From a virus (taxonomy: Duplodnaviria; Heunggongvirae; Uroviricota; Caudoviricetes): 64,000 nucleotides of DNA. The notes beneath the pieces are model-generated. The model made no database searches. It was not told the DNA's origin and saw only the letters and a list, made by a program, of their open reading frames with translations. The DNA lies in the IMG/VR virus record IMGVR_UViG_3300035208_002255, positions 1 to 64,000 of that record; one strand, written 5' to 3'. This document shows, one piece after another, positions 1 to 64,000 of the stretch; positions within the stretch are counted from its first letter, which is position 1, and the number at the start of each line of letters is the position of its first letter. The position numbers and the translations under genes were made by a program.

Positions 1-288
1 TTTCTAATTTAGAAAATCTTTTATGATATTACTACTTTGGTTAATCATAATATCATTTTTTAACCTTAGAATTTTATCTCTTGAGGAAATCATTTAAGAT
101 TATTTCAAGAGAACCAGATATTCAATTATCAATTCTCAAGAGAAGTAAATTCTCTTGAGAATTTTAAGGTGAATAAATAATGTTTCTCGACCTAGAAATA
201 ATAAACACATGAATGATATAAGACGGCAAATTCATCTCCAAGCTAAAGTATTGGAGCTTTCTTTGCACGATAATTGTGAGAAATGTTA

Positions 289-756
289 TCATTCTTTAAT
301 CCAGTGTAAAAACATTTCGGTTACCTGATCTAGATTATCGGCAGGATAAAGAAGTTGTTCTTTATAGAATAGCCATTCTAGGTATTCAGTTTGCGCTCCG
401 GGCTCTCTTCCTAGAAAGATTCTTTCGGATTTATGCCAAAGACCAAACTCGGCAAAGCTCTGATCATCATAAACACCTTTAGGAAACCAAAAAATGATAG
501 ATGTAGCTATTGCCATAGCCGATCTCTGCCAATTGAATGATATTTCTTTGGTAAACTTATCAGATTTAAGTTGATTCTTGGTTTCTGGAATAAAGATGGT
601 TATCGGTGTTTCGGAACTTTCCAATTTAGAGATGATGTCTAATCTCCAAGATTTTCCTTTGGGATTTTTTGGACCTGCAAGATAAACAGACCCAAGTCCA
701 TAGTGCAAATCATCAGATACAATTTCCTGACCTAGATACAGTTTTCTACAGTTCAT
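289..756 (-). CDS. nucleoside 2-deoxyribosyltransferase-like protein (YLAGP...W motif)
   Basis: 155 aa ORF; N-terminal VYLAGP motif typical of the nucleoside deoxyribosyltransferase / DNPH1-like Rossmann family; weak paralog of 41378..41875. Confidence 0.35.
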   Translation of the reverse strand: MNCRKLYLGQEIVSDDLHYGLGSVYLAGPKNPKGKSWRLDIISKLESSETPITIFIPETKNQLKSDKFTKEISFNWQRSAMAIATSIIFWFPKGVYDDQSFAEFGLWHKSERIFLGREPGAQTEYLEWLFYKEQLLYPADNLDQVTEMFLHWIKE

Positions 757-1014
757 TGTTCACCAAATGGAAAAGGCCAATAGTATTTACCACCGGCCTT
801 TTCGTTTCTCGACGCGAGATTTTACTTTATGGGAACAATTTCCTGTATTTTCTGATGTCCTTCAGACAGTTCTAAACATGAACAAAGTCGTTTCAGATCT
901 TCGTTTGGCATAACGAAAACAGGATACAATTCCTTATCATCTGGATCATACATAATGATAAGGTGCGAGGCACCTTTAGCAATGGCCTGCTCTTTCCAAA
1001 GCTTTTTAGACATG

Positions 1015-1099
1015 CGGAAGGGGCGAGGGTCGAACTCGCAAGGCTGTTACACTCGCCGTTTTTCGAGAACGGTGCCGTCACCTATCGGCTAGCCCTTCC
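1015..1099 (-). tRNA. tRNA-Ser (anticodon CGA), class II with long variable arm
   Basis: Hand fold: acceptor GGAAGGG/CCCTTCC, T-arm GCGAGTTCGACCCTCGC, anticodon stem CCGTT/AACGG, loop CTCGAAA. Confidence 0.7.
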
Positions 1100-1372
1100 A
1101 TTTACCAAACGTCCCATGCAGTAAGTCTACAGGCGTAGGGTGCTGAATCATTGTACTCATAAGGATCTATAAATCCTTGAGTAATTTTGTGCATTTCAAT
1201 ATTCATACGATGGCGGTAGGATCGGTGAACACTCTTCTTCCATTGAGATAGAGAGATTTTATCCCAACAATGAAGATGAGCAGCAACACGAGCGCCACGT
1301 TGAACGATTACAGGAACAAAGTTGTTTGTGTGCATAGTTAAAACATGCACAATCTCCAGACTAAACAAACTA

Positions 1373-1879
1373 TCATTCCGAATATCCTTTCAGTTCTTGC
1401 TGCAAGAGATAGATGTGAGTTTCACCAACACTTGACTGAGCCATAATCATATCATCAAGACCAAGAGTCATCATATCCTTGTCCTTGATTTCTTCATATG
1501 TTTTCTTACAGATCTTTTGGAAAGCTTTCTCGATGGCTAAAGATGATTCTAGAAGAGCTGTTAATGAATCATTTTTCGCGGAGAACCCTTTAGCGATTTC
1601 TCCGGCAGCGTTCGTAAAGAGTAAAGATCCGCAAAGCCCAACAACTCGCTCAGCAGCATCATCAATAATTTCGTCTTGTACTTCCTCATACAATCTCTGA
1701 AAGAGAAGATGATCTCCGTAATGCTGAGCAGCCCAATGATTCTCTTGGTGCAGCAAATACATCGCACGAGTAAATGCAACATACATGGACAAAAGCTTAT
1801 GAGATTCCTCATCCATTGTTTGCTGAGCTACTTTAGTTGCGTATATCGAGCTGAAGCTTTCAAGAATCTTATAGTCCAT
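1373..1879 (-). CDS. Dps-like ferritin-fold protein
   Basis: 168 aa; HQENHWAAQHYGDHLLFQRLYEEVQDE resembles the Dps HW...G..F..LH ferroxidase region. Confidence 0.5.
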   Translation of the reverse strand: MDYKILESFSSIYATKVAQQTMDEESHKLLSMYVAFTRAMYLLHQENHWAAQHYGDHLLFQRLYEEVQDEIIDDAAERVVGLCGSLLFTNAAGEIAKGFSAKNDSLTALLESSLAIEKAFQKICKKTYEEIKDKDMMTLGLDDMIMAQSSVGETHIYLLQQELKGYSE

Positions 1880-1897
1880 GAGAGTACGCTAAAATAG

Positions 1898-2350
1898 TCA
1901 TAGACCCAAAGTTTCCTTTAGCTTGGCATTGTACTTTCCAAACGGCCCACCAATAAGCTGTTCCCAAGTTACCCAAGCAGCAGGTCCCGCATCACCCTGT
2001 TTTGGTATGTCTTTTATAGTACCATTGTATAAGTATGTAATAACAAAGAATTTGGCATCTTTTCGGTTAAATACTGGAACTAACTTATTTTTATCCAATT
2101 TAATAAAGGACTCTTCCCAAACTTCTCGAACCAAAGCATCAACAGCATCTTCTCCTGGATCCACTTTTCCACCAGGCAGACCCCATTGATCGGTAGTTCC
2201 TCGGCGAGCTACTGCTAGAACTTTTCCATCTTCTCTTATTGCACAAACGCAAACCGATAGGATCAGTGCGTTAGGATTCCCAGCAAGGAACGAAGACTCA
2301 AGCTTCAGATCATTATTTAACAGTTTAAAAAGATCTTCTTTTGTAGTCAT
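1898..2350 (-). CDS. NUDIX hydrolase
   Basis: Nudix box GLPGGKVDPGEDAVDALVREVWEESF (GX5EX7REUXEEXGU). Confidence 0.8.
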   Translation of the reverse strand: MTTKEDLFKLLNNDLKLESSFLAGNPNALILSVCVCAIREDGKVLAVARRGTTDQWGLPGGKVDPGEDAVDALVREVWEESFIKLDKNKLVPVFNRKDAKFFVITYLYNGTIKDIPKQGDAGPAAWVTWEQLIGGPFGKYNAKLKETLGL

Positions 2351-2616
2351 TAAATAGCTTTCACGATATTTTGGTAATGCTCAAAATGCTCCTGAGTACC
2401 CTTAAACCCAAGATCACGAGAATAGGCATAAGCCAAAGCTTTTCCATTATTGTAAGCTTCTTTAGATCCATTAAAGCCCTGGCTCCATACAAAGCGATAT
2501 GTTGGTGCGTCAGTTCCGGGTAACACTCCGGCCCCATAGGTCAAAAAAGCATTCGTGTCAAAAATAAACACAAGTAACTGACGATCTGCAAACCATTTAA
2601 CTTTAGTGACTTGCAT
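2350..2616 (-). CDS. hypothetical protein
   Basis: 88 aa ORF, stop overlaps start of the upstream gene by 1 nt (translational coupling). Confidence 0.4.
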   Translation of the reverse strand: MQVTKVKWFADRQLLVFIFDTNAFLTYGAGVLPGTDAPTYRFVWSQGFNGSKEAYNNGKALAYAYSRDLGFKGTQEHFEHYQNIVKAI

Positions 2617-2644
2617 AATTTATTTCTGCTCATTCTCTTTCAGC

Positions 2645-2722
2645 TTGGTGTTTCTGATAATGCTGTAAGAAAAAGGATTAGAAGAATTAGAGCGGGTGGC
2701 GAGATTCGAACTCTTATTTCAT
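2645..2722 (+). pseudogene. duplicated 3'-terminal fragment of HNH endonuclease gene (direct repeat of 3393..3470)
   Basis: About 78 nt, roughly 90% identical to the last ~20 codons plus downstream flank of the intact HNH gene 2748..3458, including ...SDNAVRKRIRRIRAG and a GAGATTCGAACTCTTAT tail. Confidence 0.6.
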
Positions 2723-2747
2723 TCTATCAATAACACCACATTGCTAT

Positions 2748-3458
2748 ATGTATAGGGAAAAGTCATCAATCATTTGGTCATTAACAGAATCGGAATTCCG
2801 AGAACTTATTAAATCTTCCTCAACTTATAAAGAAGCTTTGATTAGGCTTGGTTTTGCCATAAAGTCCGGAGGAAACTATAAGACTTTAAAGAAGAGAATA
2901 CTAAGAGATAAAATAGATATTTCACACATTGAACGAAACAAACATCAATTTAGAGGTGTGGCTAAAGAAGAAATACCACTTGAGAAAATGCTTGTTAAAA
3001 ATTACCATAACTCAACTAGAAGTCTTAAACGAAAGTTATTAAACAGCGGATTGATTAAAAATCAATGTTTTAAATGTGGTCTTAAAGAAGAGTGGCAAGG
3101 AGAGCCTATCTCTTTGCAGCTTGATCATATCAATGGTGATCATGATGATAACCGATTAGAAAATCTAAGGATTCTTTGCCCAAACTGTCATTCACAGACA
3201 AATACTTATAGTGGTAAAAATTCACATCAAAGTAAAAGTCCAGATTGGATCTGCAAATGCGGAAGGCGTAAACACAAACAGTCAGATGTTTGTTACAGTT
3301 GTTTTAAACAACCGGAGAGAACTATTTGGCCATCTGATGATGATCTGATCAAGAAATCAGAAACACAATCAATACTAAGTATTGGAAAAGAACTTGGTGT
3401 TTCTGATAATTCTGTAAGAAAAAGGATTAAAAGAATTAGAGCGGGTAAAGAGAGTTGA
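2748..3458 (+). CDS. HNH homing endonuclease (paralog 1 of 3)
   Basis: LQLDHINGDHDDNRLENLRILCPNCH HNH motif; C-terminal LGVSDNSVRKRI helix-turn-helix; plus strand while neighbours are minus; paralogs at 43255 and 49747. Confidence 0.8.
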   Translation: MYREKSSIIWSLTESEFRELIKSSSTYKEALIRLGFAIKSGGNYKTLKKRILRDKIDISHIERNKHQFRGVAKEEIPLEKMLVKNYHNSTRSLKRKLLNSGLIKNQCFKCGLKEEWQGEPISLQLDHINGDHDDNRLENLRILCPNCHSQTNTYSGKNSHQSKSPDWICKCGRRKHKQSDVCYSCFKQPERTIWPSDDDLIKKSETQSILSIGKELGVSDNSVRKRIKRIRAGKES

Positions 3459-3665
3459 ACTCTTATATTTTGGTTGGAAGCCAAATGTAATAAGCCGTTA
3501 TACGACACCCGCAAAGTAATGAAATAAACCCTAGTGTCTACACTAGCACAGGAAAATTTTCCCGTTCCTTTGAAGATTATCTCATTAGTGTTGAGGTGGA
3601 ATATAAGCAATCTAAACGTCCCATATCCCCTTACTCTGCCTGGCAACCTCAACTCTGATTAATAC

Positions 3666-4571
3666 CTAGATATTACCTGTCTCGACCATTCTTTTCTCGG
3701 AAGATACAAAAATCGTTTGGTTACTCTTTAAATATTCGATGTAGTACTCGAAACTTTCATTTGCCAGAATTTCACCTTTGGATATTTTATCTTCTAGAAT
3801 GACTCTGATAGCACCAATCTCAGGGCCAATTGGGATACCCAATTTGAGAGAGATTTCATTACCAAGACCTTTCGGCAAACCCGAATGCTTGGAATCCTTC
3901 TCCCTGATTTCCCTGATCCTGGCCTTAAGTTCGTCAATTCTCCTGACGATCTTCTCTCGTTTCTTTGGTGAAGCAGTTGTAATATCAGACGCGCTCAAAG
4001 TCAAGAGATCTTCAAGGTACATGTCCATTTCTTTTGCGAACCTACGAACAGCCGAATCTGTCCACTCGTGTTCGTACCCTTCAGCGTACCCAAGATTGGA
4101 TACCAAGAAATGAATGCAGGTTTTTTGACCACAACTAAAGATATGGACTTTATTAGTGAACTTATCAAAGATCTTTGCAGAGATCTTCTCATGGTGATGG
4201 AACGTGACTTTGTTGTCCTTGATTGAAAAGGATTGAGCCTTTCCAAGGTCATGGAACAAAGCAGCCCACCTGAGGTTTAGCTTTGGAGGAGTTTGAGATA
4301 CAACACGAATAGTGTGTGGCCAAATCTCTTTGAATTGCTTTGAACTCTTTAGGTCCAAAGATTCCTGAATTTCCGGGATGAGCCAATCGAAGAACCCAGC
4401 CCGCTGAAGAACAACAAGCGCAAGTCCAACATGAGGACCAACCATTATCTCATGAAGAATGCGAAAGTCTTTCTTACCAAGCTCTTTCACTTCTTCTTTG
4501 GTAACTGGTATGAACTCATCATCACACTTACCATACAAAGCCAATGATCTGGCTTGTGTGAGTAATTTCAT
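3666..4571 (-). CDS. HD-domain phosphohydrolase (CCA-enzyme-like HD domain)
   Basis: 301 aa; AALFHDLGK HD motif, H...HD...D spacing; no nucleotidyltransferase head domain seen. Confidence 0.45.
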   Translation of the reverse strand: MKLLTQARSLALYGKCDDEFIPVTKEEVKELGKKDFRILHEIMVGPHVGLALVVLQRAGFFDWLIPEIQESLDLKSSKQFKEIWPHTIRVVSQTPPKLNLRWAALFHDLGKAQSFSIKDNKVTFHHHEKISAKIFDKFTNKVHIFSCGQKTCIHFLVSNLGYAEGYEHEWTDSAVRRFAKEMDMYLEDLLTLSASDITTASPKKREKIVRRIDELKARIREIREKDSKHSGLPKGLGNEISLKLGIPIGPEIGAIRVILEDKISKGEILANESFEYYIEYLKSNQTIFVSSEKRMVETGNI

Positions 4572-4894
4572 ATAACTGCAACTCTCTTTCCTGAAATGAA
4601 ACTTTCGAGATCAACCTTATCAGCGTATTCATCGTAGTCAACAAGAATCTCTTCATCTTTCTTGATAGGTTTAATCGAAACAAAATGCCAACCATCATCT
4701 CTTTTCACAGTCTTGGCATTGGGAATTTTCGAATCATTAATCAGAAGTCCAAAAGTATTACGAAAGAAAGTTTTTGATGTTTCAGTCTCTGATGATAGTG
4801 GAATTGAAAGACCAAGGTCTGTGTTCTTGTGAACATCTTCGGTACAGAATGTTCCATTACCATGAATTTTTGATTTCTTAATACACCACTTCAT
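4568..4894 (-). CDS. hypothetical protein
   Basis: 108 aa ORF, 4-nt overlap with flanking genes. Confidence 0.4.
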   Translation of the reverse strand: MKWCIKKSKIHGNGTFCTEDVHKNTDLGLSIPLSSETETSKTFFRNTFGLLINDSKIPNAKTVKRDDGWHFVSIKPIKKDEEILVDYDEYADKVDLESFISGKRVAVI

Positions 4895-5583
4895 ACAATA
4901 CCTTCAGCTAAGGAAAACCGCTTTTTCATTTCTGTAGTCTCTAGCAATGCTCTAAACCAGCTATCGTTTGTTACAAACTTTTCAACTTTGTCTAGAAACT
5001 TTTCGACATTTAGAAGATCCATTGTGATTCCATTTTGGTGTCTAAAACCATCAATAGAAATCCAGAACCTATCTCCATGGTGTTTGATTTTGCAAAGGTC
5101 TTTTTCCGTAATTTCGTATCCACAATATTTTGTATTTGGAACTTCCATTCCAATGAATAATGGAAATGCATTTAGTTGCATTCCCATAACTTCCTTATAA
5201 TCATGATCTGTTTTTGAAACTAGTATAGCTTCTTTGTCGGGAATAAGACACAGCGTATCAAGTAAATTCGTGTATCCATTCCTGATGTCTATCTGAACCC
5301 TCTGAATGGTGTCCCAGATATCAGGTCGTTCCTCTCTCAAAGAGAGGATTCCGTTCAGCATATCACGTTCCCATCGACCTTGCAAGATCCCTCTTACGCG
5401 AAGTCTATCTGCTTGATTTCGAAGATCTTCCAACCAATCGTCCGAAGGATAGGCCGGACGGGGCTCGGTATTTGAGCACAGATTCAGCCCCCACTCTACG
5501 AACGGATATTTCGCAGAGATTTCTACTAGTTCGGCTGGGGCAACAGAATCATCAACCCCGCAAATGGAAACTGTCGAAATCAT
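4891..5583 (-). CDS. hypothetical protein
   Basis: 230 aa ORF in operon-like array. Confidence 0.45.
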   Translation of the reverse strand: MISTVSICGVDDSVAPAELVEISAKYPFVEWGLNLCSNTEPRPAYPSDDWLEDLRNQADRLRVRGILQGRWERDMLNGILSLREERPDIWDTIQRVQIDIRNGYTNLLDTLCLIPDKEAILVSKTDHDYKEVMGMQLNAFPLFIGMEVPNTKYCGYEITEKDLCKIKHHGDRFWISIDGFRHQNGITMDLLNVEKFLDKVEKFVTNDSWFRALLETTEMKKRFSLAEGIV

Positions 5584-6185
5584 CCTTCAAATGCTGTATT
5601 ATGCCCGTCTTCAATTTCCAGGGTCTTTAGGTGATATCTGAAAATCATACTGGATCTGAACATGAAATTGAAGAACTTATCGTTCTTCGCCAGGATTCCA
5701 AAGTGCTCACAGTTAGGAAGCAGGATGATGGTTTTGGGTTGGAATGGAAGTTCTTTAATCTCTATATTTTTTCGGTCTACATCGTAATGTAGACCAGGTT
5801 TGTAATGACCATTGCTTTGGTATTCAACTTTGGACTTTAAAGCCTTTACCGTTTTTTCGTCACCAATCCAAATACCAAGATCTTCGGGTTTGAAGTCTTC
5901 ACAATTGAATCTGGTGGAAAAATCCCAAACGGCTTCTTGGAAGTTTTCTACATGATACAGAGGACGTAAAGAAGCAGCCTCGATAATCGCCTGCTCTAGT
6001 TTCGCTTTCCAATCAAATTGTTCTTGCGAAAGCATTGGCAGGCAAATTCTACAACACCTGACTTCGGAAGCTTGTTCACCGGCAAGTCCAAGGTACCAAA
6101 TATCTTCATCCCCACCCTCATAGTATGGAGAACACCCGCCAAGGTTATCATGTACTAAAACACTCTCAATGGTTCTGTGGCCCAT
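5580..6185 (-). CDS. hypothetical protein
   Basis: 201 aa ORF. Confidence 0.45.
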   Translation of the reverse strand: MGHRTIESVLVHDNLGGCSPYYEGGDEDIWYLGLAGEQASEVRCCRICLPMLSQEQFDWKAKLEQAIIEAASLRPLYHVENFQEAVWDFSTRFNCEDFKPEDLGIWIGDEKTVKALKSKVEYQSNGHYKPGLHYDVDRKNIEIKELPFQPKTIILLPNCEHFGILAKNDKFFNFMFRSSMIFRYHLKTLEIEDGHNTAFEG

Positions 6186-6380
6186 GTCCGTATCTATATC
6201 AACATCTTATGGTCAGAACTCAAGAGGTTTTATGCTGCGCTCCCCCACAATATTTCCGTTGTCTAAAGTGTAGATAAACTGCTGGTTTGGGTAATATGCA
6301 AATCTTTCAGTGATATCACTTATATGGAGCCCATGGCGAGGATTCAGCTCGATACATGGACAATCTTTCAGACTTGATTC

Positions 6381-6584
6381 TTAACAATCAATCAAGTCTT
6401 CTGCTAGTTTGAGCCAAACATGCTTATCACATGCATTATCGAAATTACCAGCATCGAACGGCTCAAGGAAGGAAGGCATGCAGTTTTCTGTTAATTCAAT
6501 TCGAGCATCGCGAATACCACGTAGATAATATTCCCTTAGCTTTTCTGCAACAACTTTGATAACAGCTTCTCTTAAAGTAACCAT
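6381..6584 (-). CDS. hypothetical small protein
   Basis: 67 aa ORF. Confidence 0.3.
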   Translation of the reverse strand: MVTLREAVIKVVAEKLREYYLRGIRDARIELTENCMPSFLEPFDAGNFDNACDKHVWLKLAEDLIDC

Positions 6585-6699
6585 GGATCCCTCACATAAG
6601 TGGGGAGTTCACCTAACCCGCTCCTCCATTACTATGCATTAGTATTCGCTGAATTGATTTCTTCTTCGGCGATTTCCTCTTCATAGTCGCGTACATACA

Positions 6700-6984
6700 C
6701 TAGAGTAATGGGTTGCCATCGTCATCAACTATACCACCACCAAGCCAACCAGCTTCATTTTGAGTTGGTGGTATTTTGAATGTTTTCATCATCTTAATAA
6801 CGCAATCTTCGCAGATATCGAATGAAGTATCAACTCCGTCGCCTATTCTAGAGCCGTATCCACCGCTCATTCTAGCTCCAAGATAAGAGCTGTACTGTTC
6901 AATAACTTCACCACATTGGTTGCAGATAACCTCTTCTACAATTTCAACCTCTCTCGTCTCTGTAATCTTCTTTATCTTTTCCAT
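6700..6984 (-). CDS. zinc-ribbon small protein
   Basis: CNQCG...CEDC cysteine pairs. Confidence 0.4.
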   Translation of the reverse strand: MEKIKKITETREVEIVEEVICNQCGEVIEQYSSYLGARMSGGYGSRIGDGVDTSFDICEDCVIKMMKTFKIPPTQNEAGWLGGGIVDDDGNPLL

Positions 6985-7255
6985 TTCTTCTCCAGTATTT
7001 GTATTTGAATATGATTGATACCAATAGGAAGTTGAGTGTGTAGTTAACGATTAGTATTAAGTCTGTTGTGTAAAAATGTAAAGCATAGGCAAGCATCATA
7101 CCTTCGCCTATTAACCATAACCAAATAGTTCCGTGTGCAATACCGTTTGAGTGTCCGTCTTTCCAAGACCTATAAGCTTGGGGTAATCCCGAGAATGCAA
7201 AACAAATAGCACCGATGGTGCCGAGAAGCATAAAGAAGTTGTGAGCTGTTAGCAT
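6944..7255 (-). CDS. small integral membrane protein
   Basis: 103 aa, three hydrophobic segments. Confidence 0.4.
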   Translation of the reverse strand: MLTAHNFFMLLGTIGAICFAFSGLPQAYRSWKDGHSNGIAHGTIWLWLIGEGMMLAYALHFYTTDLILIVNYTLNFLLVSIIFKYKYWRRNGKDKEDYRDERG

Positions 7256-7827
7256 TAGAATTTGTTATCAATCATAGATATGAGTTTATCCAAAGAGCCT
7301 AAATGCTCTACTGGAATCTTTACACCTTTATGACCGTTTGTTCTAGGTATCTCTACTAGGTTATCTTTGGCCTCTAACCATCTTTTTGATATTGTAGGAA
7401 TCCAACCACCCTCATGTATGTGTGGAGTTTCTGTTTCATTCAAATGAACGAAAAGCTGGATGTATGCATCAATATTTTTGTCAACCTCTTCTTGTTTGAC
7501 AATGAGGTTGAGCCCCTGTTTGAATGGAGCATATGAAGATGTTTTGATGTTGACCTTTTTGAAAGATCCACCAACGCGGATCTCTAGATCGAAATCATCA
7601 CCAACACCACATGTAATATTCATCGTACATACTTTATCTTCTTTGGATATTTTGTCGAAGATAAAGAGTGTACCTATTAGGTCCATCAAATCCCCAGTGC
7701 CCCGAACTTCTGTTTCTAGTTCGTGCCAACCAGCGACACGGTTATGAGGAGTTAAAGATGGGGATATGTATTTAGCGAAACGAAGAAGTTGCTCAGGGAT
7801 CTCTTTCATAGAGATGTTTCTCATCAA
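7255..7827 (-). CDS. hypothetical protein
   Basis: 190 aa ORF. Confidence 0.45.
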   Translation of the reverse strand: MMRNISMKEIPEQLLRFAKYISPSLTPHNRVAGWHELETEVRGTGDLMDLIGTLFIFDKISKEDKVCTMNITCGVGDDFDLEIRVGGSFKKVNIKTSSYAPFKQGLNLIVKQEEVDKNIDAYIQLFVHLNETETPHIHEGGWIPTISKRWLEAKDNLVEIPRTNGHKGVKIPVEHLGSLDKLISMIDNKF

Positions 7828-8153
7828 TAAGAAGATAATATAATCTTAACACCAGGAGTGTCTATATAATAACGAATTACATTATCATGGTTTGAACAAC
7901 TCATATAAATGAAATCCCACGTGTCAGAATATTCTTTTATTTCTTCTACATCTGCATATTCATAAGGATGTTTTTCAACGAAATAATCTAAAATTGCATC
8001 CCTACCTTTTGCGATAATTTCAGTATCATAACAACAATTATGTTCACACCAACTTTCTAACAAGTTGAAGAGCTGTGGTTCTTTCAATCTATCAATTGCT
8101 AATATGAAAGAAGAACTAGAACTATTGCTAACAAATCCTATTCGAAATTTCAT
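7824..8153 (-). CDS. GFVSNSSSSSF-motif family protein (paralog A)
   Basis: N-terminus MKFRIGFVSNSSSSSF; about 50% identical to 8451..8783; same motif in 15409..15651 and 49365..49634. Confidence 0.5.
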   Translation of the reverse strand: MKFRIGFVSNSSSSSFILAIDRLKEPQLFNLLESWCEHNCCYDTEIIAKGRDAILDYFVEKHPYEYADVEEIKEYSDTWDFIYMSCSNHDNVIRYYIDTPGVKIILSSY

Positions 8154-8155
8154 GA

Positions 8156-8479
8156 CTACCTAATTTTAATGGGGTTTTCAGGATCAAACTCAATCCCGTT
8201 TTCTTTCAGCCAATCCAGCCAATCCTTTCTTGGCTCACCAAGTCTGTAAGTAGAGTTCTGAGTAAAGATGATATCTTTTTCAACTTTACGAATACAAGAT
8301 GTAAGAATTATCTTACCATCTGGATATTTATAGTGACCATTGACACACCCCTCGACCATTAAATCTCTAAGTTCGGGAGGGGTAAAAGCATCACCATTGC
8401 CATAAACACAAGCCCAGTTGTCAATGACAGGAATGTTGTCCATGATTATCTCAGATGTCACAAAAGAATATCTTAGCAC
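8156..8479 (-). CDS. hypothetical protein
   Basis: 107 aa ORF between the two paralogs. Confidence 0.4.
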   Translation of the reverse strand: MLRYSFVTSEIIMDNIPVIDNWACVYGNGDAFTPPELRDLMVEGCVNGHYKYPDGKIILTSCIRKVEKDIIFTQNSTYRLGEPRKDWLDWLKENGIEFDPENPIKIR

Positions 8480-8783
8480 TGCTTTTTTCTAGAAAGTGTT
8501 CAATTACATCGTCATGATAAGAAATGTCAATGTATACAAAATCCCATGTATCATCAGAGTATTCCTTTATCTCTTCTACGTTTGCGTACTCGTAAGGATG
8601 ATCTTTAGCAAAGAGATTTAGAATATCTTGTTTACCCGATGCAATCATGCATGTTTCGTAATGACACTCACGTTCACACCATGTTTCAAGTAGCTTGAAA
8701 AGCTTCGGATCTTCAACTCTATTGATACCAATCAGGAATGAAGTACTAGAACTGTTGCTAACAAATCCATCTCTAACTTTCAT
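8451..8783 (-). CDS. GFVSNSSSSSF-motif family protein (paralog B)
   Basis: MKVRDGFVSNSSSTSF...HPYEYANVEEIKEYSD shared with paralog A. Confidence 0.5.
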   Translation of the reverse strand: MKVRDGFVSNSSSTSFLIGINRVEDPKLFKLLETWCERECHYETCMIASGKQDILNLFAKDHPYEYANVEEIKEYSDDTWDFVYIDISYHDDVIEHFLEKSSAKIFFCDI

Positions 8784-9010
8784 AACTTTCCTTGTTGGTC
8801 TTTTAGTTGTTCTTTTTCAGAGATACGTGAGCGTTGCTCTTGAAGAGTTTCGTGTCTATGATGTATGCAGCTAAATCGTCTTAGCATACACATTCCGCAA
8901 CAACCAACTACGCCACCACGTCTACGCTTTTTCTTTTTGTAGTTTGCCATGTTCCTCCAAAGCCGGCGCTACCGGCGCGGCTATGAAGGAATTAAGAGTT
9001 TTAGCTACAT

Positions 9011-9346
9011 TCATATACATTTACCAAGAGGTTTATTTACAACTAATGGATGAGAGAGTGTTAGCGATGTTACTTTAAGACAAGCATTGGGTTCTGAAAT
9101 AACTTGCCTTTTAACAACTCTCCGAAGATTTGTCCAGTTGATAGGAACTGGTGCAATGTCAAAATTGAAGTCTGACTCTTTACCACATTTTGTACATCTA
9201 TACAAAACATGATTATCACCACGTTCATCGTAAGAATCTGAAACGAATGAACCAGAACAAAGTTCATTTCCGCATGTGCAATGAATATATGTTACCTGAT
9301 GTATCTCAGGTTTTAGTAGATTCTTCAGTACTTTTAGCAAGTTCAT
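9011..9346 (-). CDS. cysteine-rich zinc-finger protein
   Basis: CTCGNELCSG...CTKCG motifs. Confidence 0.4.
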   Translation of the reverse strand: MNLLKVLKNLLKPEIHQVTYIHCTCGNELCSGSFVSDSYDERGDNHVLYRCTKCGKESDFNFDIAPVPINWTNLRRVVKRQVISEPNACLKVTSLTLSHPLVVNKPLGKCI

Positions 9347-9536
9347 CTTTGTACTTTACGAGGTCGTTGTAGTCCGCTTGATTCATTAAAACTCTTGAAC
9401 GTCCATTCTTATCAACCAGATGGACAACTCCTTCTTCATCAATAGCTGGGGTAAGCGGGCCGCCAAAACTCAATGGAGGCATTGCCTCAATTAGATTTTT
9501 GATATCTTTTAAGTTTAGTTTAGTTTCAGTTGTCAT
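9306..9536 (-). CDS. hypothetical protein
   Basis: 76 aa ORF. Confidence 0.35.
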   Translation of the reverse strand: MTTETKLNLKDIKNLIEAMPPLSFGGPLTPAIDEEGVVHLVDKNGRSRVLMNQADYNDLVKYKDELAKSTEESTKT

Positions 9537-9847
9537 AATCCAGCTAAAAGCTCGTCAACATTTTCGTTATTCGCTCTCAAATGTTGCTCGATCAAAGTTC
9601 TTAATATTTCTCTTGATGGAAGCGAACTGCAAGTTCTTGTAATTGCTAGAAGTGCAAGACTTACAGTTGTTGGAAGTTTTGTAGGGTCTACGTGTTGTAG
9701 AATATCATCTACAACATCGCCTGCATCAGACTCCATCAGAGATAGGATTGTATTGAAAACGTTACGAGTAGCTAGTCTTGGATTTAACTTTGCACTTGCT
9801 TCAATAAAAGCAATCCAACTATTTACGTTTTCAGATTTGAGATTCAT
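9533..9847 (-). CDS. hypothetical protein (start trimmed to MNLKSENV)
   Basis: The first 20 codons of the ORF-track entry translate the adjacent tRNA (VVGSNPT = T-arm). Confidence 0.45.
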   Translation of the reverse strand: MNLKSENVNSWIAFIEASAKLNPRLATRNVFNTILSLMESDAGDVVDDILQHVDPTKLPTTVSLALLAITRTCSSLPSREILRTLIEQHLRANNENVDELLAGL

Positions 9848-9849
9848 TG

Positions 9850-9922
9850 TAGCGAAGGTGGGATTCGAACCCACAACTTCCTCGTTATGAGCAAGGCACT
9901 CTACCATTGAGTTACATCGCTA
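9850..9922 (-). tRNA. tRNA-Met/Ile2 (anticodon CAT)
   Basis: Acceptor AGCGATG, T-arm GTGGGTTCGAATCCCAC, anticodon loop CTCATAA. Confidence 0.75.
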
Positions 9923-10237
9923 TTCGAAATTTGGTACCGTTGGTACCACGGATTTTATCTGACGATACTTCGGAGATACTTTACCTGTTCTTCGAAGCGT
10001 CCGGTTTTTAAGTTTCTTCCAGAAGCTTCTACACTTTGCAACATGTGTAGAGTTGCAACCTTTACCAGGATTTGGATTCTCCCAAGTAGGACCATCTCTT
10101 AGTCTTTATCTTTCTGTTTTGCCGGCTTTTTATTACTTAGATCTTGGCACAACCAACAAATCATATTTGGTTCATTAGGAACTTCAGCAGGCAATTCAAA
10201 CTGCCTACCGCAAATGATACAATAAGCGTTCATGAAC

Positions 10238-10765
10238 TCAATATGAAATTATTGGTAGATCGTACACCCTATAATGTACCCTTTTCTTTTCGGGTGTCAA
10301 GGAAAATCTCTCGACCCCAGGTTTTCCAATGTAAGGAAACTTGGACGGCGAAATTACAACCAGTTTAGTTGCCATCTCTGATAGTCTCCATACCAAAGAT
10401 GGTAACATAGATCTCTCACAAAGATGAAGAGCAAACGAACATATGATACATGAATATTTGGTATTTAAAGTGTTTTGAATGATGTCCTTAAATGATAACT
10501 CGTAACATCTACAGCCAGTCATAGCCGTGTAGTTGTGGGATAAGTAAGGATCAATACCTTCTATTCTTTGGTAACCAAGGGATTGAAGTGTTTTTGTAAC
10601 TAAACCACCACCACAGGCTAGATCGAGTACATTGTCAAGTGGTAAGTCTTTATGATTCTCCAACAGCAGGGATTCTACATAACTGGAATGATTGTTTAAG
10701 TATTCAATTCCGGATGTGTAGAATCCTTGAACCCCAAGGTCTTCATAATACTTTCGGATTGACAT
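10238..10765 (-). CDS. SAM-dependent methyltransferase
   Basis: Motif I VLDLACGGGLVT. Confidence 0.6.
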   Translation of the reverse strand: MSIRKYYEDLGVQGFYTSGIEYLNNHSSYVESLLLENHKDLPLDNVLDLACGGGLVTKTLQSLGYQRIEGIDPYLSHNYTAMTGCRCYELSFKDIIQNTLNTKYSCIICSFALHLCERSMLPSLVWRLSEMATKLVVISPSKFPYIGKPGVERFSLTPEKKRVHYRVYDLPIISY

Positions 10766-11973
10766 TACTCCATCAATTGACAGAGGACATCTTTTGGTTG
10801 GTTTAGAACAAATGCTCTTACCTTAACCTGTGAGATTCTTTCAATGATAATTTCGTTAGCTGCTTTTCTTCGACGTGCGGACTTCAACCCATCAATGTAG
10901 CTGAGTAGATATTCTGCATCAACCCTACGGGCAGCACTCTTAAATACAGCAAGTGTACTATCACTAAAGAATTCTTTAGCTTTTTCCGAACTAACCCCAG
11001 AAACAACCAAAGCCCGAATGTTTGGTTCCGGATCTGTTGCAAAGATAAGTTTATCATCATCTTTGAGAATTTCAAGAAGGTTTACTTTTAATGAGTTGTA
11101 TTTCCGATCACCACGGGTCGAAAGCTTTTTAGCCATCTGAACAATCATATCATAGCTAACATTGGTAATGTTTCGCCTTTCCCATTCCACAGACATGATT
11201 GAAATCATCTCATCAATTGACTTGAGTTTATACTGAAGGTCTAGGCGTTTACCTTCTACATAGGTACGCGTAACCTCCGTTTGATTCTTAAGCCATTCAA
11301 CAGCTTCATCAACCGGAATAATTCCAGAACAAACCTGGCGCAAGTAATTCTTCGGGGGTTTGTCCATAACAATTGATTGAACAACAATCCTTAAACGATC
11401 TTCCTCTTCCTCTGTAAACGAACGAGAATGAGAATCATTAGCATCGTAAACTTCAAATTCCAAAAGACCACGACGCACAATGGCGTACTTGGTTGACCGT
11501 GCAGCTGCGGGATTTTTCACAATAAGGATGTAAAAATCATTACCCCTATTGACATAATCCTCGTAGTACGTTTGGTCTTTCATGGTTGTACACCATTTGG
11601 TGTTCGAACCATAAGTAATCATTGCCGGCTTATCATCGACACGAATACATAGGAAGTCATCGTTCTCAAAGATCTTTTGAGCGCCTTCCTTATCTTTCTC
11701 TCGCTCCTGACGTTTTGAAAGACCCATAGACTTGATAAGGTCTTCAAGAGCTTTTAAATCTTTGTACTTGTTGATATCTTTTTCTTCGAATCGCTGAGGA
11801 TTCTCATGGAAGTATTTAATACTCGCTGAAATATCCGGAACGTTATGACCTTTCTTTAACTGTTTAGCAATCCATAAAAGGTATTTATTGCTACCATCAG
11901 AAGGATCATCTATCGTTAAAGCAATTTCAGCTTGTTCTGGATATTTCTTTTGAAGTAGTTCGACTCGATTCAT
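10765..11973 (-). CDS. hypothetical protein (about 400 aa)
   Basis: Long ORF; start set at MNRVELLQ to avoid overlap with the upstream gene. Confidence 0.45.
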   Translation of the reverse strand: MNRVELLQKKYPEQAEIALTIDDPSDGSNKYLLWIAKQLKKGHNVPDISASIKYFHENPQRFEEKDINKYKDLKALEDLIKSMGLSKRQEREKDKEGAQKIFENDDFLCIRVDDKPAMITYGSNTKWCTTMKDQTYYEDYVNRGNDFYILIVKNPAAARSTKYAIVRRGLLEFEVYDANDSHSRSFTEEEEDRLRIVVQSIVMDKPPKNYLRQVCSGIIPVDEAVEWLKNQTEVTRTYVEGKRLDLQYKLKSIDEMISIMSVEWERRNITNVSYDMIVQMAKKLSTRGDRKYNSLKVNLLEILKDDDKLIFATDPEPNIRALVVSGVSSEKAKEFFSDSTLAVFKSAARRVDAEYLLSYIDGLKSARRRKAANEIIIERISQVKVRAFVLNQPKDVLCQLME

Positions 11974-11984
11974 GATGTTCTTTC

Positions 11985-12272
11985 TTACTGAAAAGCTACA
12001 AAAATAGTAAACAAGGATATTAAACATAATATCCAAATTCCTATCTTTATAAATCTATCAACTTTAGGATCTAAATACGGAAAAACGGCATTAAATATTC
12101 TCAGTGCTTTTTCTGTATCCCCAGTTTTTTCAATCTTCCTGAAAGTATCCATTACCATGTTGTAATCAACAACAATCTTGTTTTTACGCATCCAGAATTC
12201 AAAATTGTGAAGGTCCCAGTTACGAAGATGCTCTCTAGCTTCTTCTAATTGGTATTCAGTTAACTTTGCCAT
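11985..12272 (-). CDS. small protein with C-terminal transmembrane anchor
   Basis: 95 aa, C-terminal IGIWILCLISLFTIFVAF. Confidence 0.35.
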   Translation of the reverse strand: MAKLTEYQLEEAREHLRNWDLHNFEFWMRKNKIVVDYNMVMDTFRKIEKTGDTEKALRIFNAVFPYLDPKVDRFIKIGIWILCLISLFTIFVAFQ

Positions 12273-12284
12273 TTCTATGAACCT

Positions 12285-12800
12285 CTAATCATGCAAGAGA
12301 GCCTCTTCGTCAATTAATAACTTTTCTTCATATTCTAACAAATCCTGCTCGTTATCAATGGCAATAGGACAGGTACCATCACCACCTTCAATTAGCATGA
12401 GTTCATATTCACAATCCGATGAGCAACAACAATCACTAACTTCTGGAGGAAACTCAGGACGTTCTGTTAAGCTTTGTACAGGTAACCAGATTTCTTCACC
12501 ACAGTTCATGCACTTGCCAACACGCACTTCATCTCCAGGTTGGAATTTTCGATAACCAAAGATTCCAATCTGCATCTCTTTAAATTGACTAGCTGTCGGA
12601 TCGAGGATTTCACTATCAACAGTCTCACACCACCAATGATCTCTATCGCCTGCAATTGTGCTAACCCACCCAGGAACAACTATAAGTTCCGGAAATTGCT
12701 TTTGCATTTCCGTAGCACCTTGCTTACATAGACCCCAAATACTCTTTTGATTAGATACCCAATTAGCTATCCAATCATAGTATTTTTTGTTATCACTCAT
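12285..12800 (-). CDS. hypothetical cysteine-rich protein
   Basis: 171 aa ORF. Confidence 0.45.
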   Translation of the reverse strand: MSDNKKYYDWIANWVSNQKSIWGLCKQGATEMQKQFPELIVVPGWVSTIAGDRDHWWCETVDSEILDPTASQFKEMQIGIFGYRKFQPGDEVRVGKCMNCGEEIWLPVQSLTERPEFPPEVSDCCCSSDCEYELMLIEGGDGTCPIAIDNEQDLLEYEEKLLIDEEALLHD

Positions 12801-12827
12801 CTTACTGACTTTCTTAGATTGATTTGG

Positions 12828-13091
12828 TCACTGCTTGGCAAATTTACTAAGAATGTCTCGCTCGACCTGGGATTGCTTGATTACTCCACGAGCCTTAAGC
12901 GCAAGTCTTTCCCTCATCTCTTCAACGAATTCTTCCTTTAGAAACAAACTAATATCAGGGTTATTGAGTAGTTTATCGGCAATCTCAATATCAGATGCTT
13001 CATTTCTAATTTTTCCATTTGGAAATAGATGTTTAGAAAGACCATCAACTATAGACATGAATAGGTCGAATTTTGAATCAATTTCTTGCAT
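12828..13091 (-). CDS. hypothetical protein
   Basis: ORF trimmed to an internal Met to limit overlap. Confidence 0.3.
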   Translation of the reverse strand: MQEIDSKFDLFMSIVDGLSKHLFPNGKIRNEASDIEIADKLLNNPDISLFLKEEFVEEMRERLALKARGVIKQSQVERDILSKFAKQ

Positions 13092-13347
13092 GTGTACCTT
13101 TGTTTTGCAAACGCTCATAGACTGAAGAGACGGCCGCCTCGGTTGTGAGACCCATCTCATCCAGCACTTGATCGCGCCAATACACGCCTACATAGATGAC
13201 ATCCGGCTCGTCATCGAACCTAGTCTTCTTGGCATATTCTACCAAATTTGCATTCGGTTGTGTAGCAATTTCTACCGGAATCTGGAGCGATTCTATATAC
13301 CAGCTACCGCCTTCTTCACATACTATGAAATCAACTTTCCCAATCAT
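13078..13347 (-). CDS. hypothetical protein (start trimmed to MIGKVDF)
   Basis: The N-terminal 30 codons of the track ORF are the terminator hairpin. Confidence 0.35.
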   Translation of the reverse strand: MIGKVDFIVCEEGGSWYIESLQIPVEIATQPNANLVEYAKKTRFDDEPDVIYVGVYWRDQVLDEMGLTTEAAVSSVYERLQNKGTHARN

Positions 13348-13370
13348 GTAAACAATGTTGGCGTATGCGT

Positions 13371-13402
13371 AAAAGAAAAAGGCGGGTTTGAGCCCGCCTT
13401 TT
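13371..13402 (-). terminator. Rho-independent terminator (hairpin GGCGGGTTTGAGCCCGCC flanked by A and T runs)
   Basis: Perfect 7-bp GC stem with a U-run on the minus strand, just after the ABC ATPase stop. Confidence 0.7.
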
Positions 13403-13420
13403 CCCGCTTTTCCTGAGCAA

Positions 13421-15412
13421 TCAGGATTTAGCGCCAACACTCAGCATGTAGTCTTCGATTTCGTTCACCGCCTCAATGAAGTGAGGTGAGCGCTTCATGC
13501 TTTTATCTCGTACGAACGGTAGAGGGGATCTGAACATCTTACGAATGTTTCCAGGATTCCTTCCCATCACGTAGATATCATCACCAAGATATACAGCTTC
13601 AGGAATATCATGGGTGACGAATACAACTGTTGGATTGATATCCGCCCAAATCTTAGCAAGAAGGTCCTGCATCTGTAGACGGGTTTCGATGTCCAAAGCT
13701 CCGAATGGTTCATCCATTAAAAGAATCTCTGAGTGATAAACCAGAGAGCGAGCAATTGCTACACGCTGAAGCTGGCCACCGGAAAGCGTTGGATACTGAG
13801 CGTATTTGTCTTCGTGACCTTCGAGACCCACAAGCTTGATCATTTCCATGGCTTTCTCTCTGCGCTGTTTGAGAGGAATGCCTTGGTATTCAAGACCCAG
13901 AGCCACGTTGTCAAGAACGCTCATCCATGGAAATGAAGAGTACTGTTGGAAGACCATTCCAACCCTATCTTCCTGTGTTCTTTCTCGCCCATGAATAAGG
14001 ATCTTTCCAGAAGTTGGGGTTTGAAGACCAGAGATATACCTAAGTATAGTTGAATTGTGAACAACAAATCCATTGGCCACAAAAGAATGAGATTCTGGAT
14101 TTGTTAGATCGTACACATCACTTTCTGATACTTCAATATTTGAAATTCTTCTATAATCGCGAATTAGAGGTTCTTTATTAGATTTTGGTTGTTGTTTTCT
14201 TCCTAGTTTAAACAGCTTATAAAGATTTTTAGATTGACGAATGTATACTCTATGAGATTTTCCACGAAATGATCTTTTGTATCCAATACCCATTGTAGAT
14301 AGCATAACGCATACAAAATCAATTAACTCTTTGGAATTTAATGCAATTTCGGCATCTTTATTATTTACACGAGAGTATCCATCTGTATCAAACAAACCTT
14401 GTAAAAATCGTAGTTGATGGTTGAACGAACTTTGTCGAATGCATTTTGGAACATCTTTTGTATCAGCATTAACATTACCAAAGATTTTGTGTAGCCAATA
14501 TGTAAAATGATTACTTTCTTTTGGTCGCAATAAAACTGCTTTTGTTCCATTTTTTTCACTTTGAGTAACTTCCACTCCAAATGTTTTTAGAGTGTATGTT
14601 TTGAAGAAATCGATCAATTCTTGATCGGCGGAAGTAAAACTAAATTGTTCACCAACAGAACCGTCGCCAGCAATCAAACCAAAATAATATGCAATGTTAC
14701 TAGATACAAAACCAGGAGCTTTAAACTTTGGTTTTTTGAGTTGATTTCTAACAACCCTATTAACAATCATTGGGCTAATATCTAGTAACTTTGCAATTTC
14801 TCTTTGGTTTAAACCTATCCTTTTATATCGTCGGATTTTTCGCTGCTTGGAAAAGAAACTTTTAGGAATTGCTCTGGGTAAACAGACCCGATCTTCCTGT
14901 GATTCGAAATTCATCTGCAAACCTTCTTTGGCAATAAAGTGCCCAATTTTAAGGTTTGCCATGGACATCCACTCTTCTTTGTTAGCAATTTTAACAAGAA
15001 CAGGATGTTCTGGAGTGCCCTCCAATCTATCTCCATCTTCTGTTGTTATGATTATAGTTTTTTTCTTACCACCATAATAAGTATGAGAGATTCTTTGATT
15101 CTCATTAGCTACCAGAACACCAAAATTGTTTCTTGGCATTGGCTGGTTTACCGGATGTTGTTCATCAAATAAATCTTCAATTCTACGAAGACCAGTTTCG
15201 CAAGTAACCCATGTACCTTTAGCTACACATTTGCCACAACCCGAAGCACCAAGCAAGACAACAAACTGTCCCTGATTCGGCTTGTCTTCAATGAGAAGAT
15301 TGAAGTCCTCGATGATAGGGGGCTTGCCATCATAGACCTGTGAAATACCACTCAATTCAATGATATCAGGAAGTTCTGTATTGGTGAATTTAACTGGTTG
15401 TTCCATAATCAA
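13421..15412 (-). CDS. ABC transporter ATP-binding protein (NitT/TauT family) interrupted by an intein
   Basis: Walker A GASGCGK is split; C-extein has LSGGQLQRVAIARSL, Walker B LLMDEPFGALD and an H-loop; 663 aa, of which 271 aa are extein. Confidence 0.85.
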   Translation of the reverse strand: MIMEQPVKFTNTELPDIIELSGISQVYDGKPPIIEDFNLLIEDKPNQGQFVVLLGASGCGKCVAKGTWVTCETGLRRIEDLFDEQHPVNQPMPRNNFGVLVANENQRISHTYYGGKKKTIIITTEDGDRLEGTPEHPVLVKIANKEEWMSMANLKIGHFIAKEGLQMNFESQEDRVCLPRAIPKSFFSKQRKIRRYKRIGLNQREIAKLLDISPMIVNRVVRNQLKKPKFKAPGFVSSNIAYYFGLIAGDGSVGEQFSFTSADQELIDFFKTYTLKTFGVEVTQSEKNGTKAVLLRPKESNHFTYWLHKIFGNVNADTKDVPKCIRQSSFNHQLRFLQGLFDTDGYSRVNNKDAEIALNSKELIDFVCVMLSTMGIGYKRSFRGKSHRVYIRQSKNLYKLFKLGRKQQPKSNKEPLIRDYRRISNIEVSESDVYDLTNPESHSFVANGFVVHNSTILRYISGLQTPTSGKILIHGRERTQEDRVGMVFQQYSSFPWMSVLDNVALGLEYQGIPLKQRREKAMEMIKLVGLEGHEDKYAQYPTLSGGQLQRVAIARSLVYHSEILLMDEPFGALDIETRLQMQDLLAKIWADINPTVVFVTHDIPEAVYLGDDIYVMGRNPGNIRKMFRSPLPFVRDKSMKRSPHFIEAVNEIEDYMLSVGAKS
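14054..15229 (-). mobile_element. intein (392 aa) with LAGLIDADG homing endonuclease domain in the ABC ATPase P-loop
   Basis: Starts with Cys right after GASGCGK, ends ...FVVHN followed by Ser; LAGLIDADG blocks YYFGLIAGDGS and LQGLFDTDGYS. Confidence 0.8.
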
Positions 15413-15651
15413 TCCTCACTATCATCAGTTCCCAAAAAATCATCGTAGTATTCAGGCCCGTCTTCATCTTCTACAGGTTTTTGCACAAAGAAGGCTCGCT
15501 TCTTTCGGTGATACAACATTTCAAGTTTGAACTTGAATTTTGAAAACATTCTTTTAAGATCATCAATCTTTCCAAGTATGCCGGTTCTCGGCGTGTAGAT
15601 TACAAAAGATGATGAGCTAGAGTTTGATACAAAACCTGTTCGGATTTTCAT
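15409..15651 (-). CDS. GFVSNSSSSSF-motif family protein (paralog C)
   Basis: Internal start MKIRTGFVSNSSSSSF; upstream codons overlap the permease gene. Confidence 0.45.
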   Translation of the reverse strand: MKIRTGFVSNSSSSSFVIYTPRTGILGKIDDLKRMFSKFKFKLEMLYHRKKRAFFVQKPVEDEDGPEYYDDFLGTDDSED

Positions 15652-15652
15652 A

Positions 15653-16438
15653 TCACACCCTGTTCTTATATGGAAAGAATTGCTTATCCAAAGCTTTGAA
15701 GATGATATCTTGAACGAAGCCAACTACCACAATTACGAACAGCAAAGCAAACACTTTGTCAATCCGGCTTTGACGAGCTGAGGTAAACAGCATAGCACCG
15801 ATACCGCCATTGTTGTTAACCATTTCAGCTACGATGATGTACGTCCAAGAGATTGCTACCAGAACTCGGATATCATCAAACAGTTTTGAGAACACAGCTG
15901 GAAAGAACACGGTCTTGATTGTTTGCCACTTGGAAGCTCCCAATGTGAATGCCGTTTGCTGATAAACGCTTTCGACTTGTTCGACTCTTTGTACAACCAC
16001 TGGTAGTAGGTAAACGATGATACCGAAAGCCAGGAATTGAATCTTCATCATATCAAAGATACCAAACCACACGATGAAGAGGCCAGTGATTGCAGTGAGT
16101 GGAATGAATCGGATGGCATCAACCGGCTTTGCAAACAATCCCTTAAACAAAGGGAATAAACCAATCAGAAAGCCAAGGGGAACACATACTGCAACCGCTT
16201 CAAAGTAACCCATTAGATTGAGATACATTGACCTTCCCAATTGCCTCACCATCGCATCATCAAAGTGAAGTTCAGGGAGACATGCAATTACAGCACCAGG
16301 ACTAGGAAGAAGGGTAGGAGGAACGAGGTGGATTGCGGTGATTAGGTACCATACAAACAAGAGACTCAGACCGCCAACGATACCGATGACAGTCTGAGTC
16401 TTCTCATTCAGAGTACCTCTTAGTTCAAAGAGGTTCAT
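15653..16438 (-). CDS. ABC transporter permease (TauC/SsuC/NrtB-like)
   Basis: Six hydrophobic segments; EAA-like loop TAFTLGASKWQTIKTVFFPA. Confidence 0.75.
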   Translation of the reverse strand: MNLFELRGTLNEKTQTVIGIVGGLSLLFVWYLITAIHLVPPTLLPSPGAVIACLPELHFDDAMVRQLGRSMYLNLMGYFEAVAVCVPLGFLIGLFPLFKGLFAKPVDAIRFIPLTAITGLFIVWFGIFDMMKIQFLAFGIIVYLLPVVVQRVEQVESVYQQTAFTLGASKWQTIKTVFFPAVFSKLFDDIRVLVAISWTYIIVAEMVNNNGGIGAMLFTSARQSRIDKVFALLFVIVVVGFVQDIIFKALDKQFFPYKNRV

Positions 16439-16443
16439 CTGTT

Positions 16444-18000
16444 TTACATCTCCAAGATTTGGAACTCAGTTCGACGATTCCTTGCAAGGCAGACGGGAGT
16501 GTCTTCATTACAAGCGGGCTTGCTAGGTCCGTTACCAACAACAATGAAGCGGTTGGTATCGAAACCATGCTTTTGCACAAGATAGTCTACCACAGCTTGA
16601 GCACGTTGACGAGAAATTTGAATGTTAACTGCAGCAGATCCAGTCTTGTCAGTGTTACCCTCAACTCGAATACGAGATGTGGGGAACGCCTTCAATTGCT
16701 CAACAACCTTATCATCGATGATAGTCTGAGAATTCTCATCCAAGGTTACAGAACCATGAGCAAACGAAATCTTAACCGGCTTAGAAGCGACTGCATGAGC
16801 CGTAACATCGCGCTGAGTCGGAGCCGTAAACGTAGGCTTAGCCTCGGCAGCAACTTCGCCAGGAACCTGGAGAGAGCTAATGAACGAAGTATCAGCAACT
16901 ACATTCCAAGGTAGAGACTTGCTTGCGAGATTCAGACGACCGTAAACGGTAGTCATCTTCTCATAGATGCTTCGACCAGTTACACCAGCATACGAAGAGT
17001 TGAGACCGTAGAAGTCCTTGTTGTCGCCAAGGGTCGTGAGACGCACATTACCAAGAGACGCAAGAGCAAACTCTTTGGTAACATTCTGAAGGCCCTCAGA
17101 GAGGATCTGGGCCGCACGTTGCTTCGCAGCATCCGAACCGTTGATCTCAACAGCACCACGGAGCCAACCTTCAACCAGCTTCTTCAGATCAGCCTTGTGT
17201 GCATTGTAGTAAGCTTCCTTGACCATGAAGCCATCTGCAATGATGTTCGCCGCCTGCTTAGTGCTAACAAGCACCTTAGCTGCACTCACAGATTTCACAC
17301 AATCAGCATCATCCGGAGACCACACAACAGCTGCATCAACCTGTCCAGCCTTGAATGCTGCAGCTGCATCGATAGCACTGGGAACCTTGACAATGTTCAC
17401 ATCCATGATGCTAAGGCCACCCATATCTAACATCCACAACAGGAAGGTGTGAGACGGAGTTCCTTCAGCAACAGCAATCTTCTTTCCCTGAAGGTCAACA
17501 ACAGATCCAATGTTACTCTTAGTAACAATCGCATCACCACCACGAGACCAGTCAGCCTGGAAGAGGAACTTCACATTCTCGCCGTAATTGCCAGACTCAG
17601 TTGGGAAGGCGTCAACAGTCACCCACATAAGATCCATTGCACCAGACTTGAATGCCGCACGAGAAGCAGCGAAGTCATCCATCACGGAGAAGTTCACACA
17701 GATACCGTCCTGACGAAACTTGGAGTTCGCGTTATCTTTGAACCCATTGTTCCAGTACTGACCGCCGGCATAACCAGGCCATGTCACGACACCAACATTA
17801 ATACATCCGTTTCCAGCTGCGGAAGTTCCGGAAACAGATCCAGAAGCTCCAGGACCAGCCATCAGGCCAGAGACATCTTGTTGTCCCTTACCCTGAGGAA
17901 GAATGTACGGAGCACCAAACTTGTACCCAACGAACATAAATGTTGCGATGAGTGCAAGAATAACAATCTTACCACCAGCCTTAATCTTTACCTTAGCCAT
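16444..18000 (-). CDS. ABC substrate-binding protein (SsuA/TauA/NMT1-like) fused to C-terminal OmpA-like domain
   Basis: N-terminal transmembrane anchor, PBP2 fold, C-terminal NTDKTGSAAVNIQISRQRAQAVVDYL...NRRTEF OmpA signature. Confidence 0.65.
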   Translation of the reverse strand: MAKVKIKAGGKIVILALIATFMFVGYKFGAPYILPQGKGQQDVSGLMAGPGASGSVSGTSAAGNGCINVGVVTWPGYAGGQYWNNGFKDNANSKFRQDGICVNFSVMDDFAASRAAFKSGAMDLMWVTVDAFPTESGNYGENVKFLFQADWSRGGDAIVTKSNIGSVVDLQGKKIAVAEGTPSHTFLLWMLDMGGLSIMDVNIVKVPSAIDAAAAFKAGQVDAAVVWSPDDADCVKSVSAAKVLVSTKQAANIIADGFMVKEAYYNAHKADLKKLVEGWLRGAVEINGSDAAKQRAAQILSEGLQNVTKEFALASLGNVRLTTLGDNKDFYGLNSSYAGVTGRSIYEKMTTVYGRLNLASKSLPWNVVADTSFISSLQVPGEVAAEAKPTFTAPTQRDVTAHAVASKPVKISFAHGSVTLDENSQTIIDDKVVEQLKAFPTSRIRVEGNTDKTGSAAVNIQISRQRAQAVVDYLVQKHGFDTNRFIVVGNGPSKPACNEDTPVCLARNRRTEFQILEM

Positions 18001-18002
18001 GA

Positions 18003-19034
18003 TTATCCTTTATTGTTGAAGAAGCTCGCCATTGCAGACGAAGTTTGTGTTTGGGTTTCGTATCCGGTATATTCTGGCAATGCTTGGGTTTCAGTTCCAG
18101 TCGTTGCAATTCGAACCTTACCAACATTGCGCTTGTCTTCGTAACTCAACAGGGAACCATTCTGCTCGAAACTTTCCAACATTGCAAGTCCTTTTTCATC
18201 CCAGACTCCGTTTTGCAGATCAACGTTCATCATGAAGCCTTCGGACAACTCCATGAAAGTCTCCATCTCCCCGAGTTTATTGGCAATGTCTTCGGCAAGG
18301 AATTCGGCCGATTGCTCGAATAGTTCCTTTGCTTCCGAACCGGCAACCAAAACTTCGGCGGACTTCATTGCCTTGTGCGCAGCCTTGACAGACTTGTATT
18401 CCATTTCCAAAATACGAATCTGATCTGCAGTATCATCACGAAGGAACGAAACAGAGTTCCGCATCTTCATAAGAATACGACCAAGGAACTCCATCTTCTC
18501 ACTGATGGTTTGAAGCTTCTTGATGAAATCCTGAGAACGCGCCGCCTTTCGAGCATTTGCAGCAATAGCTACTTGATTATTATTCTTCTTGGCAGCATTC
18601 GCCATATGCATGGCATCCTCTGCAATTTGCCTCTCTTCAGCAATGGTACGATCAAGCTTCTTCTTCTGACCATTTAGCTTGCCGATATTATCAGCAATGG
18701 CTTGAAGACGCTCATCCATGTCATCAAGGTAATTCTTGAGAATACCAATCGGATCAATAGTGATAAAGAAACTAGTTAATGCGCGCATTGCACTCTTGAA
18801 CATTGCTCCGGCAAGTGCTCGTACCTTGTTATTCATCACCAATGCAATAAGAGCAAAGAGTGTACCACCAAGGAATGCGGCATATAAAGTGTTAGCTAGA
18901 GCTGCAATAATGAATGGCATCAGATAGTTTCCAGCAAATAGGAAACCAAGGATACCAATGAAAATGAAGATCATTCCAGTGCGCCCCTCAGGACGCTCGA
19001 AGAAACCTTTTACCTTACGTTGCATGTCTTCCAT
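18003..19034 (-). CDS. membrane-anchored coiled-coil protein
   Basis: Two N-terminal transmembrane helices, then a long heptad-rich region. Confidence 0.45.
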   Translation of the reverse strand: MEDMQRKVKGFFERPEGRTGMIFIFIGILGFLFAGNYLMPFIIAALANTLYAAFLGGTLFALIALVMNNKVRALAGAMFKSAMRALTSFFITIDPIGILKNYLDDMDERLQAIADNIGKLNGQKKKLDRTIAEERQIAEDAMHMANAAKKNNNQVAIAANARKAARSQDFIKKLQTISEKMEFLGRILMKMRNSVSFLRDDTADQIRILEMEYKSVKAAHKAMKSAEVLVAGSEAKELFEQSAEFLAEDIANKLGEMETFMELSEGFMMNVDLQNGVWDEKGLAMLESFEQNGSLLSYEDKRNVGKVRIATTGTETQALPEYTGYETQTQTSSAMASFFNNKG

Positions 19035-19045
19035 GATAATTCCCC

Positions 19046-19729
19046 TTATGCGACAACAATGTATGTTTCGATCTTTTGCTTATCGCCTTGGAGTTTACCA
19101 GAGACGAAATTATAGGTTGCCTCAAAAGAGGCGGCAGTCTGTTGAATATTGAGTCGTTCACGACCAATCTCGGAATTGATCTCAAGAGCTTCTTGTTGCT
19201 TTGCAGCAATGGCAGCTTGTGCTTCTTGAATTTGCTGCAACAGAGTTTGGATCTCCGCTTCTTTAGCAGTCTTAAGGTCTTCACGCTTTGTGACTTCACG
19301 AGCGTTCATCTGATCAACCTGAATTTGGAATTCCTTCTTTTTGGAATCCAAGATACCTTGGTAATGATCGATGGCTTTTAAAAGACCATCCTTTGTAAGG
19401 CCCATTGTGGATGCAGTAGTGAAGACTGCAATATACTTCTGGTTTTCCGGCAGTGGAGCGCTTGCCATTGCCGCCAACGCGTTTCGGAACTCGATATAAT
19501 CGAATCCTGGAATGTTAGCTTCTTCAATTGCCTGTGAGAGAAAATTGACCATCTTCTCATCAACAGCCCCGGGAATAGCGGGAGCTGCAATTTGAACAGT
19601 TGCAGGTTGAGTTGGCGGAACTACAGATGTTGCCGCAGCATATCCCGGAGCAGGTTGAGCAGGCTTCTTCTCCTGCGGGGGAGGAGCATTCTCAACTTCA
19701 ACAAACATACTTGCTAATTTGCCAAACAT
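19046..19729 (-). CDS. proline/alanine-rich coiled-coil protein
   Basis: N-terminal PPPQEKKPAQPAPG low complexity, then a coiled coil. Confidence 0.4.
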   Translation of the reverse strand: MFGKLASMFVEVENAPPPQEKKPAQPAPGYAAATSVVPPTQPATVQIAAPAIPGAVDEKMVNFLSQAIEEANIPGFDYIEFRNALAAMASAPLPENQKYIAVFTTASTMGLTKDGLLKAIDHYQGILDSKKKEFQIQVDQMNAREVTKREDLKTAKEAEIQTLLQQIQEAQAAIAAKQQEALEINSEIGRERLNIQQTAASFEATYNFVSGKLQGDKQKIETYIVVA

Positions 19730-19731
19730 TT

Positions 19732-20238
19732 CTACCTCTTTAATGCCCGAAGTAGTTCAGGCTTCTTTAGTTGTCCAATATCACAGCAGTACTTCTCTCC
19801 GAAACCAAAATCTTTCTTTGGTAACTTGATAAGTGCTGTGTGAGTTATCCAGCCAATGTCTTCGAATCCAGTCTCAACAGAACCCAGAATAACTATGTAG
19901 ATATCAGCCCAACGTTGGGGTTCATTAGGATTAACAATCAGATGTCCCTTATCTCTGGGCTGTCCATCCTTCTGAAGACCCAACCATACCACCTCTACGG
20001 AAAGAGGTAAAGTGAAATCGGATCCTCCATCTCCCTTTTTCCCAACTGTCGCATCGAACGGCTGATCATACTCTTGAGCTGCGAAGTATTCCGCAGCAGT
20101 GGCATTGATGTCATTATCAATGGAACACTCAGAACCATCAGATCGATAACCAGAAATACCAACAGCTCTCTTTGATAGGTACCGAGCTTCAGCTAGTGCT
20201 TTTACCAGACGAAGGGTTGTATCGTCAAGCTTTTTCAT
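19732..20238 (-). CDS. hypothetical protein
   Basis: 168 aa ORF. Confidence 0.4.
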   Translation of the reverse strand: MKKLDDTTLRLVKALAEARYLSKRAVGISGYRSDGSECSIDNDINATAAEYFAAQEYDQPFDATVGKKGDGGSDFTLPLSVEVVWLGLQKDGQPRDKGHLIVNPNEPQRWADIYIVILGSVETGFEDIGWITHTALIKLPKKDFGFGEKYCCDIGQLKKPELLRALKR

Positions 20239-20606
20239 TTAACTCTCCGAAAAGAACTTCCTCGACCATTATCAACTCTTCCATCTGCGGTCATAACGGT
20301 TAATCCTTGAGCTTTTGCTTTTTTAATGTATTCATCATGAGCTTCTGGAGTAAATCCTTTTTTACGTTTTGGCTGATCGCTTGCGGGCAAAGAAACGGGT
20401 GCAACCGCAACACTACTCTCACCATTTGTCATGGTTTCGGTATCAATTGCAAACCCAAATTTATCTATACTAGGGTTCGAACTTGAGTTAAGCGGTAGTG
20501 TTACTTCTGGACTTGTAAAGTAAGTCTCAAAGAATTGCTGCGCTTTATCCCTAGACTCTTTCCATCGTTTTTCGTAAAGATCATCAATCTCTTTTAGATA
20601 ACTCAT
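20235..20606 (-). CDS. hypothetical protein
   Basis: 123 aa ORF. Confidence 0.4.
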   Translation of the reverse strand: MSYLKEIDDLYEKRWKESRDKAQQFFETYFTSPEVTLPLNSSSNPSIDKFGFAIDTETMTNGESSVAVAPVSLPASDQPKRKKGFTPEAHDEYIKKAKAQGLTVMTADGRVDNGRGSSFRRVK

Positions 20607-20614
20607 ATTCCCTC

Positions 20615-20650
20615 CAAGAAAAAAGGGGACGGGATAAACCCGTCCCCCTT
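20615..20650 (-). terminator. Rho-independent terminator
   Basis: Hairpin GGGGACGGGATAAACCCGTCCCC followed by a U-run on the minus strand, just after the flotillin-like gene stop. Confidence 0.7.
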
Positions 20651-20668
20651 TGGACTAAACAATTTAAC

Positions 20669-22972
20669 TTAGGTTGCCTTTTCCATCAGAGTCTTGTTAC
20701 CAGTCAGGTATTGAAGTAGTGCGAGTGACATGAGTCCACTCTGATCCTTCTCACCAGAAGAACCACCTCCAACATACACATCAGGAATGAGCTTTAGCTT
20801 GTTACTAGCAATTCGCTCCACAACCTGAATCTGACCGAAGACCTCATTACCCATAGCTTGAACCTGAAGCTTGTAAGCTTCAGCATTGGACTTACCTTGT
20901 TCTAGGATAACGAGAGCTTGTGCAAGACCCTTCTTCTCGATAGCTTCTGCGTCCGCAACTGCGTTGACCTTAGTTGCTTCAGCGTCAGCACCTGCCTTCA
21001 AACGTGTTGCCTTCGCAGCACCCTCAGCACGAATCTCGACAGCACGAGCATCACCAGTGGATTTCTCGATCTCTGCATTTGCAAAGTTCTTCGAGATTTC
21101 AACACCACGCTCTGCCTCTACAACCTTGGGCTGCATATTAGCCTGAGCCTTAGCATTTTCAAACTGACGGCGCTCTTCCTGAGCTTGCTTCTGAGTGGTG
21201 AAGGTCATCTTCTCTTGCTCAGCAATTTGTCGATCTGTAACTGTACGAGTCAGCTCAGTGGGAAGAACAACATCTGCAATCATCGTATCCTTGGATTCGA
21301 TGTGGTGAATGCGAAGCACGCTCTGGATATGTTCCTTGGCGCGCTCTTGCAGTTCAGCACGTTTGGTGTACAAATCCAATGCCTTAACGGATTGTGCTGC
21401 GTTACGGAAGTGAGATGAGATTGCGGGTTCGAGAACCTGCGAAATCATGTTGTCTACAGATCCTAGGTTTGCAACAACCTTCGGAGCGTCTGACATTGCG
21501 ATATGGATAATAACAGAGACATCCATATTCGCATTAAACGCATCAGCGGTACGCAGAGTGATGGTTTTCAGATTGGAATCCAAAGCATGAGCGCTGGACT
21601 CGTTGTCTGCCCAATTCAAAAGAATCTGAGTTGTAGGCACCTTATCAACCTTACAGACGCGAGTGTTGATTGGATGCTTGCCAGGTCCAAGAGGCTCAGC
21701 CCAAATACCCTTCTTACCAGTCTGGACAATCTTCGCGTTCACGTCCGCGTTTGTGGTATCTTCACCTTCATCACCAACGAATGAGGTTACAACACCACAT
21801 TCACCAATGCAGACCTCAACCATTGGAACTTGTTCAATCATTGCGAACCAAGGATTGATAGCATAGTTACCAGAGCGAAGAACCGGAATCTGCAGACCCT
21901 TCTGACCCTTTTCAGCAAGAAATGCAGCGGCATTTTGGAAGTTATTATGAACCTCGATGGATACTTCATTAGCTGCAATCTTGGATGCATCGATAATTGG
22001 ACGACCTTCAAGGATAGTTACAATACCGATAGCCTCTGGTCCAATATAGACCCAAGGAACAACCTTCACGATGTTAAACAGGGCTGTATTGATACGATAC
22101 GTTCCTGGCATGAGAATCTCAAGCTGATGACCTTTCTGACCACCATTCTGCAAGAATGCATTACCATTCTCAAAGTTTGAATGCCCATCAACTTTTTTAC
22201 CAAGAAGAGATCCGTCAGGAATACGAGATCCATCCATTGCAGAGATAAGGCCCATATGACCGTTCGGAATCACGGTGACAGGCTTATTCTCAACATGGAA
22301 CAATCTTGTATTGATACGGTAGTTTCCAGGAGGAAGAACAGCAATCTGAGGACCCTTTTGACCACCATTCTTAAGGAACAAGTCTGCGTCCTGGAAGTGA
22401 TCGCAATCAACGGGTTCAGCGAAAATACGACCAACAGCACAAGCCTGACCTGCAATAGATTCAACGAGACCAATTTCATCTTCTCCGATGATAATAGCCT
22501 TCTCAATATTAATCACAAATAGATGTGGGTTAATCTGATATTGGCCAGGAGGCAAGATGGCCAGCTGGGGCCCTTTCTCTCCACCATTCTTCAGGAATGC
22601 TTCACCATCTTGAAACAGATTACAATCAATGGTCTTAGCAAAGAATTGTCCAGTAGGCATTGGCTTACCGGTAATTGCAGTAATAATACCGATCTGGTGA
22701 GTGCCAATGTTGGTGAACTTATGTTTTGTAACAGTGTTGATAAAAGGAATGAAGAAGTGGATACCAGGGCCGAGCGTACGGGCCTGAACACCAACCTCAT
22801 TTCCAATAGCAACGGTACGACCATCTGTCATGGTCTTACCGAAATATTTGCGTTCGAACGTAATGAATTCATCACCACCAGCAATAGCAAAACTGGTGAA
22901 GAAGAAAACCAGTCCGACGATTGCCCCGATAATGACGAGGTAATGCGCCAAAATGAAATTCAGAATAAACAT
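20669..22972 (-). CDS. flotillin/SPFH (band-7) family protein with five N-terminal ~55-aa tandem repeats
   Basis: N-terminal transmembrane segment; repeats FLKNGG.KGPQ...PG.Y.IN..LF; SPFH core; C-terminal AEAEA/EAIEKKG flotillin-type repeats. Confidence 0.65.
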   Translation of the reverse strand: MFILNFILAHYLVIIGAIVGLVFFFTSFAIAGGDEFITFERKYFGKTMTDGRTVAIGNEVGVQARTLGPGIHFFIPFINTVTKHKFTNIGTHQIGIITAITGKPMPTGQFFAKTIDCNLFQDGEAFLKNGGEKGPQLAILPPGQYQINPHLFVINIEKAIIIGEDEIGLVESIAGQACAVGRIFAEPVDCDHFQDADLFLKNGGQKGPQIAVLPPGNYRINTRLFHVENKPVTVIPNGHMGLISAMDGSRIPDGSLLGKKVDGHSNFENGNAFLQNGGQKGHQLEILMPGTYRINTALFNIVKVVPWVYIGPEAIGIVTILEGRPIIDASKIAANEVSIEVHNNFQNAAAFLAEKGQKGLQIPVLRSGNYAINPWFAMIEQVPMVEVCIGECGVVTSFVGDEGEDTTNADVNAKIVQTGKKGIWAEPLGPGKHPINTRVCKVDKVPTTQILLNWADNESSAHALDSNLKTITLRTADAFNANMDVSVIIHIAMSDAPKVVANLGSVDNMISQVLEPAISSHFRNAAQSVKALDLYTKRAELQERAKEHIQSVLRIHHIESKDTMIADVVLPTELTRTVTDRQIAEQEKMTFTTQKQAQEERRQFENAKAQANMQPKVVEAERGVEISKNFANAEIEKSTGDARAVEIRAEGAAKATRLKAGADAEATKVNAVADAEAIEKKGLAQALVILEQGKSNAEAYKLQVQAMGNEVFGQIQVVERIASNKLKLIPDVYVGGGSSGEKDQSGLMSLALLQYLTGNKTLMEKAT

Positions 22973-23055
22973 TCTTGTCCTTGTGTTTGGGGGTAATTCC
23001 CAGTAGCCGACAGTGTGGCATACTCAGTTTCCCAAGTCAAGAACTTTCTGTTTGG

Positions 23056-23129
23056 TATCCCCGATTGGACTCGAACCAACATTAAGACAGTTTAGGAAAC
23101 TGTTGCCTAATCCTTTAGACTACGGGGAT
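23056..23129 (-). tRNA. tRNA-Arg (anticodon CCT)
   Basis: Acceptor ATCCCCG/CGGGGAT, T-loop TTCGAGT, anticodon stem ACAGT/ACTGT, loop TTCCTAA. Confidence 0.6.
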
Positions 23130-23369
23130 ATATTAGGAAAACGTTAACAAAATAATGAGTTCCTTGATTCTAGCGTCTAATCTGGTTAGGCGGCACAATC
23201 AAAGAACCCATCATCAACGCTGTTGTTTCTGGGTCTATCTTTTCGACCTTGGCCCTTCTCAGGTTGAACTGTTCTATTTTTCAATCTTGTTGGATCATTC
23301 TTTGCTAGGATTGCAAGGATTGTATTCCTTGGCTTTCTAGGCTTGCGTTTCTTATTAGACATAATACTC

Positions 23370-23636
23370 CTATTCAATTTCATCTACATTTACTTCCATT
23401 TTAATGGTTCCCTTTTTAGAGATTGTATGAAATGAGAACCGTTTTTGGTTTACGGTTAAGTCTTTTACCAGTTCAAGAAATTCTGTTTTCTCTGAACTTT
23501 TAAATGCATAAACTTCTAAATACTGTTGAGATCCTGGACCCCAACCTGTATCTATGGACATTTCGCTTGATACAAATACAACATACTTGGCATCAAGCCC
23601 ATCGGTTTCTTGAACGAGAAATTGATTCCATCCCAT
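23370..23636 (-). CDS. hypothetical protein
   Basis: 88 aa ORF. Confidence 0.35.
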   Translation of the reverse strand: MGWNQFLVQETDGLDAKYVVFVSSEMSIDTGWGPGSQQYLEVYAFKSSEKTEFLELVKDLTVNQKRFSFHTISKKGTIKMEVNVDEIE

Positions 23637-23997
23637 ATTAGCACCTCATTTCGTTCCTTGTCAATCTCCAACGAACCAGTTTTGCCAGCTGTCTATGGGA
23701 CATGTCTAATAAGTCATATCTCAATTTAAGATATAGGGCAAGCCGAAGAAGGTTCTCATGAGAAGCCTTCTTCAACTGACATTTTGGAATGTCATATAAC
23801 CCGATATACATTACTTTCCATGTTTGGCAAGACAATCAGTGGATATGCAAGTTCCTTCATGATCAATCTGAATTGCACCACAACCTTCACAAAGGGCAAT
23901 TGGAAATAATCCATTTTTGGTATCTTCTGGTAAAGATAATCCTGCAAGATCTTTTGAGTCCTCACCAAAAATTTTAATACTACATTGCTTACAGAAA

Positions 23998-24234
23998 TCA
24001 GCCATGTTTTCTTTCTATATGTACGACCCTCACATTAGGATCAATTGTGGCGGTCAATTGCAGTTCATGGGGTCCACTGTAAAAGTCCTCAGGAATGTCT
24101 GAACCCGTCTCATAGAGAGGGCGTACTGGTCTGCTCTCATTAATGTGAACAGCGCCCCCTTCAATAACATTCCACACTTGCTTGTTAATAACAGCACCTT
24201 TATCATCAAGTTGTTCGTATGTAATTCTATGCAT
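23998..24234 (-). CDS. hypothetical protein
   Basis: 78 aa ORF. Confidence 0.35.
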   Translation of the reverse strand: MHRITYEQLDDKGAVINKQVWNVIEGGAVHINESRPVRPLYETGSDIPEDFYSGPHELQLTATIDPNVRVVHIERKHG

Positions 24235-24904
24235 GTTTTAACTCCTCTCTCAAATCAGTCAATACAAAACCTAGCAAATTCAAGCCCTTCCACATTAATG
24301 GATCTTTAGCTGCTTTATCATCTTCTGCAAGACCGATACCCCAAATTCTATCAACAGGTGAAGCTTCTACAAGAATCTTTGATCCGGTACCAAGAAGAAT
24401 AGCTTTGTATTCATTATTTTGTGTGAACTTGTATCTATTACCAGAAAGAACTATATTGTATCTGTGTTCGATCCACACCTCTTCATCATAGTTTTTAACT
24501 TGGCGTCCAAGATCTTTTGCAATTTTAGGATAATCTGCTTCAAGAATCTTTTGAATGGTGTCCTCATCACCAAAGAGTCGAGCCTTTTCAACCATCATCC
24601 AGTGTTCAGCAGTTTTATAAAACACATCATCGACTGTGAAACCTTGATTTGCCCACTGAGAGAATGGACCTTTCCAAAATAATTCAAACTCGAACTTTTC
24701 TCCAGCTTTGATTCTTTCTTGTAGGTTTGTTACCTTTTTAAAGTCTTTCATAATTTCCTTTGGTGTTTCAAAAGCACCGCAAAAACATTTATATATGAGG
24801 CAAGCTCCGCCCCATTCATCTTTATTAAAGACGCAGCATTCATCATCAAGGCAATGTTCACTGCGTGCATGACCACACTTACACAAATCATCATTATTAT
24901 TCAT
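24227..24904 (-). CDS. NADAR (YbiA-like) domain protein with N-terminal zinc ribbon
   Basis: AEHWMMVEKARLF and ...GLNLLGFVLTDLREEL align to the E. coli YbiA signature blocks (SEHYFQAQKF ... NRLGYLLMELREQL). Confidence 0.7.
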   Translation of the reverse strand: MNNNDDLCKCGHARSEHCLDDECCVFNKDEWGGACLIYKCFCGAFETPKEIMKDFKKVTNLQERIKAGEKFEFELFWKGPFSQWANQGFTVDDVFYKTAEHWMMVEKARLFGDEDTIQKILEADYPKIAKDLGRQVKNYDEEVWIEHRYNIVLSGNRYKFTQNNEYKAILLGTGSKILVEASPVDRIWGIGLAEDDKAAKDPLMWKGLNLLGFVLTDLREELKHA

Positions 24905-25392
24905 AAATTACTAGGATCAATAATACTGATCTTGTATTCACGCCCTCTATTAATTTCTTTCTCGGCATAACGAATGGTTCCAAAAGTTCCGCCTTGTCTA
25001 ATGCCATTCCAAACACCTAAAAGCTGATCTGAATTATCTACAATCCACCGATCTCTAAGATACATTTTCTCAGGAGCATAAGGTCCGGGAGATACTACTA
25101 CAACCTCAATTGCTTGGTTAAGTAGCTCTCTGAATTTTTGCTTAGACCTCTCCGGCCACTGAGAGTCTTGACCATCACAAGGCATCGCAGCAATGAATGG
25201 AATACCCAAATCAATTGCTACGTAAGCTGCATACTGATCTACGCCAAGAGCCATTCCTGAAATGATCTTTTCAGGATTCAACTCTTTGATTTTATCAGTT
25301 AAAGCTTTGTATACCTTTTCATATGTTGGGTTTGGTATATCGTAACTGCAATTAAGTCCAGGAGGACGATGTCCAGTTATACCCAAAATCAT
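24901..25392 (-). CDS. SLOG/YoqJ-like (DUF1273) Rossmann protein
   Basis: N-terminal ILGITGHRPPGL; 4-nt overlap with the NADAR gene. Confidence 0.5.
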   Translation of the reverse strand: MILGITGHRPPGLNCSYDIPNPTYEKVYKALTDKIKELNPEKIISGMALGVDQYAAYVAIDLGIPFIAAMPCDGQDSQWPERSKQKFRELLNQAIEVVVVSPGPYAPEKMYLRDRWIVDNSDQLLGVWNGIRQGGTFGTIRYAEKEINRGREYKISIIDPSNL

Positions 25393-25628
25393 CCTGGCAC
25401 TCCATTGTATCCATTTTCTTCGATAACTCGAATAATTTCATCAACAGTTTTACGAGCAATAGGATCAGCAGATTGCATTCTGTTCCTACGTTCGAGTTCT
25501 AGGATTTTGGCATCCAACCGTTCGATTTCTTCAAACAGTTGACATACATGAGATGGGTATAGTTTAGCTCTATCTATAGTGCTAAGCCTATCTGAGTTAA
25601 AGTAAATATCAGCTATCTCTGGTCTCAT
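25389..25628 (-). CDS. hypothetical protein
   Basis: 79 aa ORF. Confidence 0.35.
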   Translation of the reverse strand: MRPEIADIYFNSDRLSTIDRAKLYPSHVCQLFEEIERLDAKILELERRNRMQSADPIARKTVDEIIRVIEENGYNGVPG

Positions 25629-25911
25629 ATGAATCCAATAGTGGTATGGAATGATCGGTTGAAGAATCTAGTCTTTCAACTATTTTGACCTTGTTCTTTT
25701 TTTGATCGATGAAAGAACCATCCAATGTATAAAACTTAACACACTTTCCGGGGATTATTCGACACCAACCGGCAGATGTTTCTAAAGATCCAACATTGAG
25801 TTTGACTTTTATCCAAAGATCTTTATCTTCTATCTTTTTAGGTTTTATAGTAATCGTTCCTAGAAAGATAACAACAGAAACAATTGCTGTTAGTAATCCC
25901 CAAAACCACAT
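25609..25911 (-). CDS. small membrane protein
   Basis: N-terminal hydrophobic helix. Confidence 0.35.
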   Translation of the reverse strand: MWFWGLLTAIVSVVIFLGTITIKPKKIEDKDLWIKVKLNVGSLETSAGWCRIIPGKCVKFYTLDGSFIDQKKNKVKIVERLDSSTDHSIPLLDSYETRDS

Positions 25912-25949
25912 TGAACTATTCCCAAGGTGATGATGTTTTGTTCCATGAT

Positions 25950-27344
25950 CTACCTAAAACCCAAAGCTTTCATTATAGAATTCTTACCAAGAATTTCTTC
26001 TTCATTTCCACTGTACTTTTCACGAAGTACATCAATCTCTTTAGCGCGTTCAAAGACTTCATCAATTGTAGATCTTTGCAACTGAAGACAGAGTTCTTTA
26101 ATATCTGCTCCAGTTAAGCCTTCGGAAGATTCAATACATTTGATCAGATCAACATCTGAAAGAGTTATCTTCATTTCGGAAGCATATCTTTCAAAGATTT
26201 CTTTCCGATCACTTTCTGAAGGTTCTGGTACTTCGTAAATCTGATCGATTCGGCCTTTACGAGTAACAGCTTCATCATACAAAATTCCAGAGAATGTATT
26301 GGCAGTAAACAAGAAGTTTGTATGTGGATTCTTGTCCTTTACAGACTCTAGCATTTTAAGTACTGCTTTGATGTAAGGTGGGCCATCATTTGATCTATCA
26401 CAGTCATCAAAGATGATGAAGTCTGGTTTCATTTGAAGAAATAAAGATTCCATTTCCTCAATGATTGGAACAGTATCAAAGCCAGAAATAATGAAGACTC
26501 TGCCTTCAACACTATCAACTATAGAGTTAACAATTCCGGTTTTACCAGTACCCGGCTTGCCGATAAGTAAATACCCGCGAGAGAGTTTGTTCTCCCTGAA
26601 ATATTTGTAATCATCCTTCAGTTTCTCAATTAACTTGTTAGATGATCCGAAAATCTTCTTCTGAGTTAGTTCAGTTTTTACATAAGTAAGGTTACCATCA
26701 TCAGCTTCAAGCTGAATGACACGACCTAGTTTAGACCAAAGCATATCGAGGATATCATCTTTAGTTATACCCTTTGTAACAAGAACTTTTTTGGTAATCT
26801 CAGATTCTCGCTCTTGCACCCAGTAAAGAAAACCATCTTTGTTGATTGGGTATCTGTACAACCAATATGGAGGAGAGAAAGGTGCATGGTCTTGAGGTCT
26901 GAAGACCTCATCTGGCTCAACTATCTGTTCGAGCAAATCTCCAATGATCTCTTCAGAGATCCCGAAATCAATAGTTGTAAGATCTTTACGCTCAAGAATT
27001 CTAGATCTATTGAAATCTATATTCCTAGCAAGTCTCCAAGCTAGAGCTAGCGTTTTTGTTCTAGCAATTAGCGGACTATCATTCTTGGACGGAATGAAAT
27101 GCCAATGATCGATAATTACCTCTACATAAGACGCGATGGTATTTAAGGATGGTAGTCCACAGAAAATTGAGTTTTTATCTATAATTTTTTGGATTCCAAA
27201 ACCTATTGTAGAATCATCAATATCAACTTCCCTGCGAGAAATAGCTTTGAGAGGTGGTGCTAAATTTTTCACATTCAAACTTTCTGGCGATTCACCAAAG
27301 AATTCAATCAGAATTAAAGAGGTGAGCCGCGCATTCCTCGACAC
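25950..27344 (-). CDS. AAA+ ATPase
   Basis: Walker A GKPGTGKT, Walker B IIFDDCDR, arginine finger region. Confidence 0.7.
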   Translation of the reverse strand: MSRNARLTSLILIEFFGESPESLNVKNLAPPLKAISRREVDIDDSTIGFGIQKIIDKNSIFCGLPSLNTIASYVEVIIDHWHFIPSKNDSPLIARTKTLALAWRLARNIDFNRSRILERKDLTTIDFGISEEIIGDLLEQIVEPDEVFRPQDHAPFSPPYWLYRYPINKDGFLYWVQERESEITKKVLVTKGITKDDILDMLWSKLGRVIQLEADDGNLTYVKTELTQKKIFGSSNKLIEKLKDDYKYFRENKLSRGYLLIGKPGTGKTGIVNSIVDSVEGRVFIISGFDTVPIIEEMESLFLQMKPDFIIFDDCDRSNDGPPYIKAVLKMLESVKDKNPHTNFLFTANTFSGILYDEAVTRKGRIDQIYEVPEPSESDRKEIFERYASEMKITLSDVDLIKCIESSEGLTGADIKELCLQLQRSTIDEVFERAKEIDVLREKYSGNEEEILGKNSIMKALGFR

Positions 27345-27349
27345 CGATA

Positions 27350-27553
27350 TTAGTTGCTTTCTCTCATTTTCTTAAGCTGTTCTTTAAGAACCATTCTTGC
27401 AAATTCTATATCTCTAAACAATGGTTGAGGTACTTTTAAATGCATCATCAAGACATCTCCATTTGAATTCTTTAAAATGGTACTTGGTCTTGCCTTGCAA
27501 TGCTGGATGGCATCTAACAGATCATCAAACGGTTTATCATTTACGAAATACAT
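27350..27553 (-). CDS. hypothetical small protein
   Basis: 67 aa ORF. Confidence 0.3.
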   Translation of the reverse strand: MYFVNDKPFDDLLDAIQHCKARPSTILKNSNGDVLMMHLKVPQPLFRDIEFARMVLKEQLKKMRESN

Positions 27554-28436
27554 CTTGTGGCTTTCCTACTAAGAGTAGAGAATCTTTCGACTTTTCAAAC
27601 GATACTTCATCACCAAGGCTTACTGGCACAACTTTATGATCTCCATCAATGTACAATGCTGATGAAGACATCTTCGAACGAGCATGTACAGAACATCCCT
27701 CATCGATTTCAATCATTCGTAGACCAGGAGCTTGATCTGGTCTGTGATACAGTTCCCGAACACAAAGCTGTAAAACCTTTGAATCCAAAGGCATAGGATC
27801 GAACCCAGCTGAGCGTCTAGCTCCTGTGGAACCAGCGGCTGGCCCAACCCAAAATCCGCTAGATTTCTGAGTTTCATTTGTACGGAAATAACTTAAATAA
27901 GCAGCGCATTTCTTTTCCAAAACATATGATGATGTTGTAGCCGGGTTTGTATGACAAAACAATACGTCATTCAATACGCGGTCAGCAACTGTAACACCAT
28001 TTTTCTTTACCAACATTCTGGTAAGAACTGTTGATTTAAAGTTCTTAGCAATTACTTGACTAATACTATCTTCAACATTTGCAGCAGTTGAAGTGCAGAA
28101 GAAACCAACGCTTGTTTCCGGATCTGAGTTTACACCAAGAACAGGGATTGTATTATGAACGTTATGAGAGGCACCAAGAAGAGTACCATCACCACCAACG
28201 GTCACAATGAGAGCAACCTCCGACAACTCAGCAATAAAGCTAGCGTTTGGAATATCAATATTGAATACAGTACCAAACTTGTTTGCAGCTTTAATTACCG
28301 CTTCTAGTGCTTCATAATGCCTATCGTGAGATGCTTTCCATCTGGTGATGATGCTTTTATCATCAAACTCAGCATTATCTTCCAAAACTTTGGAATACGT
28401 TGTCTGCTTGCTAACGACAATGATTCTGGGCTTCAT
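27537..28436 (-). CDS. nadK: NAD+ kinase
   Basis: GGDGTLL motif, GVN..G..GFF, C-terminal strand region typical of NadK/PpnK. Confidence 0.7.
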   Translation of the reverse strand: MKPRIIVVSKQTTYSKVLEDNAEFDDKSIITRWKASHDRHYEALEAVIKAANKFGTVFNIDIPNASFIAELSEVALIVTVGGDGTLLGASHNVHNTIPVLGVNSDPETSVGFFCTSTAANVEDSISQVIAKNFKSTVLTRMLVKKNGVTVADRVLNDVLFCHTNPATTSSYVLEKKCAAYLSYFRTNETQKSSGFWVGPAAGSTGARRSAGFDPMPLDSKVLQLCVRELYHRPDQAPGLRMIEIDEGCSVHARSKMSSSALYIDGDHKVVPVSLGDEVSFEKSKDSLLLVGKPQDVFRK

Positions 28437-29044
28437 AAACTCTTGACTTTGTTGAGAACAATATCAGCTGAACGAAGCGTATCTTCTAGAGGGCCTGAAT
28501 TATCAATCACATAGTTAGCATACTTGAGACGTTCATCTGAACTTATTTGGGAATGAATTCTGTTTAGAACATCATCTTTTGACAAATGAGTATTTCTATC
28601 CAAGACTCTTTGGATTTGAATATCCAAGTCAATATGAACAACAACAATGGGCCTGTAGTTTTCGAAATTGCTTTTCTCGATTAGTAAAGCGTTGTCATAA
28701 CAAGCTAGTTCATATCCTTTTAATTCAAGTACCGAAATCTCATCGGACATCAATTGTCCGATTACTGGAAACATAATGACTTCCAAATCTTTCAAACGAT
28801 CTTTATCACTGAAGACAACAGACCCCATCTTTTTACGGTCAATGACTCCATCGCTTCGAAAAACAACATCTCCAAATACACGTCTGATTGATTCAAGCGT
28901 ATTTAAACCAATTGCTGTATTAGGATCTACAGCTTTACGTGATAAGATATCCGGATCAATAATAGGTAGACCTTGCTGTGCCCAATGTTTTGACACAGTA
29001 GACTTGCCACATCCAATCCCACCTGTAAGACCAAAGATTTTCAT
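28433..29044 (-). CDS. coaE: dephospho-CoA kinase
   Basis: GLTGGIGCGKST P-loop characteristic of CoaE; 203 aa. Confidence 0.75.
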   Translation of the reverse strand: MKIFGLTGGIGCGKSTVSKHWAQQGLPIIDPDILSRKAVDPNTAIGLNTLESIRRVFGDVVFRSDGVIDRKKMGSVVFSDKDRLKDLEVIMFPVIGQLMSDEISVLELKGYELACYDNALLIEKSNFENYRPIVVVHIDLDIQIQRVLDRNTHLSKDDVLNRIHSQISSDERLKYANYVIDNSGPLEDTLRSADIVLNKVKSL

Positions 29045-30078
29045 TTGCTGTTATCTGAATCAAAAAGGTCTGCTGTATTCTCTAGAATGGTAGATAGTTG
29101 CTCATTTATTCCAAAGCGCTCCTTGTTATGAGTAATGCTTTTTAGAATGTTACCATCCGCATGACGTTGCGAACTAGCAAACCAATCACAAAACATTTCT
29201 ACAATATCAACAAGTGTCATATCACTAATATATGAATCTTCTTTTGTCTTTAACAAAGTTCCTGTAAATGTTAAATCTAAATGCTTTCCACCATTATTAA
29301 TACAATTCCATATTGCTGAAGCTCTTGCTTTATCATAACCCCTTTCTCTTAGTTCTTTTTCCATTTTATTAATTCCAAGAGTGGTTATGTCTAACTCTTC
29401 GCAAGTTACTTCATATTTTATATTTGCTTTTTTCAGATCATTATCATATGCATGAATTTGATTTTCAGATGAAGTTACCCATTCTAAATTAGAAATGTGA
29501 TTATCATCTTTAATACCATTTTTATGATTAACTTCTGATTTTTTATCATCGTTATCAATAAATGCTTCAGCTACTAAACGATGTACCATTGCATTTTTTC
29601 GATTATCTCCATCTTGCAACTGTAACCTGCAATAACCTTTAGGTGTTATATATTGCTTTAAAAGAATTCCTTGTTTGAAACATGAACCTGTTGGGCCTGA
29701 TCTATCAACAATTCTATTTTTACTTCTAACTCTTCCATGATTTGAAACTTCATGTGAAGTTTCAAATCCAACAACCGGTCGCCATTCTTCTATATTTTCA
29801 AAGAATTCTGGATGATGACGATTTTTGGCGTAATGATGGTCGAGAGCCACCTTCATTTCAGCTCTGCATTTATTGTATTCGTCAGATCCATACGTCATAC
29901 CTTTTAGACGATCTGTGTAAATAGCAAACACTGGAGCTTCAACATCACCAAGTTTTGACTGATCATGTTGTTCGCCTCGTTTTAAAAGTTCAACAGCAAA
30001 GACTCTAAGATATCGGCGAACGTTATCGATGTGATTCCGGGTTTCTTCGTTTGATGCTAATTCTTGTTGAGTTTTCAT
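29041..30078 (-). CDS. HNH_3/NUMOD4-type homing endonuclease with N-terminal HD-like segment
   Basis: NUMOD4 WRPVVGFE..YEVSNHGRVRS, HNH_3 HRLVAEAF...VNHKNGIKDDNHISNLEWVT; N-terminus H(x23)HDQSK...DHHYAKNRHH. Confidence 0.6.
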   Translation of the reverse strand: MKTQQELASNEETRNHIDNVRRYLRVFAVELLKRGEQHDQSKLGDVEAPVFAIYTDRLKGMTYGSDEYNKCRAEMKVALDHHYAKNRHHPEFFENIEEWRPVVGFETSHEVSNHGRVRSKNRIVDRSGPTGSCFKQGILLKQYITPKGYCRLQLQDGDNRKNAMVHRLVAEAFIDNDDKKSEVNHKNGIKDDNHISNLEWVTSSENQIHAYDNDLKKANIKYEVTCEELDITTLGINKMEKELRERGYDKARASAIWNCINNGGKHLDLTFTGTLLKTKEDSYISDMTLVDIVEMFCDWFASSQRHADGNILKSITHNKERFGINEQLSTILENTADLFDSDNSK

Positions 30079-30129
30079 ATAATTTTGAACACCACCATTC
30101 TAGGCTACCAGATTTTACGCAAAAAGCAA

Positions 30130-30160
30130 ACGCAAAAAGGCGGGTACTTCGGTACCCGCC
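30130..30160 (-). terminator. Rho-independent terminator
   Basis: GGCGGGTAC-TTCG-GTACCCGCC hairpin plus a U-run after the AAA ATPase gene. Confidence 0.65.
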
Positions 30161-30182
30161 AATTTGCCGTTCAACCAATCAC

Positions 30183-31712
30183 TTACTGACTGACCTTGTC
30201 GATATCTCGGCGCGTCAAGTGATGGTCAGAACTCATCAAAGGCATTCCCTTTTCAGATTCTTTCTGATACGTCGAAGCATCCACCACAATAGCCGGATTC
30301 ATGCGAACCTTAGCTGCATGAACATTTCCGTCAGCAATGATCTGCGCAGCCTTTTCACGTTCGGAACGATCATCCTTCTTCTTGGGCTCCAGCATTTCCA
30401 TGTGACGTTTCATGGTGCGAGCAGTGATTTCGATGTCTTCGCCAGTGAGCTTGACTTCACCGCCGCCATGAGATCCAACTCGACGAATGGCTGCCAGCTT
30501 GGAGCGCTCCACAACCTCACGAATGAGGGCCGGGATAATGCCAGCCAAAACAGCACTTGCTTCATCGAGGTTCGTACCCCCAGCCAGATCCGAACCTGCG
30601 TAGAACCGAATGAGGCGCTGAGCCGCATCCGCATCCGGCGCACGAACGGAGATCACAGTATCCAAACGACCGGGACGAAGCATCGCTTGAGTGATCTTCT
30701 CCAAGTGATTCGTGGTGAGGACCGTGATAATCTCTACACCCTTAGTATCAATACCATCAAGGGCATTAAGGATATCATTGACCTCATTATCACGACGATT
30801 CGGATCATTGAGAATTTGATCGATATCCTCTGCGAAAATTATTGCAGGTTGGTATCGAGAAGCGAAATGATATGCCTGAGCAAGGCATGTCACATCTTTG
30901 AGATAGATGAATGTCCATCCATTCTCTTTAGCAAGCGTTGCACCCGCAGCGGCCGTAAGCGTCTTACCGGTTCCATAAGGGCCTTCGAGTAGAATACCTC
31001 GCTTCAGAGGAATGTTATGAGTACGGCACATCTCGGTGTGCCGAATGGGAGTGAACATAGAGATGTCCACTTCTTCCTCAGTAGCTGCACTAAAGATGAC
31101 TTGTTCGGGTCGAATATAACCAACCTTAGCAAAGCGAGGGAATGTATCCTCTAAAGAGTTACAATCCCCCACATCTCTGAAGTCCGTTTCGATTGCATGA
31201 CCCTTATAGATAGAGTTGCGTAGCAACTCTTCCTTCACAAGATTTGCGATCTTGTCAACTAAGTATCGGTGCTTACCCTTAACTTCACCAAACAACTGGA
31301 AGACCAAATGGTCATTCTTAATAGCATAGCCAGGCTTGATCCAACCATCAACTCCAGGGATCATAAGTCGTCCCATTGGGAGAGATTCTTTGTTACCAGG
31401 AGATGTCTCAATACCAGTGTATTGAGGCTTCTGATTTCCAAAGAACCCTGGCGTACCAGTAGCTGAAACGAAACCGAATTCATTCTTTAAAACCCTAAAG
31501 AATGCAACGATGCCCTCAGCAACCTCGGCATCCAATATATGCTCAACACCGATAACCTCATCCTCTTCCTTCTGCTTGAGCTGAAGTGCTCTGATTGCGG
31601 TATCCAGGTCTACTTCTTCTGGAACAATAAGTTTGGTCCCCTTTCGCTCCATGCTTATGTCACGAAGGAGTGCGTTCTGCTTGTCTTGTTTTTCTTTTTC
31701 TTGTGGCGTCAT
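30183..31712 (-). CDS. AAA+ ATPase (second)
   Basis: Walker A GPYGTGKT, box II and sensor motifs. Confidence 0.7.
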   Translation of the reverse strand: MTPQEKEKQDKQNALLRDISMERKGTKLIVPEEVDLDTAIRALQLKQKEEDEVIGVEHILDAEVAEGIVAFFRVLKNEFGFVSATGTPGFFGNQKPQYTGIETSPGNKESLPMGRLMIPGVDGWIKPGYAIKNDHLVFQLFGEVKGKHRYLVDKIANLVKEELLRNSIYKGHAIETDFRDVGDCNSLEDTFPRFAKVGYIRPEQVIFSAATEEEVDISMFTPIRHTEMCRTHNIPLKRGILLEGPYGTGKTLTAAAGATLAKENGWTFIYLKDVTCLAQAYHFASRYQPAIIFAEDIDQILNDPNRRDNEVNDILNALDGIDTKGVEIITVLTTNHLEKITQAMLRPGRLDTVISVRAPDADAAQRLIRFYAGSDLAGGTNLDEASAVLAGIIPALIREVVERSKLAAIRRVGSHGGGEVKLTGEDIEITARTMKRHMEMLEPKKKDDRSEREKAAQIIADGNVHAAKVRMNPAIVVDASTYQKESEKGMPLMSSDHHLTRRDIDKVSQ

Positions 31713-32336
31713 TTCATTTTAATTTCTAGATGGAAAGACATCTTCTTTAGAGAAATTGTCATACATTAAGGAAATGTGACTAAGTTGGTATGGCTGAACG
31801 CTTAAAGGTCTAACCATAGTTAGAACTTCCATCCAGCCATGAACCGCACAGGATTCGAACCTATATTTCCTACACTTAGCATTGTCCGGACAATGCTAAA
31901 TGTGGCGTTCCTAAACCATTTAAACTAGCGGCACGAGGAGTTGAAATCTATCACATCGAAACTTGATGTCAAGAACTTTTTGTAGGACGAGTCAGGGTTG
32001 AACGATAACTTTTAAAACTCTGACAACTGCTGGCGTGAACCGCTAGCTATCCTGTTTCGAGATGCGAAGTTACTACTAGAAGTTCTGGAAGTCAAGCTTT
32101 TTCTTTTGGGGCCTACTGTTTCAGGGATTCAATTGGGCCACCATTTGGAACGAAAACAAAATCACGAAAACCACTGTTCCATAACTGCATCATAGGTGAT
32201 TTTCTCACCATTGCTAGATGTAGCGTTGCCTTCCAAAATGACACCCTCAAACCAAAGGTGAATGCTAAACCAAACCTTATCCTTTGGTAATCTACGAATT
32301 GCGTCACCAACTAACGCCGACTCCAATCCAATATCT

Positions 32337-32741
32337 CTATTTTTCATTTTGTACCTTATGTATCTTTTCCAAGAGTCTTTCCCGAATAGCTTGGACATCA
32401 ACTCCATCTTCCTTAAGCTCTTGGTTAATCTCTTCATCAGACATATTGGCAACATCTTCAGCTGCCAGTTCAAATATCCTGTACAGCACTATACTCTGCT
32501 CTTCCCCTGTCAAAGCGCCAACTTTTTGACGAAGACTACTCCGAAAACTATCCGCGATACGCTCATGTATAGCAATTGCTTCCCTGAATTCTTCTGGTGA
32601 ATTGATCTTGTTAGCATCTTTACGTGGTTCAACCCCATGACATTTATCACAGATTGGAGGAATTATAACCATGCAGTTTGTTTGGTATTCTTCACCGCAT
32701 AAAGAGCACGTTTCTTTCCTTGGCATGATCATGTGCGCCAA
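32337..32741 (-). CDS. zinc-ribbon protein
   Basis: CSLCG...CDKCH pairs; acidic C-terminus. Confidence 0.4.
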   Translation of the reverse strand: MAHMIMPRKETCSLCGEEYQTNCMVIIPPICDKCHGVEPRKDANKINSPEEFREAIAIHERIADSFRSSLRQKVGALTGEEQSIVLYRIFELAAEDVANMSDEEINQELKEDGVDVQAIRERLLEKIHKVQNEK

Positions 32742-33659
32742 CCTCTTCCTCGTGTAAATGGACTTAGTTCTGGGACTGTAAAATCAAGTCACCAGAACTT
32801 AATTCTAGACAATGATATTCCACTAGATCTGGACAGGATAAAGTAAGGATTTTCGGTTCTTTCAATGTCTCTACCACCATGTCCATGTCTTAGTGTGATG
32901 AGTTTCTGGCACTGAGGTGAATACTACCTAATTGGTTTGGGGTAGTAATGCCACTGGTTATTTGCTCGACACATGAGATCCGCTACTATCACTGCCTCTT
33001 CATAAGTAATCGGTTTACTACTAAAATATTTTGGATTACCTATATGTCCGAGAGGTTCGCAAAAAACTCCATAATTACCAGAAGGTGGGGCTTACCTTCT
33101 TCTGTGCCAATTGAAGTTATAATCTTATCTTTCTCTTCTTTGGAAATCATATTTATCCTTATCTTTCTTTTCTCAAGCAAGTCAATTACTGATGTTGCAA
33201 GATCTTCTTGCACACCATTCGCTAGTTAGTGATCCTACTGAGAGTTGAACTCAGCTTTTTCGATTTAGAGTCGAATACCTCCCACGAGGATAGGATCGAT
33301 TGAAGGGCCGTTTTATCACAGCCCTTCTTGGTTGTCAAGAGAATGCTAGTGGTAATTTCGCACAAAGTTTCTTCGAAATAGAAGACGGCTCCATTGTAAT
33401 AGCCGTGATTTTGTCTCCTATGTCTGGCTCTCGAAATACCGAGAATCTAACACCCTTTTCCGCTGCTGTCAACACTAGATTTTTCAAAGCCTGTTCATTT
33501 TCGACGACAAGTAATCCCAAGTAATTAGACTTGGTGTACCATTGATTGTCAATCTCAGGATGCTCATTTACGAACTCTCTCAAAGCATGCATACTTTGTA
33601 CGGCTTGAGATCCAAGAGAAAGGTCAGATCGAGTAATGACATAAAGCTTGTCACCTTCT

Positions 33660-34103
33660 TTAATCTACGTCATGATAAACCTCATATTCAAGAGCACTTT
33701 CCTTACATGACTCAAAATATTGTTGTAAGTGCTCTATAATTTCTTCCGGAATGTTTGCTTTTTTCAAAGCTTTTTCCCAATCATCGCAAGGCACGTCACC
33801 ATAATCTGATCTTTCGCCTATTGTAAAACAAGGAGGATCTGAGTATACTTTACCTTGAGGTGTTTCGATGAATGGCCAAATCTCTAAAGGACTATCAGCA
33901 CAACATCCGCAGTTGTGTCTTTTGTCATAGTTCTTTACCAAAGAATTAACCGAAGGACTATAATACGCAACCTTCTCCCATCGACCTTTGTATCGTTTTA
34001 GATCGGGATAAGCTGAAACCAATTCTTTAAGACGGTTAAGTTCTTGTATCTTGGCCTGAATCTCTTTTTCTAGAGTTGTGATGGCTTGGTCAACTTCGCT
34101 CAT
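33660..34103 (-). CDS. hypothetical protein
   Basis: 147 aa, N-terminal coiled coil. Confidence 0.4.
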   Translation of the reverse strand: MSEVDQAITTLEKEIQAKIQELNRLKELVSAYPDLKRYKGRWEKVAYYSPSVNSLVKNYDKRHNCGCCADSPLEIWPFIETPQGKVYSDPPCFTIGERSDYGDVPCDDWEKALKKANIPEEIIEHLQQYFESCKESALEYEVYHDVD

Positions 34104-34537
34104 GCCGCCACCTCATTGGAAACAACCTTATACTTTTCCTGAATCCAAGAGTACATTTCATCCTTGATACTTTTTTCAGTATCATGGAATTGTTGTTGTG
34201 CTTCTTTATTATCCCGAAGCTCCCAGATACCTTTTCCAAACTGGGCTTCAGTAATCTTTCTTGCAGCACTATGTGCAAGATCTGTTAAAATCCACTTACG
34301 CCCAATATCGAAAGTAGGATGATCCTCGTTAATCTTACGCTCTAACGCTACGTAAGGAACCCCACGTAGAAATGCATAAGCCAACAAAGTTGGACGAGAT
34401 GCTCGCTGTCCACCAGCCACAAAACCACGGAACTTCTTAATCAAGTCTTTTCTATTTTCCATTTGAACTCTCCTATAGTAAATCAAATCAAACACAAACA
34501 CTGGGATGTGTTTGGCTACGGGAGGTCCTCTTGGCAA
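34100..34537 (-). CDS. hypothetical protein
   Basis: 145 aa ORF. Confidence 0.4.
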   Translation of the reverse strand: MPRGPPVAKHIPVFVFDLIYYRRVQMENRKDLIKKFRGFVAGGQRASRPTLLAYAFLRGVPYVALERKINEDHPTFDIGRKWILTDLAHSAARKITEAQFGKGIWELRDNKEAQQQFHDTEKSIKDEMYSWIQEKYKVVSNEVAA

Positions 34538-34605
34538 ACTGGAATAAATCTAGGACTCGTGCATGGTTCTTTCCTTCACTTTCCGGTACTGTAACTCGGC
34601 TTCCG

Positions 34606-34800
34606 TCAGATGTCAACCTCAAACTTGAGGTATTTTTGCCTTTCCTCTTCAGTCAGGCCGGAGACTTCAAGACCACTCTGAATAGCAAATGCCAGAAACC
34701 TTTCCAAATCTTCTGGTGATCCAGAAACTTTGGTAACATTTCTAGGATTTGTAATACCAATTCCAATATCTTCGTATGCTTCAAATGAAATCTTTTTCAT
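34606..34800 (-). CDS. hypothetical small protein
   Basis: 64 aa ORF. Confidence 0.3.
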   Translation of the reverse strand: MKKISFEAYEDIGIGITNPRNVTKVSGSPEDLERFLAFAIQSGLEVSGLTEEERQKYLKFEVDI

Positions 34801-34802
34801 TT

Positions 34803-34876
34803 TGGAGCCCCCTGGGAGAATCGAACTCCCATATCCTGATTACAAAACAGGCGCATGACCATAATGCTTAGGGGGC
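34803..34876 (-). tRNA. tRNA-Thr (anticodon TGT) with genome-encoded CCA
   Basis: Acceptor GCCCCCT/AGGGGGC, T-arm GGGAGTTCGATTCTCCC, loop TTTGTAA, 3' TCCA encoded. Confidence 0.7.
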
Positions 34877-34895
34877 GTATTTTTATGTATCTATA

Positions 34896-35426
34896 TTAGT
34901 AGGGCATTCCATTTTGAGCCAATTTTACATTTGTATAATCTGGATCATTTGTAACTTCTCGACCAATCCATTCTGGAGTAATGAACTCTTGATCTGTTGA
35001 TTCAAGTTCAACTTCAGCAATTACAAGACCCTCAAGAGGACCACTGAAGAAGTCAATCTCCCACTTTGTATCATTTTCAATATGTTCATATCTAAGCTTT
35101 GAGATAGAACACTTACTCCATAAACGAATGGCTTCTTTAGCCTTCTCAACTGGCATATCGAATTCAATCTCATCACGTTCAAGAAGTCCAATACCTTTTA
35201 GGGTAATGTATGCTTTCTGGATTGATCCTGAATTGTATTGAATGCTATGAGCTATACGGATCCTTGTCATAGGATCCGCCTCATGCATATACGCTTGAGT
35301 GATAGCTTGATAGTTAGGTACTAGATTGGGAAGTTTATCAACAAGTACCAAGAACTTACGTTCGATTTCTTTCATGATCTTACTTTCACTATCAGTTGGC
35401 GTCTCCGGCAGGATTCGAACCTGCAT
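34896..35426 (-). CDS. CYTH-domain protein (triphosphate tunnel metalloenzyme)
   Basis: N-terminal EIERKFLV signature. Confidence 0.6.
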   Translation of the reverse strand: MQVRILPETPTDSESKIMKEIERKFLVLVDKLPNLVPNYQAITQAYMHEADPMTRIRIAHSIQYNSGSIQKAYITLKGIGLLERDEIEFDMPVEKAKEAIRLWSKCSISKLRYEHIENDTKWEIDFFSGPLEGLVIAEVELESTDQEFITPEWIGREVTNDPDYTNVKLAQNGMPY

Positions 35427-35472
35427 CTTACAGTTTAGAAGACTGTTGCCTTATCCATTGGACCACGGAGAC
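35400..35472 (-). tRNA. tRNA-Arg (anticodon TCT)
   Basis: Acceptor GTCTCCG/CGGAGAC, loop CTTCTAA, T-arm CAGGTTCGAATCCTG. Confidence 0.8.
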
Positions 35473-35508
35473 ATATTCCCTATACACATTAATGCATAGG
35501 GATTTTGA

Positions 35509-36183
35509 TTACTTAACCAAAGAGCTTATTTCTGCTTCTGTTAGAAGAGAATCTTGGCAAGAGAAATTAGCTCCTACTGCTTGAGCTTCTCGACGACGAG
35601 TTATGCCCTTAGAGATGCTTGCATACACACCTGGAACGTTAGCAGTGCGGAATCCATAAGTGTTCGAGGAATTAAAACCAAGGCGAGCACCCTGCTCTTT
35701 CTGAGATTCAATATCTCCACCACCCATGAACACAAAAGACCACTTGTAAACATCTGTCTGATGTTTAACCATTTCCTTTACTTTAGCGGCAGCGAATTCC
35801 TTAGAACAATTCTCTTGACCATCAGTGATGATGAGAAAGATAATCTGTCCAGGGCGCTTCTCTTCAGGAAGAGCTGATAGCCGAGCACCAACAGCATTTA
35901 CAGTTCTACCAACAGCGTCCAGAAGAGCGGTAGATCCGCGAGGAACATAAGTTTCCTCATTGAGGTCAGAAACATCACTGATGTCTTTACCTTCGTAATC
36001 AATTTGATACTGATCATCAAACTGCACGAGAGTTAATAGAGCCTTACCCTTCGCCTTTTTCTGCTCAGCTACAAAGCTGTTAAAACCTCCGATAGTGTCG
36101 GCGCGAAGTGATTGCATAGAACCCGAACGATCGATGATCGCTACGATTTCTGTTAAGTTATTATCTACCATTTTATACCTCAA
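35509..36183 (-). CDS. von Willebrand factor A (vWA) domain protein
   Basis: MIDAS motif IIDRSGSM, downstream T and D residues. Confidence 0.65.
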   Translation of the reverse strand: MRYKMVDNNLTEIVAIIDRSGSMQSLRADTIGGFNSFVAEQKKAKGKALLTLVQFDDQYQIDYEGKDISDVSDLNEETYVPRGSTALLDAVGRTVNAVGARLSALPEEKRPGQIIFLIITDGQENCSKEFAAAKVKEMVKHQTDVYKWSFVFMGGGDIESQKEQGARLGFNSSNTYGFRTANVPGVYASISKGITRRREAQAVGANFSCQDSLLTEAEISSLVK

Positions 36184-36186
36184 TCT

Positions 36187-36579
36187 TTAAAGAACCAACC
36201 CACCACCTGGCTTGCCTTGTGGCACATTGCGAGAAGGCATAGTGAGACCAGCTCGTGATGCTCTGTTCTGGATCATTATATCTTCAAACTCCTGAACCAT
36301 AAGATCGTATTTACGACCACGATCTGTCATCTCATCAAACCATCGAATATTATCGATTTTAACAAGAATGTTAACAGGCTCCTCTTCGGCATCAATTGGG
36401 GTCACCGTAGATTTCTGAATCCCTACGGGTCCTTGAGGAGTCGGGACCAGGAACATATCACAGCGAAGCTCTACAGCTTTGTGAATGATGACATTGTCAC
36501 CTGGCTGGATTTCTTCTTTTGGTTCTACAAGATCGCCTATAAGTCTTCGATTTCCGGAGTTGATTATCGCTTTAGCCAT
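36187..36579 (-). CDS. hypothetical protein
   Basis: 130 aa ORF. Confidence 0.4.
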   Translation of the reverse strand: MAKAIINSGNRRLIGDLVEPKEEIQPGDNVIIHKAVELRCDMFLVPTPQGPVGIQKSTVTPIDAEEEPVNILVKIDNIRWFDEMTDRGRKYDLMVQEFEDIMIQNRASRAGLTMPSRNVPQGKPGGGLVL

Positions 36580-36620
36580 ACGGGATTACTCTGCATGGCA
36601 ACGCTCTCTCGACTAAAAGA

Positions 36621-36863
36621 TTATGCATACACGTAATCAGTATGTCCACATTTAGGACACTTAACACGTTTCTTTGGCGGGTTACTCATTAGAAGTTCTC
36701 CAGGGTTTGGAAATTCCAATTCAGTACCACATTTATCACAAGCAATACCAGATAGATGGGCCTTGGCTTTAGCCTCTTTGTATTGCTTAACCTTATCTTC
36801 ATTATATTCTTTCAATGTCTTCATTACTTTCATCTCTAAATAATGGATTTTAAATCGATTCAA
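36621..36863 (-). CDS. zinc-ribbon small protein
   Basis: CDKCG...CPKCG. Confidence 0.4.
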   Translation of the reverse strand: MNRFKIHYLEMKVMKTLKEYNEDKVKQYKEAKAKAHLSGIACDKCGTELEFPNPGELLMSNPPKKRVKCPKCGHTDYVYA

Positions 36864-37156
36864 AATCCATGCAATTCTTCATCTACAAGATCTTTTTCTT
36901 GTATTTCACCTTTTGGTGACCAAGCAAAATCATCATAATAAACCCAATGATTATCTTTGAGTCTATAAGCATCTACAATATATGGATCTGGATCATCTTC
37001 CATACCAATCATTTCTAGAAATTCTTTATCTAGAACCTTTGCTCTAATACGGTCTTCGGATGGAGATTGTTCAACATAAACACCTTCAAGTTTCCTTCCG
37101 TATCCAGAATCAACACCAAACCATAAATCTATTTTTGTTCCGATTTCAATTGTCAT
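36860..37156 (-). CDS. hypothetical protein
   Basis: 98 aa ORF. Confidence 0.4.
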   Translation of the reverse strand: MTIEIGTKIDLWFGVDSGYGRKLEGVYVEQSPSEDRIRAKVLDKEFLEMIGMEDDPDPYIVDAYRLKDNHWVYYDDFAWSPKGEIQEKDLVDEELHGF

Positions 37157-38154
37157 AATGCAACTCTGACTCCCAAATACAATCCGAAGTTTCCAGCCGT
37201 ATCGACCGAAACAGATGGACCAACATGAAGGTTATCAACCAACGGAAGATCTTTACCTACGTTGTAGTTGATAGGAGATAGTATTAGAACAGGTGCTTGT
37301 TGTTGAGTTGCATAACCAACACCTAGTGTTAAGAAACTCCATTGTGGAGAAACTTTCGTTTGTCCATATGAGAATAAAGACAACCCTATATTTGGAACAA
37401 CCTCAGCATGAATTGGAGGATTTACAATTACACCACCATCAATTCCTAGATACAATCTTGGATTGAAGCTAAAACTTGGAGATGGATATTCTTCAACAAT
37501 CTTTGCATTGGTAATTGGTATTACGTATGTCTTTCCATCGGCATCAATCTGGAATCTTGAGTAAGCGTAATGACGACCATTCTCATCCTGACCAAGAACT
37601 GTTGTTGAAGAGTACGTTCTCGGAGATATCTCAACAGCCCAAGGTTTGTCCTGCCATGCTGAGAATCCTACTCGACCAAATGGTACAACAACATTACCTT
37701 CGGAACCGTTGAATGGTTCTGTTAGGGTAAACCATTGCTGATTTGATAAATATCCATTAGGATCAGTGATAGGCTGATTTGGGTTTGGAGGATTCGGATT
37801 AGGTGTTGTATTTGACGTTGGTAGATTAGAACCTTTGTATCCAGGAGTTACAACAGATATAGTATGAACACCCTGAACATCAGCACCAAGCGTTTTCAGA
37901 TCTTTCTTGATTGCATCAATACTCAATCCTTGTTCTTTTAGAAGTCGTTCAAGCTCAGCTTGGGTAACGTAAGCTGCTTGTGCTCTAACAATTCCATTTC
38001 CGATATTCTTGGATTCGACAACTGAGGTTTCGATAGTTTTTAGACGTTCGATTGTATCATGTTGAACTTTAACGATAAATGCTAGTACTGCAATTATAAG
38101 CAGTACAGCACCAGCTATTGCTGCTGTTATTTTCCAGTCTTTTTTCCAGTCCAT
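37153..38154 (-). CDS. membrane-anchored protein with PNPNPPNPNQP linker
   Basis: N-terminal transmembrane helix, coiled coil, Pro/Asn linker, beta-rich C-terminus. Confidence 0.45.
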   Translation of the reverse strand: MDWKKDWKITAAIAGAVLLIIAVLAFIVKVQHDTIERLKTIETSVVESKNIGNGIVRAQAAYVTQAELERLLKEQGLSIDAIKKDLKTLGADVQGVHTISVVTPGYKGSNLPTSNTTPNPNPPNPNQPITDPNGYLSNQQWFTLTEPFNGSEGNVVVPFGRVGFSAWQDKPWAVEISPRTYSSTTVLGQDENGRHYAYSRFQIDADGKTYVIPITNAKIVEEYPSPSFSFNPRLYLGIDGGVIVNPPIHAEVVPNIGLSLFSYGQTKVSPQWSFLTLGVGYATQQQAPVLILSPINYNVGKDLPLVDNLHVGPSVSVDTAGNFGLYLGVRVAL

Positions 38155-38507
38155 AGATTACCCTCACTTAATTCATCGATATTGTCTAGTATTTGATCTA
38201 TATCAACAGCTTTGATTCCAAGGGAAGGAGATGGGATTGGGGCTGTTGGTAATTCGGAATACCGTTTCGTTGGTGTTTCGTCTATAGGTTCGTAACCTAA
38301 GTTTGTAGGAACCAAGGGAGGTTTTGGGAATCGAATTGGAATTTCAAAAGCTTCTCTTTCAAGTCTCTGATAATGAATAACTGCTTCGAACAATTTTTGT
38401 TCTACTGTAGTTAAAGACTTATCAGAACGCATAACCTCTCTAGCCCACCAATCTGCTGCTGTGAGTATTTCTAGTTTTGCTTGTTCTGCATTTTCTATAC
38501 TCATCAA
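38127..38507 (-). CDS. hypothetical protein
   Basis: 126 aa ORF. Confidence 0.4.
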   Translation of the reverse strand: MMSIENAEQAKLEILTAADWWAREVMRSDKSLTTVEQKLFEAVIHYQRLEREAFEIPIRFPKPPLVPTNLGYEPIDETPTKRYSELPTAPIPSPSLGIKAVDIDQILDNIDELSEGNLWTGKKTGK

Positions 38508-38785
38508 TACAATGCAACACTATCCAGTTGAAATAGAATTGCCACCTGTAGTCTTGAATTATAGGTGGCGATAAGATTACTTTTATCGATCATACTTTGA
38601 GTCGGGTAATGTATGATGTCTAGAATTTTATATCATTAGAGTTTCTGTTAGTGTTCCTCCTGTTAGTATTCTAATTACGAATCAATTCCTTCCAATCCTA
38701 TCGTTGTGGCGGAACCTAAGGGTGGTGGTATTTTGACATTGATAATGAACATCCTTAGGATGATCTTTTCAATTAAGAGGTACAG

Positions 38786-39016
38786 ATGCCATTCCGCAGC
38801 AAAAGACAACAACGTTTCATGTACGCCACTAAACCTGAAGGTGTAGACCTAGAGGAGTGGGCAGAAAAAACCAACTTCAAAAAGTTACCAGAGAAGATAA
38901 GGAAAAAGAAGAAGGATAAAAGTGATGTTGAAGAGTGTGCGGAATGCTCGAAATTAGATAAGACTCTAGAACTCGCAGCAGCCTTCGAACACTATACCAA
39001 ACTTCTTGGTGATTAA
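38786..39016 (+). CDS. small lysine-rich protein (plus strand)
   Basis: 76 aa; only plus-strand ORF in this stretch, preceded by a ~280-nt non-coding region. Confidence 0.35.
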   Translation: MPFRSKRQQRFMYATKPEGVDLEEWAEKTNFKKLPEKIRKKKKDKSDVEECAECSKLDKTLELAAAFEHYTKLLGD

Positions 39017-39874
39017 TTATTCGAACCAGACCATCTGTGACAACCCAGCGAATGGATCTAGTGGAGATTCTGTTTGCTGGGTTTGCTGTGTCTGGAATGG
39101 GAATTGTTGTGTCGGCATTTGGGGTGGAGCATTTGCCGCTGGACTTATACCAGAACTACCACCAGCTTTTGGAGATATCTGAAGAATTTTGTTAATAACA
39201 TTCCTGTCATTTGTAACAGGAAGGAAGTTATCACTCTTAATACTCCAAGCAGGGGATTCTCCCAAAGCGGATGCGATAGAGTTTACTCTATTTTGAATTC
39301 CCTGAGCATGCTGCATGATACGCTGAGTAAATTCAGGAGCAGTTCCCTCAAAGTATGTTGTGTACCACATAGCCTTTGAGAATGCTAAAGTGTCGCCAGC
39401 TTGGGCTGCAGCTTCAATCAGCTCGCCTCTACTTGGACCAGGAATTTCACCACCCAAAGTTCTTTGACCTTGTTCAGGATCTGGCATCTGTTGCTTTCTA
39501 GAACCCTTAAACAACATGCTAACAACATCAGCTGCGCCGGAGACATCATCTGGATATGCTTTGAATCTCGTCTGGTACTTTCCTTGAACAGAAGAGTCTC
39601 CATGAGTGAAACTAGGTTCTGTGCGAGATCTTGTTTGAATAGCTCCCCAGTTATGAGAACCTTGACCTCCGGTACTTTGACCGTGGCCCCAACCTCTACC
39701 ATAAGAGGATTCAAGATCTGATACTGCCATTACAATTTGGCGTTCTGCAGGTGTAGGTTGACGCCCCATAACCTGTTGAAAGGCTTGGTTTACAATACCA
39801 CCAGCCCAACGATGAACATCGACAGCTACCGCCTTTTTGTACAATGTGGCAAACTTTAGGATACGACCCAGCAT
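39017..39874 (-). CDS. hypothetical protein, Gln-rich C-terminus
   Basis: 285 aa ORF. Confidence 0.45.
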   Translation of the reverse strand: MLGRILKFATLYKKAVAVDVHRWAGGIVNQAFQQVMGRQPTPAERQIVMAVSDLESSYGRGWGHGQSTGGQGSHNWGAIQTRSRTEPSFTHGDSSVQGKYQTRFKAYPDDVSGAADVVSMLFKGSRKQQMPDPEQGQRTLGGEIPGPSRGELIEAAAQAGDTLAFSKAMWYTTYFEGTAPEFTQRIMQHAQGIQNRVNSIASALGESPAWSIKSDNFLPVTNDRNVINKILQISPKAGGSSGISPAANAPPQMPTQQFPFQTQQTQQTESPLDPFAGLSQMVWFE

Positions 39875-40122
39875 GAACTAATACCCAAATATCGCCATTA
39901 CTTATCTTTCTTATGCCAACATACTTCAAAACCCAATACACGAACCCATAAAGATTCTGTGTCTGAAGAGACGGCTAAGAACCAATCTCTGGGAGCATCG
40001 AGCCAATCAAGGTAGCACGTTGGAGGAAGCCACATCCATCCAAGTTTACCAATATGTCCGTAAGGTACTTTACTCATAGCTATTTATACTACTACGATCA
40101 AAAGTTCTCGACTTACAATTGT

Positions 40123-40195
40123 GGGTCACCAGGGAATCGAACCCTGAGCTTCCAAATTAAAAGTTTGGCACTCTACCAATTGAGTTAGTGACCCG
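40123..40195 (-). tRNA. tRNA-Lys (anticodon TTT)
   Basis: Acceptor GGGTCAC/GTGACCC, loop CTTTTAA, T-arm CAGGGTTCGATTCCCTG. Confidence 0.8.
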
Positions 40196-40330
40196 TGAAT
40201 CAGGTGGGAGTCGAACCCACGTACTTAATTCGCTGTTTCTTTTTTCTTTACAGAAGTTTCTAGACTTGAAAATAATAAGTATAATCAAATCATTGTACCT
40301 GTATATCTTGATATTGATAACTGAATGCTT

Positions 40331-40747
40331 TTACTGACAAACCAAAATCATAGAACTAATCTCCAATGCATCACTTATACTCGTAAGTGGTTCAACCTTT
40401 ACTAAGGATTCGGTACTTAGTGTAGTTCCACCTACTCCAGGTGTTCCACTAATATTTATAGTGGTTCCAGCAGTTCCTGCAATTGATGTATCGGTAGTTG
40501 CATTTCCTGTAGTTCCACCTGTACTAACAGGAAAGCCTTCATTCTCCCATCCTGCTAAACCTGCGTTTTCAACAATTCCATCAGAATCATTTCCACTGGG
40601 CTCTCCATCTGGAGTGCTGATAAGCACAGATGAAACGGATGTAGAAGAACTACACTCACAAGACTTCACGGTTTGAGGAGTTCCTACAACGTATCCAATT
40701 ACACAACAAAACACAGACACTAAGATAGTCTTAATTGAAGATTTCAT
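40331..40747 (-). CDS. secreted or lipoprotein-like Thr/Gly-rich protein
   Basis: Signal-peptide-like N-terminus then Cys; T/G/S-rich repeats. Confidence 0.4.
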   Translation of the reverse strand: MKSSIKTILVSVFCCVIGYVVGTPQTVKSCECSSSTSVSSVLISTPDGEPSGNDSDGIVENAGLAGWENEGFPVSTGGTTGNATTDTSIAGTAGTTINISGTPGVGGTTLSTESLVKVEPLTSISDALEISSMILVCQ

Positions 40748-40777
40748 TTATACCTCAGCTGATACTTGATTCAGCTT

Positions 40778-41089
40778 TTACATCAAATTATGCCTACGAG
40801 TACTTCTCGATTCCCTTCTTTTATTGGAATAGTAAGGCTTAGTCTTTGCCTTATTTGTTGGCAACAATGGGTCTATAATTGATCCATCTTTTGCAAGCTT
40901 GATATCTTCTCTATACGGGTGAAAAGATAGCTCACCAAACTTAACTCTATCAGCATACTTTGCATTAAGCTCTTGTATCTGATCATCTGCTTTTTCTTTG
41001 GTATCAAATATCACATCAAATGCAAGATACCAACCAGAACTGTCTTTTCCCCAAATCTTAAAACCCATTTTATCTCTCGTATATTTCAA
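40778..41089 (-). CDS. hypothetical protein
   Basis: 103 aa ORF. Confidence 0.35.
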   Translation of the reverse strand: MKYTRDKMGFKIWGKDSSGWYLAFDVIFDTKEKADDQIQELNAKYADRVKFGELSFHPYREDIKLAKDGSIIDPLLPTNKAKTKPYYSNKRRESRSTRRHNLM

Positions 41090-41381
41090 ACTCTTGCAAA
41101 GAGCTAATTAAATCATCTTCGCAAGTATCACCTGATGTTTCCCATTCAATTTCATGAAGAACATCTCTAAGATTCTCGAACTTCTCTGAAGACTCTTTGA
41201 CATGATCGCGCAAAGCCTTTAGATGTCTGTGAGCAAGATATGCTCTATGGTATGTCTTGATCTTGCCCTCATCGATAAGACGTTCAAGTCTATCTAAAGC
41301 TTTATCAAGCTTCCATAGGTCAGCAGTTCCGATGTTATCGGAACAATACAAATAATCTAAAGATCCTCCGCTCATAATCAA
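41070..41381 (-). CDS. hypothetical protein
   Basis: 103 aa ORF. Confidence 0.35.
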   Translation of the reverse strand: MIMSGGSLDYLYCSDNIGTADLWKLDKALDRLERLIDEGKIKTYHRAYLAHRHLKALRDHVKESSEKFENLRDVLHEIEWETSGDTCEDDLISSLQEFEIYER

Positions 41382-41875
41382 TCCCCATCATTACAGATAT
41401 CAATCACAATTTTTGAGAAATCATCCCAAGTATCAACCATTTTGACTTTGTACTTGTTACAAACAATTTCTACATTACCTTTTCGGTAAAACCCATCAGG
41501 ACAACCAACAATCAGCTTATCACTTCTGGCATAGAGCCCAAGTTCTAGTAGAGATATTGGAGATTTTGTATTTGGGTCAAAGTACATTGCGATGATATCA
41601 GCATCATCCAATGCCTGAAGCTCCCATCTAACTTGCTCATAAAAATCATCATTCTCAATTTCTTGAGCCCAATCATGGTTCCAATTATCACGTCTTGGAT
41701 TGTAAAGAGTTACAGGTTTTGAAACTGAAGCTATCAAAACTGAAGCGATTCTGGATTGCCAGTCTTCAGCAACACCCATTTCGATAGAACCAGCAAGGAA
41801 GACTTTAAGACCTCTTGCTTTGGCAATACTTGTTGGCGGCTTGATTACTGTTATCATATTTTTACTGTCAGTCAA
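41378..41875 (-). CDS. nucleoside 2-deoxyribosyltransferase-like protein
   Basis: KVFLAGSIE...W and LLELGLYARSDKLIV fit the NDT/Rcl-like fold. Confidence 0.45.
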   Translation of the reverse strand: MTDSKNMITVIKPPTSIAKARGLKVFLAGSIEMGVAEDWQSRIASVLIASVSKPVTLYNPRRDNWNHDWAQEIENDDFYEQVRWELQALDDADIIAMYFDPNTKSPISLLELGLYARSDKLIVGCPDGFYRKGNVEIVCNKYKVKMVDTWDDFSKIVIDICNDGD

Positions 41876-41898
41876 TTATAATATTAGAAGCCCCAACT

Positions 41899-42171
41899 TT
41901 ACTTGGGTTTTCTCACTAAACGCTTGAGTCTTTTCTCTAAACGACGAACCCGTTTCCTTACGAAGGGTTCAATTTCCAATGAGTTTACATGAAATGTCTT
42001 ACCAGCATTAGGGCAATTTATTCTATTGTTCTTTAGATCTACAGATGGATGATAGAACTCTCCAAAACGGCAACCCGGTTCACAATCATTAACAGCATAT
42101 TTACATCGTTTGCAAACTGCTTTTCTGTTGTGCATTCTACCGATATCAAAATCTCTATCTTCCGGTTTCAT
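41899..42171 (-). CDS. cysteine-rich small protein
   Basis: CKRCKYAVNDCEPGC. Confidence 0.35.
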   Translation of the reverse strand: MKPEDRDFDIGRMHNRKAVCKRCKYAVNDCEPGCRFGEFYHPSVDLKNNRINCPNAGKTFHVNSLEIEPFVRKRVRRLEKRLKRLVRKPK

Positions 42172-42494
42172 GCTTTTTCCATATACGTTCTTGAAGACAT
42201 AATCCCTCTATCTACGGAATGCCGAATACTCTGAACAAACTCAGCACTATCTTTCAAAAATGATTCAGCATGTTCTCCGGACTCAAAAAGAGCAGAAATG
42301 CTATGATATGAAGATTCAATTAAAGATACATCAACAACCTTTACGTGTTGAAACAATTTGAAAAGAACATAGTTCTGATAATCTTTATCAGCTAGGAAGT
42401 AAGGCTGCTTCAAATTAATACAATACCAATGATTGGATCTTTCATATTCATTCATATTCACTTCTTGGGTTCTTCTTTCAAACCCCATGGGCAA
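42168..42494 (-). CDS. hypothetical protein
   Basis: 108 aa ORF. Confidence 0.35.
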   Translation of the reverse strand: MPMGFERRTQEVNMNEYERSNHWYCINLKQPYFLADKDYQNYVLFKLFQHVKVVDVSLIESSYHSISALFESGEHAESFLKDSAEFVQSIRHSVDRGIMSSRTYMEKA

Positions 42495-42658
42495 GCTTTT
42501 TCATAATCCCACACTTTCAAATGCCCTTGTGTGCAGTACCATTGTTTCGATCCATCAAACCAAAGATCGACAGGTTCTTTTAGAGATTTGATGAACATAC
42601 AATCACTGCAATGTTTTGGTCTTTGTTCTAGTTTTTCCATTTTAACATTGAATGTGTA

Positions 42659-42985
42659 TTATCTAACTTTAGTCTTAAGATCTTCTGAAGTGATTGCTTC
42701 AATTGAAGATTTTTTCTTATCCATTATAATGCCCCATTGACGAGCTTCATCTAGAATCTCTTCAAGTATTGAAGACTGATCTTCATTGCACCATTCACAT
42801 GGATATGACTGCTTCTTAATCCCTAATTCTACTGGGCAATCATCATCCCCATACTTACAACCATGCTTTAAACAGCAGTGTTCGGTATGAACATCTTTAG
42901 GGGATTTTAGGAAACCGTATAACATTTGGAGAACCAGTAGAGAATTGAACTCTAGCATTTGTGTTTTGCAGACACAACTACACAC
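42659..42985 (-). CDS. cysteine-rich hypothetical protein
   Basis: 108 aa ORF. Confidence 0.35.
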   Translation of the reverse strand: MCSCVCKTQMLEFNSLLVLQMLYGFLKSPKDVHTEHCCLKHGCKYGDDDCPVELGIKKQSYPCEWCNEDQSSILEEILDEARQWGIIMDKKKSSIEAITSEDLKTKVR

Positions 42986-43128
42986 CAGTGCGCTGGTTCA
43001 TTAGGGTAACGAAAGAGTGTTGACAAATGGGCCACAGTTTCCTGTGTTTTCCAAAAGCCCAGCGGGGATTCGAACCCCGTCTCGCCAATGTTTGAGATAG
43101 ATGAAATGTCAACGGGCGCGTTACTTAG

Positions 43129-43211
43129 TGTGCAAGGAGGGACTCGAACCCTCACGTTTTTAAAACGGCGGGGTTTAAGCCCGCTGCGGCTACCTATTAC
43201 GCCACTCGCAC
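43129..43211 (-). tRNA. tRNA-Leu (anticodon TAA), class II
   Basis: Acceptor GTGCGAG/CTTGCAC with one G-U pair, anticodon stem GCGGG/CCCGC, loop CTTAAAC, long variable arm. Confidence 0.7.
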
Positions 43212-43254
43212 ATTAAATGATAAGGATGCCTACTTTGATGTTATATATCCTTAC

Positions 43255-43959
43255 ATGAGACAAAAAACAAGTATAATTTGGAAACCTAATCGCGAAGAAT
43301 TTCAAACTATTGTAAATCAATATAACAGCTTAGCTGATATTTTACGACATTTTGGTTTACATGTTGGAGCTGGAAATTATAAAACTCTCAAAAATAGATT
43401 ACGAGAAGATAGTGTTAATTTTGAGCATATTAAGCTTGGTATAAATTCTAATAAAAATCGTCCGTCACCATTTAAGTTAGAGCTAAATGAAATTTTAGAT
43501 CGTCATTTAGTTTTTAACTCAAAAATAAAATCATCAAAACTGAAGGAATATATTCTTAAATTCAAATTGTTAGATAATAAATGTTCAGAATGTGGTCAAT
43601 TACCTGAGTGGAATGGTAAGCCGTTAATTCTTCAATTAGATCATATTAATGGTAATTCATCTGATAATAGATTAGAAAATCTAAGAATTCTTTGTCCTCA
43701 TTGCCATTCTCAAACAGATACTTTTTCTGGTAAAAGACTTAAAAAGCATTACAATTGTATTGATTGCCATTGTAGCATTACTAAAAACTCTACAAGGTGT
43801 AAATCATGTTCAAGTAAATTAACAAATAGAAAGACTAAGATTAATTGGCCTCAAAAAGAAGAATTAATTAAAATTACAAATGATATAGGATTTTCTGCTG
43901 CTGGTAGAGAGCTTGGCGTATCAGATAACGCTATTAGAAAACGATTAAAAATCCATTAA
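43255..43959 (+). CDS. HNH homing endonuclease (paralog 2 of 3)
   Basis: LQLDHINGNSSDNRLENLRILCPHCH; C-terminal LGVSDNAIRKRL. Confidence 0.8.
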   Translation: MRQKTSIIWKPNREEFQTIVNQYNSLADILRHFGLHVGAGNYKTLKNRLREDSVNFEHIKLGINSNKNRPSPFKLELNEILDRHLVFNSKIKSSKLKEYILKFKLLDNKCSECGQLPEWNGKPLILQLDHINGNSSDNRLENLRILCPHCHSQTDTFSGKRLKKHYNCIDCHCSITKNSTRCKSCSSKLTNRKTKINWPQKEELIKITNDIGFSAAGRELGVSDNAIRKRLKIH

Positions 43960-44149
43960 CATATAGGGGTCGAACTCATAAGTCCTTGCGGATCGTCAAC
44001 TTTCCAAGTTGATGCCGTCGCCAGCTGTCGGCTAGTCTCTCCATATTCCACTCGCGCACTCCCTAAGTGGACATCGGTTTTCTATCGTGTGCGCTACGCC
44101 AGTTCTATTGAACTAGAAAGAGTTTAAGTAACGAAAGAAGCGAGACCAT

Positions 44150-44262
44150 CGTTTTTCGGCGTCCTGCCACTAGACGAAATCCAATAAAGCTGGATAGAGG
44201 AATCGAACCTCTGTTTCCGGCGTGGAATGCGATGAATGATCTCAGAGCGCGTTACTTAGATG
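44150..44262 (-). other. tRNA-like cassette: T-arm + 3' acceptor (ATCCAGC), then TTT, then 5' acceptor-like (ATTGGAT) + D-arm (CGTC-TAGTGGCAG-GACG), flanked by motif 1 and motif 2
   Basis: Same permuted arrangement as 50791..50885, weaker acceptor pairing (5/7). Confidence 0.4.
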
Positions 44263-44333
44263 CGAGAGTTGGACTTGAACCAACGACCTTCAACTTATGA
44301 GGATGACGAGCTACCAGACTGCTCTATCTCGCA
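44260..44333 (-). tRNA. tRNA (anticodon CAT; Met or Ile2)
   Basis: Acceptor TGCGAGA/TCTCGCA, D GAGC/GCTC, loop CTCATAA, T-arm GTTGGTTCAAGTCCAAC. Confidence 0.7.
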
Positions 44334-44335
44334 GT

Positions 44336-44406
44336 GATCTTAATGGGAATCGAACCCATGTTACCGACTTGAGAAGACGGCTTCCTTGCCTCTAGAAGAT
44401 AAGACC
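44336..44406 (-). tRNA. tRNA (anticodon not resolved)
   Basis: T-arm ATGGGTTCGATTCCCAT with matching acceptor GGTCTTA/TAAGATC. Confidence 0.45.
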
Positions 44407-44540
44407 AAAAACAACGAAAATGCGATGACCAAATGTGTCTGCCAGTTCCACCACATCTAAGTTTCCTTAGATGACAGGATTCGAACCTGTAATTCCAATA
44501 TGTTTGTTTAGATGAATGGTCATCAAGCGCGTTGTTTAGT

Positions 44541-44612
44541 CGGCCAAAATGGAATCGAACCATTTTTTTAACCTTATCAGGGTTACGTGCTAAACCAGTC
44601 TACTATTGGCCG
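44541..44612 (-). tRNA. tRNA-Ile (anticodon GAT)
   Basis: Acceptor CGGCCAA/TTGGCCG, anticodon stem TAACC/GGTTA, loop CTGATAA. Confidence 0.7.
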
Positions 44613-44669
44613 TAATCTGTACTCATTCTATATCAAATTATTGATAGTGAACACTAGAATTATTTCTTG

Positions 44670-45011
44670 TTATAAGATTTTAGTAATTAGATGCCATGAC
44701 GGTTTCTTAGAACCAAGTTTAAGAACTGATGATATCTTCATCCATTTTTCATCAAGTTTTGATATATTTTTTGGAATTTTTAACTTAGTTACATACTCAT
44801 AATCAAATGTAGTATTTTCCCAGATACCAATACCGAATTTGGTATTCTCTGTATTCGATAAATCAATTACATTGAAACCTTTATGATCACCAAGAATTTC
44901 AAGCAAATCACTAACACCCCAATTACCCTCTGTTGGGAACCTTTTTAATATGTTTTTGGCTGTATATTCAGATATAACCACACCATAGAAAATACTTGCA
45001 TAACATTCCAT
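44670..45011 (-). CDS. hypothetical protein
   Basis: 113 aa ORF. Confidence 0.4.
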   Translation of the reverse strand: MECYASIFYGVVISEYTAKNILKRFPTEGNWGVSDLLEILGDHKGFNVIDLSNTENTKFGIGIWENTTFDYEYVTKLKIPKNISKLDEKWMKISSVLKLGSKKPSWHLITKIL

Positions 45012-45240
45012 TAAGCTTTAATGGAGGAGCCTTAATTTCTCGACCCAAAAAGAATTTTGGATTACAAATCTTCATTGGTGATATCTACACCATCACAAGT
45101 TAGCAACATAAACAATTCTTTTGCGCAAACCTCAGGGTCATGATTTTCTGGAGCAATATCTATTTTGATGTCTTGAAGACCGTTTTCTTTCTCTTTAGCA
45201 GAGAACTCACGGAGCTGATTCATCCAATACCCTTGCGTTT

Positions 45241-45558
45241 TCATAAATCCTCTTTAGCGCTTTCGATTCCATCTTGAAGGAGTTTCCAAGATTGTTCAGA
45301 TATTATGTTTTGAACAATGAGATAACCCAATTGTTTTTTCCCCATATGTACATTGATTACATCACCTTTTTGAACTTTGTCAAGAGCTTCCGGAACCAAA
45401 GCATCTACCCATGCAAACAGACCATCTTCATCTTGGTAAGGTGTACATCTAATTGAATATACAGATCCTTGGATTGTAGTATTCACAACAAATAGAACAC
45501 CTACACTAACCAAATGCAAATACAGGTCATTAATATTTACTTTGACAAATAGTCTCAT
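45241..45558 (-). CDS. hypothetical protein
   Basis: 105 aa ORF. Confidence 0.4.
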   Translation of the reverse strand: MRLFVKVNINDLYLHLVSVGVLFVVNTTIQGSVYSIRCTPYQDEDGLFAWVDALVPEALDKVQKGDVINVHMGKKQLGYLIVQNIISEQSWKLLQDGIESAKEDL

Positions 45559-45866
45559 TTCTCGTTCTCTTTACTCCAAGTTTCCCAATCCTCAACACTC
45601 TTAAAGATAGGAGGATTTTCTCTAAGTCTTTTAACTCTTTCCGATCTTTCAAGTTCATCTGATTTAATTTTTGATGCTGCAACTTTATCTACAAAGCCAC
45701 ACCCACCACATCTTCCACCAGGAAAATAAACCCCAAAATATTGCCCAACTGCCGGATATCCAGCTCCTAAATATTGCTTTACTATTGGGTATCCACATCT
45801 AGGACAATCACAATGATCTTCTATGTTATACATCTTAACCTGATCTTCCTCTACTCTTCTTATCAC
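45555..45866 (-). CDS. zinc-binding hypothetical protein
   Basis: CDCPRCG...CGGCG. Confidence 0.4.
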   Translation of the reverse strand: MIRRVEEDQVKMYNIEDHCDCPRCGYPIVKQYLGAGYPAVGQYFGVYFPGGRCGGCGFVDKVAASKIKSDELERSERVKRLRENPPIFKSVEDWETWSKENEK

Positions 45867-46125
45867 TAACTCTTTCAGTACGGAAGCGGCGAGAAGGATC
45901 TTGTTTACTTAACCACTTAATATGCTTTGCAAACTTCTCATCACTCAGAAGAATCTCAACCGTGTTGAATTTATCTTCCAACTCTTTATTAGTGAAGAAA
46001 GCATGTATTGATTTATGACAATCAAGACATATTGGTAGAGTTTCTTTTCCGCCTCGGGATTTTGGAGTCAAATGATGATCTGAGACTTCGGGAACTTCTC
46101 GACTACAAAGAGGACAATCATACAT
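45835..46125 (-). CDS. small HNH endonuclease
   Basis: HHLTPKSRGG...CLDCH HNH core. Confidence 0.55.
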   Translation of the reverse strand: MYDCPLCSREVPEVSDHHLTPKSRGGKETLPICLDCHKSIHAFFTNKELEDKFNTVEILLSDEKFAKHIKWLSKQDPSRRFRTERVSDKKSRGRSG

Positions 46126-46133
46126 ATTAATCC

Positions 46134-46550
46134 TTATTCATCATCTTCATCTTCTTCACGTTCCCAGCGCTCATATAATGCAGCTGGGCTATTATACGCA
46201 TCCCAAGGAATCTTATATTTCTTTTCTTCTTTGGTAATCTCTTTAGGTGGTTCCAGAGTAACATCTCTGGGAACAATTACCATTTTCAACTGATCGCCTT
46301 TTAAGACACAATTACCAATTATCAAAGGATCTTCACCTTTAGTTTCTCTGGTAAGATAATAAGTATTATTATCAAGACGAGGACCAATACCAAATCCTCT
46401 ATCATTCAATGCTTGTCGATAAAAATCAGTTCCATGACCAACACGTTTACCATTAGCGGTCTCAGTCAATGCTGAGTTTAACCAATGACGTTCAATATTA
46501 GTTAACGTTTGTTGGGCTAGTTTGAGAATCTGTTGGTGTCTTGAGATCAT
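46134..46550 (-). CDS. hypothetical protein (start trimmed; upstream codons overlap tRNA-Leu)
   Basis: Track ORF 46134..46637 runs into tRNA 46570..46653. Confidence 0.4.
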   Translation of the reverse strand: MISRHQQILKLAQQTLTNIERHWLNSALTETANGKRVGHGTDFYRQALNDRGFGIGPRLDNNTYYLTRETKGEDPLIIGNCVLKGDQLKMVIVPRDVTLEPPKEITKEEKKYKIPWDAYNSPAALYERWEREEDEDDE

Positions 46551-46569
46551 ATTTCTATGTCTATTTAGT

Positions 46570-46653
46570 GCCATTGGAGGGAGTCGAACCCTCATCCACG
46601 TACGTGGGCCAAATTTTGAGTTTGGTATGTATGCCAAATTCCATCACAATGGC
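46570..46653 (-). tRNA. tRNA-Leu (anticodon CAA), class II
   Basis: Acceptor GCCATTG/CAATGGC, stem CCAAA/TTTGG, loop CTCAAAA, variable hairpin CCACGTACGTGG. Confidence 0.7.
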
Positions 46654-46760
46654 GTAGATAACAGAGACTTGGATCTCTGCCCGAACCAACATTGATAATT
46701 TCCAAGTACCAATATCAATTCTAGAGTACAAAATAGGGTTCAAGCCAATCTGTACTTTGT

Positions 46761-46832
46761 AGGACGTATAGGATTCGAACCTATAACCTTTCCGTTATGG
46801 GCGGAACGCACTGACCGTTGTGCTAACGTCCC
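46761..46832 (-). tRNA. tRNA (anticodon CAT; third CAT tRNA)
   Basis: Acceptor GGGACGT/ACGTCCT, D GCAC/GTGC, stem TTCCG/CGGAA, loop CCCATAA. Confidence 0.7.
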
Positions 46833-47216
46833 AAAAAACTAATCTTGCTGCCCTTTAATCTGTTGCTTACCAAACCTTCGACCAATTCTCTTGAACCATC
46901 TGTACATAGATTTCTCAGAACTTCTCTGAGGTTTTTTCCTTTCCGGAACACCAAGGAATCGAGTCATCCTTGGCCAACCACCAGACTTACGCCGATCAAA
47001 TGGATTATCAAAGCCATAAGGTTTCATTTATTTAGCTTTCTGATTCTGAATGTTGCGGTCGGACAGTTCTGTTTGTGTTTTTCAAGAATCTCTTGAGCAT
47101 TCTTTTCCTTAACAAGAGAAATAGGTCTCTTGCAAGCATTACAAAACCACCAGCTTTTCATTAAGAAACATGAACATCCCATATACTGATACTAGAGTAT
47201 TCTAAGACTTCCTAGT

Positions 47217-47273
47217 TCTTCGAGTAGGAATTGAACCTACGTCCCTATGGCTCTTCCACTGAGCTATCGAAGA
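47217..47273 (-). other. 57-nt tRNA-like element with no anticodon arm (acceptor + D-arm + T-arm only)
   Basis: TCTTCGA-TA-GCTC-AGTGGAA-GAGC-CATAGGGAC-GTAGG-TTCAATT-CCTAC-TCGAAGA; perfect 7-bp acceptor pairing. Confidence 0.45.
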
Positions 47274-47302
47274 ATTGAAGGTTCCCTAAGGAACCTCCTA
47301 GC

Positions 47303-48145
47303 TTACCAAAGAATATTAGTATTCTGTGGTTCTGGTTTTTGCCAACCGAATCTCAGATCATTGATTGATAATTGCTGAATTGGTTGTGATATTAAAGAAC
47401 CTTCTGACATTGCGATTAGTCGTTTTTCAAATACAGATCTTCGCACAGTTCTTACTATATCTTCATCATTCCAAGTTCTCAGGTCTGTACTCTTTTTCCA
47501 GAATCTTTCAGCAAGAAAGACTCGTCTTCTAGAGGCTTCACCACCTCTTCCACAAGATCCTGATGCGTATACTTTTAGCTTTCCGCCAGGATTTGAACCA
47601 CATCTAGAATAAGACCATCGAATCATTTTCAAGCCTTCATAGAAACATAGCTTTCTATTATCTACTAAAGCTTGACCAGTAACACCTTTTTCGATATCTT
47701 CTGGATTGTCACCGAACTGAGGTGGTCTGTCATACTTCACATTCCAAGTACGAGTTTTTGATGGAGCTTTTCCTGCCTTGATTTGCATCATGCACCATGA
47801 ATGTCCCGAATCTCCTCTGCCAGAAAGATCACCATAATCAACATCTCTGCGAAATCCGGACTCATGAAACATGATGGATAGCATAACAGCTACTGTATGC
47901 GCTCTTCCATCTGGTCCATCAAATACTGGTTTGTTATTAGGATCGTAGACAACCTCTACCAAATCCTTAGCTATCGATTCATATCTTTGATATGATTCTT
48001 CTGGAGTTTCAAATAGAACAATTGCGTCCTTTGTTTTACTCATTCGTACTTGATCACGACGACTCTGTTCCGCAGGGGGAATCATTGTCATCATGAACGC
48101 CATAATCCATGCAAATAATCCGTTCATGTATCCTCGGGGTGTCAT
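47303..48145 (-). CDS. lytic transglycosylase (SLT domain) / peptidoglycan hydrolase
   Basis: FHESGF...SGHSWCMMQI matches the SLT ES...GLMQ catalytic signature. Confidence 0.6.
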   Translation of the reverse strand: MTPRGYMNGLFAWIMAFMMTMIPPAEQSRRDQVRMSKTKDAIVLFETPEESYQRYESIAKDLVEVVYDPNNKPVFDGPDGRAHTVAVMLSIMFHESGFRRDVDYGDLSGRGDSGHSWCMMQIKAGKAPSKTRTWNVKYDRPPQFGDNPEDIEKGVTGQALVDNRKLCFYEGLKMIRWSYSRCGSNPGGKLKVYASGSCGRGGEASRRRVFLAERFWKKSTDLRTWNDEDIVRTVRRSVFEKRLIAMSEGSLISQPIQQLSINDLRFGWQKPEPQNTNILW

Positions 48146-48169
48146 AGTATTAGAAGCCCCATGCGGCTG
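48141..48169 (-). promoter_or_regulatory. conserved 28-nt element GTCATAGTATTAGAAGCCCCATGCGGCT (copy A), putative phage promoter
   Basis: Sits right upstream of the SLT gene start; five near-identical copies in the window. Confidence 0.4.
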
Positions 48170-48450
48170 TTTTCGCCAGTGGTTAACCTACTGGTTGGTT
48201 GAGCGAGCCGAAACTCTAGTTACTTGTTTCAAGGTAGTCAAGAAGTTTTGGGATACAGCCGACCGGCTGACAAACTCTCAACTCGAAAACAAGAACAGTA
48301 TCCAAAGGCTCTTTGCCTGAGCCTAGGATTATTCCTCGACATCAAACCTTTACCCTTGAGATACTTCGTCAGACAACTTTCATTCTAACGAGAATTCCAA
48401 GCTTAGCAGTTTTCTCCGTATGTAAGATGAGGTAGTATTACCATACTACC

Positions 48451-56758: not shown

Positions 56759-56829
56759 GGTGTCCTCTCGGGATCGAACCGAGATCAACTGAGCCACAAT
56801 CAGTTCGCTTACCATTAGCGTAAGGACAC
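56759..56829 (-). tRNA. tRNA-His (anticodon GTG)
   Basis: Acceptor GTGTCCT/AGGACAC, stem ACTGA/TCAGT, loop TTGTGGC. Confidence 0.65.
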
Positions 56830-56834
56830 ACGCT

Positions 56835-56904
56835 CCAGGAGAGGGCCTCGAACCCCCAAATCAACACGTTAACAGCGTGCCGGCTTGCCAATTTGCCTAT
56901 CCTG
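56835..56904 (-). tRNA. tRNA-Asn (anticodon GTT), tentative
   Basis: Loop CTGTTAA; acceptor has one mismatch. Confidence 0.5.
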
Positions 56905-57171
56905 GAATAAAAACAACGAAAAGGGTGAAGACCTAGCCGCTCTGCGACCACGCTTGAGCAGTAATAACGGAATTGAACCGTCGATTTTTATGTTCCAATA
57001 AAGATGAAAGGTCTTCGAATCGCGTTGCTTAGTGGACCTTGAAAGCAGAAAATCCATCGCCCTAGAGTACCAATTCTAGGCTCCACAAATTAATGTGGCG
57101 TTTATTCTAGGCAGAATCTCGGGTACGTTCTGCAGAGATATTTGTATCTTTGAATCAATAGATTCTCTTCG

Positions 57172-57243
57172 TCGGGATAGAAAGGATCGAACTTTCGACT
57201 TCTAGTTCCCAAAACTAGCGGACTACCTCTGTCCTATACCCCG
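57172..57243 (-). tRNA. tRNA-Pro (anticodon TGG)
   Basis: Acceptor CGGGGTA/TATCCCG, D GGAC/GTCC, stem CTAGT/ACTAG, loop TTTGGGA. Confidence 0.55.
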
Positions 57244-57672
57244 TTTGTAAGTTCTAATACAATGACAATTTGAACAAACTAATTCACACTTAGAAATTTC
57301 TGTTTCGATTTTATCCCAAGAATAGTGACCTGGCATATTTGCTATGTTTTCCATTTTATCGTTTAAATGATCAAATTGCATTACATAATAAGGATAAGCC
57401 TTTCCACAATCCGTGCAAGGCTTATAATCTTTTAAAGATCTAATTTTAATCCTTTGAACATCACGATTTTTCTTGGTTGTATTATATCTTCTTTTATTAT
57501 GTTCTGTTTTGTTTTCAACGTAATGCTTCCGACAATATTCTTTTTGACATTCTTTACAATAAGAAGACAATCTTTTGCCATTATTTGAAAATTCTGTTTC
57601 TGACTTTTCTTGATTGCACTTTGGGCATTGCTTCATAAACTGATATGGGATTATTGATAGGTCCCAAAACAA
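57223..57672 (-). CDS. HNH endonuclease (Cys-rich)
   Basis: CPKCN...CKEC zinc knuckles and FDHLND...NCHCIR HNH core; 3' end overlaps the predicted tRNA-Pro. Confidence 0.55.
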   Translation of the reverse strand: MFWDLSIIPYQFMKQCPKCNQEKSETEFSNNGKRLSSYCKECQKEYCRKHYVENKTEHNKRRYNTTKKNRDVQRIKIRSLKDYKPCTDCGKAYPYYVMQFDHLNDKMENIANMPGHYSWDKIETEISKCELVCSNCHCIRTYKRGIGQR

Positions 57673-57745
57673 GCCCTCTACCAGATTGAGGTACGCTCTG
57701 ATTTTGAGCAGTTACTTAATCTGCTCGTCGTATATTGTCAAGGAA

Positions 57746-58087
57746 CTATCTAACCTTAATCGTTACGCCAAATGGCCGTACCTTATCAGTTAGTTCGTTC
57801 TCAAACCACCACACGTTGGTAGCTCTCTCGACCCCTTCTGTACTTTGTATTGTAGGTGTTGTACTAATGTACACTACTGAAGTTGAAGGATTACCATCAA
57901 CAACTCTAGCACTAAAAGCTTTACCACCAAAATATTCTTTTGAGTAGTACTGATAATTATCAGAAAGAACCTTTTGAATGATTGCATCAGCTTTCCTGAT
58001 TACGTTCATGAAAGGATCATTATCAGGACCATACTCGGCAGTCTTTTGAAAAGTTGAGCTATACTGAAGAATCTTTGAAGCATCCAT
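57746..58087 (-). CDS. hypothetical protein
   Basis: 113 aa ORF. Confidence 0.4.
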   Translation of the reverse strand: MDASKILQYSSTFQKTAEYGPDNDPFMNVIRKADAIIQKVLSDNYQYYSKEYFGGKAFSARVVDGNPSTSVVYISTTPTIQSTEGVERATNVWWFENELTDKVRPFGVTIKVR

Positions 58088-58169
58088 GAATGAATGAGGT
58101 ATTATTGATATTTACTCATTCTTTCGTCATAATGGGGAAATTTGGATTCGAACCAAATTTCCACCTTCG

Positions 58170-58248
58170 TGGTACCGGAGAGACTTGAACTCTCACCATT
58201 AAAGACTGACTTCTAGGGTCAGCGTGTCTGCCATTCCACCACGGTACC
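58170..58248 (-). tRNA. tRNA-Leu (anticodon TAG), class II
   Basis: Acceptor GGTACCG/CGGTACC, stem CTGAC/GTCAG, loop CCTAGAA. Confidence 0.6.
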
Positions 58249-58407
58249 ATAAAGAACAACGAAAAAGCGAGACCAGTTTTGTTTTTAAGCTTCCTGGCCG
58301 TTGTATTAGTTCTTTCGAACTAGTGGCCAGGGTTGGATTCGAACCAACAATCTATTTCTTTTCATGGAATTGCTTTGCCGATGAAAGATCTCTAACGCGT
58401 TGTTCAG

Positions 58408-58486
58408 TGGATGCAGTAGGATTTGAACCTACAAGTCTGTGAGGAACCGGAGCGATCCGGCGGGCCGCCAATTGCCCAATACATCC
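58408..58486 (-). pseudogene. tRNA-Tyr-like paralog with disrupted anticodon loop
   Basis: Acceptor, D-arm and T-arm nearly identical to tRNA-Tyr at 58588; anticodon region CCGGA-TCGC-TCCGG has a 4-nt loop. Confidence 0.4.
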
Positions 58487-58587
58487 ATCAACCAATCATT
58501 TAACGCCTTAGGGTGTATCTCCCCTGCCACAACTCCGATTGGTGCCGGGGGTTGTGCCGGCACAGATTTCATCTGCATAAGATAGAG

Positions 58588-58669
58588 TGGGTGCAGTAGG
58601 ATTCGAACCTACAAGTCTGTGAAGAACCAGAATTACAATCTGGAGGGCCACCAATTGCCCAATACACCC
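58588..58669 (-). tRNA. tRNA-Tyr (anticodon GTA), class II
   Basis: Acceptor GGGTGTA/TGCACCC, stem CCAGA/TCTGG, loop TTGTAAT, 14-nt variable arm. Confidence 0.65.
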
Positions 58670-58896
58670 GTAAGGCTGAGAAAGTTATCTGTTGTCTGGT
58701 GTTATAAAAAGACACCCAGTCTTTATCAACAAATAAATCCTCAGGAGCGTGGTGGCGGTTGGAATTGGACCAACACAGAAAACAAATCGGGAGTTTTACA
58801 AACTCTTGCCTTCACCAATAGGCGAGCGCCACCAAAGCATTCAGTTGTCAAGGATCGAGTGCTAGATTTAGCATTCGTACCAACTTGTCGTTGGAG

Positions 58897-58968
58897 TTGG
58901 GACACCGGGATTCAAACCCAGGACACAAAGTCCAAAGCTTTGCGTTTTTTCAACTAAACTATGTCCCA
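58897..58968 (-). tRNA. tRNA-Gln (anticodon TTG)
   Basis: Acceptor TGGGACA/TGTCCCA, stem CAAAG/CTTTG, loop CTTTGGA. Confidence 0.6.
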
Positions 58969-58993
58969 ATATTGTTGTACACAGAAACGCCGA

Positions 58994-59030
58994 AAGCCGG
59001 CTCGGGATTTTCTCCCTGCCGGCTCTTTTT
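58994..59030 (+). terminator. plus-strand Rho-independent terminator-like hairpin
   Basis: GCCGGCTCGGGATTTTCTCCCTGCCGGC followed by TCTTTTT on the plus strand. Confidence 0.45.
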
Positions 59031-59212
59031 GATCCTTGTTCCTCTTTAGATCAAATCGTACTCCGGCAGTATTGGCCTTCTGGTTGATGTGAATTAAATC
59101 GATACTGTCCAAACTTTGAACACAGAATTGTATTAACCTTAATTAGGTTAATTAGATTCTGATTATTCAAAATTATAGAACTCATATTTAAACTCCACAG
59201 GATCGCTTTTAT

Positions 59213-59241
59213 GTCATAGTATTAGAAGCCCCATGCGGCTG
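59213..59241 (-). promoter_or_regulatory. conserved 28-nt promoter-like element (copy E)
   Basis: GTCATAGTATTAGAAGCCCCATGCGGCTG, upstream in the minus sense of the tRNA cluster at 58.1-58.97 kb. Confidence 0.4.
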
Positions 59242-59431
59242 TATTATTACGAAGTTATGCCTAGGTTTCTCGACCTAGAAAGTTCTTTTATGATAAAATC
59301 TTCTAAGATGAAGATTGGAAGAGTAACTTGTCCGATTCACCGACCACTCGCCATGGTCACGGGGCTTCGAACAAGTCCTGACTAAGGTACTTCAGGATGA
59401 ATCTGGTGTCAACCTGTTTTTTTCGTTTTTC

Positions 59432-59899
59432 TTACAGATTCCTGACAAAAATCTTCTGTTCTTCGGTTTCTGGTCCGCGAGCCAGTTCATGAACACGGTC
59501 CAGAGCTTCGGCTGCTGGTGTTCCTAGTTTGACTAGGATTGAAGCAAGCGCAAGTGATGTTCGACCTACTCCACCAAAACAATGCACGAAAACCGTTTTC
59601 CCAAGACAAAGTTCTTCAATAACAGATGAAACCTTTGACATGAATGATTCAATATCCGAAGGAATACTGTAATCATCAATGGGAGACCAAATCTCCTTAG
59701 CTCCATTAATATCACCATGAGATTCTTCAAGCAGATTGAAAATGACATCAATCTTTCTGGTGTGAATTTCGTCTTCAATTGCGGAAGATTCCCATGAATT
59801 CCACATTCTTCCAAATAGAAGAGTTCCCATTGGAACTTCCATTTGACCCTTTACCAAAGGATTGATTTTGAGGAGCAGTGCGGTTACATCATCCGACAT
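59432..59899 (-). CDS. dual-specificity / protein-tyrosine phosphatase
   Basis: CX5R active site VHCFGGVGRTS. Confidence 0.7.
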   Translation of the reverse strand: MSDDVTALLLKINPLVKGQMEVPMGTLLFGRMWNSWESSAIEDEIHTRKIDVIFNLLEESHGDINGAKEIWSPIDDYSIPSDIESFMSKVSSVIEELCLGKTVFVHCFGGVGRTSLALASILVKLGTPAAEALDRVHELARGPETEEQKIFVRNL

Positions 59900-60740
59900 C
59901 TGGCTTTACTTTCTTTGGCGGCGGTGGAGGCGGAGACTTAGGTGTGAAGGTATACTCAGATGGTTGTTCTGTCAACCGTTTTTTCGAGAATTCGTCCAGA
60001 GCGCCTCTTGCTCTATCGTAATCTCCTTCTTGAACAGGATGTAATCCACGATGTTCTTTAAATAATTCACGGTAGAAGTCGGCTTCTCTAAATTTTCTAG
60101 ATTCAGGTTCCATAAGTGCAATCGCGTGTTCGGTCGGAAGTCTGGTGATGTTTCTCAGGCGACGAAGTTCGTCTTGTTTATCAACTGTCATGTAGCCGCC
60201 TTCTTGTTGAACCATCTTCTCCAAGAAATCACCAGTGTTATGCATCATATCATCAATCTGATTTAGGTTTGCAGTGAGGGCCTGAGCATCACGGGGAGAT
60301 TTTGATCTTTCAGCTATTTCAATCTTTATCTTTAGGTTAACCAAAGCGTCAGCAAACTTCGCCCATGGTTCACCACCATAACCTGGAGTTAATTTGCTGC
60401 GAAAATCAGCAGCAGCCATTTTTAAACCCTCTTCAGGATTGGATGTTAATGTGCTTAATACTGCAGCTTCATTTTCAGATCTAATTGTTCTATATTCTGA
60501 TGCCACAGCTTGCGTGCCGTACTGGAAAACTTCTTTAGCGCCAGGAATAAGTGCCTCAGCTAAATAATCCTGATAAGTAGCTGGGTTCTCTTTGTGAACA
60601 ATTTGAGGAATCAAACTGTGCAAAATGCGCAAAACCATATTTGTACTAAAATCAGCATTTGCATATAGGTAATACAAATTGGCGTACTTAAGAAGAATTC
60701 TGGTGTTCATGCATAAATACCTAGGTATTGGTATCTGCAT
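59889..60740 (-). CDS. hypothetical protein with proline-rich C-terminus
   Basis: 283 aa; C-terminal PKSPPPPPPKKVKP. Confidence 0.45.
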   Translation of the reverse strand: MQIPIPRYLCMNTRILLKYANLYYLYANADFSTNMVLRILHSLIPQIVHKENPATYQDYLAEALIPGAKEVFQYGTQAVASEYRTIRSENEAAVLSTLTSNPEEGLKMAAADFRSKLTPGYGGEPWAKFADALVNLKIKIEIAERSKSPRDAQALTANLNQIDDMMHNTGDFLEKMVQQEGGYMTVDKQDELRRLRNITRLPTEHAIALMEPESRKFREADFYRELFKEHRGLHPVQEGDYDRARGALDEFSKKRLTEQPSEYTFTPKSPPPPPPKKVKPDVG

Positions 60741-60756
60741 TCTTTGGTAAATAGGT

Positions 60757-61386
60757 ATGGTTCAAGGTTCTATCGCACTGCCGGGCGCTCTAGCTATGAT
60801 CAATACAGATCTAACTGAATCCACCCAAAATCGATTGGAGATTCAACTCCATATCGATGAAACTATCACTGGTGAGCAGTTCGATGTTAGATTCGCTGCC
60901 GATCCAGATTATCCTAATAATATCAGGATTATGAGAAGAAGGATTCTGGTTGTTAGGGATCATAGAGATGCCACAAACAGAGATCAGATGGATGTCATAT
61001 TCTTCTTAAAAAATGGTATGTTATCTGTTACCAAGAATTGTTTCGGTCCTCCTGGTCAAACATATCTTTTGAAGGATGTTTATTGGGGAGCGTTCTGTAT
61101 TTACCATACAGTTCTGAATAGGTCTTGTCACTCTACTTGTACTGACTGTACTCCATGTCCAACATGTGGATGTGCGGATGGTTATGGCCGCCCACCATAT
61201 TACCCAGCAAAGTATGACCCAGCATACCCTCAAGAAAACCATTCATACAACCAAGTTCCTTCAACTGGGATATTTAGTTCTGGATGTGGATGTAACCAAT
61301 CTCCAGATCGCCAACTATGCGGAACCTATAGGTGCAACTCTCAAGGATGCATTCCTCAGTTGGATTGTAGATTGGTTAAAGCTTAA
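60757..61386 (+). CDS. cysteine-rich hypothetical protein (plus strand)
   Basis: 209 aa; CTDCTPCPTCGC cluster. Confidence 0.4.
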   Translation: MVQGSIALPGALAMINTDLTESTQNRLEIQLHIDETITGEQFDVRFAADPDYPNNIRIMRRRILVVRDHRDATNRDQMDVIFFLKNGMLSVTKNCFGPPGQTYLLKDVYWGAFCIYHTVLNRSCHSTCTDCTPCPTCGCADGYGRPPYYPAKYDPAYPQENHSYNQVPSTGIFSSGCGCNQSPDRQLCGTYRCNSQGCIPQLDCRLVKA

Positions 61387-61982
61387 ATTGGTTCGGATTC
61401 TAATGGAGTCTCAGAGTTTCCTGTAGATTGATCTTTAAGCATGTTGTATACTTGGGTCATTACAGAATCAATTATATTGAGAATCTGTTTCCAAAACAAT
61501 CTGCGAGTTTCCCAATCATCAGCTGTATCAGCGCTAGCTGCACTTTTATCTTGTTCCATCTGATTAAACATAGAATCATTAAGATATGATGTCTTGAATG
61601 ATGTCCACTCATTAATAACTTTTTGGAACTCTGATAGTAATGTACTTACATCAATAGAGTTAGCAAGATCAATATAGAACTTACGACCATCATTTACCAT
61701 AGTTCTTACAGCTGACTTGGATTCTGGGCGAGATATTGGATACTCCTCCCTGTAATCCATTTTGTCTACTTCTTGATATAGAGTAGCGAACAAGCCTTCC
61801 ATAGGATTACGAAGGTTATCCTTTGTTGGTTTTTGAGTTGGTCTCTGAATGAATAGTTTAGTGGCTAACTCATTCAACTGCTTTATAGCATCATCTGTTG
61901 AAGTACTGGTAGTTGTAGTTGTGGTATCCTGAGCATACCTAACCCAACTAAGATAGATTGTAGCAGCTTGCAAAACCTTCAT
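61383..61982 (-). CDS. hypothetical protein
   Basis: 199 aa ORF. Confidence 0.4.
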   Translation of the reverse strand: MKVLQAATIYLSWVRYAQDTTTTTTSTSTDDAIKQLNELATKLFIQRPTQKPTKDNLRNPMEGLFATLYQEVDKMDYREEYPISRPESKSAVRTMVNDGRKFYIDLANSIDVSTLLSEFQKVINEWTSFKTSYLNDSMFNQMEQDKSAASADTADDWETRRLFWKQILNIIDSVMTQVYNMLKDQSTGNSETPLESEPI

Positions 61983-61989
61983 ATTATAA

Positions 61990-62385
61990 ATGTGGCATTA
62001 TTCGGTACAGGATTCTATGAAGATACAGAATGTTAAGACAATTGGGGATATTGAAAACCAAGCTGATAGTAAGGGGCGAGGTTCTGTATTCAGGGCTTGT
62101 CTCGCAATTCAGCGCTCATCTAGTACAGAAGAGATTGGTTCCAAAGCATTTGAGTTAGGTTATAATTATGTAGCAGGAATAGATACCATAAAACAGCTAA
62201 AAGCGCTTGTTGATGAAGTTTTCCCAAAATCAGAGGGAGAATTCAAACAAGCGCTTCAAGCTCTTAAGAATGCTCTCGAAGATGCCCCTTCAATTAAGAA
62301 GGTTCTAGCAGCTTTGATGGTAGTACCAAAAAGATGTGGTGGTTTAGATTATCCTTCAGTATCCGCCAGAGTTAAACCAACCTGA
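61990..62385 (+). CDS. hypothetical protein (plus strand)
   Basis: 131 aa ORF. Confidence 0.4.
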   Translation: MWHYSVQDSMKIQNVKTIGDIENQADSKGRGSVFRACLAIQRSSSTEEIGSKAFELGYNYVAGIDTIKQLKALVDEVFPKSEGEFKQALQALKNALEDAPSIKKVLAALMVVPKRCGGLDYPSVSARVKPT

Positions 62386-62538
62386 ACCTTTTAGCTGAAA
62401 ACCCTGACCACCCGAAACCAATCGCTGGGCCTCGGGTTTCTTGCATTCGGGACATTCGGTAAGTGGCGGATCTGTAATCTTAGCCTCATGTTCCCAAGTG
62501 TGTCCACAACTTTTACACGTATACTCGTATGTTGGCAT
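62356..62538 (-). CDS. FmdB-family zinc-ribbon protein
   Basis: MPTYEYTCKSCGHTWE...CPECK pattern. Confidence 0.5.
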   Translation of the reverse strand: MPTYEYTCKSCGHTWEHEAKITDPPLTECPECKKPEAQRLVSGGQGFQLKGSGWFNSGGY

Positions 62539-62572
62539 GGTTTTCCTTCATTCAGTGTTTATGAAACATATA

Positions 62573-64000
62573 TCACATCATTGTTGCTGCCAAGTTAGCA
62601 AGTTCAGAACGCTCACCCTTGGAAAGGGTTAGGTGACCAACTATTGGATTGTTATAAAGTTTCTCGATAGCAAAGCTCAATCCACATGATCCTTTATCCA
62701 TGTAAGGATTGTCAATCTGATCTGGGTCACCAGTCAAAACGATCTTGGTTCCATCACCACAACGAGTGATAATGGTTTTTAATTCATGAGGCGAAAGATT
62801 CTGGGCCTCGTCCACGATTAAGAACTGATTTGGAATGCTTCTACCACGAATATAAGTCAGTGGTTCAACCTTAATTAAGTCCTGTTTATACAGATCCTCA
62901 AACTTCATGTTTGTCTTCTTTTTACCAGAAGTCATCATTAGAAGTTCTAGGTTATCATAAATAGGTTGCATGTAAGGATCGAGCTTCTCTAAAAGAGTGT
63001 TGTGGGTAACAATAAAATCATCAGTTAAATACAAATGCTCTTCGTTTTCAATAAGTATACATTGACATTCCTTAACACCAACAAATTCTATTGATTTAAT
63101 CCTTGCATCATAAATATATGCACACTTGAATCTTTCACGTTTTCTTTCGATAAAGAAAGGATTCAAATTCTCTGGTAAAGAAATATTGAATTCATATGAA
63201 AGAAATTTTGGTGATATAGTCCTATTTTTTATGATTGATTTTTTACCAATTCTATCTCTTGATTTTATTTGGGCCCTACCACCAAGAGACTTTACAACCT
63301 CACAAACATCTTTTGCTAATTGTAAAGATGTTGTTGTAAATGATGCTTCTCCATTTGCTTTAACTGTACCGTCAGTATCCATCAAACCCCTAATTAGATT
63401 TATTCTATCTTCAACAGAAGAATATTTATACATATCAGGGATGAATTTATTATTACAAACTTTACCAAGTAAACCTAAATTATATATTGCATTTTTAACT
63501 GGATTAGACCATCTATTTTCATTTTCTACAAATTTATAAAAGTAGCCATCAATAGTTACATTTCTGGTACATTTATTATATATTGTAGATGTGTTAATGT
63601 CTGTTTTTTCTGCACAGATTCCAATTCGTGTATAGTTATAAACTTCACCAGTATTTGTATCAGTTATTTCAATTTGTCTTGCTGGTTTATTATTTGGTAT
63701 ATCTGAAACAATATTGTAATTAATTCCACATGGTTTAGATAAATAACAATTTAATTCTTTAACTTCTTCATTTACTCTTTGCGCAATTTCAACATCATTA
63801 TTTGATAATAATATTGATGTGCATAAAGATCCATCACCAAGTAAAGCGCCAAGAGTATATGGTTTTATAGGAAGTGACTTAACTTTATATTCTACAGGTT
63901 CATTTCTTGGAAGATAATGATTTAACTTTCCGTTTTTAGTTAGTGTATTTATTATCTCTCTTGTAGTTTTTATACTACCACTCTTATTTCTTTTCTTCTG
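62573..64000 (-). CDS. PhoH-like ATPase interrupted by an intein (partial, runs off the window edge)
   Basis: C-extein LIVDEAQNLSPHELKTIITRCGDGTKIVLTGDPDQID is PhoH-like; the minus-strand frame stays open with no stop from 63434 to 64000. Confidence 0.7.
   Translation of the reverse strand, partial: QKKRNKSGSIKTTREIINTLTKNGKLNHYLPRNEPVEYKVKSLPIKPYTLGALLGDGSLCTSILLSNNDVEIAQRVNEEVKELNCYLSKPCGINYNIVSDIPNNKPARQIEITDTNTGEVYNYTRIGICAEKTDINTSTIYNKCTRNVTIDGYFYKFVENENRWSNPVKNAIYNLGLLGKVCNNKFIPDMYKYSSVEDRINLIRGLMDTDGTVKANGEASFTTTSLQLAKDVCEVVKSLGGRAQIKSRDRIGKKSIIKNRTISPKFLSYEFNISLPENLNPFFIERKRERFKCAYIYDARIKSIEFVGVKECQCILIENEEHLYLTDDFIVTHNTLLEKLDPYMQPIYDNLELLMMTSGKKKTNMKFEDLYKQDLIKVEPLTYIRGRSIPNQFLIVDEAQNLSPHELKTIITRCGDGTKIVLTGDPDQIDNPYMDKGSCGLSFAIEKLYNNPIVGHLTLSKGERSELANLAATMM
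62999..64000 (-). mobile_element. intein with LAGLIDADG endonuclease domain inside the PhoH-like gene (N-terminal junction outside the window)
   Basis: LGALLGDGSL and LIRGLMDTDGT LAGLIDADG blocks; ends ...FIVTHN followed by Thr. Confidence 0.7.

Follow-up and report, generated by a model that had tools for sequence, protein, structure and literature searches.

The window, the whole 64,000-nt stretch of viral DNA analysed here, carries near its left end, in the tRNA cluster of a giant phage, a selfish gene for a predicted HNH endonuclease, HNH1, whose 3' end overlaps a tRNA-Gly gene, and a second, partial copy of this endonuclease/tRNA junction lies upstream of it. The features of the locus are as follows.

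1982–3504: tract divergent between the window and the co-occurring strain (L038/L030), with more than 600 differences inside
2644–2717, plus strand: copy A of the direct repeat (repeat family D1), a relic
2705–2747, plus strand: conserved 5' leader of the HNH cassette, consisting of a T-loop-like TCGAAC, then TTCTATCAATAACACCACATTGCTAT, then the ATG
2748–3458, plus strand: HNH1, predicted free-standing HNH endonuclease gene of 236 aa, an intact ORF with profile matches
3393–3466, plus strand: copy B of the direct repeat, comprising the functional HNH1 3' end and the antisense of the 3' third of tRNA-Gly(UCC)
3439–3512, minus strand: tRNA-Gly(UCC), variant 'B-type' allele, called by Aragorn and by Rfam (RF00005, 58.1 bits)

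As the original prediction stated, an intact HNH gene lies between the repeats. Its product matched phrog_10822 over residues 11–228 (E=2e-47) and, in Pfam, HNH at 21.7 bits (cut-off 21.4) and HNH_3 at 23.3 bits, under that family's cut-off of 24.8. HNH1 and its two paralogs in the window, HNH2 and HNH3, share invariant CxxC pairs and an invariant DH...N...H motif (C107, C110, D126, H127, N135, N139, C144, C147 and H148), and the C-terminus of HNH1 carries a helix-turn-helix-like LGVSDNSVRKRI motif. A PDB sequence search returned no solved structure close in sequence and no informative match. From its profile matches and invariant residues, HNH1 is predicted to be an HNH (His-Me finger) endonuclease of the phrog_10822, F-TflIV-like type. 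The leader ahead of the gene is identical from 2719 onward (TCATTCTATC...) in L029, L030 and L038, and in the stretch just ahead of 2719, TCGAAC relic included, 4 of 16 positions differ (TCGAACTCTTATTTCA vs TCGAACCCTCATATCA). It is also recognisable in L032, L036, L090 and L092, each with TnGAAC about 45 nt ahead of the ATG, and a related leader (TTCTATCACTAACA) precedes HNH3.

The flank of copy B, originally described as tRNA-T-arm-like, proved to be a real tRNA-Gly(UCC) gene on the minus strand. The Rfam match is full length (model positions 1–71) and the cloverleaf is complete, with acceptor, D, anticodon and T arms; the T-arm reads AAGAG TTCAACT CTCTT, the acceptor 3' strand reads TACCCGC, and the CCA is not encoded. 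The HNH1 ORF and the tRNA 3' end overlap by 20 nt, the final six HNH1 codons and the stop being read from the tRNA-Gly antisense, and the stop codon TGA (3456–3458) is the antisense of T55-C56-A57. The same B-type allele is found beside the HNH ortholog of L032.

The direct repeat of about 90% identity that had been predicted is real, and its limits were refined to 74 nt with 67 identical positions (91%) and a spacing of 749 nt between copies A and B. Its sub-patterns were found nowhere else in the 64-kb window (0 expected from shuffles), and the longest exact matches between the copies do not exceed 18 nt. Copy A consists of the last ~47 nt of an HNH gene (2644–2690, LGVSDNAVRKRIRRI) followed by the 3' part of a tRNA-Gly in antisense (2691–2717): the acceptor 3' strand CACCCGC, the T-stem 3' strand CTCGC and the T-loop TTCGAAT, then AAGAG and AT. 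In copy B the last 28 nt are the antisense of tRNA-Gly(UCC). Both copies share the same in-frame HNH-tail/tRNA junction (...AGAATTAGA directly followed by GCGGGT...), which indicates common descent from one junction between an HNH tail and a tRNA-Gly 3' end. The left segment is thus a gene fragment plus flank, as proposed; what was duplicated is an endonuclease/tRNA junction and not simply the gene's own 3' end with its flank.

The mismatches between the copies are unevenly placed. Up to the mismatch cluster, 51 of 53 positions are identical (2644–2696), five of the seven mismatches then fall within 10 nt of the T-arm/acceptor (2698–2707; chance clustering p ~0.009), and homology extends in both copies through ATAAGAG, the T-stem 5' strand plus 2 nt. 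The T-arm end reads GAGATTCGAACTCTTAT in copy A and GAGAGTTGAACTCTTAT in copy B. The 22-nt tRNA part of copy A is identical to the canonical tRNA-Gly 3' ends at 40 loci in metagenomes and differs from the L029/L030 allele at 1 position, whereas copy B departs from canonical tRNA-Gly at five clustered positions with its T-stem still perfect. These T-arm differences are not random decay: the tRNA-Gly sequence is canonical in copy A and belongs to a variant allele in copy B. The HNH tail of copy A is B-type, with an 11-nt insertion that is missing from the L-type; the canonical sequence is found in its acceptor and in the 3' strand of its T-stem, and the T-stem 5' strand (AAGAG) is again that of copy B. 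Copy A therefore mixes B-type and canonical parts and is itself chimeric, which calls for one further step or more, such as a T-loop joint or conversion over a short patch.

Copy A is neither a tRNA nor a credible gene, and it shows no RNA structure of note. Aragorn made no tRNA call in it with default or relaxed settings or with introns allowed, and Rfam made none at E<=5; of the cloverleaf only the T-loop, the T-stem 3' strand and the acceptor 3' strand are present, and the T-stem pairs at 3 of 5 positions. The sole ORF encodes 40 aa from a TTG start, with weak, sub-threshold HTH matches, and the RNA fold is not significant (z = -1.39). Two other identities were considered for copy A. As the repeat element that trails tRNAs in the window it was rejected, since it is without the CTAAGyAACGCGC...CGTT frame. 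The 3' end of a second tRNA-Gly(GCC), as in relatives, is plausible; the tRNA-Gly(GCC) genes of those relatives are too divergent to decide, and the tRNA part of copy A fits canonical tRNA-Gly whatever the anticodon. Copy A is not part of a longer unrelated conserved element; neither the sister strain L038 nor any related locus that was examined has it, while the L030 contig, beginning at 2719, is uninformative about copy A. A viral-contig scan gave 0 matches to an intact ancestor of the copy A junction or to an HNH-free site in close strains, and a single metagenome scan gave 41 loci, of which 40 were ordinary tRNA-Gly genes of bacterial type and the remaining one was a phage contig of the L-type. 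An intact 'older' HNH copy was found in no relative. When the 88-aa, HD and 89-aa neighbours were looked up by exact protein match, only HNH-carrying contigs came back, and the annotated phage genomes contained no close DNA relative, only HNH-domain and tRNA-Gly fragments.

Comparison with the co-occurring strain showed that the locus is exchanged as a unit. The window and this strain have no mismatch in 1867–1981 or in 3505–6691, and the divergent tract between them (1982–3504) runs from the 5' part of a NUDIX gene across an 88-aa gene, copy A, the leader and HNH1 into the tRNA-Gly, as far as the 5' acceptor strand of the latter; of the two contigs of the strain, L030 starts in the leader at 2719 and shows the right-hand boundary only. 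The right edge of the transferred tract lies inside the tRNA-Gly 5' acceptor strand, and the whole tRNA was exchanged. Within HNH1 the two alleles are patchy, with 58–100% identity per 50 nt (near-identical stretches and patches of 58–80%), and the 3' half of HNH1 together with the tRNA is nearer the L032 type. The L038 tract is 99.8% identical to L029 over 987 nt, and the L029-type phage is only ~83% identical elsewhere, which indicates that the HNH/tRNA-Gly module moves between lineages. In L038, HNH and tRNA-Gly were replaced together in an occupied site. These comparisons point to co-conversion of flanking markers at the HNH1 locus, with a tract bounded by homology, and to an allele as well as a presence/absence polymorphism there among related genomes.

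The HNH orthologs of six other lineages always neighbour a tRNA-Gly: those of L029, L032, L090 and L092 abut its 3' end, and those of L036 and L093 lie just beyond its 5' end. No repeat of the A/B type was found at any of these six loci. The relatives lacking the insertion, with which comparison had been proposed, were found in L001, L002 and L009–L012, which have no HNH between the HD gene and DUF5856 and carry tRNA-Gly(UCC) and tRNA-Gly(GCC) at the place of HNH1.

The two paralogs lie in the right-hand part of the window, together with the following tRNA pieces.

43255–43959, plus strand: HNH2, family paralog of 234 aa, 42% identical to HNH1
43963–44042, minus strand: tRNA-Ser(GGA)-like pseudogene, read from the sequence, with no call by Aragorn or Rfam
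49704–49734, minus strand: 3' part of a split tRNA, with variable loop AAGTC, T-arm CTAGG TTCGAAT CCTAG and acceptor TAGGACC
49747–50421, plus strand: HNH3, family paralog of 224 aa from TTG, 39% identical to HNH1
50407–50432, minus strand: 5' part of the split tRNA, with acceptor GGTCCTG and D-arm ACTC AGTGGCTA GAGT

The original prediction had called the three paralogs near-identical; at only 39–42% protein identity with HNH1, the other two are old and divergent. Its account of their setting was borne out: HNH2 and HNH3 are on the plus strand, against a gene and tRNA flow that is almost wholly minus, HNH2 is 44 nt from tRNA-Leu(UAA) (43128–43211), and HNH3 has tRNA pieces on both flanks. The stop codon of HNH2 abuts the tRNA-Ser(GGA)-like pseudogene, which has kept the acceptor 5' strand through the T-arm and has lost the 3' acceptor strand; Aragorn found no other tRNA-Ser(GGA) in the window. 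HNH3, for which the ATG at 49759 is a likelier start than the TTG, separates the 5' and 3' parts of the split tRNA, the 5' part overlapping its last codons and stop. Aragorn with -i joins these parts into a tRNA-Met(CAT) with a 637-nt 'intron' that is antisense HNH3 ORF throughout. An intron-encoded HNH3 is unsupported, since this model has to assume an anticodon stem of 4 bp and 22 unpaired nt in the variable region, and Rfam detected no intron family around HNH3 at E<=10. Every one of the three paralogs has a tRNA gene, or a fragment of a broken one, abutting it.

The explanation that we prefer, and to which we give roughly an even chance, is that copy A is a non-functional scar, the tail of an earlier HNH copy still fused to the 3' part of the tRNA-Gly that it abutted. 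The HNH lineage resides beside tRNA-Gly, its ORF convergent with the tRNA and running into the tRNA 3' end, and the two are inherited and exchanged as a single module. A leader and HNH1 cassette joined to the variant tRNA-Gly(UCC) allele would have been placed to the right of an older HNH/tRNA-Gly junction, probably when the endonuclease stimulated repair of a double-strand break in the course of homing, or ectopic homing, to a tRNA-Gly that was allelic or neighbouring. The joint on the left would lie in or beside the T-loop, and we infer that the T-loop was the point of cleavage or recombination, that the endonuclease caused the events, and that they took place in this order. The older HNH copy would then have been mostly deleted, leaving 47 nt of tail and 27 nt of tRNA. 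The location of HNH2 and HNH3 beside broken tRNA genes was counted in favour of this explanation.

Homing into an occupied site, as originally proposed, is a realistic process here because the strain comparison shows the module replaced in such a site, but a collapsed 749-bp tandem duplication fits the data too. In that case a unit of leader, HNH and tRNA 3' part was doubled head-to-tail after a break in the T-loop, the first unit was deleted except for its last 74 nt, and the T-arm of the relic later acquired the canonical sequence through a short gene conversion, with a co-infecting strain or a host tRNA-Gly as the donor. The 749-nt period, which equals the distance from the T-loop relic (2705–2710) to the tRNA T-loop (3454–3459), the homology through ATAAGAG and the 51/53 identity, suggestive of a recent common origin, all agree with such a duplication, and SegB-driven amplification of a tRNA and endonuclease unit, with collapse when selection is absent, is an experimental precedent (PMC13096335). 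Against it, there are just 1.1 copies (one unit and a 74-nt remnant) and no assembly holds a longer array; a separate conversion is needed for five clustered changes, all toward canonical tRNA-Gly; and TnGAAC also occurs in distant orthologs that have no repeat, so that this relic of the leader is older than the duplication event. We regard a collapsed duplication as possible, short of probable. It is highly improbable, in turn, that copy A was produced by site-specific integration into a tRNA-Gly 3' end, in the manner of an att-type duplication in which the element brought a replacement 3' end and displaced the original. The R-U-R topology, in which one end has the restored tRNA and the opposite end an orphan 3' part, and the canonical sequence of the orphan against the variant restored end are as such an event would leave them, but HNH is the sole gene between the repeats, with no tyrosine or serine integrase/recombinase there, 47 of the 74 repeat nucleotides are HNH coding sequence outside the tRNA, and the strain comparison shows exchange of the whole tRNA, not of the 3' end alone.

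Copy A might instead be functional and under selection, as a promoter, a 5' UTR, an antisense regulator of the 88-aa gene, or a decoy or spare target site that allows excision or amplification of the cassette through recombination with copy B. It does lie upstream of the 88-aa gene (2350–2616, minus strand), 27 nt from its start codon, a pair of 74-nt direct repeats can lead to the deletion of the cassette or to its amplification, and the GATTCGAAC of copy A fits the SegB cleavage motif RAWTSGAAC, whereas GAGTTGAAC in copy B and the neighbouring intact tRNA-Gly does not (motif: PMC13096335). We nevertheless consider a function unlikely, given the lack of significant RNA structure, the lack of promoter- or terminator-like sites in 2617–2747 and the absence of copy A from the sister strain and every other lineage. 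All observed copies come from one strain, so that conservation gives no support for function. An apparent repeat could also arise from a chimeric join of two strain haplotypes during assembly, since two haplotypes co-occur in the same samples and the contig ends coincide exactly with haplotype boundaries (2719 for the start of L030, 2901 for the end of L008 and 3216 for the end of L007). Such an artefact is barely conceivable: three further assemblies (JGI and two Logan runs), made from three samples, have copy A running on into the leader and the HNH1 5' part, and of these L007 and L008 are 100% and L006 is 99.86% identical to the window, the latter with four mismatches in the HNH1 5' end and all with an identical copy A, and exact A/B matches of at most 18 nt are too short to mislead assemblers.

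Integrase-carrying islands and prophages insert at tRNA 3' ends, which are thereby duplicated as att sites. The HNH1 locus resembles these tRNA-targeting elements in having a direct repeat with a tRNA 3' segment, an intact tRNA at one end and an orphan piece at the other; unlike them, it has no integrase, its repeat is mostly endonuclease coding sequence, and its two tRNA parts are not identical.

A closer parallel is SegB of T4/T6, likewise a free-standing endonuclease gene amid phage tRNA genes. The SegB recognition site includes the T-psi-C stem-loop motif of tRNA, and SegB leads to preferred inheritance of the tRNA region (PMC2330249); it also yields 718-bp tandem repeats of segB and tRNA-Tyr with a truncated endonuclease tail (PMC13096335). 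The HNH1 locus shares with it the joint inheritance of the endonuclease gene and neighbouring tRNA genes, cassette boundaries at T-loop sequences, and a 749-bp period with a truncated tail relic. It differs in that SegB is a GIY-YIG enzyme whereas HNH1, known here from sequence alone, matches HNH families only, in that HNH1 is antisense to the tRNAs and overlaps one convergently, and in holding a 74-nt relic only, not an array. Homing endonuclease genes are also known to mark the boundaries of exchange between phage genomes (Barth, Dunham and Seed 2023, PMC10448857). As at those boundaries, the switch from 100% identity to a divergent tract is sharp and right at an endonuclease gene and its neighbour, and the imported tract is 99.8% identical to a distant lineage; the islands there exceed 10 kb, whereas the HNH1 tract is ~1–1.5 kb with a tRNA gene as cargo. 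Overall, we judge the repeat to be a commonplace scar left by recombination linked to endonucleases, much as with SegB and the T5 F-Tfl enzymes, and the locus reveals no new kind of system.

A more specific reading, which we offer tentatively, is that the HNH lineage is a functional analogue of SegB with another nuclease fold, which would target the T-arm/acceptor end of tRNA-Gly, travel with a tRNA-Gly allele that resists cleavage, its T-loop and T-stem being altered, and so bring about the replacement of tRNA alleles and local duplications in the tRNA arrays of giant phages. If so, the relic at 2644–2717 would be the left-over cut end of a canonical (sensitive) tRNA, and the broken tRNAs near HNH2 and HNH3 would be collateral damage of the same activity. 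The sequence GATTCGAAC recurs in the left relic of HNH3. TTCGA T-loops are present in 26 of the 37 tRNAs of the window, so that the T-loop alone is not the whole target, and TTCGA versus TTCAA is insufficient as a simple immunity marker.

The locus provides a clean case from nature in which a homing-type endonuclease gene has crossed phage lineages together with a tRNA gene, as one unit, with exchange boundaries known to the base and the footprint of the previous occupant apparently surviving. It widens the SegB picture to an HNH family of giant phages that are uncultured, and it suggests that endonucleases of this kind mould the tRNA repertoires of phages and at times damage them. Its main value lies in guidance for annotation, in that the 'flank' is a real tRNA, the ORF overlaps the antisense strand of that tRNA, and the relic is not a gene; it also offers a candidate enzyme/target pair.

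[quoted passage not shown] The HNH gene is on the tRNA strand in the T5/phrog_10822 phages, unlike HNH1, and to our knowledge neither a relic junction repeat nor a tRNA-allele swap has been described in them. The homolog of HNH1 in Enterococcus phage Bop is annotated as 'H-N-H endonuclease F-TflIV', and homologs lie between tRNA genes in Gordonia phage GodonK, Pakpunavirus and Schiekvirus.

The direct repeat that had been noted around the endonuclease gene exists: positions 2644-2717 and 3393-3466 are identical at 67 of 74 nt and lie 749 nt apart, and no part of the repeat occurs elsewhere within the window. The intact gene between the two copies, HNH1, matches phrog_10822 (E=2e-47) and scores 21.7 bits against Pfam HNH (cut-off 21.4), and its zinc-binding cysteines and DH..N..H motif are invariant among the three paralogs compared. 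The original prediction called the right copy tRNA-like, which understated it, since Aragorn and Rfam both recognize a full tRNA-Gly(UCC) there (Rfam tRNA, 58.1 bits, whole model covered).

Features at the HNH1 locus
2644-2717, left repeat copy (copy A)
2748-3458, plus strand, HNH endonuclease gene HNH1, 236 aa
3393-3466, right repeat copy (copy B)
3439-3512, minus strand, tRNA-Gly(UCC)
3580-3652, minus strand, stem-loop element
3666-4571, minus strand, HD-domain protein, 301 aa

The HNH1 ORF is convergent to the tRNA gene and extends 20 nt into its 3' end: the final six codons (RAGKES) are antisense to the acceptor 3' strand and T-arm, and the TGA stop codon (3456-3458) is antisense to T55-C56-A57 of the T-loop. 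This antisense overlap with a working tRNA is among the more informative results. In each repeat copy, 47 nt from the HNH tail, encoding the helix-turn-helix-like LGVSDN.VRKRI..., precede 27 nt antisense to tRNA-Gly that cover the acceptor 3' strand, T-stem and T-loop plus 2 nt of the variable loop. Because the in-frame junction between the two parts is identical in copies A and B, both descend from a single joining of an HNH tail to a tRNA 3' end; an integrase-type att duplication is a very unlikely source of the repeat.

The HNH1 lineage is constantly associated with tRNA-Gly. In six other lineages, orthologs of 51-80% identity are convergent at the tRNA-Gly 3' end, abutting the UCC gene in contigs L029, L032 and L090 and the GCC gene in L092, or lie just past its 5' end (L036 and L093), and HNH-free relatives carry tRNA-Gly(UCC) followed by tRNA-Gly(GCC) at the same place. 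A repeat finder detected no direct repeat in the HNH-bearing L029, L032 and L036, and none was visible in the flanks of L090-L093. All orthologs convergent on a tRNA-Gly 3' end share a leader that opens with TnGAAC, which resembles a T-loop, about 45 nt ahead of the ATG, and the leader 5' of HNH3 is related to it.

As had been proposed, two more family members lie on the plus strand, next to tRNA sequence. They are far from near-identical, with only 42% (HNH2) and 39% (HNH3) protein identity to HNH1, which makes them old paralogs; both lie up against tRNA genes or tRNA fragments.

Features at the HNH2 and HNH3 loci
43255-43959, plus strand, HNH2
43963-44042, minus strand, tRNA-Ser(GGA)-like pseudogene without 3' acceptor strand, truncated exactly at the HNH2 ORF end
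49704-49734, minus strand, 3' part of split tRNA (variable loop, perfect T-arm, acceptor TAGGACC)
49747-50421, plus strand, HNH3
50407-50432, minus strand, 5' part of split tRNA (acceptor GGTCCTG, D-arm), overlapping the HNH3 stop codon

No intact tRNA-Ser(GGA) was found in the window. HNH3 sits inside a split tRNA that has no anticodon arm; the D- and T-arms remain intact, and the acceptor strands of the two halves are complementary. Aragorn -i joins the halves as a tRNA-Met(CAT) with a 637-nt intron, the anticodon CAT being the antisense of the HNH3 ATG. We rejected this call, as its anticodon arm is poorly modelled and the "intron" amounts to no more than the antisense ORF; the split tRNA probably reflects disruption of a gene, not splicing. 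These broken tRNAs also rank among the more informative results.

Copy A is dead. It yielded no tRNA call with Rfam or with Aragorn at any setting (default, relaxed or introns allowed), its T-stem pairs at 3/5 positions (AAGAG/CTCGC), its sole ORF is a 40-aa TTG-initiated fragment, the RNA fold of the region is not notable (z = -1.39), and a search for promoter- and terminator-like sites there found none; a functional role is unlikely. The differences between the copies are not random, five of the seven mismatches falling inside 10 nt (2698-2707; p about 0.009). The mismatch segment of copy A, GCGGGTGGCGAGATTCGAAC, is the canonical tRNA-Gly 3' end of 40 unrelated metagenomic tRNA-Gly genes and differs by one base from the sister-strain tRNA-Gly allele. 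Copy B carries the variant TACCCGC, CTCTT, TTCAACT, and its T-stem pairs perfectly with its own 5' strand. Copy A is a chimera that combines a tail of the copy B type with a canonical acceptor and T-stem 3' strand and, once more of the copy B type, a T-stem 5' strand.

Through exact matches to neighbouring proteins, we retrieved contigs from several samples that belong to the same phage population. Copy A was contiguous with HNH1 in three further assemblies (L007 and L008, 100% identical; L006, 99.86%) and was itself identical in all three, which excludes an assembly artefact; we regard an artefactual repeat as extremely unlikely. The same samples also contain a second haplotype (L038, L030, L042 and L087), which has zero mismatches to the window over 1867-1981 and 3505-6691 and differs throughout 1982-3504, from inside the NUDIX gene to the tRNA-Gly 5' acceptor strand; 987 nt of this tract are 99.8% identical to L029, which elsewhere is only about 83% identical to the window. 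Its HNH allele, P0002, shares 80% protein identity with that of the window and reads on into the antisense tRNA up to the D-loop, its tRNA-Gly(UCC) differs in every stem, and it is without copy A and the 88-aa gene. These results indicate that HNH and tRNA-Gly travel jointly between lineages and can replace an occupied site, and this module exchange, resolved to the base, is likewise among the more informative results. HNH1 is a mosaic relative to the L-type allele (that of L029, L030 and L038), with 96-100% patches alternating with 58-80% patches, and its 3' half and its tRNA are nearer to the L032 type.

The HNH1 family is the HNH group of tRNA clusters in T5 and other phages, known from T5 as F-TflI, F-TflII, as well as F-TflIV (cited in PMC2330249). 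Its best-studied analogue, SegB of T4/T6, differs in fold from the HNH of the window; SegB lies within a tRNA cluster, has a T-psi-C motif in its recognition site and forces neighbouring tRNA genes to be co-inherited (PMC2330249). On our analysis, copy A is best read as the tail of another HNH copy, still joined to the canonical tRNA-Gly 3' end against which it lay. The original observation was largely right, and its "older copy" a fair first approximation. The present cassette (leader plus HNH1) and the variant tRNA-Gly would have been installed beside copy A by break-induced recombination, an origin to which we give about an even chance. SegB can also produce and lose 718-bp tandem repeats comprising segB and tRNA-Tyr with a truncated endonuclease tail (PMC13096335), and collapse of a 749-bp tandem duplication is a possible, though more doubtful, origin of copy A. 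What chiefly separates the two models is the source of the second copy, be it a different genome or the same one; under either, the chimeric structure locates a recombination joint, or a short patch of conversion, within the T-loop. Recombination associated with an endonuclease has here left a scar of an ordinary kind in a phage tRNA cluster.

In the L-type haplotype (L029 3599-3958; L038 reverse complement about 1-400), the NUDIX gene is shorter by about 30 codons at its N-terminus, with a start codon immediately adjoining the HNH leader's T-loop relic, and the 88-aa gene (window 2350-2616) is absent, so that a deletion or replacement ends exactly at the cassette boundary. Breaks in the population's contigs fall at the edges of the polymorphic HNH/tRNA-Gly tract or of its internal mosaic patches (L030 starts at window position 2719 and L041 at 3505; L006 ends at 2868, L008 at 2901 and L007 at 3216), which fits the co-existence of several haplotypes in the same samples.

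The window appears to belong to a giant phage. All 37 of its tRNA genes (Aragorn) and nearly all of its long ORFs are on the minus strand, and its own contig is 154 kb. Distant IMG/VR relatives are contigs of 131-392 kb whose neighbouring HD-domain protein is 51-61% identical; no close DNA-level relative was found among annotated phages. The HD-domain gene lies directly upstream of tRNA-Gly, a position kept in all relatives, and a putative role in tRNA 3'-end metabolism is conceivable because the adjacent tRNA-Gly has no encoded CCA. Between the two genes lies the stem-loop element (GTTGAGGTyGCCAG...GTAAGGGGATATGGGAC...ATATTCyACCTCA), also kept in L001 (7003-7090), a phage with only about 53% HD protein identity; the closing stem recurs in L029, where it surrounds a different insert. 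The element has no Rfam match, with fold z-scores of -1.0 and -2.5. A further selfish element of this genome is an intein with a LAGLIDADG endonuclease domain, which interrupts an ABC-type ATPase ORF (13421-15412, minus strand; Pfam Intein_splicing, LAGLIDADG_3); in the neighbouring contig L006, an epimerase ORF containing LAGLIDADG was also called.

At least seven elements of 126-164 nt each directly follow a tRNA gene.

tRNA-trailing elements and further tRNA-like calls
43002-43127, minus strand, tRNA-trailing element
44124-44258, minus strand, tRNA-trailing element
44407-44538, minus strand, tRNA-trailing element
50758-50911, minus strand, tRNA-trailing element
51069-51232, minus strand, tRNA-trailing element
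53208-53361, minus strand, tRNA-trailing element
58252-58406, minus strand, tRNA-trailing element
54965-55052, minus strand, short variant
about 51310-51385, minus strand, short variant
31840-31934, minus strand, 95-nt "tRNA-Stop" (Aragorn)
58407-58486, minus strand, Aragorn tRNA with two-base anticodon
47216-47273, minus strand, 58-nt tRNA, Rfam alone, 46 bits
33230-33297, minus strand, tRNA, Rfam alone, 39 bits

The trailing elements start with (C)TAAGyAACGCGC, end with CTTTCGTTrC and comprise a T-arm, a loop-closed acceptor-like hairpin and a D-arm within two nested closing stems; there is covariation in support of the T-arm and of each closing stem. This is a circularly permuted tRNA topology, shared with the Y RNAs of bacteria in their tRNA-like module (YrlA, PMC4201824). 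Rfam YrlA gave only a weak match (51109-51196, 27.5 bits), and the large ORFs tested included no Ro60/TROVE ORF. The "tRNA-Stop", with anticodon UUA, would read UAA; at 29.3 bits, barely at the Rfam tRNA threshold, it may be a suppressor tRNA or else a tRNA-like element called in error.

Follow-up and report, generated by a model that had tools for sequence, protein, structure and literature searches.

Known inteins occur overwhelmingly in proteins of replication, repair, nucleotide metabolism and DNA packaging, and this bias in host proteins has been used as an argument that they are retained for function. The insertion point between the lysine and the serine or threonine of the Walker A motif (GK↓S/T) has been described as the 'classic' P-loop intein position (PMC5050341), and there is experimental precedent both for the P-loop serine serving as the +1 splicing nucleophile and for ATPase activity being lost as long as a P-loop intein remains in place (PMC6195587). 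Published bacterial PolIII-gamma inteins are inserted after Walker B, outside the P-loop, and inteins have also been found in nrdJ, gyrB and gmd (PMC9403480). For inteins in ABC transporters, our literature search returned incidental co-mentions only; the main text of the largest survey (Novikova) mentions no ABC transporter, and its supplementary tables might list rare hosts.

Here we describe an intein in what appears to be a previously unreported host gene, that of an ABC-transporter ATPase, in a stretch of 64,000 nucleotides (the window) from a viral record assigned to the Caudoviricetes. The element is a textbook intein at the classic site; only the host gene is unusual. An earlier interpretation made from the letters alone (the sequence-only reading) had called this an uncommon location, which stands for the ABC host gene and not for the site, since GK↓S/T is the best-known insertion point of inteins.

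The insert and the gene it divides

The insert lies on the minus strand and in frame, occupying residues 62–453 of a 663-aa open reading frame (13421..15412, TTG start) with a length of 1176 bp. It separates the Lys and Ser of Walker A, with the junctions GCGK↓CVAKGTW at its start and FVVHN↓STILRY at its end, and the translation passes through both without a stop codon or a change of frame. The TTG at 15412 was called mechanically; the ATG at 15406 is the likelier start, because it is preceded by a GAGGA Shine-Dalgarno sequence and gives an N-terminus (MEQPV/MEHPV) as in the homologues P0001 and P0121. When the protein was spliced in silico, joining CTTGGTGCTTCGGGTTGTGGCAAA to TCAACTATACTTAGGTATATCTCT at the DNA level, 271 aa remained counting from the TTG and 269 aa from the ATG, with Walker A (GASGCGKST), Q-loop (MVFQQ), LSGGQ, Walker B/D-loop (ILLMDEPFGALD) and H-loop (VTHD) in that order. 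The composition of the two parts differs, with a GC content of 33.9% (GC3 21%) in the insert and 44.9% (GC3 43.5%) in the exteins.

Table 1. Features of the intein-bearing gene and its neighbours (window positions)
Feature	Position	Strand	Remarks
Precursor gene, intein-split ABC ATPase	13421..15406	-	661 aa from ATG 15406; stop TGA 13421-13423
N-extein	15230..15406	-	59 aa; ends ...VVLLGASGCGK, the first part of Walker A
Predicted class 1 intein with LAGLIDADG endonuclease	14054..15229	-	392 aa
N-terminal Hint half	14915..15229	-	block A CVAKGTWVTCETG, with Cys1 at 15227-15229; block B GDRLEGTPEHPVLV (T72-P-E-H75), with Thr72 at 15014-15016 and His75 at 15005-15007
Three-helix HTH-like module	14735..14872	-	intein aa 120-165, between Hint and endonuclease parts; helices 123-137, 142-149 and 153-160 in the model
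LAGLIDADG endonuclease domain	14195..14719	-	intein aa 171-345, from Pfam, model and alignment; motif 1 at 14654-14692 (Asp189 14663-14665), Lys258 at 14456-14458, motif 2 at 14372-14410 (Asp283 14381-14383)
C-terminal Hint half	14054..14194	-	block F SDVYDLTNPESHSFVAN (VYD374LT), with Asp374 at 14108-14110; block G GFVVHN, with His391-Asn392 at 14054-14059
C-extein	13424..14053	-	210 aa; Ser+1 (the Walker A Ser, codon TCA, 14051-14053), then Q-loop, LSGGQ, Walker B, D-loop, H-loop
Small 104-aa ORF	15409..15723	-	between permease and ATPase genes; no family match
ABC permease (BPD_transp_1, TauC/SaoP-like)	15653..16438	-	membrane partner of the ATPase
Substrate-binding protein (NMT1/SsuA-like)	16444..18000	-	C-terminal OmpA-like peptidoglycan-binding domain fused
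Two upstream genes	18003..19729	-	PspA/IM30-like (343 aa) and 227-aa protein

Profiles, alignment and a structure model together make it very probable that this insert is a genuine class 1 intein with a two-motif LAGLIDADG homing endonuclease and a small HTH-like module. The precursor scored above the Pfam gathering thresholds for ABC_tran (7e-24), LAGLIDADG_3 (2.5e-15, in two stretches) and Intein_splicing (3e-13), and above the NCBIfam cut-offs for intein_Nterm (35.8 bits vs 24.5) and intein_Cterm (27.9 vs 15.6). The endonuclease blocks AYYFGLIAGDGSV and RFLQGLFDTDGYS contain the intact motifs GLIAGD189G and GLFDTD283G, each with its terminal catalytic acidic residue. An alignment of 53 intein sequences shows no variation at C1, H75, D374, H391, N392 and the endonuclease residue K258, and at least 90% conservation at D189 and D283. 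Blocks A, B, F and G are retained in every one of the 16 ABC alleles; the block B Thr varies among them (T/S/L/G) and is present in the window allele. The HTH-like module matched HTH_23 (1.5e-3) and HTH_3 (2.7e-3) below the Pfam cut-offs, and from its sequence and modelled helices it is probably an accessory DNA-binding domain.

The AlphaFold (AF2) model of the intein (pLDDT 95.2, pTM 0.92) forms one Hint + LAGLIDADG unit, in which the order of secondary-structure elements fits the duplicated alpha-beta-beta-alpha-beta-beta-alpha endonuclease fold. Its best PDB matches in Foldseek are endonuclease-bearing inteins, led by TliVMA (3e-21) and followed by PhoVMA, PI-TkoII, PI-PfuI and PI-SceI; the mini-intein cores 4oz6 and 1am2 are also among the matches, and the endonuclease part matches I-DmoI and I-Tsp061I (E 5e-8 to 1e-5, TMt ~0.6). 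A class 3 intein was ruled out by the canonical Cys1. Three features exclude a bacterial intein-like (BIL) domain: a C-terminal junction of HN↓S, a LAGLIDADG endonuclease within the insert, and the restored host motif.

The two extein halves belong to one NitT/TauT-type protein, as P0121, an uninterrupted homologue of 269 aa, is 95% identical to the spliced extein. The nearest solved structures are NrtD (8wm7_D, 2.5e-44) and CmpD. Among NCBIfam models, the spliced extein matched TauB PRK11248 at 1.5e-60 with 204.8 bits against a cut-off of 357, and ntrCD with 177.3 against 291.8; since it falls under every equivalog cut-off, we assign it at the level of the NitT/TauT family, without a substrate name. 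The sequence-only reading had proposed all of this, namely a LAGLIDADG-bearing intein whose removal restores a NitT/TauT-type ATPase with its motifs intact, and had suggested searches against intein and LAGLIDADG profiles and the SsuB, TauB, NrtD and CmpD families. Its insert boundaries proved exact to the base and lacked only the strand, its length of 271 aa for the restored protein applies to the TTG start, and the family comparison agreed with it at family level. Annotation pipelines give the intein-bearing proteins, whose length is over double the usual, no label beyond 'NitT/TauT family ATP-binding protein'.

Operon and probable phage setting

The permease and binding-protein genes keep their synteny with the ATPase gene in 7 related loci. 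The PspA/IM30-like and 227-aa genes are found alongside the transporter genes both in contigs of related phages and in one Bacteroidales chromosome contig. Where relatives have an ORF in the slot of the 104-aa ORF, it is also small, and its sequence is not conserved.

A phage origin of the locus, which the sequence-only reading had taken as given, is strongly suggested by context. The window carries 37 tRNAs, all on one strand, HNH and PhoH genes, the latter with a second intein, and members of PHROG families. An intein-less homologous cassette is found in the 735-kb 'uncultured phage' LR756503, where it adjoins a Phage_base_V gene; the cassette is present in a bacterium of the Bacteroidales as well. 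The assignment rests on this context because a scan of 20 window ORFs revealed no virion or packaging hallmark gene (no capsid, no terminase). A huge phage infecting Bacteroidota would suit this setting. A literature search combining huge phages and ABC transporters found nothing specific. A megablast search of window positions 13000-18100 against 50,697 phage records gave no match, which indicates that nothing closely related to this lineage at the DNA level has been cultured or deposited. Elsewhere in the window, the gene at 29041-30078 carries an in-frame HNH endonuclease insert without Hint blocks, so in-frame insertions other than inteins do occur in this genome.

Relatives, empty alleles and competing explanations

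About 45 related inteins were recovered, all at GxxGxGK↓C...HN↓S/T of other P-loop ATPases, with PhoH, MutS, FtsH/AAA, DnaB, RadA-like and DnaX-like proteins as hosts. In an exhaustive search of 1.84 billion representatives, the closest ones outside ABC ATPases are in the DnaX-like clamp loaders P0029 and P0242 (39–40% identity, E 5.5e-59 and 1.2e-44); that they occupy the corresponding loop of a clamp-loader gene suggests that the intein has moved between unrelated P-loop genes. A tblastn search against phages gave distant matches only (23–30% identity), to inteins of a Staphylococcus phage helicase and a Vibrio phage terminase, which are uninformative about origin. Some relatives of the ATPase carry a different intein two codons upstream (site B, the position described here being site A). 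This insert had no sequence match in the PDB and a sub-threshold LAGLIDADG match only, and the Pfam intein model misses it; it was identified as an intein by structure prediction, at moderate confidence (pLDDT 73).

The contigs L003 and L004 share ~87% DNA identity and the gene order with window positions 12451-18931 and lack exactly the 1176 bp: their alignment is interrupted at 15229/14056, and across the empty site the translation is GCGK↓SSVLRY. The 135-kb and 302-kb JGI contigs were compared through gene tables. More than 100 intein-less clusters are 64–95% identical to the spliced extein, and in the extein tree site-A, site-B and empty alleles are interleaved. Such interleaving, seen even among exteins 85–95% identical, indicates recent gain or loss.

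We propose that the 661-aa precursor would be translated with its ATP-binding loop split and so would not bind ATP. Cys1 would then undergo an N-S acyl shift, the Walker A Ser (+1) would attack the resulting thioester, Asn392 would cyclise with the help of His391 to release the intein, and an O-N shift would join the exteins, yielding the 269-aa ATPase, its GASGCGKST intact, and the 392-aa endonuclease in free form. In co-infecting related phages, intein-less alleles would be cut by the endonuclease at their uninterrupted P-loop coding sequence, and recombinational repair would copy the 1176 bp into the cut allele. Both splicing and DNA cleavage are predictions from the conserved residues and the modelled fold.

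The endonuclease may instead have run out of targets. The closest empty allele, L003, differs from the window at 9 of 48 bases around the site (SSVL vs STIL), so it could be a cleavage-resistant variant and not a current target. The intein might then be a stranded, vertically inherited passenger that still splices and is held because imprecise loss would destroy the P-loop, in keeping with the difficulty of deleting inteins from essential catalytic sites. Frank endonuclease decay is also seen in a relative: in the allele P0010 the splicing blocks persist, whereas the HTH module and the first LAGLIDADG motif are gone. Such decay is also a stage expected in the homing cycle. We regard the passenger reading as unlikely, if deserving of serious weight, since the window allele keeps both catalytic Asp residues and the conserved Lys, and filled and empty alleles are interleaved among close exteins. 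Selection argues in the same direction: between the window and L002, the intein has pN 0.09, pS 0.66 and dN/dS ~0.06, and its endonuclease domain dN/dS 0.055, values that are rough because synonymous sites are nearly saturated. By these comparisons, the splicing and endonuclease parts both appear to be under purifying selection.

Splicing might also be conditional. The N-extein Cys at -3 and the intein Cys1 form a C-G-K↓C sequence, and C-x-x-C is present in 14 of the 16 site-A alleles as well as in the window. A Cys-3/Cys1 disulfide controls splicing of the engineered Ssp DnaE intein and the native Pab MoaA intein (Callahan 2011, reviewed in PMC3922620), and oxidative control of a DnaB P-loop intein has been shown in vivo (PMC6195587). 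By analogy, such a 'redox trap' could, in an oxidising environment, hold back splicing of the precursor and so keep the transporter off. The intein would then serve as a switch that controls a phage-carried importer after translation and makes its activation depend on the redox state inside the infected Bacteroidota cell. We consider both the trap and the switch improbable. Cys-3 is an ordinary Walker A residue in this ABC family, intein-less homologues also having SGCGKS, and its presence is thus no evidence of selection for a trap; P0003 and P0010 have Ser at -3, and the bacterial cytoplasm is reducing.

A 1.2-kb insert in a catalytic loop raises the default worry of a splicing-dead element in an ATPase pseudogene, within a decaying transporter operon. 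Nothing specific favours this, and it is very improbable: the 661-codon frame is open, the splicing residues are all canonical, the permease and binding-protein genes are intact, and the exteins are strongly constrained (pN 0.12 with pS saturated against L002, besides their amino-acid identity to P0121). It is scarcely credible that the insert arose as a chimera of assembly, or that it is a free-standing endonuclease or a group I intron ORF lying in frame, as the HNH insert in this window might bring to mind, since Hint blocks flank the endonuclease on both sides in what is modelled as one unit, the frame is unbroken at both junctions, and recurrence of the same junctions in at least 16 independently assembled metagenomic proteins (JGI, ENA, Logan) rules out a chimera. 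We therefore favour a real, mobile intein that, as predicted from its sequence and model, is probably active.

Comparison with known inteins and transporters

With this ATPase, the host range of the classic P-loop insertion now reaches the ABC superfamily, in the form of a membrane-transport ATPase on a putative phage; the understanding of how inteins work is unchanged. The finding speaks for a simpler account, in which inteins can colonise any very conserved P-loop coding sequence that is passed around among co-infecting phages. With its near-identical filled and empty alleles and an intein at a neighbouring site, the locus is a natural system for homing and site competition, and the 392-aa protein is a candidate new rare-cutting endonuclease. 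If the redox switch were true, two unrelated inteins with homing sites two codons apart would bring conditional splicing and intein-intein interference together in huge phages.

The host protein resembles the NitT/TauT ABC ATPases (NrtD, CmpD, TauB, SsuB) in its extein match and in sharing an operon with a TauC-like permease and an NMT1/SsuA-like binding protein. It differs in the OmpA-like domain that this binding protein carries as a fusion, and in the PspA-like gene that accompanies the cassette. In architecture, the intein resembles the archaeal VMA inteins (TliVMA and PhoVMA; 7qss/7qsu/7qst), PI-SceI, PI-PfuI and PI-TkoII, in all of which a two-motif LAGLIDADG endonuclease splits the Hint domain. 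These gave the best structural matches (E 3e-21 to 1e-13), with 7qsu as the best PDB sequence match (1.2e-6), but identity is only 13–19%, their host is a different ATPase family, and the accessory DNA-binding part, here probably a small three-helix HTH-like module, is a DNA-recognition region in PI-SceI and a stirrup in PI-PfuI. The metagenomic clamp-loader inteins of P0029 and P0242, from phages or bacteria, share the GK↓C...HN↓T junction, whereas their host gene is of the DNA pol III delta'/gamma-tau family (PF13177), and they are known from sequence alone.

The closest parallel in position is offered by the 'classic' P-loop inteins (mycobacteriophage TerL1-a, DnaB-b, MCM-a, RFC-a and Pho RadA), which occupy the same GxxGxGK↓S/T position; occurrence in a phage genome is probably a further shared trait. 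In these too, the Walker A Ser/Thr doubles as the +1 nucleophile, and no activity is expected of the host ATPase before splicing. TerL1-a and TerL1-b even provide a second insertion point 1–2 residues away, similar to the neighbouring sites A and B. What sets the present intein apart from the classic ones is its host, the nucleotide-binding subunit of an ABC importer, which lies outside the replication, repair and packaging network.

Precursor gene and identity of the insert

The ATPase precursor lies on the minus strand, which the sequence-only reading had left out; its insert coordinates, junctions and ATPase motifs were otherwise reproduced exactly by translation of the ORF and removal of the insert in silico. 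The insert is preceded by ...VVLLGASGCGK and followed by STILRYISGL..., and its removal restores Walker A (GASGCGKST), the Q-loop, the LSGGQ signature, Walker B/D-loop ILLMDEPFGALD and the H-loop VTHD. The 271 aa previously given for the restored ATPase hold for translation from a TTG. The true start is likely the downstream ATG instead, because it is preceded by GAGGA and agrees with the N-termini of metagenomic homologues (MEQPV in P0001, MEHPV in P0121), giving a precursor of 661 aa and a spliced product of 269 aa.

Profile searches of the precursor returned Pfam matches above gathering scores to ABC_tran (7e-24), LAGLIDADG_3 (2.5e-15, in two stretches) and Intein_splicing (3e-13), bearing out the proposed intein with both LAGLIDADG blocks. 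The NCBIfam models intein_Nterm and intein_Cterm also exceeded their cut-offs, and the remaining NCBIfam matches were intein-containing versions of IF-2, RNR, DnaB, GyrA, V-ATPase and RtcB. Canonical residues of splicing blocks A, B, F and G are all present: Cys1, T72-P-E-H75 (block B), VYD374LT (block F) and H391-N392 (block G), with Ser+1 following. The endonuclease carries the LAGLIDADG motifs GLIAGD189G and GLFDTD283G together with Lys258. In an alignment with relatives (n=53 sequences), C1, H75, K258, D374, H391 and N392 were invariant, and D189 and D283 were conserved in at least 90%. The AlphaFold model built from this alignment was very confident (pLDDT 95.2, pTM 0.92); its top PDB matches were the endonuclease-bearing inteins TliVMA (3e-21), PhoVMA, PI-TkoII, PI-PfuI and PI-SceI, followed by the free LAGLIDADG enzymes I-DmoI and I-Tsp061I and by mini-intein cores. 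In the model, a three-helix module (intein aa 120-165) separates the N-terminal Hint half from the endonuclease; Pfam helix-turn-helix profiles matched this module below cut-off. The finding is real and its original reading correct: the element is a canonical LAGLIDADG intein, and it occupies the classic P-loop position.

Filled and empty alleles

A search of 5.8 billion proteins, with the precursor as query, recovered the same arrangement in 15 full-length proteins and one partial protein (P0002), all metagenomic, the fullest label being 'NitT/TauT family ATP-binding protein'. With the spliced extein as query, the intein-less clusters at 64-95% identity numbered more than 100; the top one, P0121 (95% identical, 269 aa), reads GASGCGKSS uninterrupted. 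The two contigs encoding P0121, L003 and L004, share gene order with the window, and their alignment to it breaks at 15229/14056, so that precisely the 1176 bp are missing. Filled and empty alleles were interleaved throughout a neighbour-joining tree of spliced exteins. The intein has a GC content of 33.9% vs 44.9% for its host gene, and a GC3 of 0.21 vs 0.44 (~0.45 in the other cassette genes). A second small presence/absence difference lies near the intein, where L003 and L004 lack a 234-bp segment of a 110-aa ORF while remaining 84-87% identical on both sides.

Among intein-bearing relatives, L002 is the closest (84% amino-acid identity). Against it, every part showed low non-synonymous divergence and synonymous sites close to saturation; dN/dS was ~0.06 for the whole and 0.055 for the endonuclease domain. 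This low ratio argues that splicing and endonuclease functions are both kept up by selection, and the window intein is probably active and mobile. In one allele (P0010) the HTH module and the first of the two LAGLIDADG motifs are gone and the splicing blocks remain, which is the decay stage expected in a homing cycle.

Transporter cassette and phage context

The cassette has six genes, and the ATPase closes it. Ahead of the ATPase come genes for a 227-aa protein, for a PspA/IM30-like protein, for an NMT1/SsuA-like binding protein with an OmpA-like domain fused to it and for a TauC-like permease, and then a small ORF. NrtD, CmpD and TauB are the nearest relatives of the extein, which scored below every NCBIfam equivalog cut-off, so its assignment stays at the level of the NitT/TauT family. 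The OmpA-like domain is of the peptidoglycan-binding type, and the PspA/IM30-like gene travels along; the role of the system may lie in the envelope and not simply in nutrient import. The cassette recurs on 25-300-kb metagenomic contigs full of small unannotated genes, without the intein in the 735,411-bp 'uncultured phage' LR756503, where a baseplate-like gene adjoins, and in a more distant form in Lak megaphages of Prevotella. Its presence on an 840-kb Bacteroidales chromosome-like contig suggests that the module came from the host and that the phage host belongs to the Bacteroidota.

The assignment of the gene to a phage gains from its surroundings (37 tRNA genes, HNH endonucleases, phage-family AAA ATPases and, in PhoH, a second LAGLIDADG intein) and falls short of proof because a scan of 20 window ORFs turned up neither a capsid nor a terminase gene. 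The gene is very likely phage-encoded, and the carrier is probably a huge phage.

Several other observations concern the window and its relatives. First, the PhoH intein is unrelated to the ABC intein and, in contrast to it, lies away from the Lys/Ser site of the P-loop; its C-terminal junction reads ...DDFIVTHN↓TLLEKLDPYMQ, with a C-extein covering PhoH profile positions 69-188. Second, a DUF5662-family protein contains an in-frame NUMOD4 and HNH_3 homing-endonuclease insert (~aa 97-210 onward) that lacks Hint splicing blocks; behind the insert the match to DUF5662 continues. It may be a domain insertion that the protein tolerates, or else a self-removing element that has gone unrecognised. 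Third, the tRNAs cover most amino acids, and one with anticodon TTA, called 'Stop', is possibly a UAA suppressor; window ORFs appear unbroken when read with the standard code, which gives no evident sign of recoding. Fourth, one of two paralogous AAA ATPases strongly matches PHROG 10440 and shares 37-40% identity with FtsH-like proteins from a range of phages, one of them a 595-kb uncultured phage. Lastly, close to the cassette on the related contig L005 (NCBI GCA_050302375.1) are genes for an EF-Tu-like GTPase and for a metallo-beta-lactamase-fold protein of the anti-Pycsar Apyc1-like kind, consistent with a large phage with translation and anti-defence genes.

Coordinates of features in the window and on related contigs
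Feature	Position	Strand	Detail
tRNA genes	1014..58968	minus	37 genes
TTA-anticodon tRNA	31840..31934	minus	95 nt
tRNA with irregular anticodon loop	58407..58486	minus
L003/L004 alignment	12451-18931		~87% DNA identity
Segment absent from L003/L004	12826..13059		234 bp
ORF containing this segment	12828..13160		110 aa
Cassette	13421..19729		common to huge-phage contigs and the Bacteroidales contig (L001, L003, L005, L007, L008)
Precursor ORF from TTG	13421..15412	minus	663 aa
Likely ATG start	15406	minus
ABC intein	14054..15229	minus	392 aa, residues 62-453 of the 663-aa ORF
SPFH/Band-7 protein	20669..22972	minus	767 aa
AAA ATPases	25950..27344; 30183..31712	minus	paralogous
DUF5662-family protein	29041..30078	minus
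PhoH-like ATPase gene	62576..64000	minus	runs off window end
Site-B homologue, L008	6001..7803
L005 genes	1..1122; 12412..13248

P-loop sites, related inteins and precedents

An HMM built from 16 ABC inteins and run on the results of the first search recovered ~45 further inteins, in PhoH, MutS, FtsH/AAA, DnaB, RadA-like, RecD/UvrD-like and DnaX-like proteins, all at GxxGxGK↓C...HN↓S/T. This spot, directly after the invariant Lys and before the nucleophilic Thr, is the 'classic' P-loop insertion of Kelley et al. (PMC5050341), so the site is ordinary; the host gene is unusual. The location had been called uncommon; this does not apply to the P-loop position and fits the ABC ATPase as a host. 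P-loop inteins in DnaB, MCM, RFC and many others are covered in the main text of Novikova et al. (PMC4760082); neither that main text, supplementary tables aside, nor PMC5050341 or a full-text literature search mentions one in an ABC transporter, a gene family that is apparently unreported for inteins.

When 1.84 billion representatives were scanned exhaustively with HMMER, 2908 relatives reached E ≤ 1e-3 and only six reached E ≤ 1e-30: four ABC alleles and, with the same junction, two DnaX-like clamp loaders (the metagenomic proteins P0029 and P0242). The intein may thus have jumped from one P-loop gene to another, unrelated one. These closest non-ABC relatives sit in the P-loop (GTGK↓C, GCGK↓C). 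This DnaX site may itself be undescribed, since published bacterial PolIII-gamma inteins are placed after Walker B.

In six homologues (P0017-P0021, P0033) the P-loop is interrupted two codons farther upstream (site B) by a different insert, 320-325 aa long, with junctions G-x-S-G↓CVD...FITGN↓CGKST and Gly in place of His before the terminal Asn; P0196, 93% identical to the P0017 extein, is empty there. Against Pfam this insert showed no intein domain and a LAGLIDADG signal that stayed under threshold; a PDB sequence search returned no match. Its model, of moderate confidence (pLDDT 73, ~90 in the endonuclease core), best matched the TliVMA intein (1.7e-12), and by this model it would be an intein unrelated to that of the window. 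Two unrelated inteins thus target overlapping stretches of one P-loop in this ABC gene family; two terminase intein sites lie one residue apart (PMC5050341).

From its conserved residues and established intein chemistry, the ABC intein would splice by the class-1 pathway. There are precedents for P-loop inteins that block ATPase activity and for a P-loop Ser as the +1 nucleophile (PMC6195587). Together with Cys1, the Cys at -3 of the N-extein makes up C-G-K-C, the arrangement of the 'redox trap', both engineered and native (Pab MoaA; PMC3922620); a regulatory role here is speculative, because Cys-3 is simply the usual Walker A residue of this ABC family. The filled, empty and neighbouring-site alleles offer a natural study system. 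The finding leaves the understanding of how inteins work unchanged and widens their host range beyond the nucleic-acid-metabolism network.

Follow-up and report, generated by a model that had tools for sequence, protein, structure and literature searches.

A huge-phage copy of a conserved importer operon with a PspA-like partner, an intein in its ATPase and a possible role in envelope maintenance

Why would a phage encode a complete ABC importer, and what would the transporter do in the infected cell? The question is raised by a 64,000-nt stretch of DNA (the window), in which a sequence-only reading had identified three consecutive minus-strand genes for an ATPase, a permease and a binding protein. 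ORF calls and Pfam searches confirmed that these genes lie on the minus strand and are all intact (Table 1). They are not strictly consecutive, however, as an 80-aa ORF separates the permease and ATPase genes. The ATPase intein, the abundance of the fused binding protein and the larger operon described below did not figure in the earlier reading.

Table 1. Positions of the importer genes, their domains and their upstream neighbors in the window.
Feature	Position (nt)	Strand	Size or residues	Basis or remark
ABC ATPase precursor	13421-15406	-	661 aa from ATG 15406 (663 aa from TTG 15412)	
ATPase C-extein	13421-14053	-		alignment with intein-free alleles
LAGLIDADG class-1 intein with HTH region	14054-15229	-	392 aa	in Walker A, between K61 and S454
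ATPase N-extein	15230-15406	-		alignment with intein-free alleles
80-aa ORF (MKIRTGFVSNSSSSSF...)	15409-15651	-	80 aa	between permease and ATPase; phrog_7397, unknown function
ABC type-I importer permease	15653-16438	-	261 aa	BPD_transp_1; EAA-type loop TAFTLGASKWQTIKTVFFPAV
SBP-OmpA binding protein	16444-18000	-	518 aa	ORF call, Pfam, AlphaFold2 model
SBP-OmpA: OmpA-like peptidoglycan-binding domain	16453-16794	-	aa 403-516	
SBP-OmpA: TauA/SsuA-like class II PBP domain	16873-17802	-	aa 67-376	
SBP-OmpA: TM signal-anchor	17902-17979	-	aa 8-33	
PspA/Vipp1 (ESCRT-III superfamily)-like protein	18003-19034	-	343 aa	Pfam, Foldseek
x227, cytoplasmic coiled-coil partner	19046-19729	-	227 aa	conserved operon gene 1
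Unknown-function gene	19732-20238	-	168 aa	between SPFH gene and x227
Unknown-function gene	20235-20606	-	123 aa	between SPFH gene and x227
SPFH/Band-7 (flotillin/HflC-like) membrane-anchored protein	20669-22972	-	767 aa	Pfam Band_7, E=1.4e-29

The AlphaFold2 model of the binding protein, SBP-OmpA (pLDDT 87.8), consists of a transmembrane (TM) helix, a disordered linker (residues 34-63), a PBP fold and an OmpA-like domain. Both the N-terminal anchor and the C-terminal OmpA signature proposed earlier were borne out, the latter as a confidently modelled OmpA-like fold, and the protein carries the two motifs quoted at the time (ARNRRTEFQILEM and ISRQRAQAVVDYL). Profile searches matched Pfam NMT1 (1.6e-9), NMT1_2 (9.6e-7) and OmpA (E=1.5e-19, residues 413-509), as well as OmpA-like domains in the PDB (4.5e-23). 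In Foldseek, the PBP fold matched E. coli TauA (6ssy; E=5e-17, TM-score 0.80) and SsuA (2x26), the two target-normalised scores being 0.79-0.80. The anchor and periplasmic linker, the OmpA-like C-terminal domain, its TD...LS..RA motif and a pair of Cys residues close to the C-terminus are shared with MotB/PomB, Pal, YiaD and TssL. Unlike these proteins, SBP-OmpA has a complete solute-binding domain between anchor and OmpA-like domain, and it partners with ABC subunits instead of components of a stator, Tol or T6SS. As judged from sequence and model, the signal-anchor helix would tether the protein to the inner membrane, and the OmpA-like domain, whose D451 and R466 are invariant in 40 SBP-OmpA homologs, would hold peptidoglycan non-covalently. 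In the cleft of the solute-binding domain, W74, D108, D109, W126, D130, E135, D150, W151, D156, S183, W227, D231 and D256 are invariant among 40 homologs and common to phage and cellular members. This Trp- and Asp/Glu-rich cleft suggests a specific ligand, possibly a cationic one of the amine or guanidinium type as far as residue composition can tell.

The permease matched BPD_transp_1 (E=8.8e-17), has approximately six hydrophobic segments and is 57-58% identical to the permeases of two bacterial loci, L004 and L005; its best NCBIfam matches, SaoP and TauC, both scored far under their cut-offs. Together with SBP-OmpA and the ATPase it makes up the last three genes of the operon, which encode a NitT/TauT-type importer in the broad sense, a type-I ABC system dependent on a binding protein. 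It shares its SBP fold, type-I permease family and ATPase family with TauABC/SsuABC (TC 3.A.1.17). The 80-aa ORF was confined, among the compared loci, to the window and a diverged relative, L006 (52% identity). It is one of three paralogs in the window with a common N-terminal motif, and is a lineage-specific insertion outside the conserved operon.

The ATPase ORF reaches 661-663 aa because a 392-aa intein interrupts its Walker A motif; the ATG, rather than the TTG, is likely its true start. Pfam searches of the precursor returned ABC_tran (7.3e-24), Intein_splicing and LAGLIDADG_3. With the junctions at GASGCGK/C...VVHN/ST (slashes marking the splice points), the spliced ATPase is predicted to be ~269-271 aa long. 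Walker A (GASGCGKS) is present only after splicing in silico, and the Q-loop, LSGGQ, Walker B and H-loop are all intact. The intein contains Cys1, a block B TPEH, a terminal HN, a +1 Ser and the LAGLIDADG motifs LIAGDGS and LFDTDGY; the splicing residues and both LAGLIDADG motifs were kept in all seven intein alleles. Its GC content is 0.339, against 0.449 for the exteins, and it was found neither in the 96%-identical ATPase allele of L006 nor in any of 107 other loci. A search of 5.8 billion proteins yielded only seven clusters of relatives, all at the same site of the same ATPase, and the next-nearest inteins sit in MutS-like proteins (~26% identity). We infer that the ATPase is made as a 661-aa precursor requiring protein splicing, in which an acyl shift at C62, transesterification to S454 and cyclisation of N453 would restore the GASGCGK-ST P-loop. 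Once excised, the LAGLIDADG endonuclease could home into intein-free alleles such as that of L006. The P-loop, between GK and S/T, is a well-known hot spot of intein insertion. LAGLIDADG inteins at this site in phage and bacterial ATPases are likewise class 1 (Cys1, TxxH, HN, +1 Ser), and the empty allele in a close relative and the homing signatures are seen for the window's intein as well. What sets it apart is its host protein, an ABC-importer ATPase, for which literature searches found no published report of an intein.

The gene preceding SBP-OmpA encodes a PspA-like protein in which a TM hairpin near the N-terminus (~aa 20-67) precedes a helical hairpin on the cytoplasmic side (aa 95-226). 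Its Pfam PspA_IM30 match (E=1.9e-7, 31.3 bits) falls just below the 33.9 cut-off, and 15 of the 28 members of its family matched that profile. In the predicted structure (pLDDT 67 overall, 85-94 in the hairpin) the top 11 PDB matches found by Foldseek were all Vipp1/PspA, with a TM-score of 0.81 and an rmsd of 2.5 Å to E. coli PspA (4whe). Upstream of it, x227 combines a conserved MxxKLxSxF motif at its N-terminus with a GFDY[IL]E[FY] core and a coiled coil at its C-terminus; it has no TM segment and matched no Pfam, NCBIfam or PDB family. In bacterial L004 and L005, the gene immediately preceding the operon is its homolog (blastp 1e-21 to 1e-27), and in most of 108 loci x227 precedes the PspA-like gene. 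Kinship of x227 with the PspA-like family was considered and rejected (hhalign probability 15%). The two small genes beyond x227 matched nothing in Pfam, PHROG or NCBIfam, are tightly spaced (2-nt gaps or 4-nt overlaps), and are kept in L006 at 92% (168 aa) and 45% (123 aa) identity. From the 168-aa gene through the ATPase, intergenic gaps range from -4 to 11 nt. The SPFH gene, whose product has a TM segment at aa 12-30, heads this tightly packed string. The window and L006 are the only loci where it adjoins the operon, so that the adjacency is lineage-specific; the 642-kb phage LR756502 encodes an SPFH homolog with 40% identity, and further homologs were found in Vibrio phages. Every operon gene is under strong purifying selection in the phage lineage, with dN/dS values against L006 of 0.11 for x227, 0.09 for the PspA-like gene, 0.07 for SBP-OmpA, 0.03 for the permease and 0.016 for the ATPase exteins.

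The order x227, TM-anchored PspA-like protein, SBP-OmpA, permease and ABC ATPase was found to be conserved, both in bacterial chromosomes (L040, 4.86 Mb; L078, a complete Aquimarina genome) and in huge-phage genomes and IMG/VR contigs of up to 512 kb. In bacterial L004 and L005 the operon is flanked by SerRS, RRF and AsnB. Among cellular organisms, Bacteroidota commonly carry the five-gene operon. The SBP-OmpA fusion itself has more than 2,800 homologs, and at least 556 GTDB genomes encode it, for the most part Bacteroidota; NCBI names the family 'phosphate ABC transporter substrate-binding/OmpA family protein'. The fusion is thus no peculiarity of the phage. Ravi et al. (2024, mSystems) described PspA-linked ABC operons with a PBP+OmpA protein in cellular genomes (PMC11237479). 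The Ca. Handelsmanbacteria example (OGG56892.1) runs X, PspA, SIG+PBPB+OmpA, TM permease, ABC-ATPase, TM+Snf7 and inactive-AAA+AAA, and a coupling of membrane remodelling to transport was inferred for the PspA, PBPB+OmpA, permease and ABC-ATPase operon (PMC11237479). Compared at the level of gene order and domain content, its first five genes and those of the window are alike. The Aquimarina operon, like the published type, is followed by an AAA+ ATPase, whereas the window lacks the downstream TM-Snf7 and double-AAA genes. A classical AAA ATPase is encoded 3 kb upstream of the window's operon and is not demonstrably of the same family as the published AAA+. The parts of the operon belong to a kind known from bacteria, but the window's copy differs from the published example in being phage-encoded, in the TM hairpin of the PspA-like protein itself, in the ATPase intein and in the lineage-specific SPFH neighbor.

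A full importer had been called unusual in phages, which holds for ordinary phages but not for the very largest. A search of 50,697 curated phage records found full-length SBP-OmpA only in Lak, LR756501 and phage G (all at least 497 kb) and in one 38-kb metagenomic fragment. Prevotella Lak megaphages (540-552 kb) have full-length SBP-OmpA, permease and ATPase plus an upstream PspA-like gene, and the uncultured 735-kb phage LR756501 has all of these and x227. In Bacillus phage G (498 kb), gp243, gp245, gp249 and gp250 correspond to permease, ATPase and two SBP-OmpA paralogs in a different gene order. Neither a PspA-like gene within 8 kb of them nor x227 was detected, implying that the transporter can exist without a PspA-like partner. 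The binding proteins of these phages are only 30-40% identical to that of the window, and their ATPases lack the intein. GenBank provides no annotation for Lak and LR756501 and labels the phage G genes simply 'ABC transporter' and 'OmpA/MotB domain'.

On balance, we read this huge-phage copy of the five-gene operon as one in which importer and PspA-like protein form an envelope or membrane homeostasis module. The simple nutrient importer envisaged at the outset (for sulfonate, nitrate and the like) fares less well, since the conserved context, with a PspA-like protein and a coiled-coil partner almost always linked to the transporter in cells and phages, argues against a plain scavenging gene. 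It remains a tentative reading that these are auxiliary metabolic genes for sulfonate, taurine, nitrate, bicarbonate, phosphonate or similar nutrients, like cyanophage PstS but as a complete transporter. In its favor, none of the three importer genes is broken and each is under purifying selection; among solved structures, TauA with 2-aminoethylphosphonate and SsuA come closest; and the best NCBIfam matches include the TauB, TauC and SsuA families and a urea-carboxylase-associated SBP. Additionally, the TPSH and GGD motifs of the binding protein align with STTH and NSE of TauA, so that an (S/T)xSH motif at a helix N-terminus and an acidic residue after the hinge strand are common to both. Identity to TauA and SsuA is only 15-17%, however, and NCBIfam scores lie far under the cut-off of every characterised transporter subfamily (TauB 182 vs. 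357, TauC 99 vs. 342, SsuA_fam 75 vs. 164), with no equivalog match. The window's protein further departs from TauA and SsuA in its TM anchor, OmpA domain and Trp/Asp/Glu-rich cleft, a wall-pinned binding protein being atypical of a high-flux scavenger. No assimilation genes of the tauD, ssuD or nitrate reductase types were found nearby, and no riboswitch or known regulatory RNA was found upstream. Envelope maintenance is therefore more likely than bulk-nutrient scavenging.

It is improbable that SBP-OmpA acts mainly as a structural tether of the MotB/Pal/TssL kind, stapling inner membrane to peptidoglycan, or as a periplasmic sensor whose ABC partner signals to the PspA-like protein, with little or no net import. 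Such a role would fit its MotB-like layout of TM helix, periplasmic module and OmpA-like domain, and its linkage to PspA-like and, in the window lineage, SPFH scaffold proteins; solute-binding proteins that feed signalling systems are known (PMC8050422). Yet the permease, with its EAA loop, is a canonical importer subunit of the BPD_transp_1 type, the catalytic motifs of the ATPase are all present, and these two genes have the lowest dN/dS of the operon, as expected of an active transporter.

Host DNA, misassembly or a decaying, intein-split ATPase pseudogene is effectively refuted: the raised GC content at 16-23 kb (0.44-0.49, against a window mean of 0.40) and the 49-62% identity of ATPase, permease and SBP to cellular Bacteroidota proteins would suit a host origin, but the same order and flanking genes in several independent assemblies (ENA 154-kb, Logan 35-kb and JGI 169-kb contigs, the last also bearing the 661-aa ATPase) rule out misassembly, the arrangement recurs in L006, the complete genomes of Lak and the 735-kb phage have homologous operons and phage G has the transporter genes, and the low dN/dS and conserved intein motifs argue against decay. 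The window contains no capsid, tail or complete terminase gene; that it is phage DNA is concluded from 37 tRNAs, homing elements and its relatives. Because order and flanks recur in independent assemblies and in L006, the transporter genes genuinely belong to a huge-phage genome.

Under the envelope-module reading, the transporter would work with the membrane-anchored PspA-like protein, as their conserved gene linkage suggests, and in the lineage of the window and L006 the adjacent SPFH protein may also join. The phage would supply this module so that the host envelope stays intact and energised through a long infection.

The three minus-strand genes in which the sequence-only reading had seen a full NitT/TauT-type ABC importer, with its binding protein fused to an OmpA-like domain, were all recovered in place. 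The permease belongs to the BPD_transp_1 family and carries an EAA-type coupling loop (TAFTLGASKWQTIKTVFFPAV). In the ATPase (Pfam ABC_tran, E = 7e-24), Walker A, Q-loop, LSGGQ, Walker B and H-loop were all found in the spliced sequence. Pfam matches, motifs and structural modeling indicate that all three components are present and, as claimed, that the window encodes a complete NitT/TauT-like type-I importer. Compared with TauABC, SsuABC, NrtABCD and CmpABCD, however, every subunit scored well under the equivalog or subfamily cut-offs of NCBIfam (score/cut-off: TauB, 182.5/357; TauC, 99/342; SsuA_fam, 74.6/163.5; NtrB, 45/209). Because the scores lie so far beneath the cut-offs, we place the system outside every characterized subfamily: it would work like a NitT/TauT-type importer but would belong to none of them.

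Coordinates of the operon and of other features in the window (aa, residues of the encoded protein)
Feature	Position	Strand	Length	Remarks
ATPase ORF	13421-15406	minus	661 aa from the likelier ATG at 15406, or 663 aa from TTG 15412	ABC_tran on aa 454-570 only, Intein_splicing, two LAGLIDADG_3 stretches (Pfam)
Intein in ATPase	14054-15229	minus		GC 0.339 (exteins 0.449)
Permease	15653-16438	minus	261 aa	BPD_transp_1, Pfam E = 8.8e-17, aa 86-253
SBP-OmpA	16444-18000	minus	518 aa	Pfam OmpA E = 1.5e-19 (aa 413-509), NMT1/NMT1_2
SBP-OmpA, parts of the model	aa 8-516			TM helix 8-33; disordered linker 34-63; two-lobed binding-protein fold 67-376; second linker; OmpA-like domain 403-516
PspA-like gene	18003-19034	minus	343 aa	
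x227	19046-19729	minus	227 aa	
SPFH/Band-7 gene	20669-22972		767 aa	repeated NGGxKGxQ...PGxYxIN units N-terminal of the SPFH domain
Paralogous small ORFs (three)	~15409-15651, ~49610, ~8129	minus		N-terminal MK[ILF]RxGFVSNSSSSSF; phrog_7397, function unknown
Cofactor/NAD cluster	24227-29044			
NADAR	24227-24904			
YpsA/SLOG	24901-25392			
NAD kinase	27537-28436			
CoaE (dephospho-CoA kinase)	28433-29044			
Classical AAA ATPases (two)	25950-27344, 30183-31712			
DUF5662 gene	29041-30078			internal NUMOD4 + HNH_3 endonuclease insertion
HNH endonuclease, free-standing	2748-3458	plus		phrog_10822, E = 2e-47
Second intein	62573-64000	minus		LAGLIDADG (LGALLGDGS, LIRGLMDTDGT); runs off window end
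tRNA genes (37)	1014-58968	minus		
Suppressor tRNA	31840-31934	minus		anticodon UUA (reads UAA)
Odd tRNA	58407-58486	minus		

The substrate-binding protein (SBP) with its OmpA-like domain was modeled with AlphaFold2 from 40 homologs (pLDDT 87.8, pTM 0.81). Foldseek matched its binding domain to TauA (6ssy) and SsuA of E. coli at TM scores of 0.79-0.80 (target-normalized) and 15-17% identity, and Pfam, model and Foldseek agree on a class II periplasmic binding protein of the NMT1/SsuA/TauA fold. NCBIfam matches to SsuA_fam and to a urea-carboxylase-associated SBP were both far under their cut-offs. The lysine-rich N-terminus and the helix that follows it are predicted to form an N-in signal anchor. 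At the other end, the C-terminus modeled as an OmpA fold (pLDDT ~84-95), in line with the fusion proposed earlier, and a PDB profile search retrieved OmpA-like domains at 4.5e-23. The Asp and Arg of the OmpA family that contact the peptide stem are represented by D451 and R466, which belong to a TD...SxxRA motif common to phage and cellular members and are invariant in the 40 homologs; this is consequently a predicted peptidoglycan-binding domain. Thirteen positions assigned to the cleft are invariant in phage and cellular SBPs (W74, D108, D109, W126, D130, E135, D150, W151, D156, S183, W227, D231, and D256), their placement deriving from secondary-structure positions and a TauA/SsuA profile alignment. 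Since this cleft is rich in Trp and Asp/Glu, and since an acidic residue of the family aligns in the profile alignment with the Glu of TauA's NSE motif, a ligand bearing an amine or guanidinium group is weakly suggested; no substrate is assigned.

For the third component, the identification as an ABC ATPase held, but the intein that interrupts its ORF had been overlooked. Alignment with five intein-free homologs, including that of L006 (a related phage contig), placed the insertion within Walker A, where the intein follows K61, begins at C62 and ends at N453 before S454 (GASGCGK/C62...VVHN453/S454-T). The empty site of the L006 type reads GGTTGTGGCAAG/TCAACAATTTTG. The Walker A consensus G..G.GK[ST] (GASGCGKS) exists only in the spliced sequence, and the remaining ATPase motifs are intact. 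The residues of class-1 splicing are all present (Cys1, TPEH in block B, the terminal His-Asn, and a +1 Ser; Pfam Intein_splicing, E = 3e-13), and both LAGLIDADG motifs, YYFGLIAGDGS and FLQGLFDTDGY (Pfam LAGLIDADG_3, E = 2.5e-15), are kept in 7/7 alleles. The insertion is thus a predicted class-1 intein with a putative LAGLIDADG homing endonuclease, for which both splicing and cleavage of the empty site are predicted. In a database of 5.8 billion proteins its relatives formed seven clusters, all of them NitT/TauT-type ATPases of 659-672 aa with the intein at the same site, and the next-nearest inteins were ~26% identical and lay in MutS-like proteins. It was absent from all 107 other loci that were fetched. 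Two allele pairs showed inteins 78-80% identical as against 64% for the exteins, and between the window and L006, whose intein-free ATPase is 96% identical to the window's exteins, the intein is polymorphic for presence and absence; both patterns are the signatures expected of homing. Another intein-bearing allele, in the same operon context, occurs in JGI sample 3300075153 on a 135-kb contig with P0127 that also carries ribosomal protein S21 and a TnpB/Cas12f-like protein. Inteins in P-loops are a familiar phenomenon, and literature searches found no report of one in the ATPase of an ABC importer or transporter. This intein would be a rare natural case in which the P-loop of an ABC-importer ATPase exists only after splicing, and, given the matched empty allele in a close relative, homing among giant phages could be studied with it directly.

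Directly upstream of the SBP gene, on the same strand, lie genes for a 343-aa and then a 227-aa protein (x227), the gaps being 2 and 11 nt. Pfam PspA_IM30 was matched below threshold by the 343-aa protein (E = 1.9e-7; 31.3 vs 33.9 bits), and 15 of 28 members of its family also match that model. AlphaFold-type modeling of the protein gave a pLDDT of 67 overall and 85-94 over a long helical hairpin at aa 95-226. Searches of the PDB by sequence, with the single protein or a profile, returned nothing significant; the link came through the fold search, in which the best eleven PDB matches of Foldseek were Vipp1/PspA (E. coli PspA(1-144), TM 0.81, rmsd 2.5 Å). Two hydrophobic segments at ~aa 20-67 would form an N-terminal membrane hairpin. 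From a sub-threshold profile match and a model of moderate confidence, we regard it as PspA-like. x227 has no TM segment and gave no Pfam, NCBIfam or PHROG match, with coiled-coil noise only in the PDB profile search; a relationship to the PspA-like family was rejected (hhalign probability 15%). In bacterial contigs its homolog is the gene that immediately precedes the operon (E = 1e-21 to 1e-27). A tblastn table of 108 loci gave, for most loci of bacteria and huge phages, the order x227, PspA-like, SBP-OmpA, permease, ATPase, and the real unit to which the trio belongs is a five-gene operon. The 80-aa ORF between permease and ATPase was rejected as a conserved member, since it was found only in the window and L006 and is one of three scattered paralogs in the window.

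This architecture was described by comparative genomics of cellular genomes, with a string of signal-anchored SBP+OmpA, permease and ABC ATPase in Table S3, by Ravi et al. (2024; PMC11237479), who proposed a link between membrane remodeling and solute transport in which OmpA binds peptidoglycan. As in their operon, a PspA/Snf7-superfamily gene stands immediately before the transporter in the window and is followed by the signal-anchored SBP-OmpA, the permease and the ABC ATPase; the membrane-anchored Snf7 and the double classical AAA+ ATPase are not in the window's operon. Judged by gene content and order, the window appears to have the defining features of the PspA-linked PBP+OmpA ABC operon, the Snf7/AAA+ extension excepted. 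Aquimarina locus L086 carries a gene for a 634-aa AAA+ ATPase directly after the operon, and the window's operon has no such gene. The nearer classical AAA ATPase of the window is found 3 kb further upstream, with a tRNA and unrelated genes in between, and has no detectable similarity to the Aquimarina protein. Literature searches found nothing specific on the operon in huge, jumbo or mega phages.

The gene string that includes the operon opens with a gene for an SPFH/Band-7 membrane protein, although the adjacency of this protein to the operon is not conserved elsewhere. Its homologs include one of 40% identity in a 642-kb uncultured phage (LR756502.1, 343823-345568), which gave no full-length SBP-OmpA match in the curated-phage search, and weaker ones in several Vibrio phages. 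Comparison of the window with L006 showed strong purifying selection on each gene of the string (dN/dS 0.016-0.11, dS near 1). The block of operon and SPFH gene (16000-23000) has a GC content of 0.44-0.49, compared with a window mean of 0.40 and 0.34 for the intein, and its higher GC could reflect ancestry in a higher-GC donor or coding constraint. Promoter and terminator counts in 12800-23400 were at or under shuffled expectation and hence uninformative. A search for upstream riboswitches or known RNAs that might hint at the ligand found nothing other than tRNAs in this interval or in eight cellular loci.

As no virion gene lies within the window, its phage identity rests on the tRNAs, several homing elements, the near absence of PHROG matches, the single dominant coding strand and its relatives. 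A flanking 423-aa ORF, considered as a phage marker, had only a weak match, to a structural protein of PA5oct. Despite the suppressor tRNA, genes of the operon, that of the PspA-like protein among them, still terminate in TAA, and recoding, if any, is therefore not general here. The second intein, which interrupts a PhoH-like P-loop ATPase ORF, ends at FIVTHN, followed by TLLEKLDPY; its C-extein matched Pfam PhoH at 8e-29 and its N-terminal junction lies beyond the window. The free-standing HNH endonuclease is on the little-used plus strand.

Megablast of 13000-19100 against curated phages gave no match, and hence no close sequenced relative exists among them. L006 is an 84-kb Logan contig whose SBP, 88% identical to that of the window, also occurs on a 233-kb NCBI contig, and it has the same neighborhood (NAD kinase, AAA, YpsA, NADAR, Band_7, two small genes, x227, PspA-like, SBP-OmpA, permease, small ORF, ATPase). 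The first four genes of the cofactor/NAD region are thus shared with it. The intein-bearing ATPase itself was found on 154-kb ENA and 35-kb Logan contigs with the same neighbors, and on a 169-kb JGI contig. These relatives and independent contigs exclude a misassembly that joined host DNA to the phage, a danger of which the sequence-only reading had warned.

SBP-OmpA was found on 22 IMG/VR contigs, nine of them of 215-513 kb. Full-length matches in 50,697 curated phage records were confined to 15 genomes of Lak, the Prevotella megaphages (540-552 kb), a 735-kb phage represented by two records, Bacillus phage G (498 kb), and a single fragment of 38 kb. In both Lak and the 735-kb phage a PspA-like gene lies upstream. 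In phage G the permease is gp243 and the ATPase gp245, and SBP-OmpA has two paralogs, gp249 and gp250; GenBank describes these proteins as ABC transporter and OmpA/MotB domain, and neither a PspA-like gene nor x227 was detected within 8 kb. A neighbor-joining tree of the SBP, rooted on phage G and without support values, grouped the window and L006 with IMG/VR huge-phage contigs in one clade. A separate deep clade held Lak and the 735-kb phage, and the cellular Bacteroidota made up one compact clade nested among phage lineages. This topology, itself only indicative, suggests that the SBP has long resided in huge phages rather than having been captured recently.

Homologs of SBP-OmpA number more than 2,800 at E < 1e-5; nearly all of those listed are 505-530 aa long with the same two domains, and their name at NCBI is 'phosphate ABC transporter substrate-binding/OmpA family protein'. 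When GTDB was scanned with one genome for each species, the protein turned up in at least 556 genomes, and the matches listed were overwhelmingly Bacteroidota (Saprospiraceae, Chitinophagales, Bacteroidales, Flavobacteriaceae), including the complete chromosome of an Aquimarina and a Bacteroidales chromosome of 4.86 Mb. Some 'MAG' matches may be misbinned phage contigs. Cellular copies are nonetheless certain, because on two bacterial contigs (2.07 Mb and 885 kb) the SBP-OmpA, permease and ATPase genes are flanked by those for seryl-tRNA synthetase, ribosome recycling factor and asparagine synthase. From these genomic contexts, the SBP-OmpA fusion and the importer trio are evidently not inventions of phages. 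Three Aquimarina loci (L078, L083, and L086) have 7-15 tRNA genes with diverse anticodons immediately upstream of the operon (~100-2800 of each locus); such dense arrays are missing from the other bacterial loci.

The SBP would sit in the periplasm with one end tied to the inner membrane and the other to peptidoglycan, and would pass a specific ligand to the permease dimer, while the ATPase would become active only once its intein had been spliced out. The membrane-anchored PspA-like protein and x227 would act at the cytoplasmic face near the transporter. We lean toward a role of this assembly in envelope or membrane homeostasis, supplied by the phage during infection, since cells and phages alike have kept the linkage to the PspA-like protein and the neighborhood is free of assimilation genes. 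The same two observations speak against nutrient scavenging, which we consider unlikely. The SPFH/Band-7 protein fits the envelope theme in the window's lineage. A far-reaching version of the envelope role, which we hold to be improbable as it stands, would make the module (x227, PspA-like protein, SBP-OmpA and ABC subunits) a hallmark envelope machine of the largest phages across unrelated lineages and hosts, with an SPFH scaffold in the window's lineage; its ABC transporter would not feed metabolism but relay a signal from the periplasm or the cell wall to ESCRT-III-like remodeling or repair of membranes. While huge virions are being made, giant phages would need this to keep the cell alive and energized or to assemble a membrane structure inside it. 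The full module occurs in Lak and the 735-kb phage, on Bacteroidota, and only the transporter genes were detected in phage G, whose host is Gram-positive.

Taken as a whole, the operon type in cells and inteins in P-loops are known, and the present case is best classed as a phage-borne member of that type with a rare insertion of a selfish element. It leaves knowledge of ABC transporters, OmpA domains and inteins as such unchanged. The most interesting lead is that the transporter genes recur in the very largest phages. Many Bacteroidota have the operon type, for which phage G on Bacillus megaterium and culturable strains of Aquimarina or Lacihabitans would be candidate entry points. Should the linkage prove to be functional, the largest phages known would bring a transporter of their own, anchored to the cell wall, along with a membrane protein of the ESCRT-III-like kind, and maintenance of the host envelope would be a task encoded by the phage rather than left to the host.

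Follow-up and report, generated by a model that had tools for sequence, protein, structure and literature searches.

A YbiA-type NADAR and a YpsA-type SLOG protein encoded side by side in an uncultured phage: a candidate NAD/ADP-ribose-handling pair

Introduction

Two overlapping minus-strand genes of a tailed phage, one for a NADAR protein and the other for a SLOG protein, raise the question of whether they form a functional pair and, if so, whether that pair acts on NAD- or ADP-ribose-derived molecules against host immunity, as had been proposed in a sequence-only reading of the window (the whole 64-kb stretch of viral DNA analyzed here). Phage NADARs are a proven counter-defense class against DNA ADP-ribosylating toxins; DarTG1 is countered by phage NADARs of three lineages (PMC11825919), and YbiA-type NADARs hydrolyze guanine- and cytidine-linked ADP-ribose (PMC11543638, PMC11125620, PMC12945103). 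Viral SLOG-NADAR fusions and their gene neighborhoods have also been published (Iyer 2022, PMC9503650).

Results

An intact YbiA-type NADAR domain

Both open reading frames exist where the sequence-only reading had placed them, on the minus strand, which it had left unspecified, and the motifs that it cited (AEHW..EKARLF, NLLGFVLTDLREEL and ILGITGHRPPGL) are all found in the sequence. The first, a 225-aa ORF at 24227..24904 in the ORF listing, joins a Cys/His-rich module and a NADAR domain in one frame. Its identification as a NADAR is borne out by a match to PF08719 over aa 78-223 (E=1e-50; 172.6 bits versus a cut-off of 35.1), as well as by a match to the NCBIfam model TIGR02464 (160.5 bits versus 73.7), which is named for riboflavin biosynthesis intermediates N-glycosidase. 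The core of the domain, assigned by PF08719 and spanning Met52 to residue 225 plus the TAG stop (24227..24751, minus strand), is modeled by AlphaFold2 with pLDDT >90. Its closest PDB entries are the Phytophthora nicotianae NADAR (PnNADAR) 8bau (E=9e-23) and E. coli YbiA 2b3w (E=4e-9), with values of 1e-30 and 4e-16 in a profile search of the PDB, where they were the sole NADAR structures matched at E<=10.

Nine residues, E100, K107, K130, R134, W144, R148, E180, D185 and W188, align with E43, K50, K75, R79, W89, R93, E125, D130 and W133 of the crystallized PnNADAR, whose roles in ADP-ribose contact and catalysis have been described (PMC11543638). The entire catalytic and ADP-ribose-contacting set is thus intact (9/9, with E100, K107 and E180 among them), and it is invariant across the alignment of homologues (A1). 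The catalytic Glu and Lys, E43 and K50 in PnNADAR, are E88 and K95 in the NADAR of E. coli C7. The position equivalent to PnNADAR E125 defines the subfamily, with Glu found in YbiA-type proteins, Asp in BC4488/DarG1 and His in T4-type phage NADARs. Because this position is a Glu here (E180, within a VEAS motif), the domain is classed by its sequence as YbiA-type, neither DarG1-type nor T4-type. A DarG1/BC4488 antitoxin is ruled out by the presence of Glu rather than Asp and by the lack of any ART or DarT family in Pfam scans of the window or among the gene neighbors of relatives, while T4-type AdfN (gp30.3) is ruled out by Glu in place of His and by the lack of any match to PF08010 at E<=0.01. 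Taken together, sequence and structure prediction identify an intact YbiA-type N-glycohydrolase with a complete set of ADP-ribose-binding and catalytic residues and a predicted activity. The top match of this NADAR in the phage database, an Acinetobacter phage MD-2021a contig, looks bacterial (rpmI, rplT and pheS adjoin the gene) and was excluded as phage context.

A captured Cys/His-rich mini-protein at the N-terminus

The N-terminal 51 residues of the 225-aa ORF (24752..24904, minus strand) follow the pattern CxCGH-x4-HC-x5-C-x10-C-x4-CxC, the Cys and His residues being C8, C10, H12, H17, C18, C23/24, C35, C40 and C42. The sequence-only reading had described an extra N-terminal Cys-rich zinc ribbon; the Cys-rich N-terminus is indeed present, but the zinc ribbon label does not hold, since the module lacks the two CxxC/CPxC knuckles (no CxxC is found at all), has no Pfam match even with the threshold relaxed to E<=10 and belongs to a separate protein family. 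The structure model is uninformative for this segment (pLDDT <50). Its homologues are stand-alone proteins of 56-64 aa (E down to 1.6e-12), and C8, C10, G11, H12, H17, C18, C24, E30, G33, C35, C40 and C42 are invariant in the alignment of that family. In the two contigs available for inspection, these stand-alone homologues are not encoded beside NADAR or SLOG.

Nor is the module a feature of the NADAR clade. Among 2442 homologues of the 225-aa protein, its N-terminus is covered solely by an identical copy, which rules out a family-wide N-terminal extension such as the DNA-binding extension of DarG1; two relatives (P0123 and P0124) start exactly at the equivalent of Met52 (MKDY../..KDFE), and others carry unrelated extensions N-terminal to the NADAR domain. 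A sequencing error does not account for the in-frame fusion, because the identical protein was recovered from 6 metagenome contigs and the three occurrences shown belong to three separate samples. From these comparisons, the module appears as a stand-alone mini-protein family that is fused in frame only in this lineage; the Cys/His-rich N-terminus is best read as a small gene, recently fused. This in-frame capture illustrates how small phage genes turn into new enzyme domains. A Shine-Dalgarno-like AAGGA, read directly from the minus strand at 24756..24760, lies 4 nt upstream of the Met52 ATG (24749..24751); the NADAR is probably also made without the module, starting from Met52, and we infer that the AAGGA site may drive this internal initiation.

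A YpsA-fold SLOG protein

The adjacent gene (24901..25392, minus strand) encodes a 163-aa protein that had been proposed to be a YoqJ/DUF1273 SLOG, an assignment now confirmed by Pfam together with AlphaFold2 and Foldseek. It matches PF06908 (YpsA) with E=1.9e-16 (60.9 bits versus a cut-off of 27.7) and passes PF02481 (DprA) marginally (E=1e-8; 35 bits versus 29.6). Its AlphaFold2 model has a pLDDT of 93, and the top Foldseek match is YpsA 2nx2 (TM 0.88, rmsd 1.7 Å, E=2.7e-13). Invariant across the family are G7 H8 R9 P10, G46 A48 G50 D52, Q75, W79, R113 and G135 T136. Of these, G50-V-D52 forms the GxD/E motif of the substrate pocket, aligned with LGVE (G53, E55) of YpsA and invariant in 21 homologues. 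Both lines of prediction therefore describe a YpsA-fold Rossmannoid protein with the nucleotide-pocket motifs TGHRP, GxD and GGT. To our knowledge, neither a ligand nor an activity has been demonstrated for viral YpsA-type SLOG proteins, nor a ligand for any member of the YpsA family, and literature searches turned up no experiments on YoqJ/DUF1273 or on anti-defense SLOG proteins of phages.

Two related enzyme or antitoxin classes were considered for this protein and rejected. LOG phosphoribohydrolases carry the catalytic motif PGGxGTxxE; the corresponding segment here reads QGGTFGTIRYAE, in which invariance is limited to G135 and T136 and does not extend to the Glu, and LOG structures rank well below YpsA in the Foldseek search. 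Similarity to ShosA is detectable (PADLOC E=2e-7; PDB 8zva and 9vzo, E=3e-4; Foldseek E=5e-7), but an orthologue of DprA or ShosA, which in full length would join a SAM to an extended Rossmann domain, is ruled out by the length of 163 aa without a SAM domain, by TM values of only 0.58-0.65 against DprA/ShosA structures and by a score for the NCBIfam dprA model TIGR00732 far below its cut-off (22 bits versus 191). Homologous loci were obtained by an alignment-based scan of viral contigs, a single-sequence scan with the SLOG protein having returned nothing. In small phages, primase/helicase genes adjoin a SLOG homologue that bears the annotation of ssDNA-binding protein, as in PP99.

Linkage of the two genes

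Every close relative retrieved (L001-L006 and L088-L090) has the SLOG and NADAR genes side by side, and at one further locus (L083) they are merged into a single SLOG-NADAR fusion protein. Farther afield, a NADAR lies within 4 kb in 5 of 80 IMG/VR SLOG loci by HMM search, or 7 of 80 by phmmer, and a SLOG-like ORF lies upstream on the same strand in 9 of 80 IMG/VR NADAR loci, both 80-locus sets including redundant contigs. Beyond the close lineage, then, SLOG and NADAR are near each other in about 6-11% of viral loci; because of this figure for distant loci, the adjacency in close relatives may partly be inherited synteny. On a related giant phage contig (loci L010 and L171), the two genes are ~60 kb apart. 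The fusion at L083, together with the published fusions (PMC9503650), nonetheless argues for a functional link between SLOG and NADAR. The pairing is real, and its type has already been described in phages (PMC9503650, PMC11825919), so that the idea is not new.

The description of the genes as a translationally coupled pair fares less well. The stop codon of SLOG and the start codon of the 225-aa ORF do share an ATGA, read directly at 24901..24904 on the minus strand, but such coupling is no signature of a two-gene module: most neighboring genes in the array show overlaps of 4-20 nt, and the junction varies in relatives. The ATGA is kept in L089 and L090 and not in L004, L005 or L006, and the junctions found in relatives include a 22-nt gap, an inserted 45-aa ORF and a different fused extension. 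An overlap of 4 nt therefore does not single out this pair, and it is not conserved.

A longer co-directional array

The two genes lie in a series of minus-strand genes in the order CoaE, NAD kinase, 67-aa ORF, AAA ATPase, two small ORFs, SLOG and NADAR. The dephospho-CoA kinase (CoaE) gene (28433..29044; PF01121 E=5e-47; TIGR00152 133 bits versus a cut-off of 65.6) overlaps by 4 nt the NAD kinase-like gene (27537..28436; PF01513 E=1e-9), which is also matched, though weakly, by many NAD kinase models of NCBIfam. The 67-aa ORF that accompanies the NAD kinase gene (27350..27553) was traced by phmmer to 9 loci, in each of which it directly follows an NAD kinase gene. Between the NAD kinase and SLOG genes lies an AAA+ ATPase gene (25950..27344; PF00004 E=7e-10), present in L004, L005 and L089 and missing from L088. 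Two minus-strand ORFs without a family match flank the pair, namely a 79-aa ORF upstream (25389..25628, with a 4-nt overlap with SLOG), kept in L004 but with different ORFs in its place in L005 and L089, and a 78-aa ORF downstream (23998..24234, with an 8-nt overlap with NADAR), likewise kept in L004.

Much of this arrangement recurs elsewhere. An NAD kinase gene lies upstream of SLOG in L004, L005, L088, L089, L010, L011 and L051, the NAD kinase gene and the 67-aa ORF together adjoin SLOG in 8 loci, and a CoaE-like ORF is found directly upstream of NADAR in L171. Pfam searches on the genes downstream of SLOG in two of the loci with the order NAD kinase, 67-aa ORF and SLOG (L010 and L051) gave no informative families. 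Elsewhere in the window there are a Nudix domain, two DrHyd-like domains and a CYTH domain. With NAD kinase in the array, Nudix and DrHyd in the window and the published work (PMC9503650, PMC11825919), a NAD/ADP-ribose theme fits the context.

Upstream of the array, a GC-rich hairpin followed by a T run (30139..30160, minus strand) resembles a terminator by consensus match only, and it is one of a regional total of such sites that is not above the shuffled expectation; in the promoter scan, counts were no higher than in shuffled sequence, and no promoter is claimed. Searched by megablast, 23000..28500 had zero matches among 50,697 phage records, and the best IMG/VR relatives are 48% (NADAR) and 65% (SLOG) identical. 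The phage lineage is uncultured and, in IMG/VR too, has no close relatives for these two genes.

Discussion

Weighing these observations, we lean toward a phage SLOG-NADAR pair that handles NAD/ADP-ribose compounds within a longer co-directional array and putatively blunts host immunity based on NAD or ADP-ribose. By analogy with its characterized homologues, the NADAR would cleave the N-glycosidic bond between ADP-ribose and a base; that base might belong to nucleic acid, as a guanine or cytosine of DNA or RNA that host ADP-ribosyltransferase toxins have modified, or to a small molecule derived from NAD. The gene context suggests that the SLOG protein would bind or process a related NAD/ADP-ribose-derived ligand, in which case the two proteins would work on one metabolite network, probably early in infection, and host NAD/ADP-ribose-based immunity would be blunted as a result. 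An anti-defense role is plausible by analogy. Protection against DarT is, however, one option among several, because the domain is YbiA-type and not DarG1-like and because E. coli YbiA, like T4 gp30.3, gave no protection against DarT1 in vivo in a plasmid assay (PMC11125620). Also weighing against the preferred reading is the best curated name of the NADAR, the riboflavin-intermediate N-glycosidase of TIGR02464.

A doubtful alternative is that the array is a module of small-molecule NAD(P)/CoA metabolism rather than of DNA repair or de-modification, in which CoaE, NAD kinase, SLOG and NADAR would alter or break down ADP-containing cofactors or immune signals made from NAD (e.g. cADPR isomers), NADAR and SLOG cleaving N-glycosidic bonds and the two kinases phosphorylating the adenosine ribose. 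It gains from the fact that the NAD kinase and 67-aa ORF are the most persistent specific partners of SLOG in more distant phages (L010, L011, L051 and L088), from the CoaE-like ORF that adjoins NADAR at L171 while NAD kinase, the 67-aa ORF and SLOG lie 60 kb away in the same genome, and from the published argument that phage NADAR, SLOG, Macro and Nudix proteins mainly target low-molecular-weight ADP-ribose derivatives (PMC9503650). Yet CoaE and NAD kinase may be mere auxiliary metabolic genes that raise the supply of CoA and NADP, giant phages often keep their gene order without functional coupling between the genes, and no phage NADAR or YpsA-type SLOG is known to target a signaling molecule.

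We regard it as improbable that the two genes are unrelated neighbors, the NADAR being a YbiA-like housekeeping N-glycosidase for reactive riboflavin-pathway intermediates and the SLOG a DprA/ShosA-like protein that binds ssDNA or mediates recombination, or else an orphan antitoxin of the ShosA kind. The above-cut-off TIGR02464 match (160 bits), the SLOG matches to DprA (PF02481) and ShosA models, the ssDNA-binding annotation beside primase/helicase genes in small phages (PP99) and the lack of a nearby NADAR at most viral SLOG loci all point in this direction. Against it, Pfam scans of window ORFs of at least 100 aa detected no riboflavin-pathway family, the SLOG protein is far closer to YpsA than to DprA/ShosA (TM 0.88 versus about 0.6), lacks the ShosA SAM domain and scores far below the dprA cut-off, and fusions, both at L083 and published (PMC9503650), favor a functional link.

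A broader reading, to which we give little credence, would make CoaE, NAD kinase, the 67-aa ORF, SLOG and NADAR a single phage module against NAD-derived immune signals or toxic ADP-ribose derivatives, the kinases phosphorylating 2'/3' hydroxyls of the adenosine ribose, SLOG and NADAR cleaving N-glycosidic bonds and the fused mini-domain adding nucleic-acid or partner targeting; in its favor is the recurrence of linkage among these genes, in shuffled order, in related and distant giant-phage contigs. Highly improbable is a role of the NADAR in self-immunity or regulation, reversing or limiting ADP-ribosylation of nucleic acids or proteins by a phage-encoded ADP-ribosyltransferase as in ART-NADAR toxin-antitoxin pairs (DarT1-NADAR, YarT-YbiA), for although YbiA-type NADARs do serve as antitoxins of ART toxins (PMC11125620), Pfam scans found no ART or DarT family in the 64-kb window (the genome is at least 169 kb long, and a distant ART is possible) and none adjoins NADAR in any relative.

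With regard to known systems, the nearest precedent for the preferred SLOG-NADAR pair is the viral YpsA-like SLOG and NADAR (+Macro) association of Iyer, Burroughs and Aravind (2022, PMC9503650), the same two families being adjacent and co-directional here, likewise in a large phage, and the enrichment in Nudix, DrHyd and SLOG described in that survey being found in the present genome as well. The present pair differs in sharing its conserved array with genes for CoaE, NAD kinase and an AAA ATPase, NAD kinase not being mentioned in that paper, and in the lineage-specific Cys/His-rich module fused to its NADAR. Accompanied by NAD kinase and CoaE, the conserved pair offers a reasonable test case for viral SLOG function, while current understanding is unchanged unless the biochemistry proves unexpected.

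Similar to AdfN (Johannesman et al., 2025, PMC11825919), the present protein is a stand-alone phage NADAR, and its catalytic E100/K107 correspond to E36/K43 of T4 AdfN; in the same study, the independently acquired phage NADARs Bas32 and Bas60 neutralize DarT1. As a functional class, AdfN is defined by experiment, through rescue of phage replication on DarTG1 hosts and release of ADP-ribose from DNA modified by DarT1. Unlike AdfN, it is not of T4 type, it is at most about 42% identical to the E. coli phage NADARs in the phage collection, and any anti-DarT activity is putative. With PnNADAR 8bau and YbiA 2b3w (Schuller 2023, PMC11543638; Cihlova 2024, PMC11125620), it has all nine ADP-ribose-contacting residues and the subfamily Glu (E180) in common, although it is phage-encoded, is fused to a metal-binding-looking mini-domain, does not lie in a LexA operon and has no YarT-type ART beside it.

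The SLOG protein resembles ShosA, the DprA-like antitoxin of the ShosTA defense system (PMC11961720), in its Rossmannoid SLOG/DprA-like domain, weakly in both sequence and fold, but at half the length, without the N-terminal SAM domain and with a TM of 0.58 it stands much closer to YpsA. It shares its Pfam family and fold with B. subtilis YpsA and SPbeta YoqJ (Brzozowski 2019, PMC6459960; TM 0.88 to 2nx2), from which it departs in having only 25% identity to YpsA and no gpsB neighbor, and it fits the branch of the YpsA family that is tied to NAD processing and salvage components.

Family assignment and active site of the NADAR protein

The two genes are encoded on the minus strand, with the TGA stop codon of the SLOG gene (24901..25392; 163 residues) sharing an ATGA sequence with the ATG of the downstream NADAR gene (24227..24904; 225 residues). 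A profile scan of the 225-residue protein locates Pfam NADAR (PF08719) at residues 78-223 (E=1e-50; 172.6 bits versus a cut-off of 35.1), and the NCBIfam model TIGR02464 also matches above its cut-off. The SLOG protein matches the YpsA family (PF06908; E=1.9e-16; 60.9 bits versus a cut-off of 27.7) and, more weakly, DprA (PF02481). The corresponding PHROGs families are phrog_1017 (NADAR; unknown function) and phrog_289 (SLOG). The NADAR and SLOG/YoqJ domains proposed in the sequence-only reading are thus confirmed, with profile scores far beyond chance.

The closest solved structures to the NADAR protein are those of Phytophthora nicotianae NADAR (PnNADAR; PDB 8bau, E=9e-23) and E. coli YbiA (2b3w, E=4e-9), values that improve to 1e-30 and 4e-16, respectively, with a profile of 14 homologues. 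This profile retrieved no other NADAR structure from the PDB even at E<=10, and hence no DarG1-type NADAR was matched. Residue roles were taken from Schuller et al., 2023 (PMC11543638), the 8bau chain numbers being those of the paper +2 at all nine positions. In the alignment to 8bau, residues E100, K107, K130, R134, W144, R148, E180, D185 and W188 correspond to PnNADAR E43, K50, K75, R79, W89, R93, E125, D130 and W133, and all nine are invariant among the 14 aligned homologues. The NADAR catalytic residues (E100, K107, E180 and the six others), among them the catalytic Glu/Asp positions on which the earlier proposal depended, are therefore present. The residue equivalent to PnNADAR E125 defines the subfamily, being Glu in YbiA-type proteins, Asp in the DarT1-associated BC4488/DarG1 proteins and His in T4-type phage NADARs (PMC11543638). 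Since Glu (E180) occupies this position, the protein is, as judged from the alignment, a YbiA-type NADAR with an intact active site; the Pfam scan gave no match to PF08010 (gp30.3). The AlphaFold2 model of residues 52-225 is confident (block means 76-98, mostly >90).

The SLOG protein

The AlphaFold2 model of the SLOG protein (pLDDT 93) most closely resembles B. subtilis YpsA (2nx2; TM 0.88, rmsd 1.7 Å, E=2.7e-13), followed by ShosA, DprA, molybdenum-cofactor carrier proteins and LOG enzymes (TM ~0.55-0.65). The YpsA-family GxD/E motif is found as G50-V-D52, and G7, H8, R9, P10, G46, A48, G50, D52, P71, Q75, W79, R113, G135 and T136 are invariant in 21 homologues. Identification as a LOG enzyme was rejected, the catalytic PGGxGTxxE motif not being retained, and, in contrast to ShosA, there is no SAM domain. 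Because of these two absences, together with the modeled YpsA fold and the GxD motif, the protein is assigned to the YpsA/YoqJ family, for no member of which was a ligand or activity found in the literature.

A Cys/His-rich mini-protein fused to NADAR

Among 2442 homologues of the NADAR protein, the first 51 residues are covered by the identical protein only. Relatives with 60-77% identity cover ~75% of the 225-residue query, and aligned relatives either start at or near the window Met52 (MKDF..) or have unrelated N-terminal extensions. Residues 1-51, used as the query of a full HMMER scan against 1.8 billion representative proteins, gave nine matches, seven of them small proteins of 56-95 residues (six of 56-64; best E=1.6e-12) and the remaining two weak matches in long repetitive proteins. 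The invariant positions of the module are C8, C10, G11, H12, H17, C18, C24, E30, G33, C35, C40 and C42. 'Zinc ribbon', as this segment had been called, is the wrong name because it contains no CxxC knuckle and has no Pfam match; it belongs to a stand-alone small-protein family that has become fused to NADAR, and it may reasonably be regarded as a putative metal-binding Cys/His mini-domain. The AlphaFold2 model is uninformative over this region (pLDDT <50).

The stand-alone homologues end just past ..CxC..F(E/T)xP(K)E, where the window sequence runs on into Met52, and neither NADAR nor SLOG adjoins the stand-alone genes in the two contigs inspected. The in-frame fusion is real, since the exact 225-residue protein is found on 6 contigs, the three places listed coming from three different samples. 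As AAGGA (24756..24760) precedes the Met52 start codon by 4 nt, a separate 174-residue NADAR may also arise. The capture of this mini-protein as a lineage-specific NADAR N-terminal domain is modestly new. A second small Cys-rich ORF (23811..24005, minus strand; 64 residues; phrog_2210, unknown function), two genes downstream of NADAR, shows no sequence relationship to the fused module.

Linkage of SLOG and NADAR

SLOG lies directly upstream of NADAR in all close relatives fetched (loci L001-L006 and L088-L090), with NAD kinase and a 67-residue ORF further upstream and, usually, CoaE and an AAA ATPase. Because this synteny could be inherited, the search was widened. Among 80 IMG/VR loci of SLOG homologues with 39-65% identity, NADAR is found within 4 kb in five by HMM search and seven by phmmer, and one SLOG locus (L083) is a true, Pfam-confirmed SLOG-NADAR fusion. 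Of 80 IMG/VR NADAR loci, 9 (some of these on redundant contigs) have on the same strand a SLOG-like ORF located 1.6-2.8 kb upstream, and on a 392-kb contig NAD kinase, the 67-residue ORF and SLOG (L010) are ~60 kb from CoaE-NADAR (L171). With a minority of the wider loci paired, one fusion and one contig on which the genes are far apart, the link is recurrent but facultative. Across the wider set, SLOG most often has as its neighbor a calcineurin-like metallophosphoesterase (22/80 IMG/VR loci; for example, 1780..2466 in L012), 1-2 kb upstream of the YoqJ-type SLOG on the same strand. The top phage-database NADAR match (CAKLQH020000014.1, 'Acinetobacter phage MD-2021a') lies amid rpmI, rplT, pheS and pheT and seems to be a contig from a bacterial chromosome that was entered under a phage name.

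Relatives differ at the SLOG/NADAR junction, with an ATGA overlap and no insert in L089 and L090, a 22-nt gap and a different fused extension (76 residues) in L004, and a separate, unrelated 45-residue ORF in L005 and L006. The 4-nt overlap from which translational coupling had been read is present, but it is not diagnostic of the pair because array neighbors overlap generally: CoaE/NAD kinase by 4 nt, NAD kinase/67-residue ORF by 17 nt, 100-/79-residue ORFs by 20 nt, 79-residue ORF/SLOG by 4 nt, NADAR/78-residue ORF by 8 nt and 78-/64-residue ORFs by 8 nt.

Possible function

Viral YpsA-like SLOG proteins that are fused to NADAR and Macro domains, or encoded next to them, have already been described, with the same interpretation (Iyer, Burroughs and Aravind, 2022; PMC9503650), and an anti-DarT role of phage NADARs was demonstrated in 2025, with DarTG1 countered by NADARs of three independent origins (PMC11825919); the type of pair is therefore not new. 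In DNA and RNA, NADARs, including the YbiA type, hydrolyze guanine-linked ADP-ribose, and some also act on the cytidine-linked form (PMC11543638, PMC11125620, PMC11833690, PMC12945103). In a plasmid assay, neither E. coli YbiA nor T4 gp30.3 rescued DarT1 toxicity (PMC11125620), and in vivo specificity is thus not predictable from the NADAR fold. Alignments and models show an intact NADAR site and a YpsA-fold SLOG with pocket motifs, and the two genes are recurrently linked, with one fusion; we lean towards an NAD/ADP-ribose counter-defense pair acting on nucleic acids or on small molecules, in which NADAR would remove base-linked ADP-ribose or cleave a small ADP-ribose derivative and SLOG would bind or process a related NAD-derived ligand.

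The main rival, a small-molecule NAD(P)/ADP-ribose role of the array, is less likely but is somewhat favored by the linkage of NAD kinase and CoaE to SLOG/NADAR. The minus strand encodes CoaE (dephospho-CoA kinase; 28433..29044; TIGR00152 above cut-off) and an NAD kinase-like protein (27537..28436), two enzymes with a shared target, the adenosine ribose of ADP-containing cofactors, to which each adds a phosphate. NAD kinase goes unmentioned in the 2022 survey of viral NAD/ADP-ribose systems (PMC9503650), and the conserved CoaE/NAD kinase/67-residue ORF/AAA ATPase/SLOG/NADAR array is modestly new.

Genome context

The window (39.6% GC; 97/112 ORFs on the minus strand) carries homing endonucleases, one intein and 37 tRNA genes (ARAGORN; all minus strand, 1014..58968) covering most amino acids, a load typical of huge phages. 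Contigs of up to 169 kb carry the exact NADAR protein, and a 234-kb contig carries a relative; the source is a huge uncultured phage. Further minus-strand genes encode two DrHyd-like proteins (Nuc_deoxyri_tr2; 289..756 and 41378..41875), Nudix (1898..2350), CYTH (34896..35426) and a DSP-type phosphatase (59432..59899) annotated 'polymorphic-toxin / Swiss-army-knife', some of these coordinates being placed by motif or paralogue match rather than from the per-protein Pfam table; an HD protein is also encoded. With its NADAR, SLOG and Nudix, the window agrees with the published finding that these domains and Macro are found together in large phages (PMC9503650). Pfam scans of the window detected no ART and no riboflavin-pathway family.

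A membrane/stress island (13421..22972, minus strand) encodes an SPFH/Band-7 protein (767 residues), a PspA-like protein, an OmpA/NMT1 substrate-binding fusion, an ABC permease and an ABC ATPase split by an intein that contains a LAGLIDADG endonuclease; it is variable, since the sibling contig (L002) lacks it and its make-up differs in L005. The DUF5662 gene (29041..30078, minus strand) is split by a NUMOD4 and HNH homing-endonuclease insertion, the L004 version being uninterrupted (158 residues). A SET-domain (methyltransferase-like) ORF (4568..4894, minus strand) has a weak Pfam match on the sibling contig, and one member of the window-wide scan matched SET with E=6e-6. A suppressor-like tRNA call (31840..31934, minus strand; unusually long at 95 nt), with anticodon TTA reading UAA and possibly UAG by wobble, could reflect stop-codon read-through or recoding in the lineage, or a false call. 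It may be compared with an in-frame TAG (5725..5727) in the SLOG gene of L088 (5440..5940), at the position of window E96 and followed by fully conserved sequence, for which recent nonsense mutation, sequencing error and amber read-through are possible explanations.
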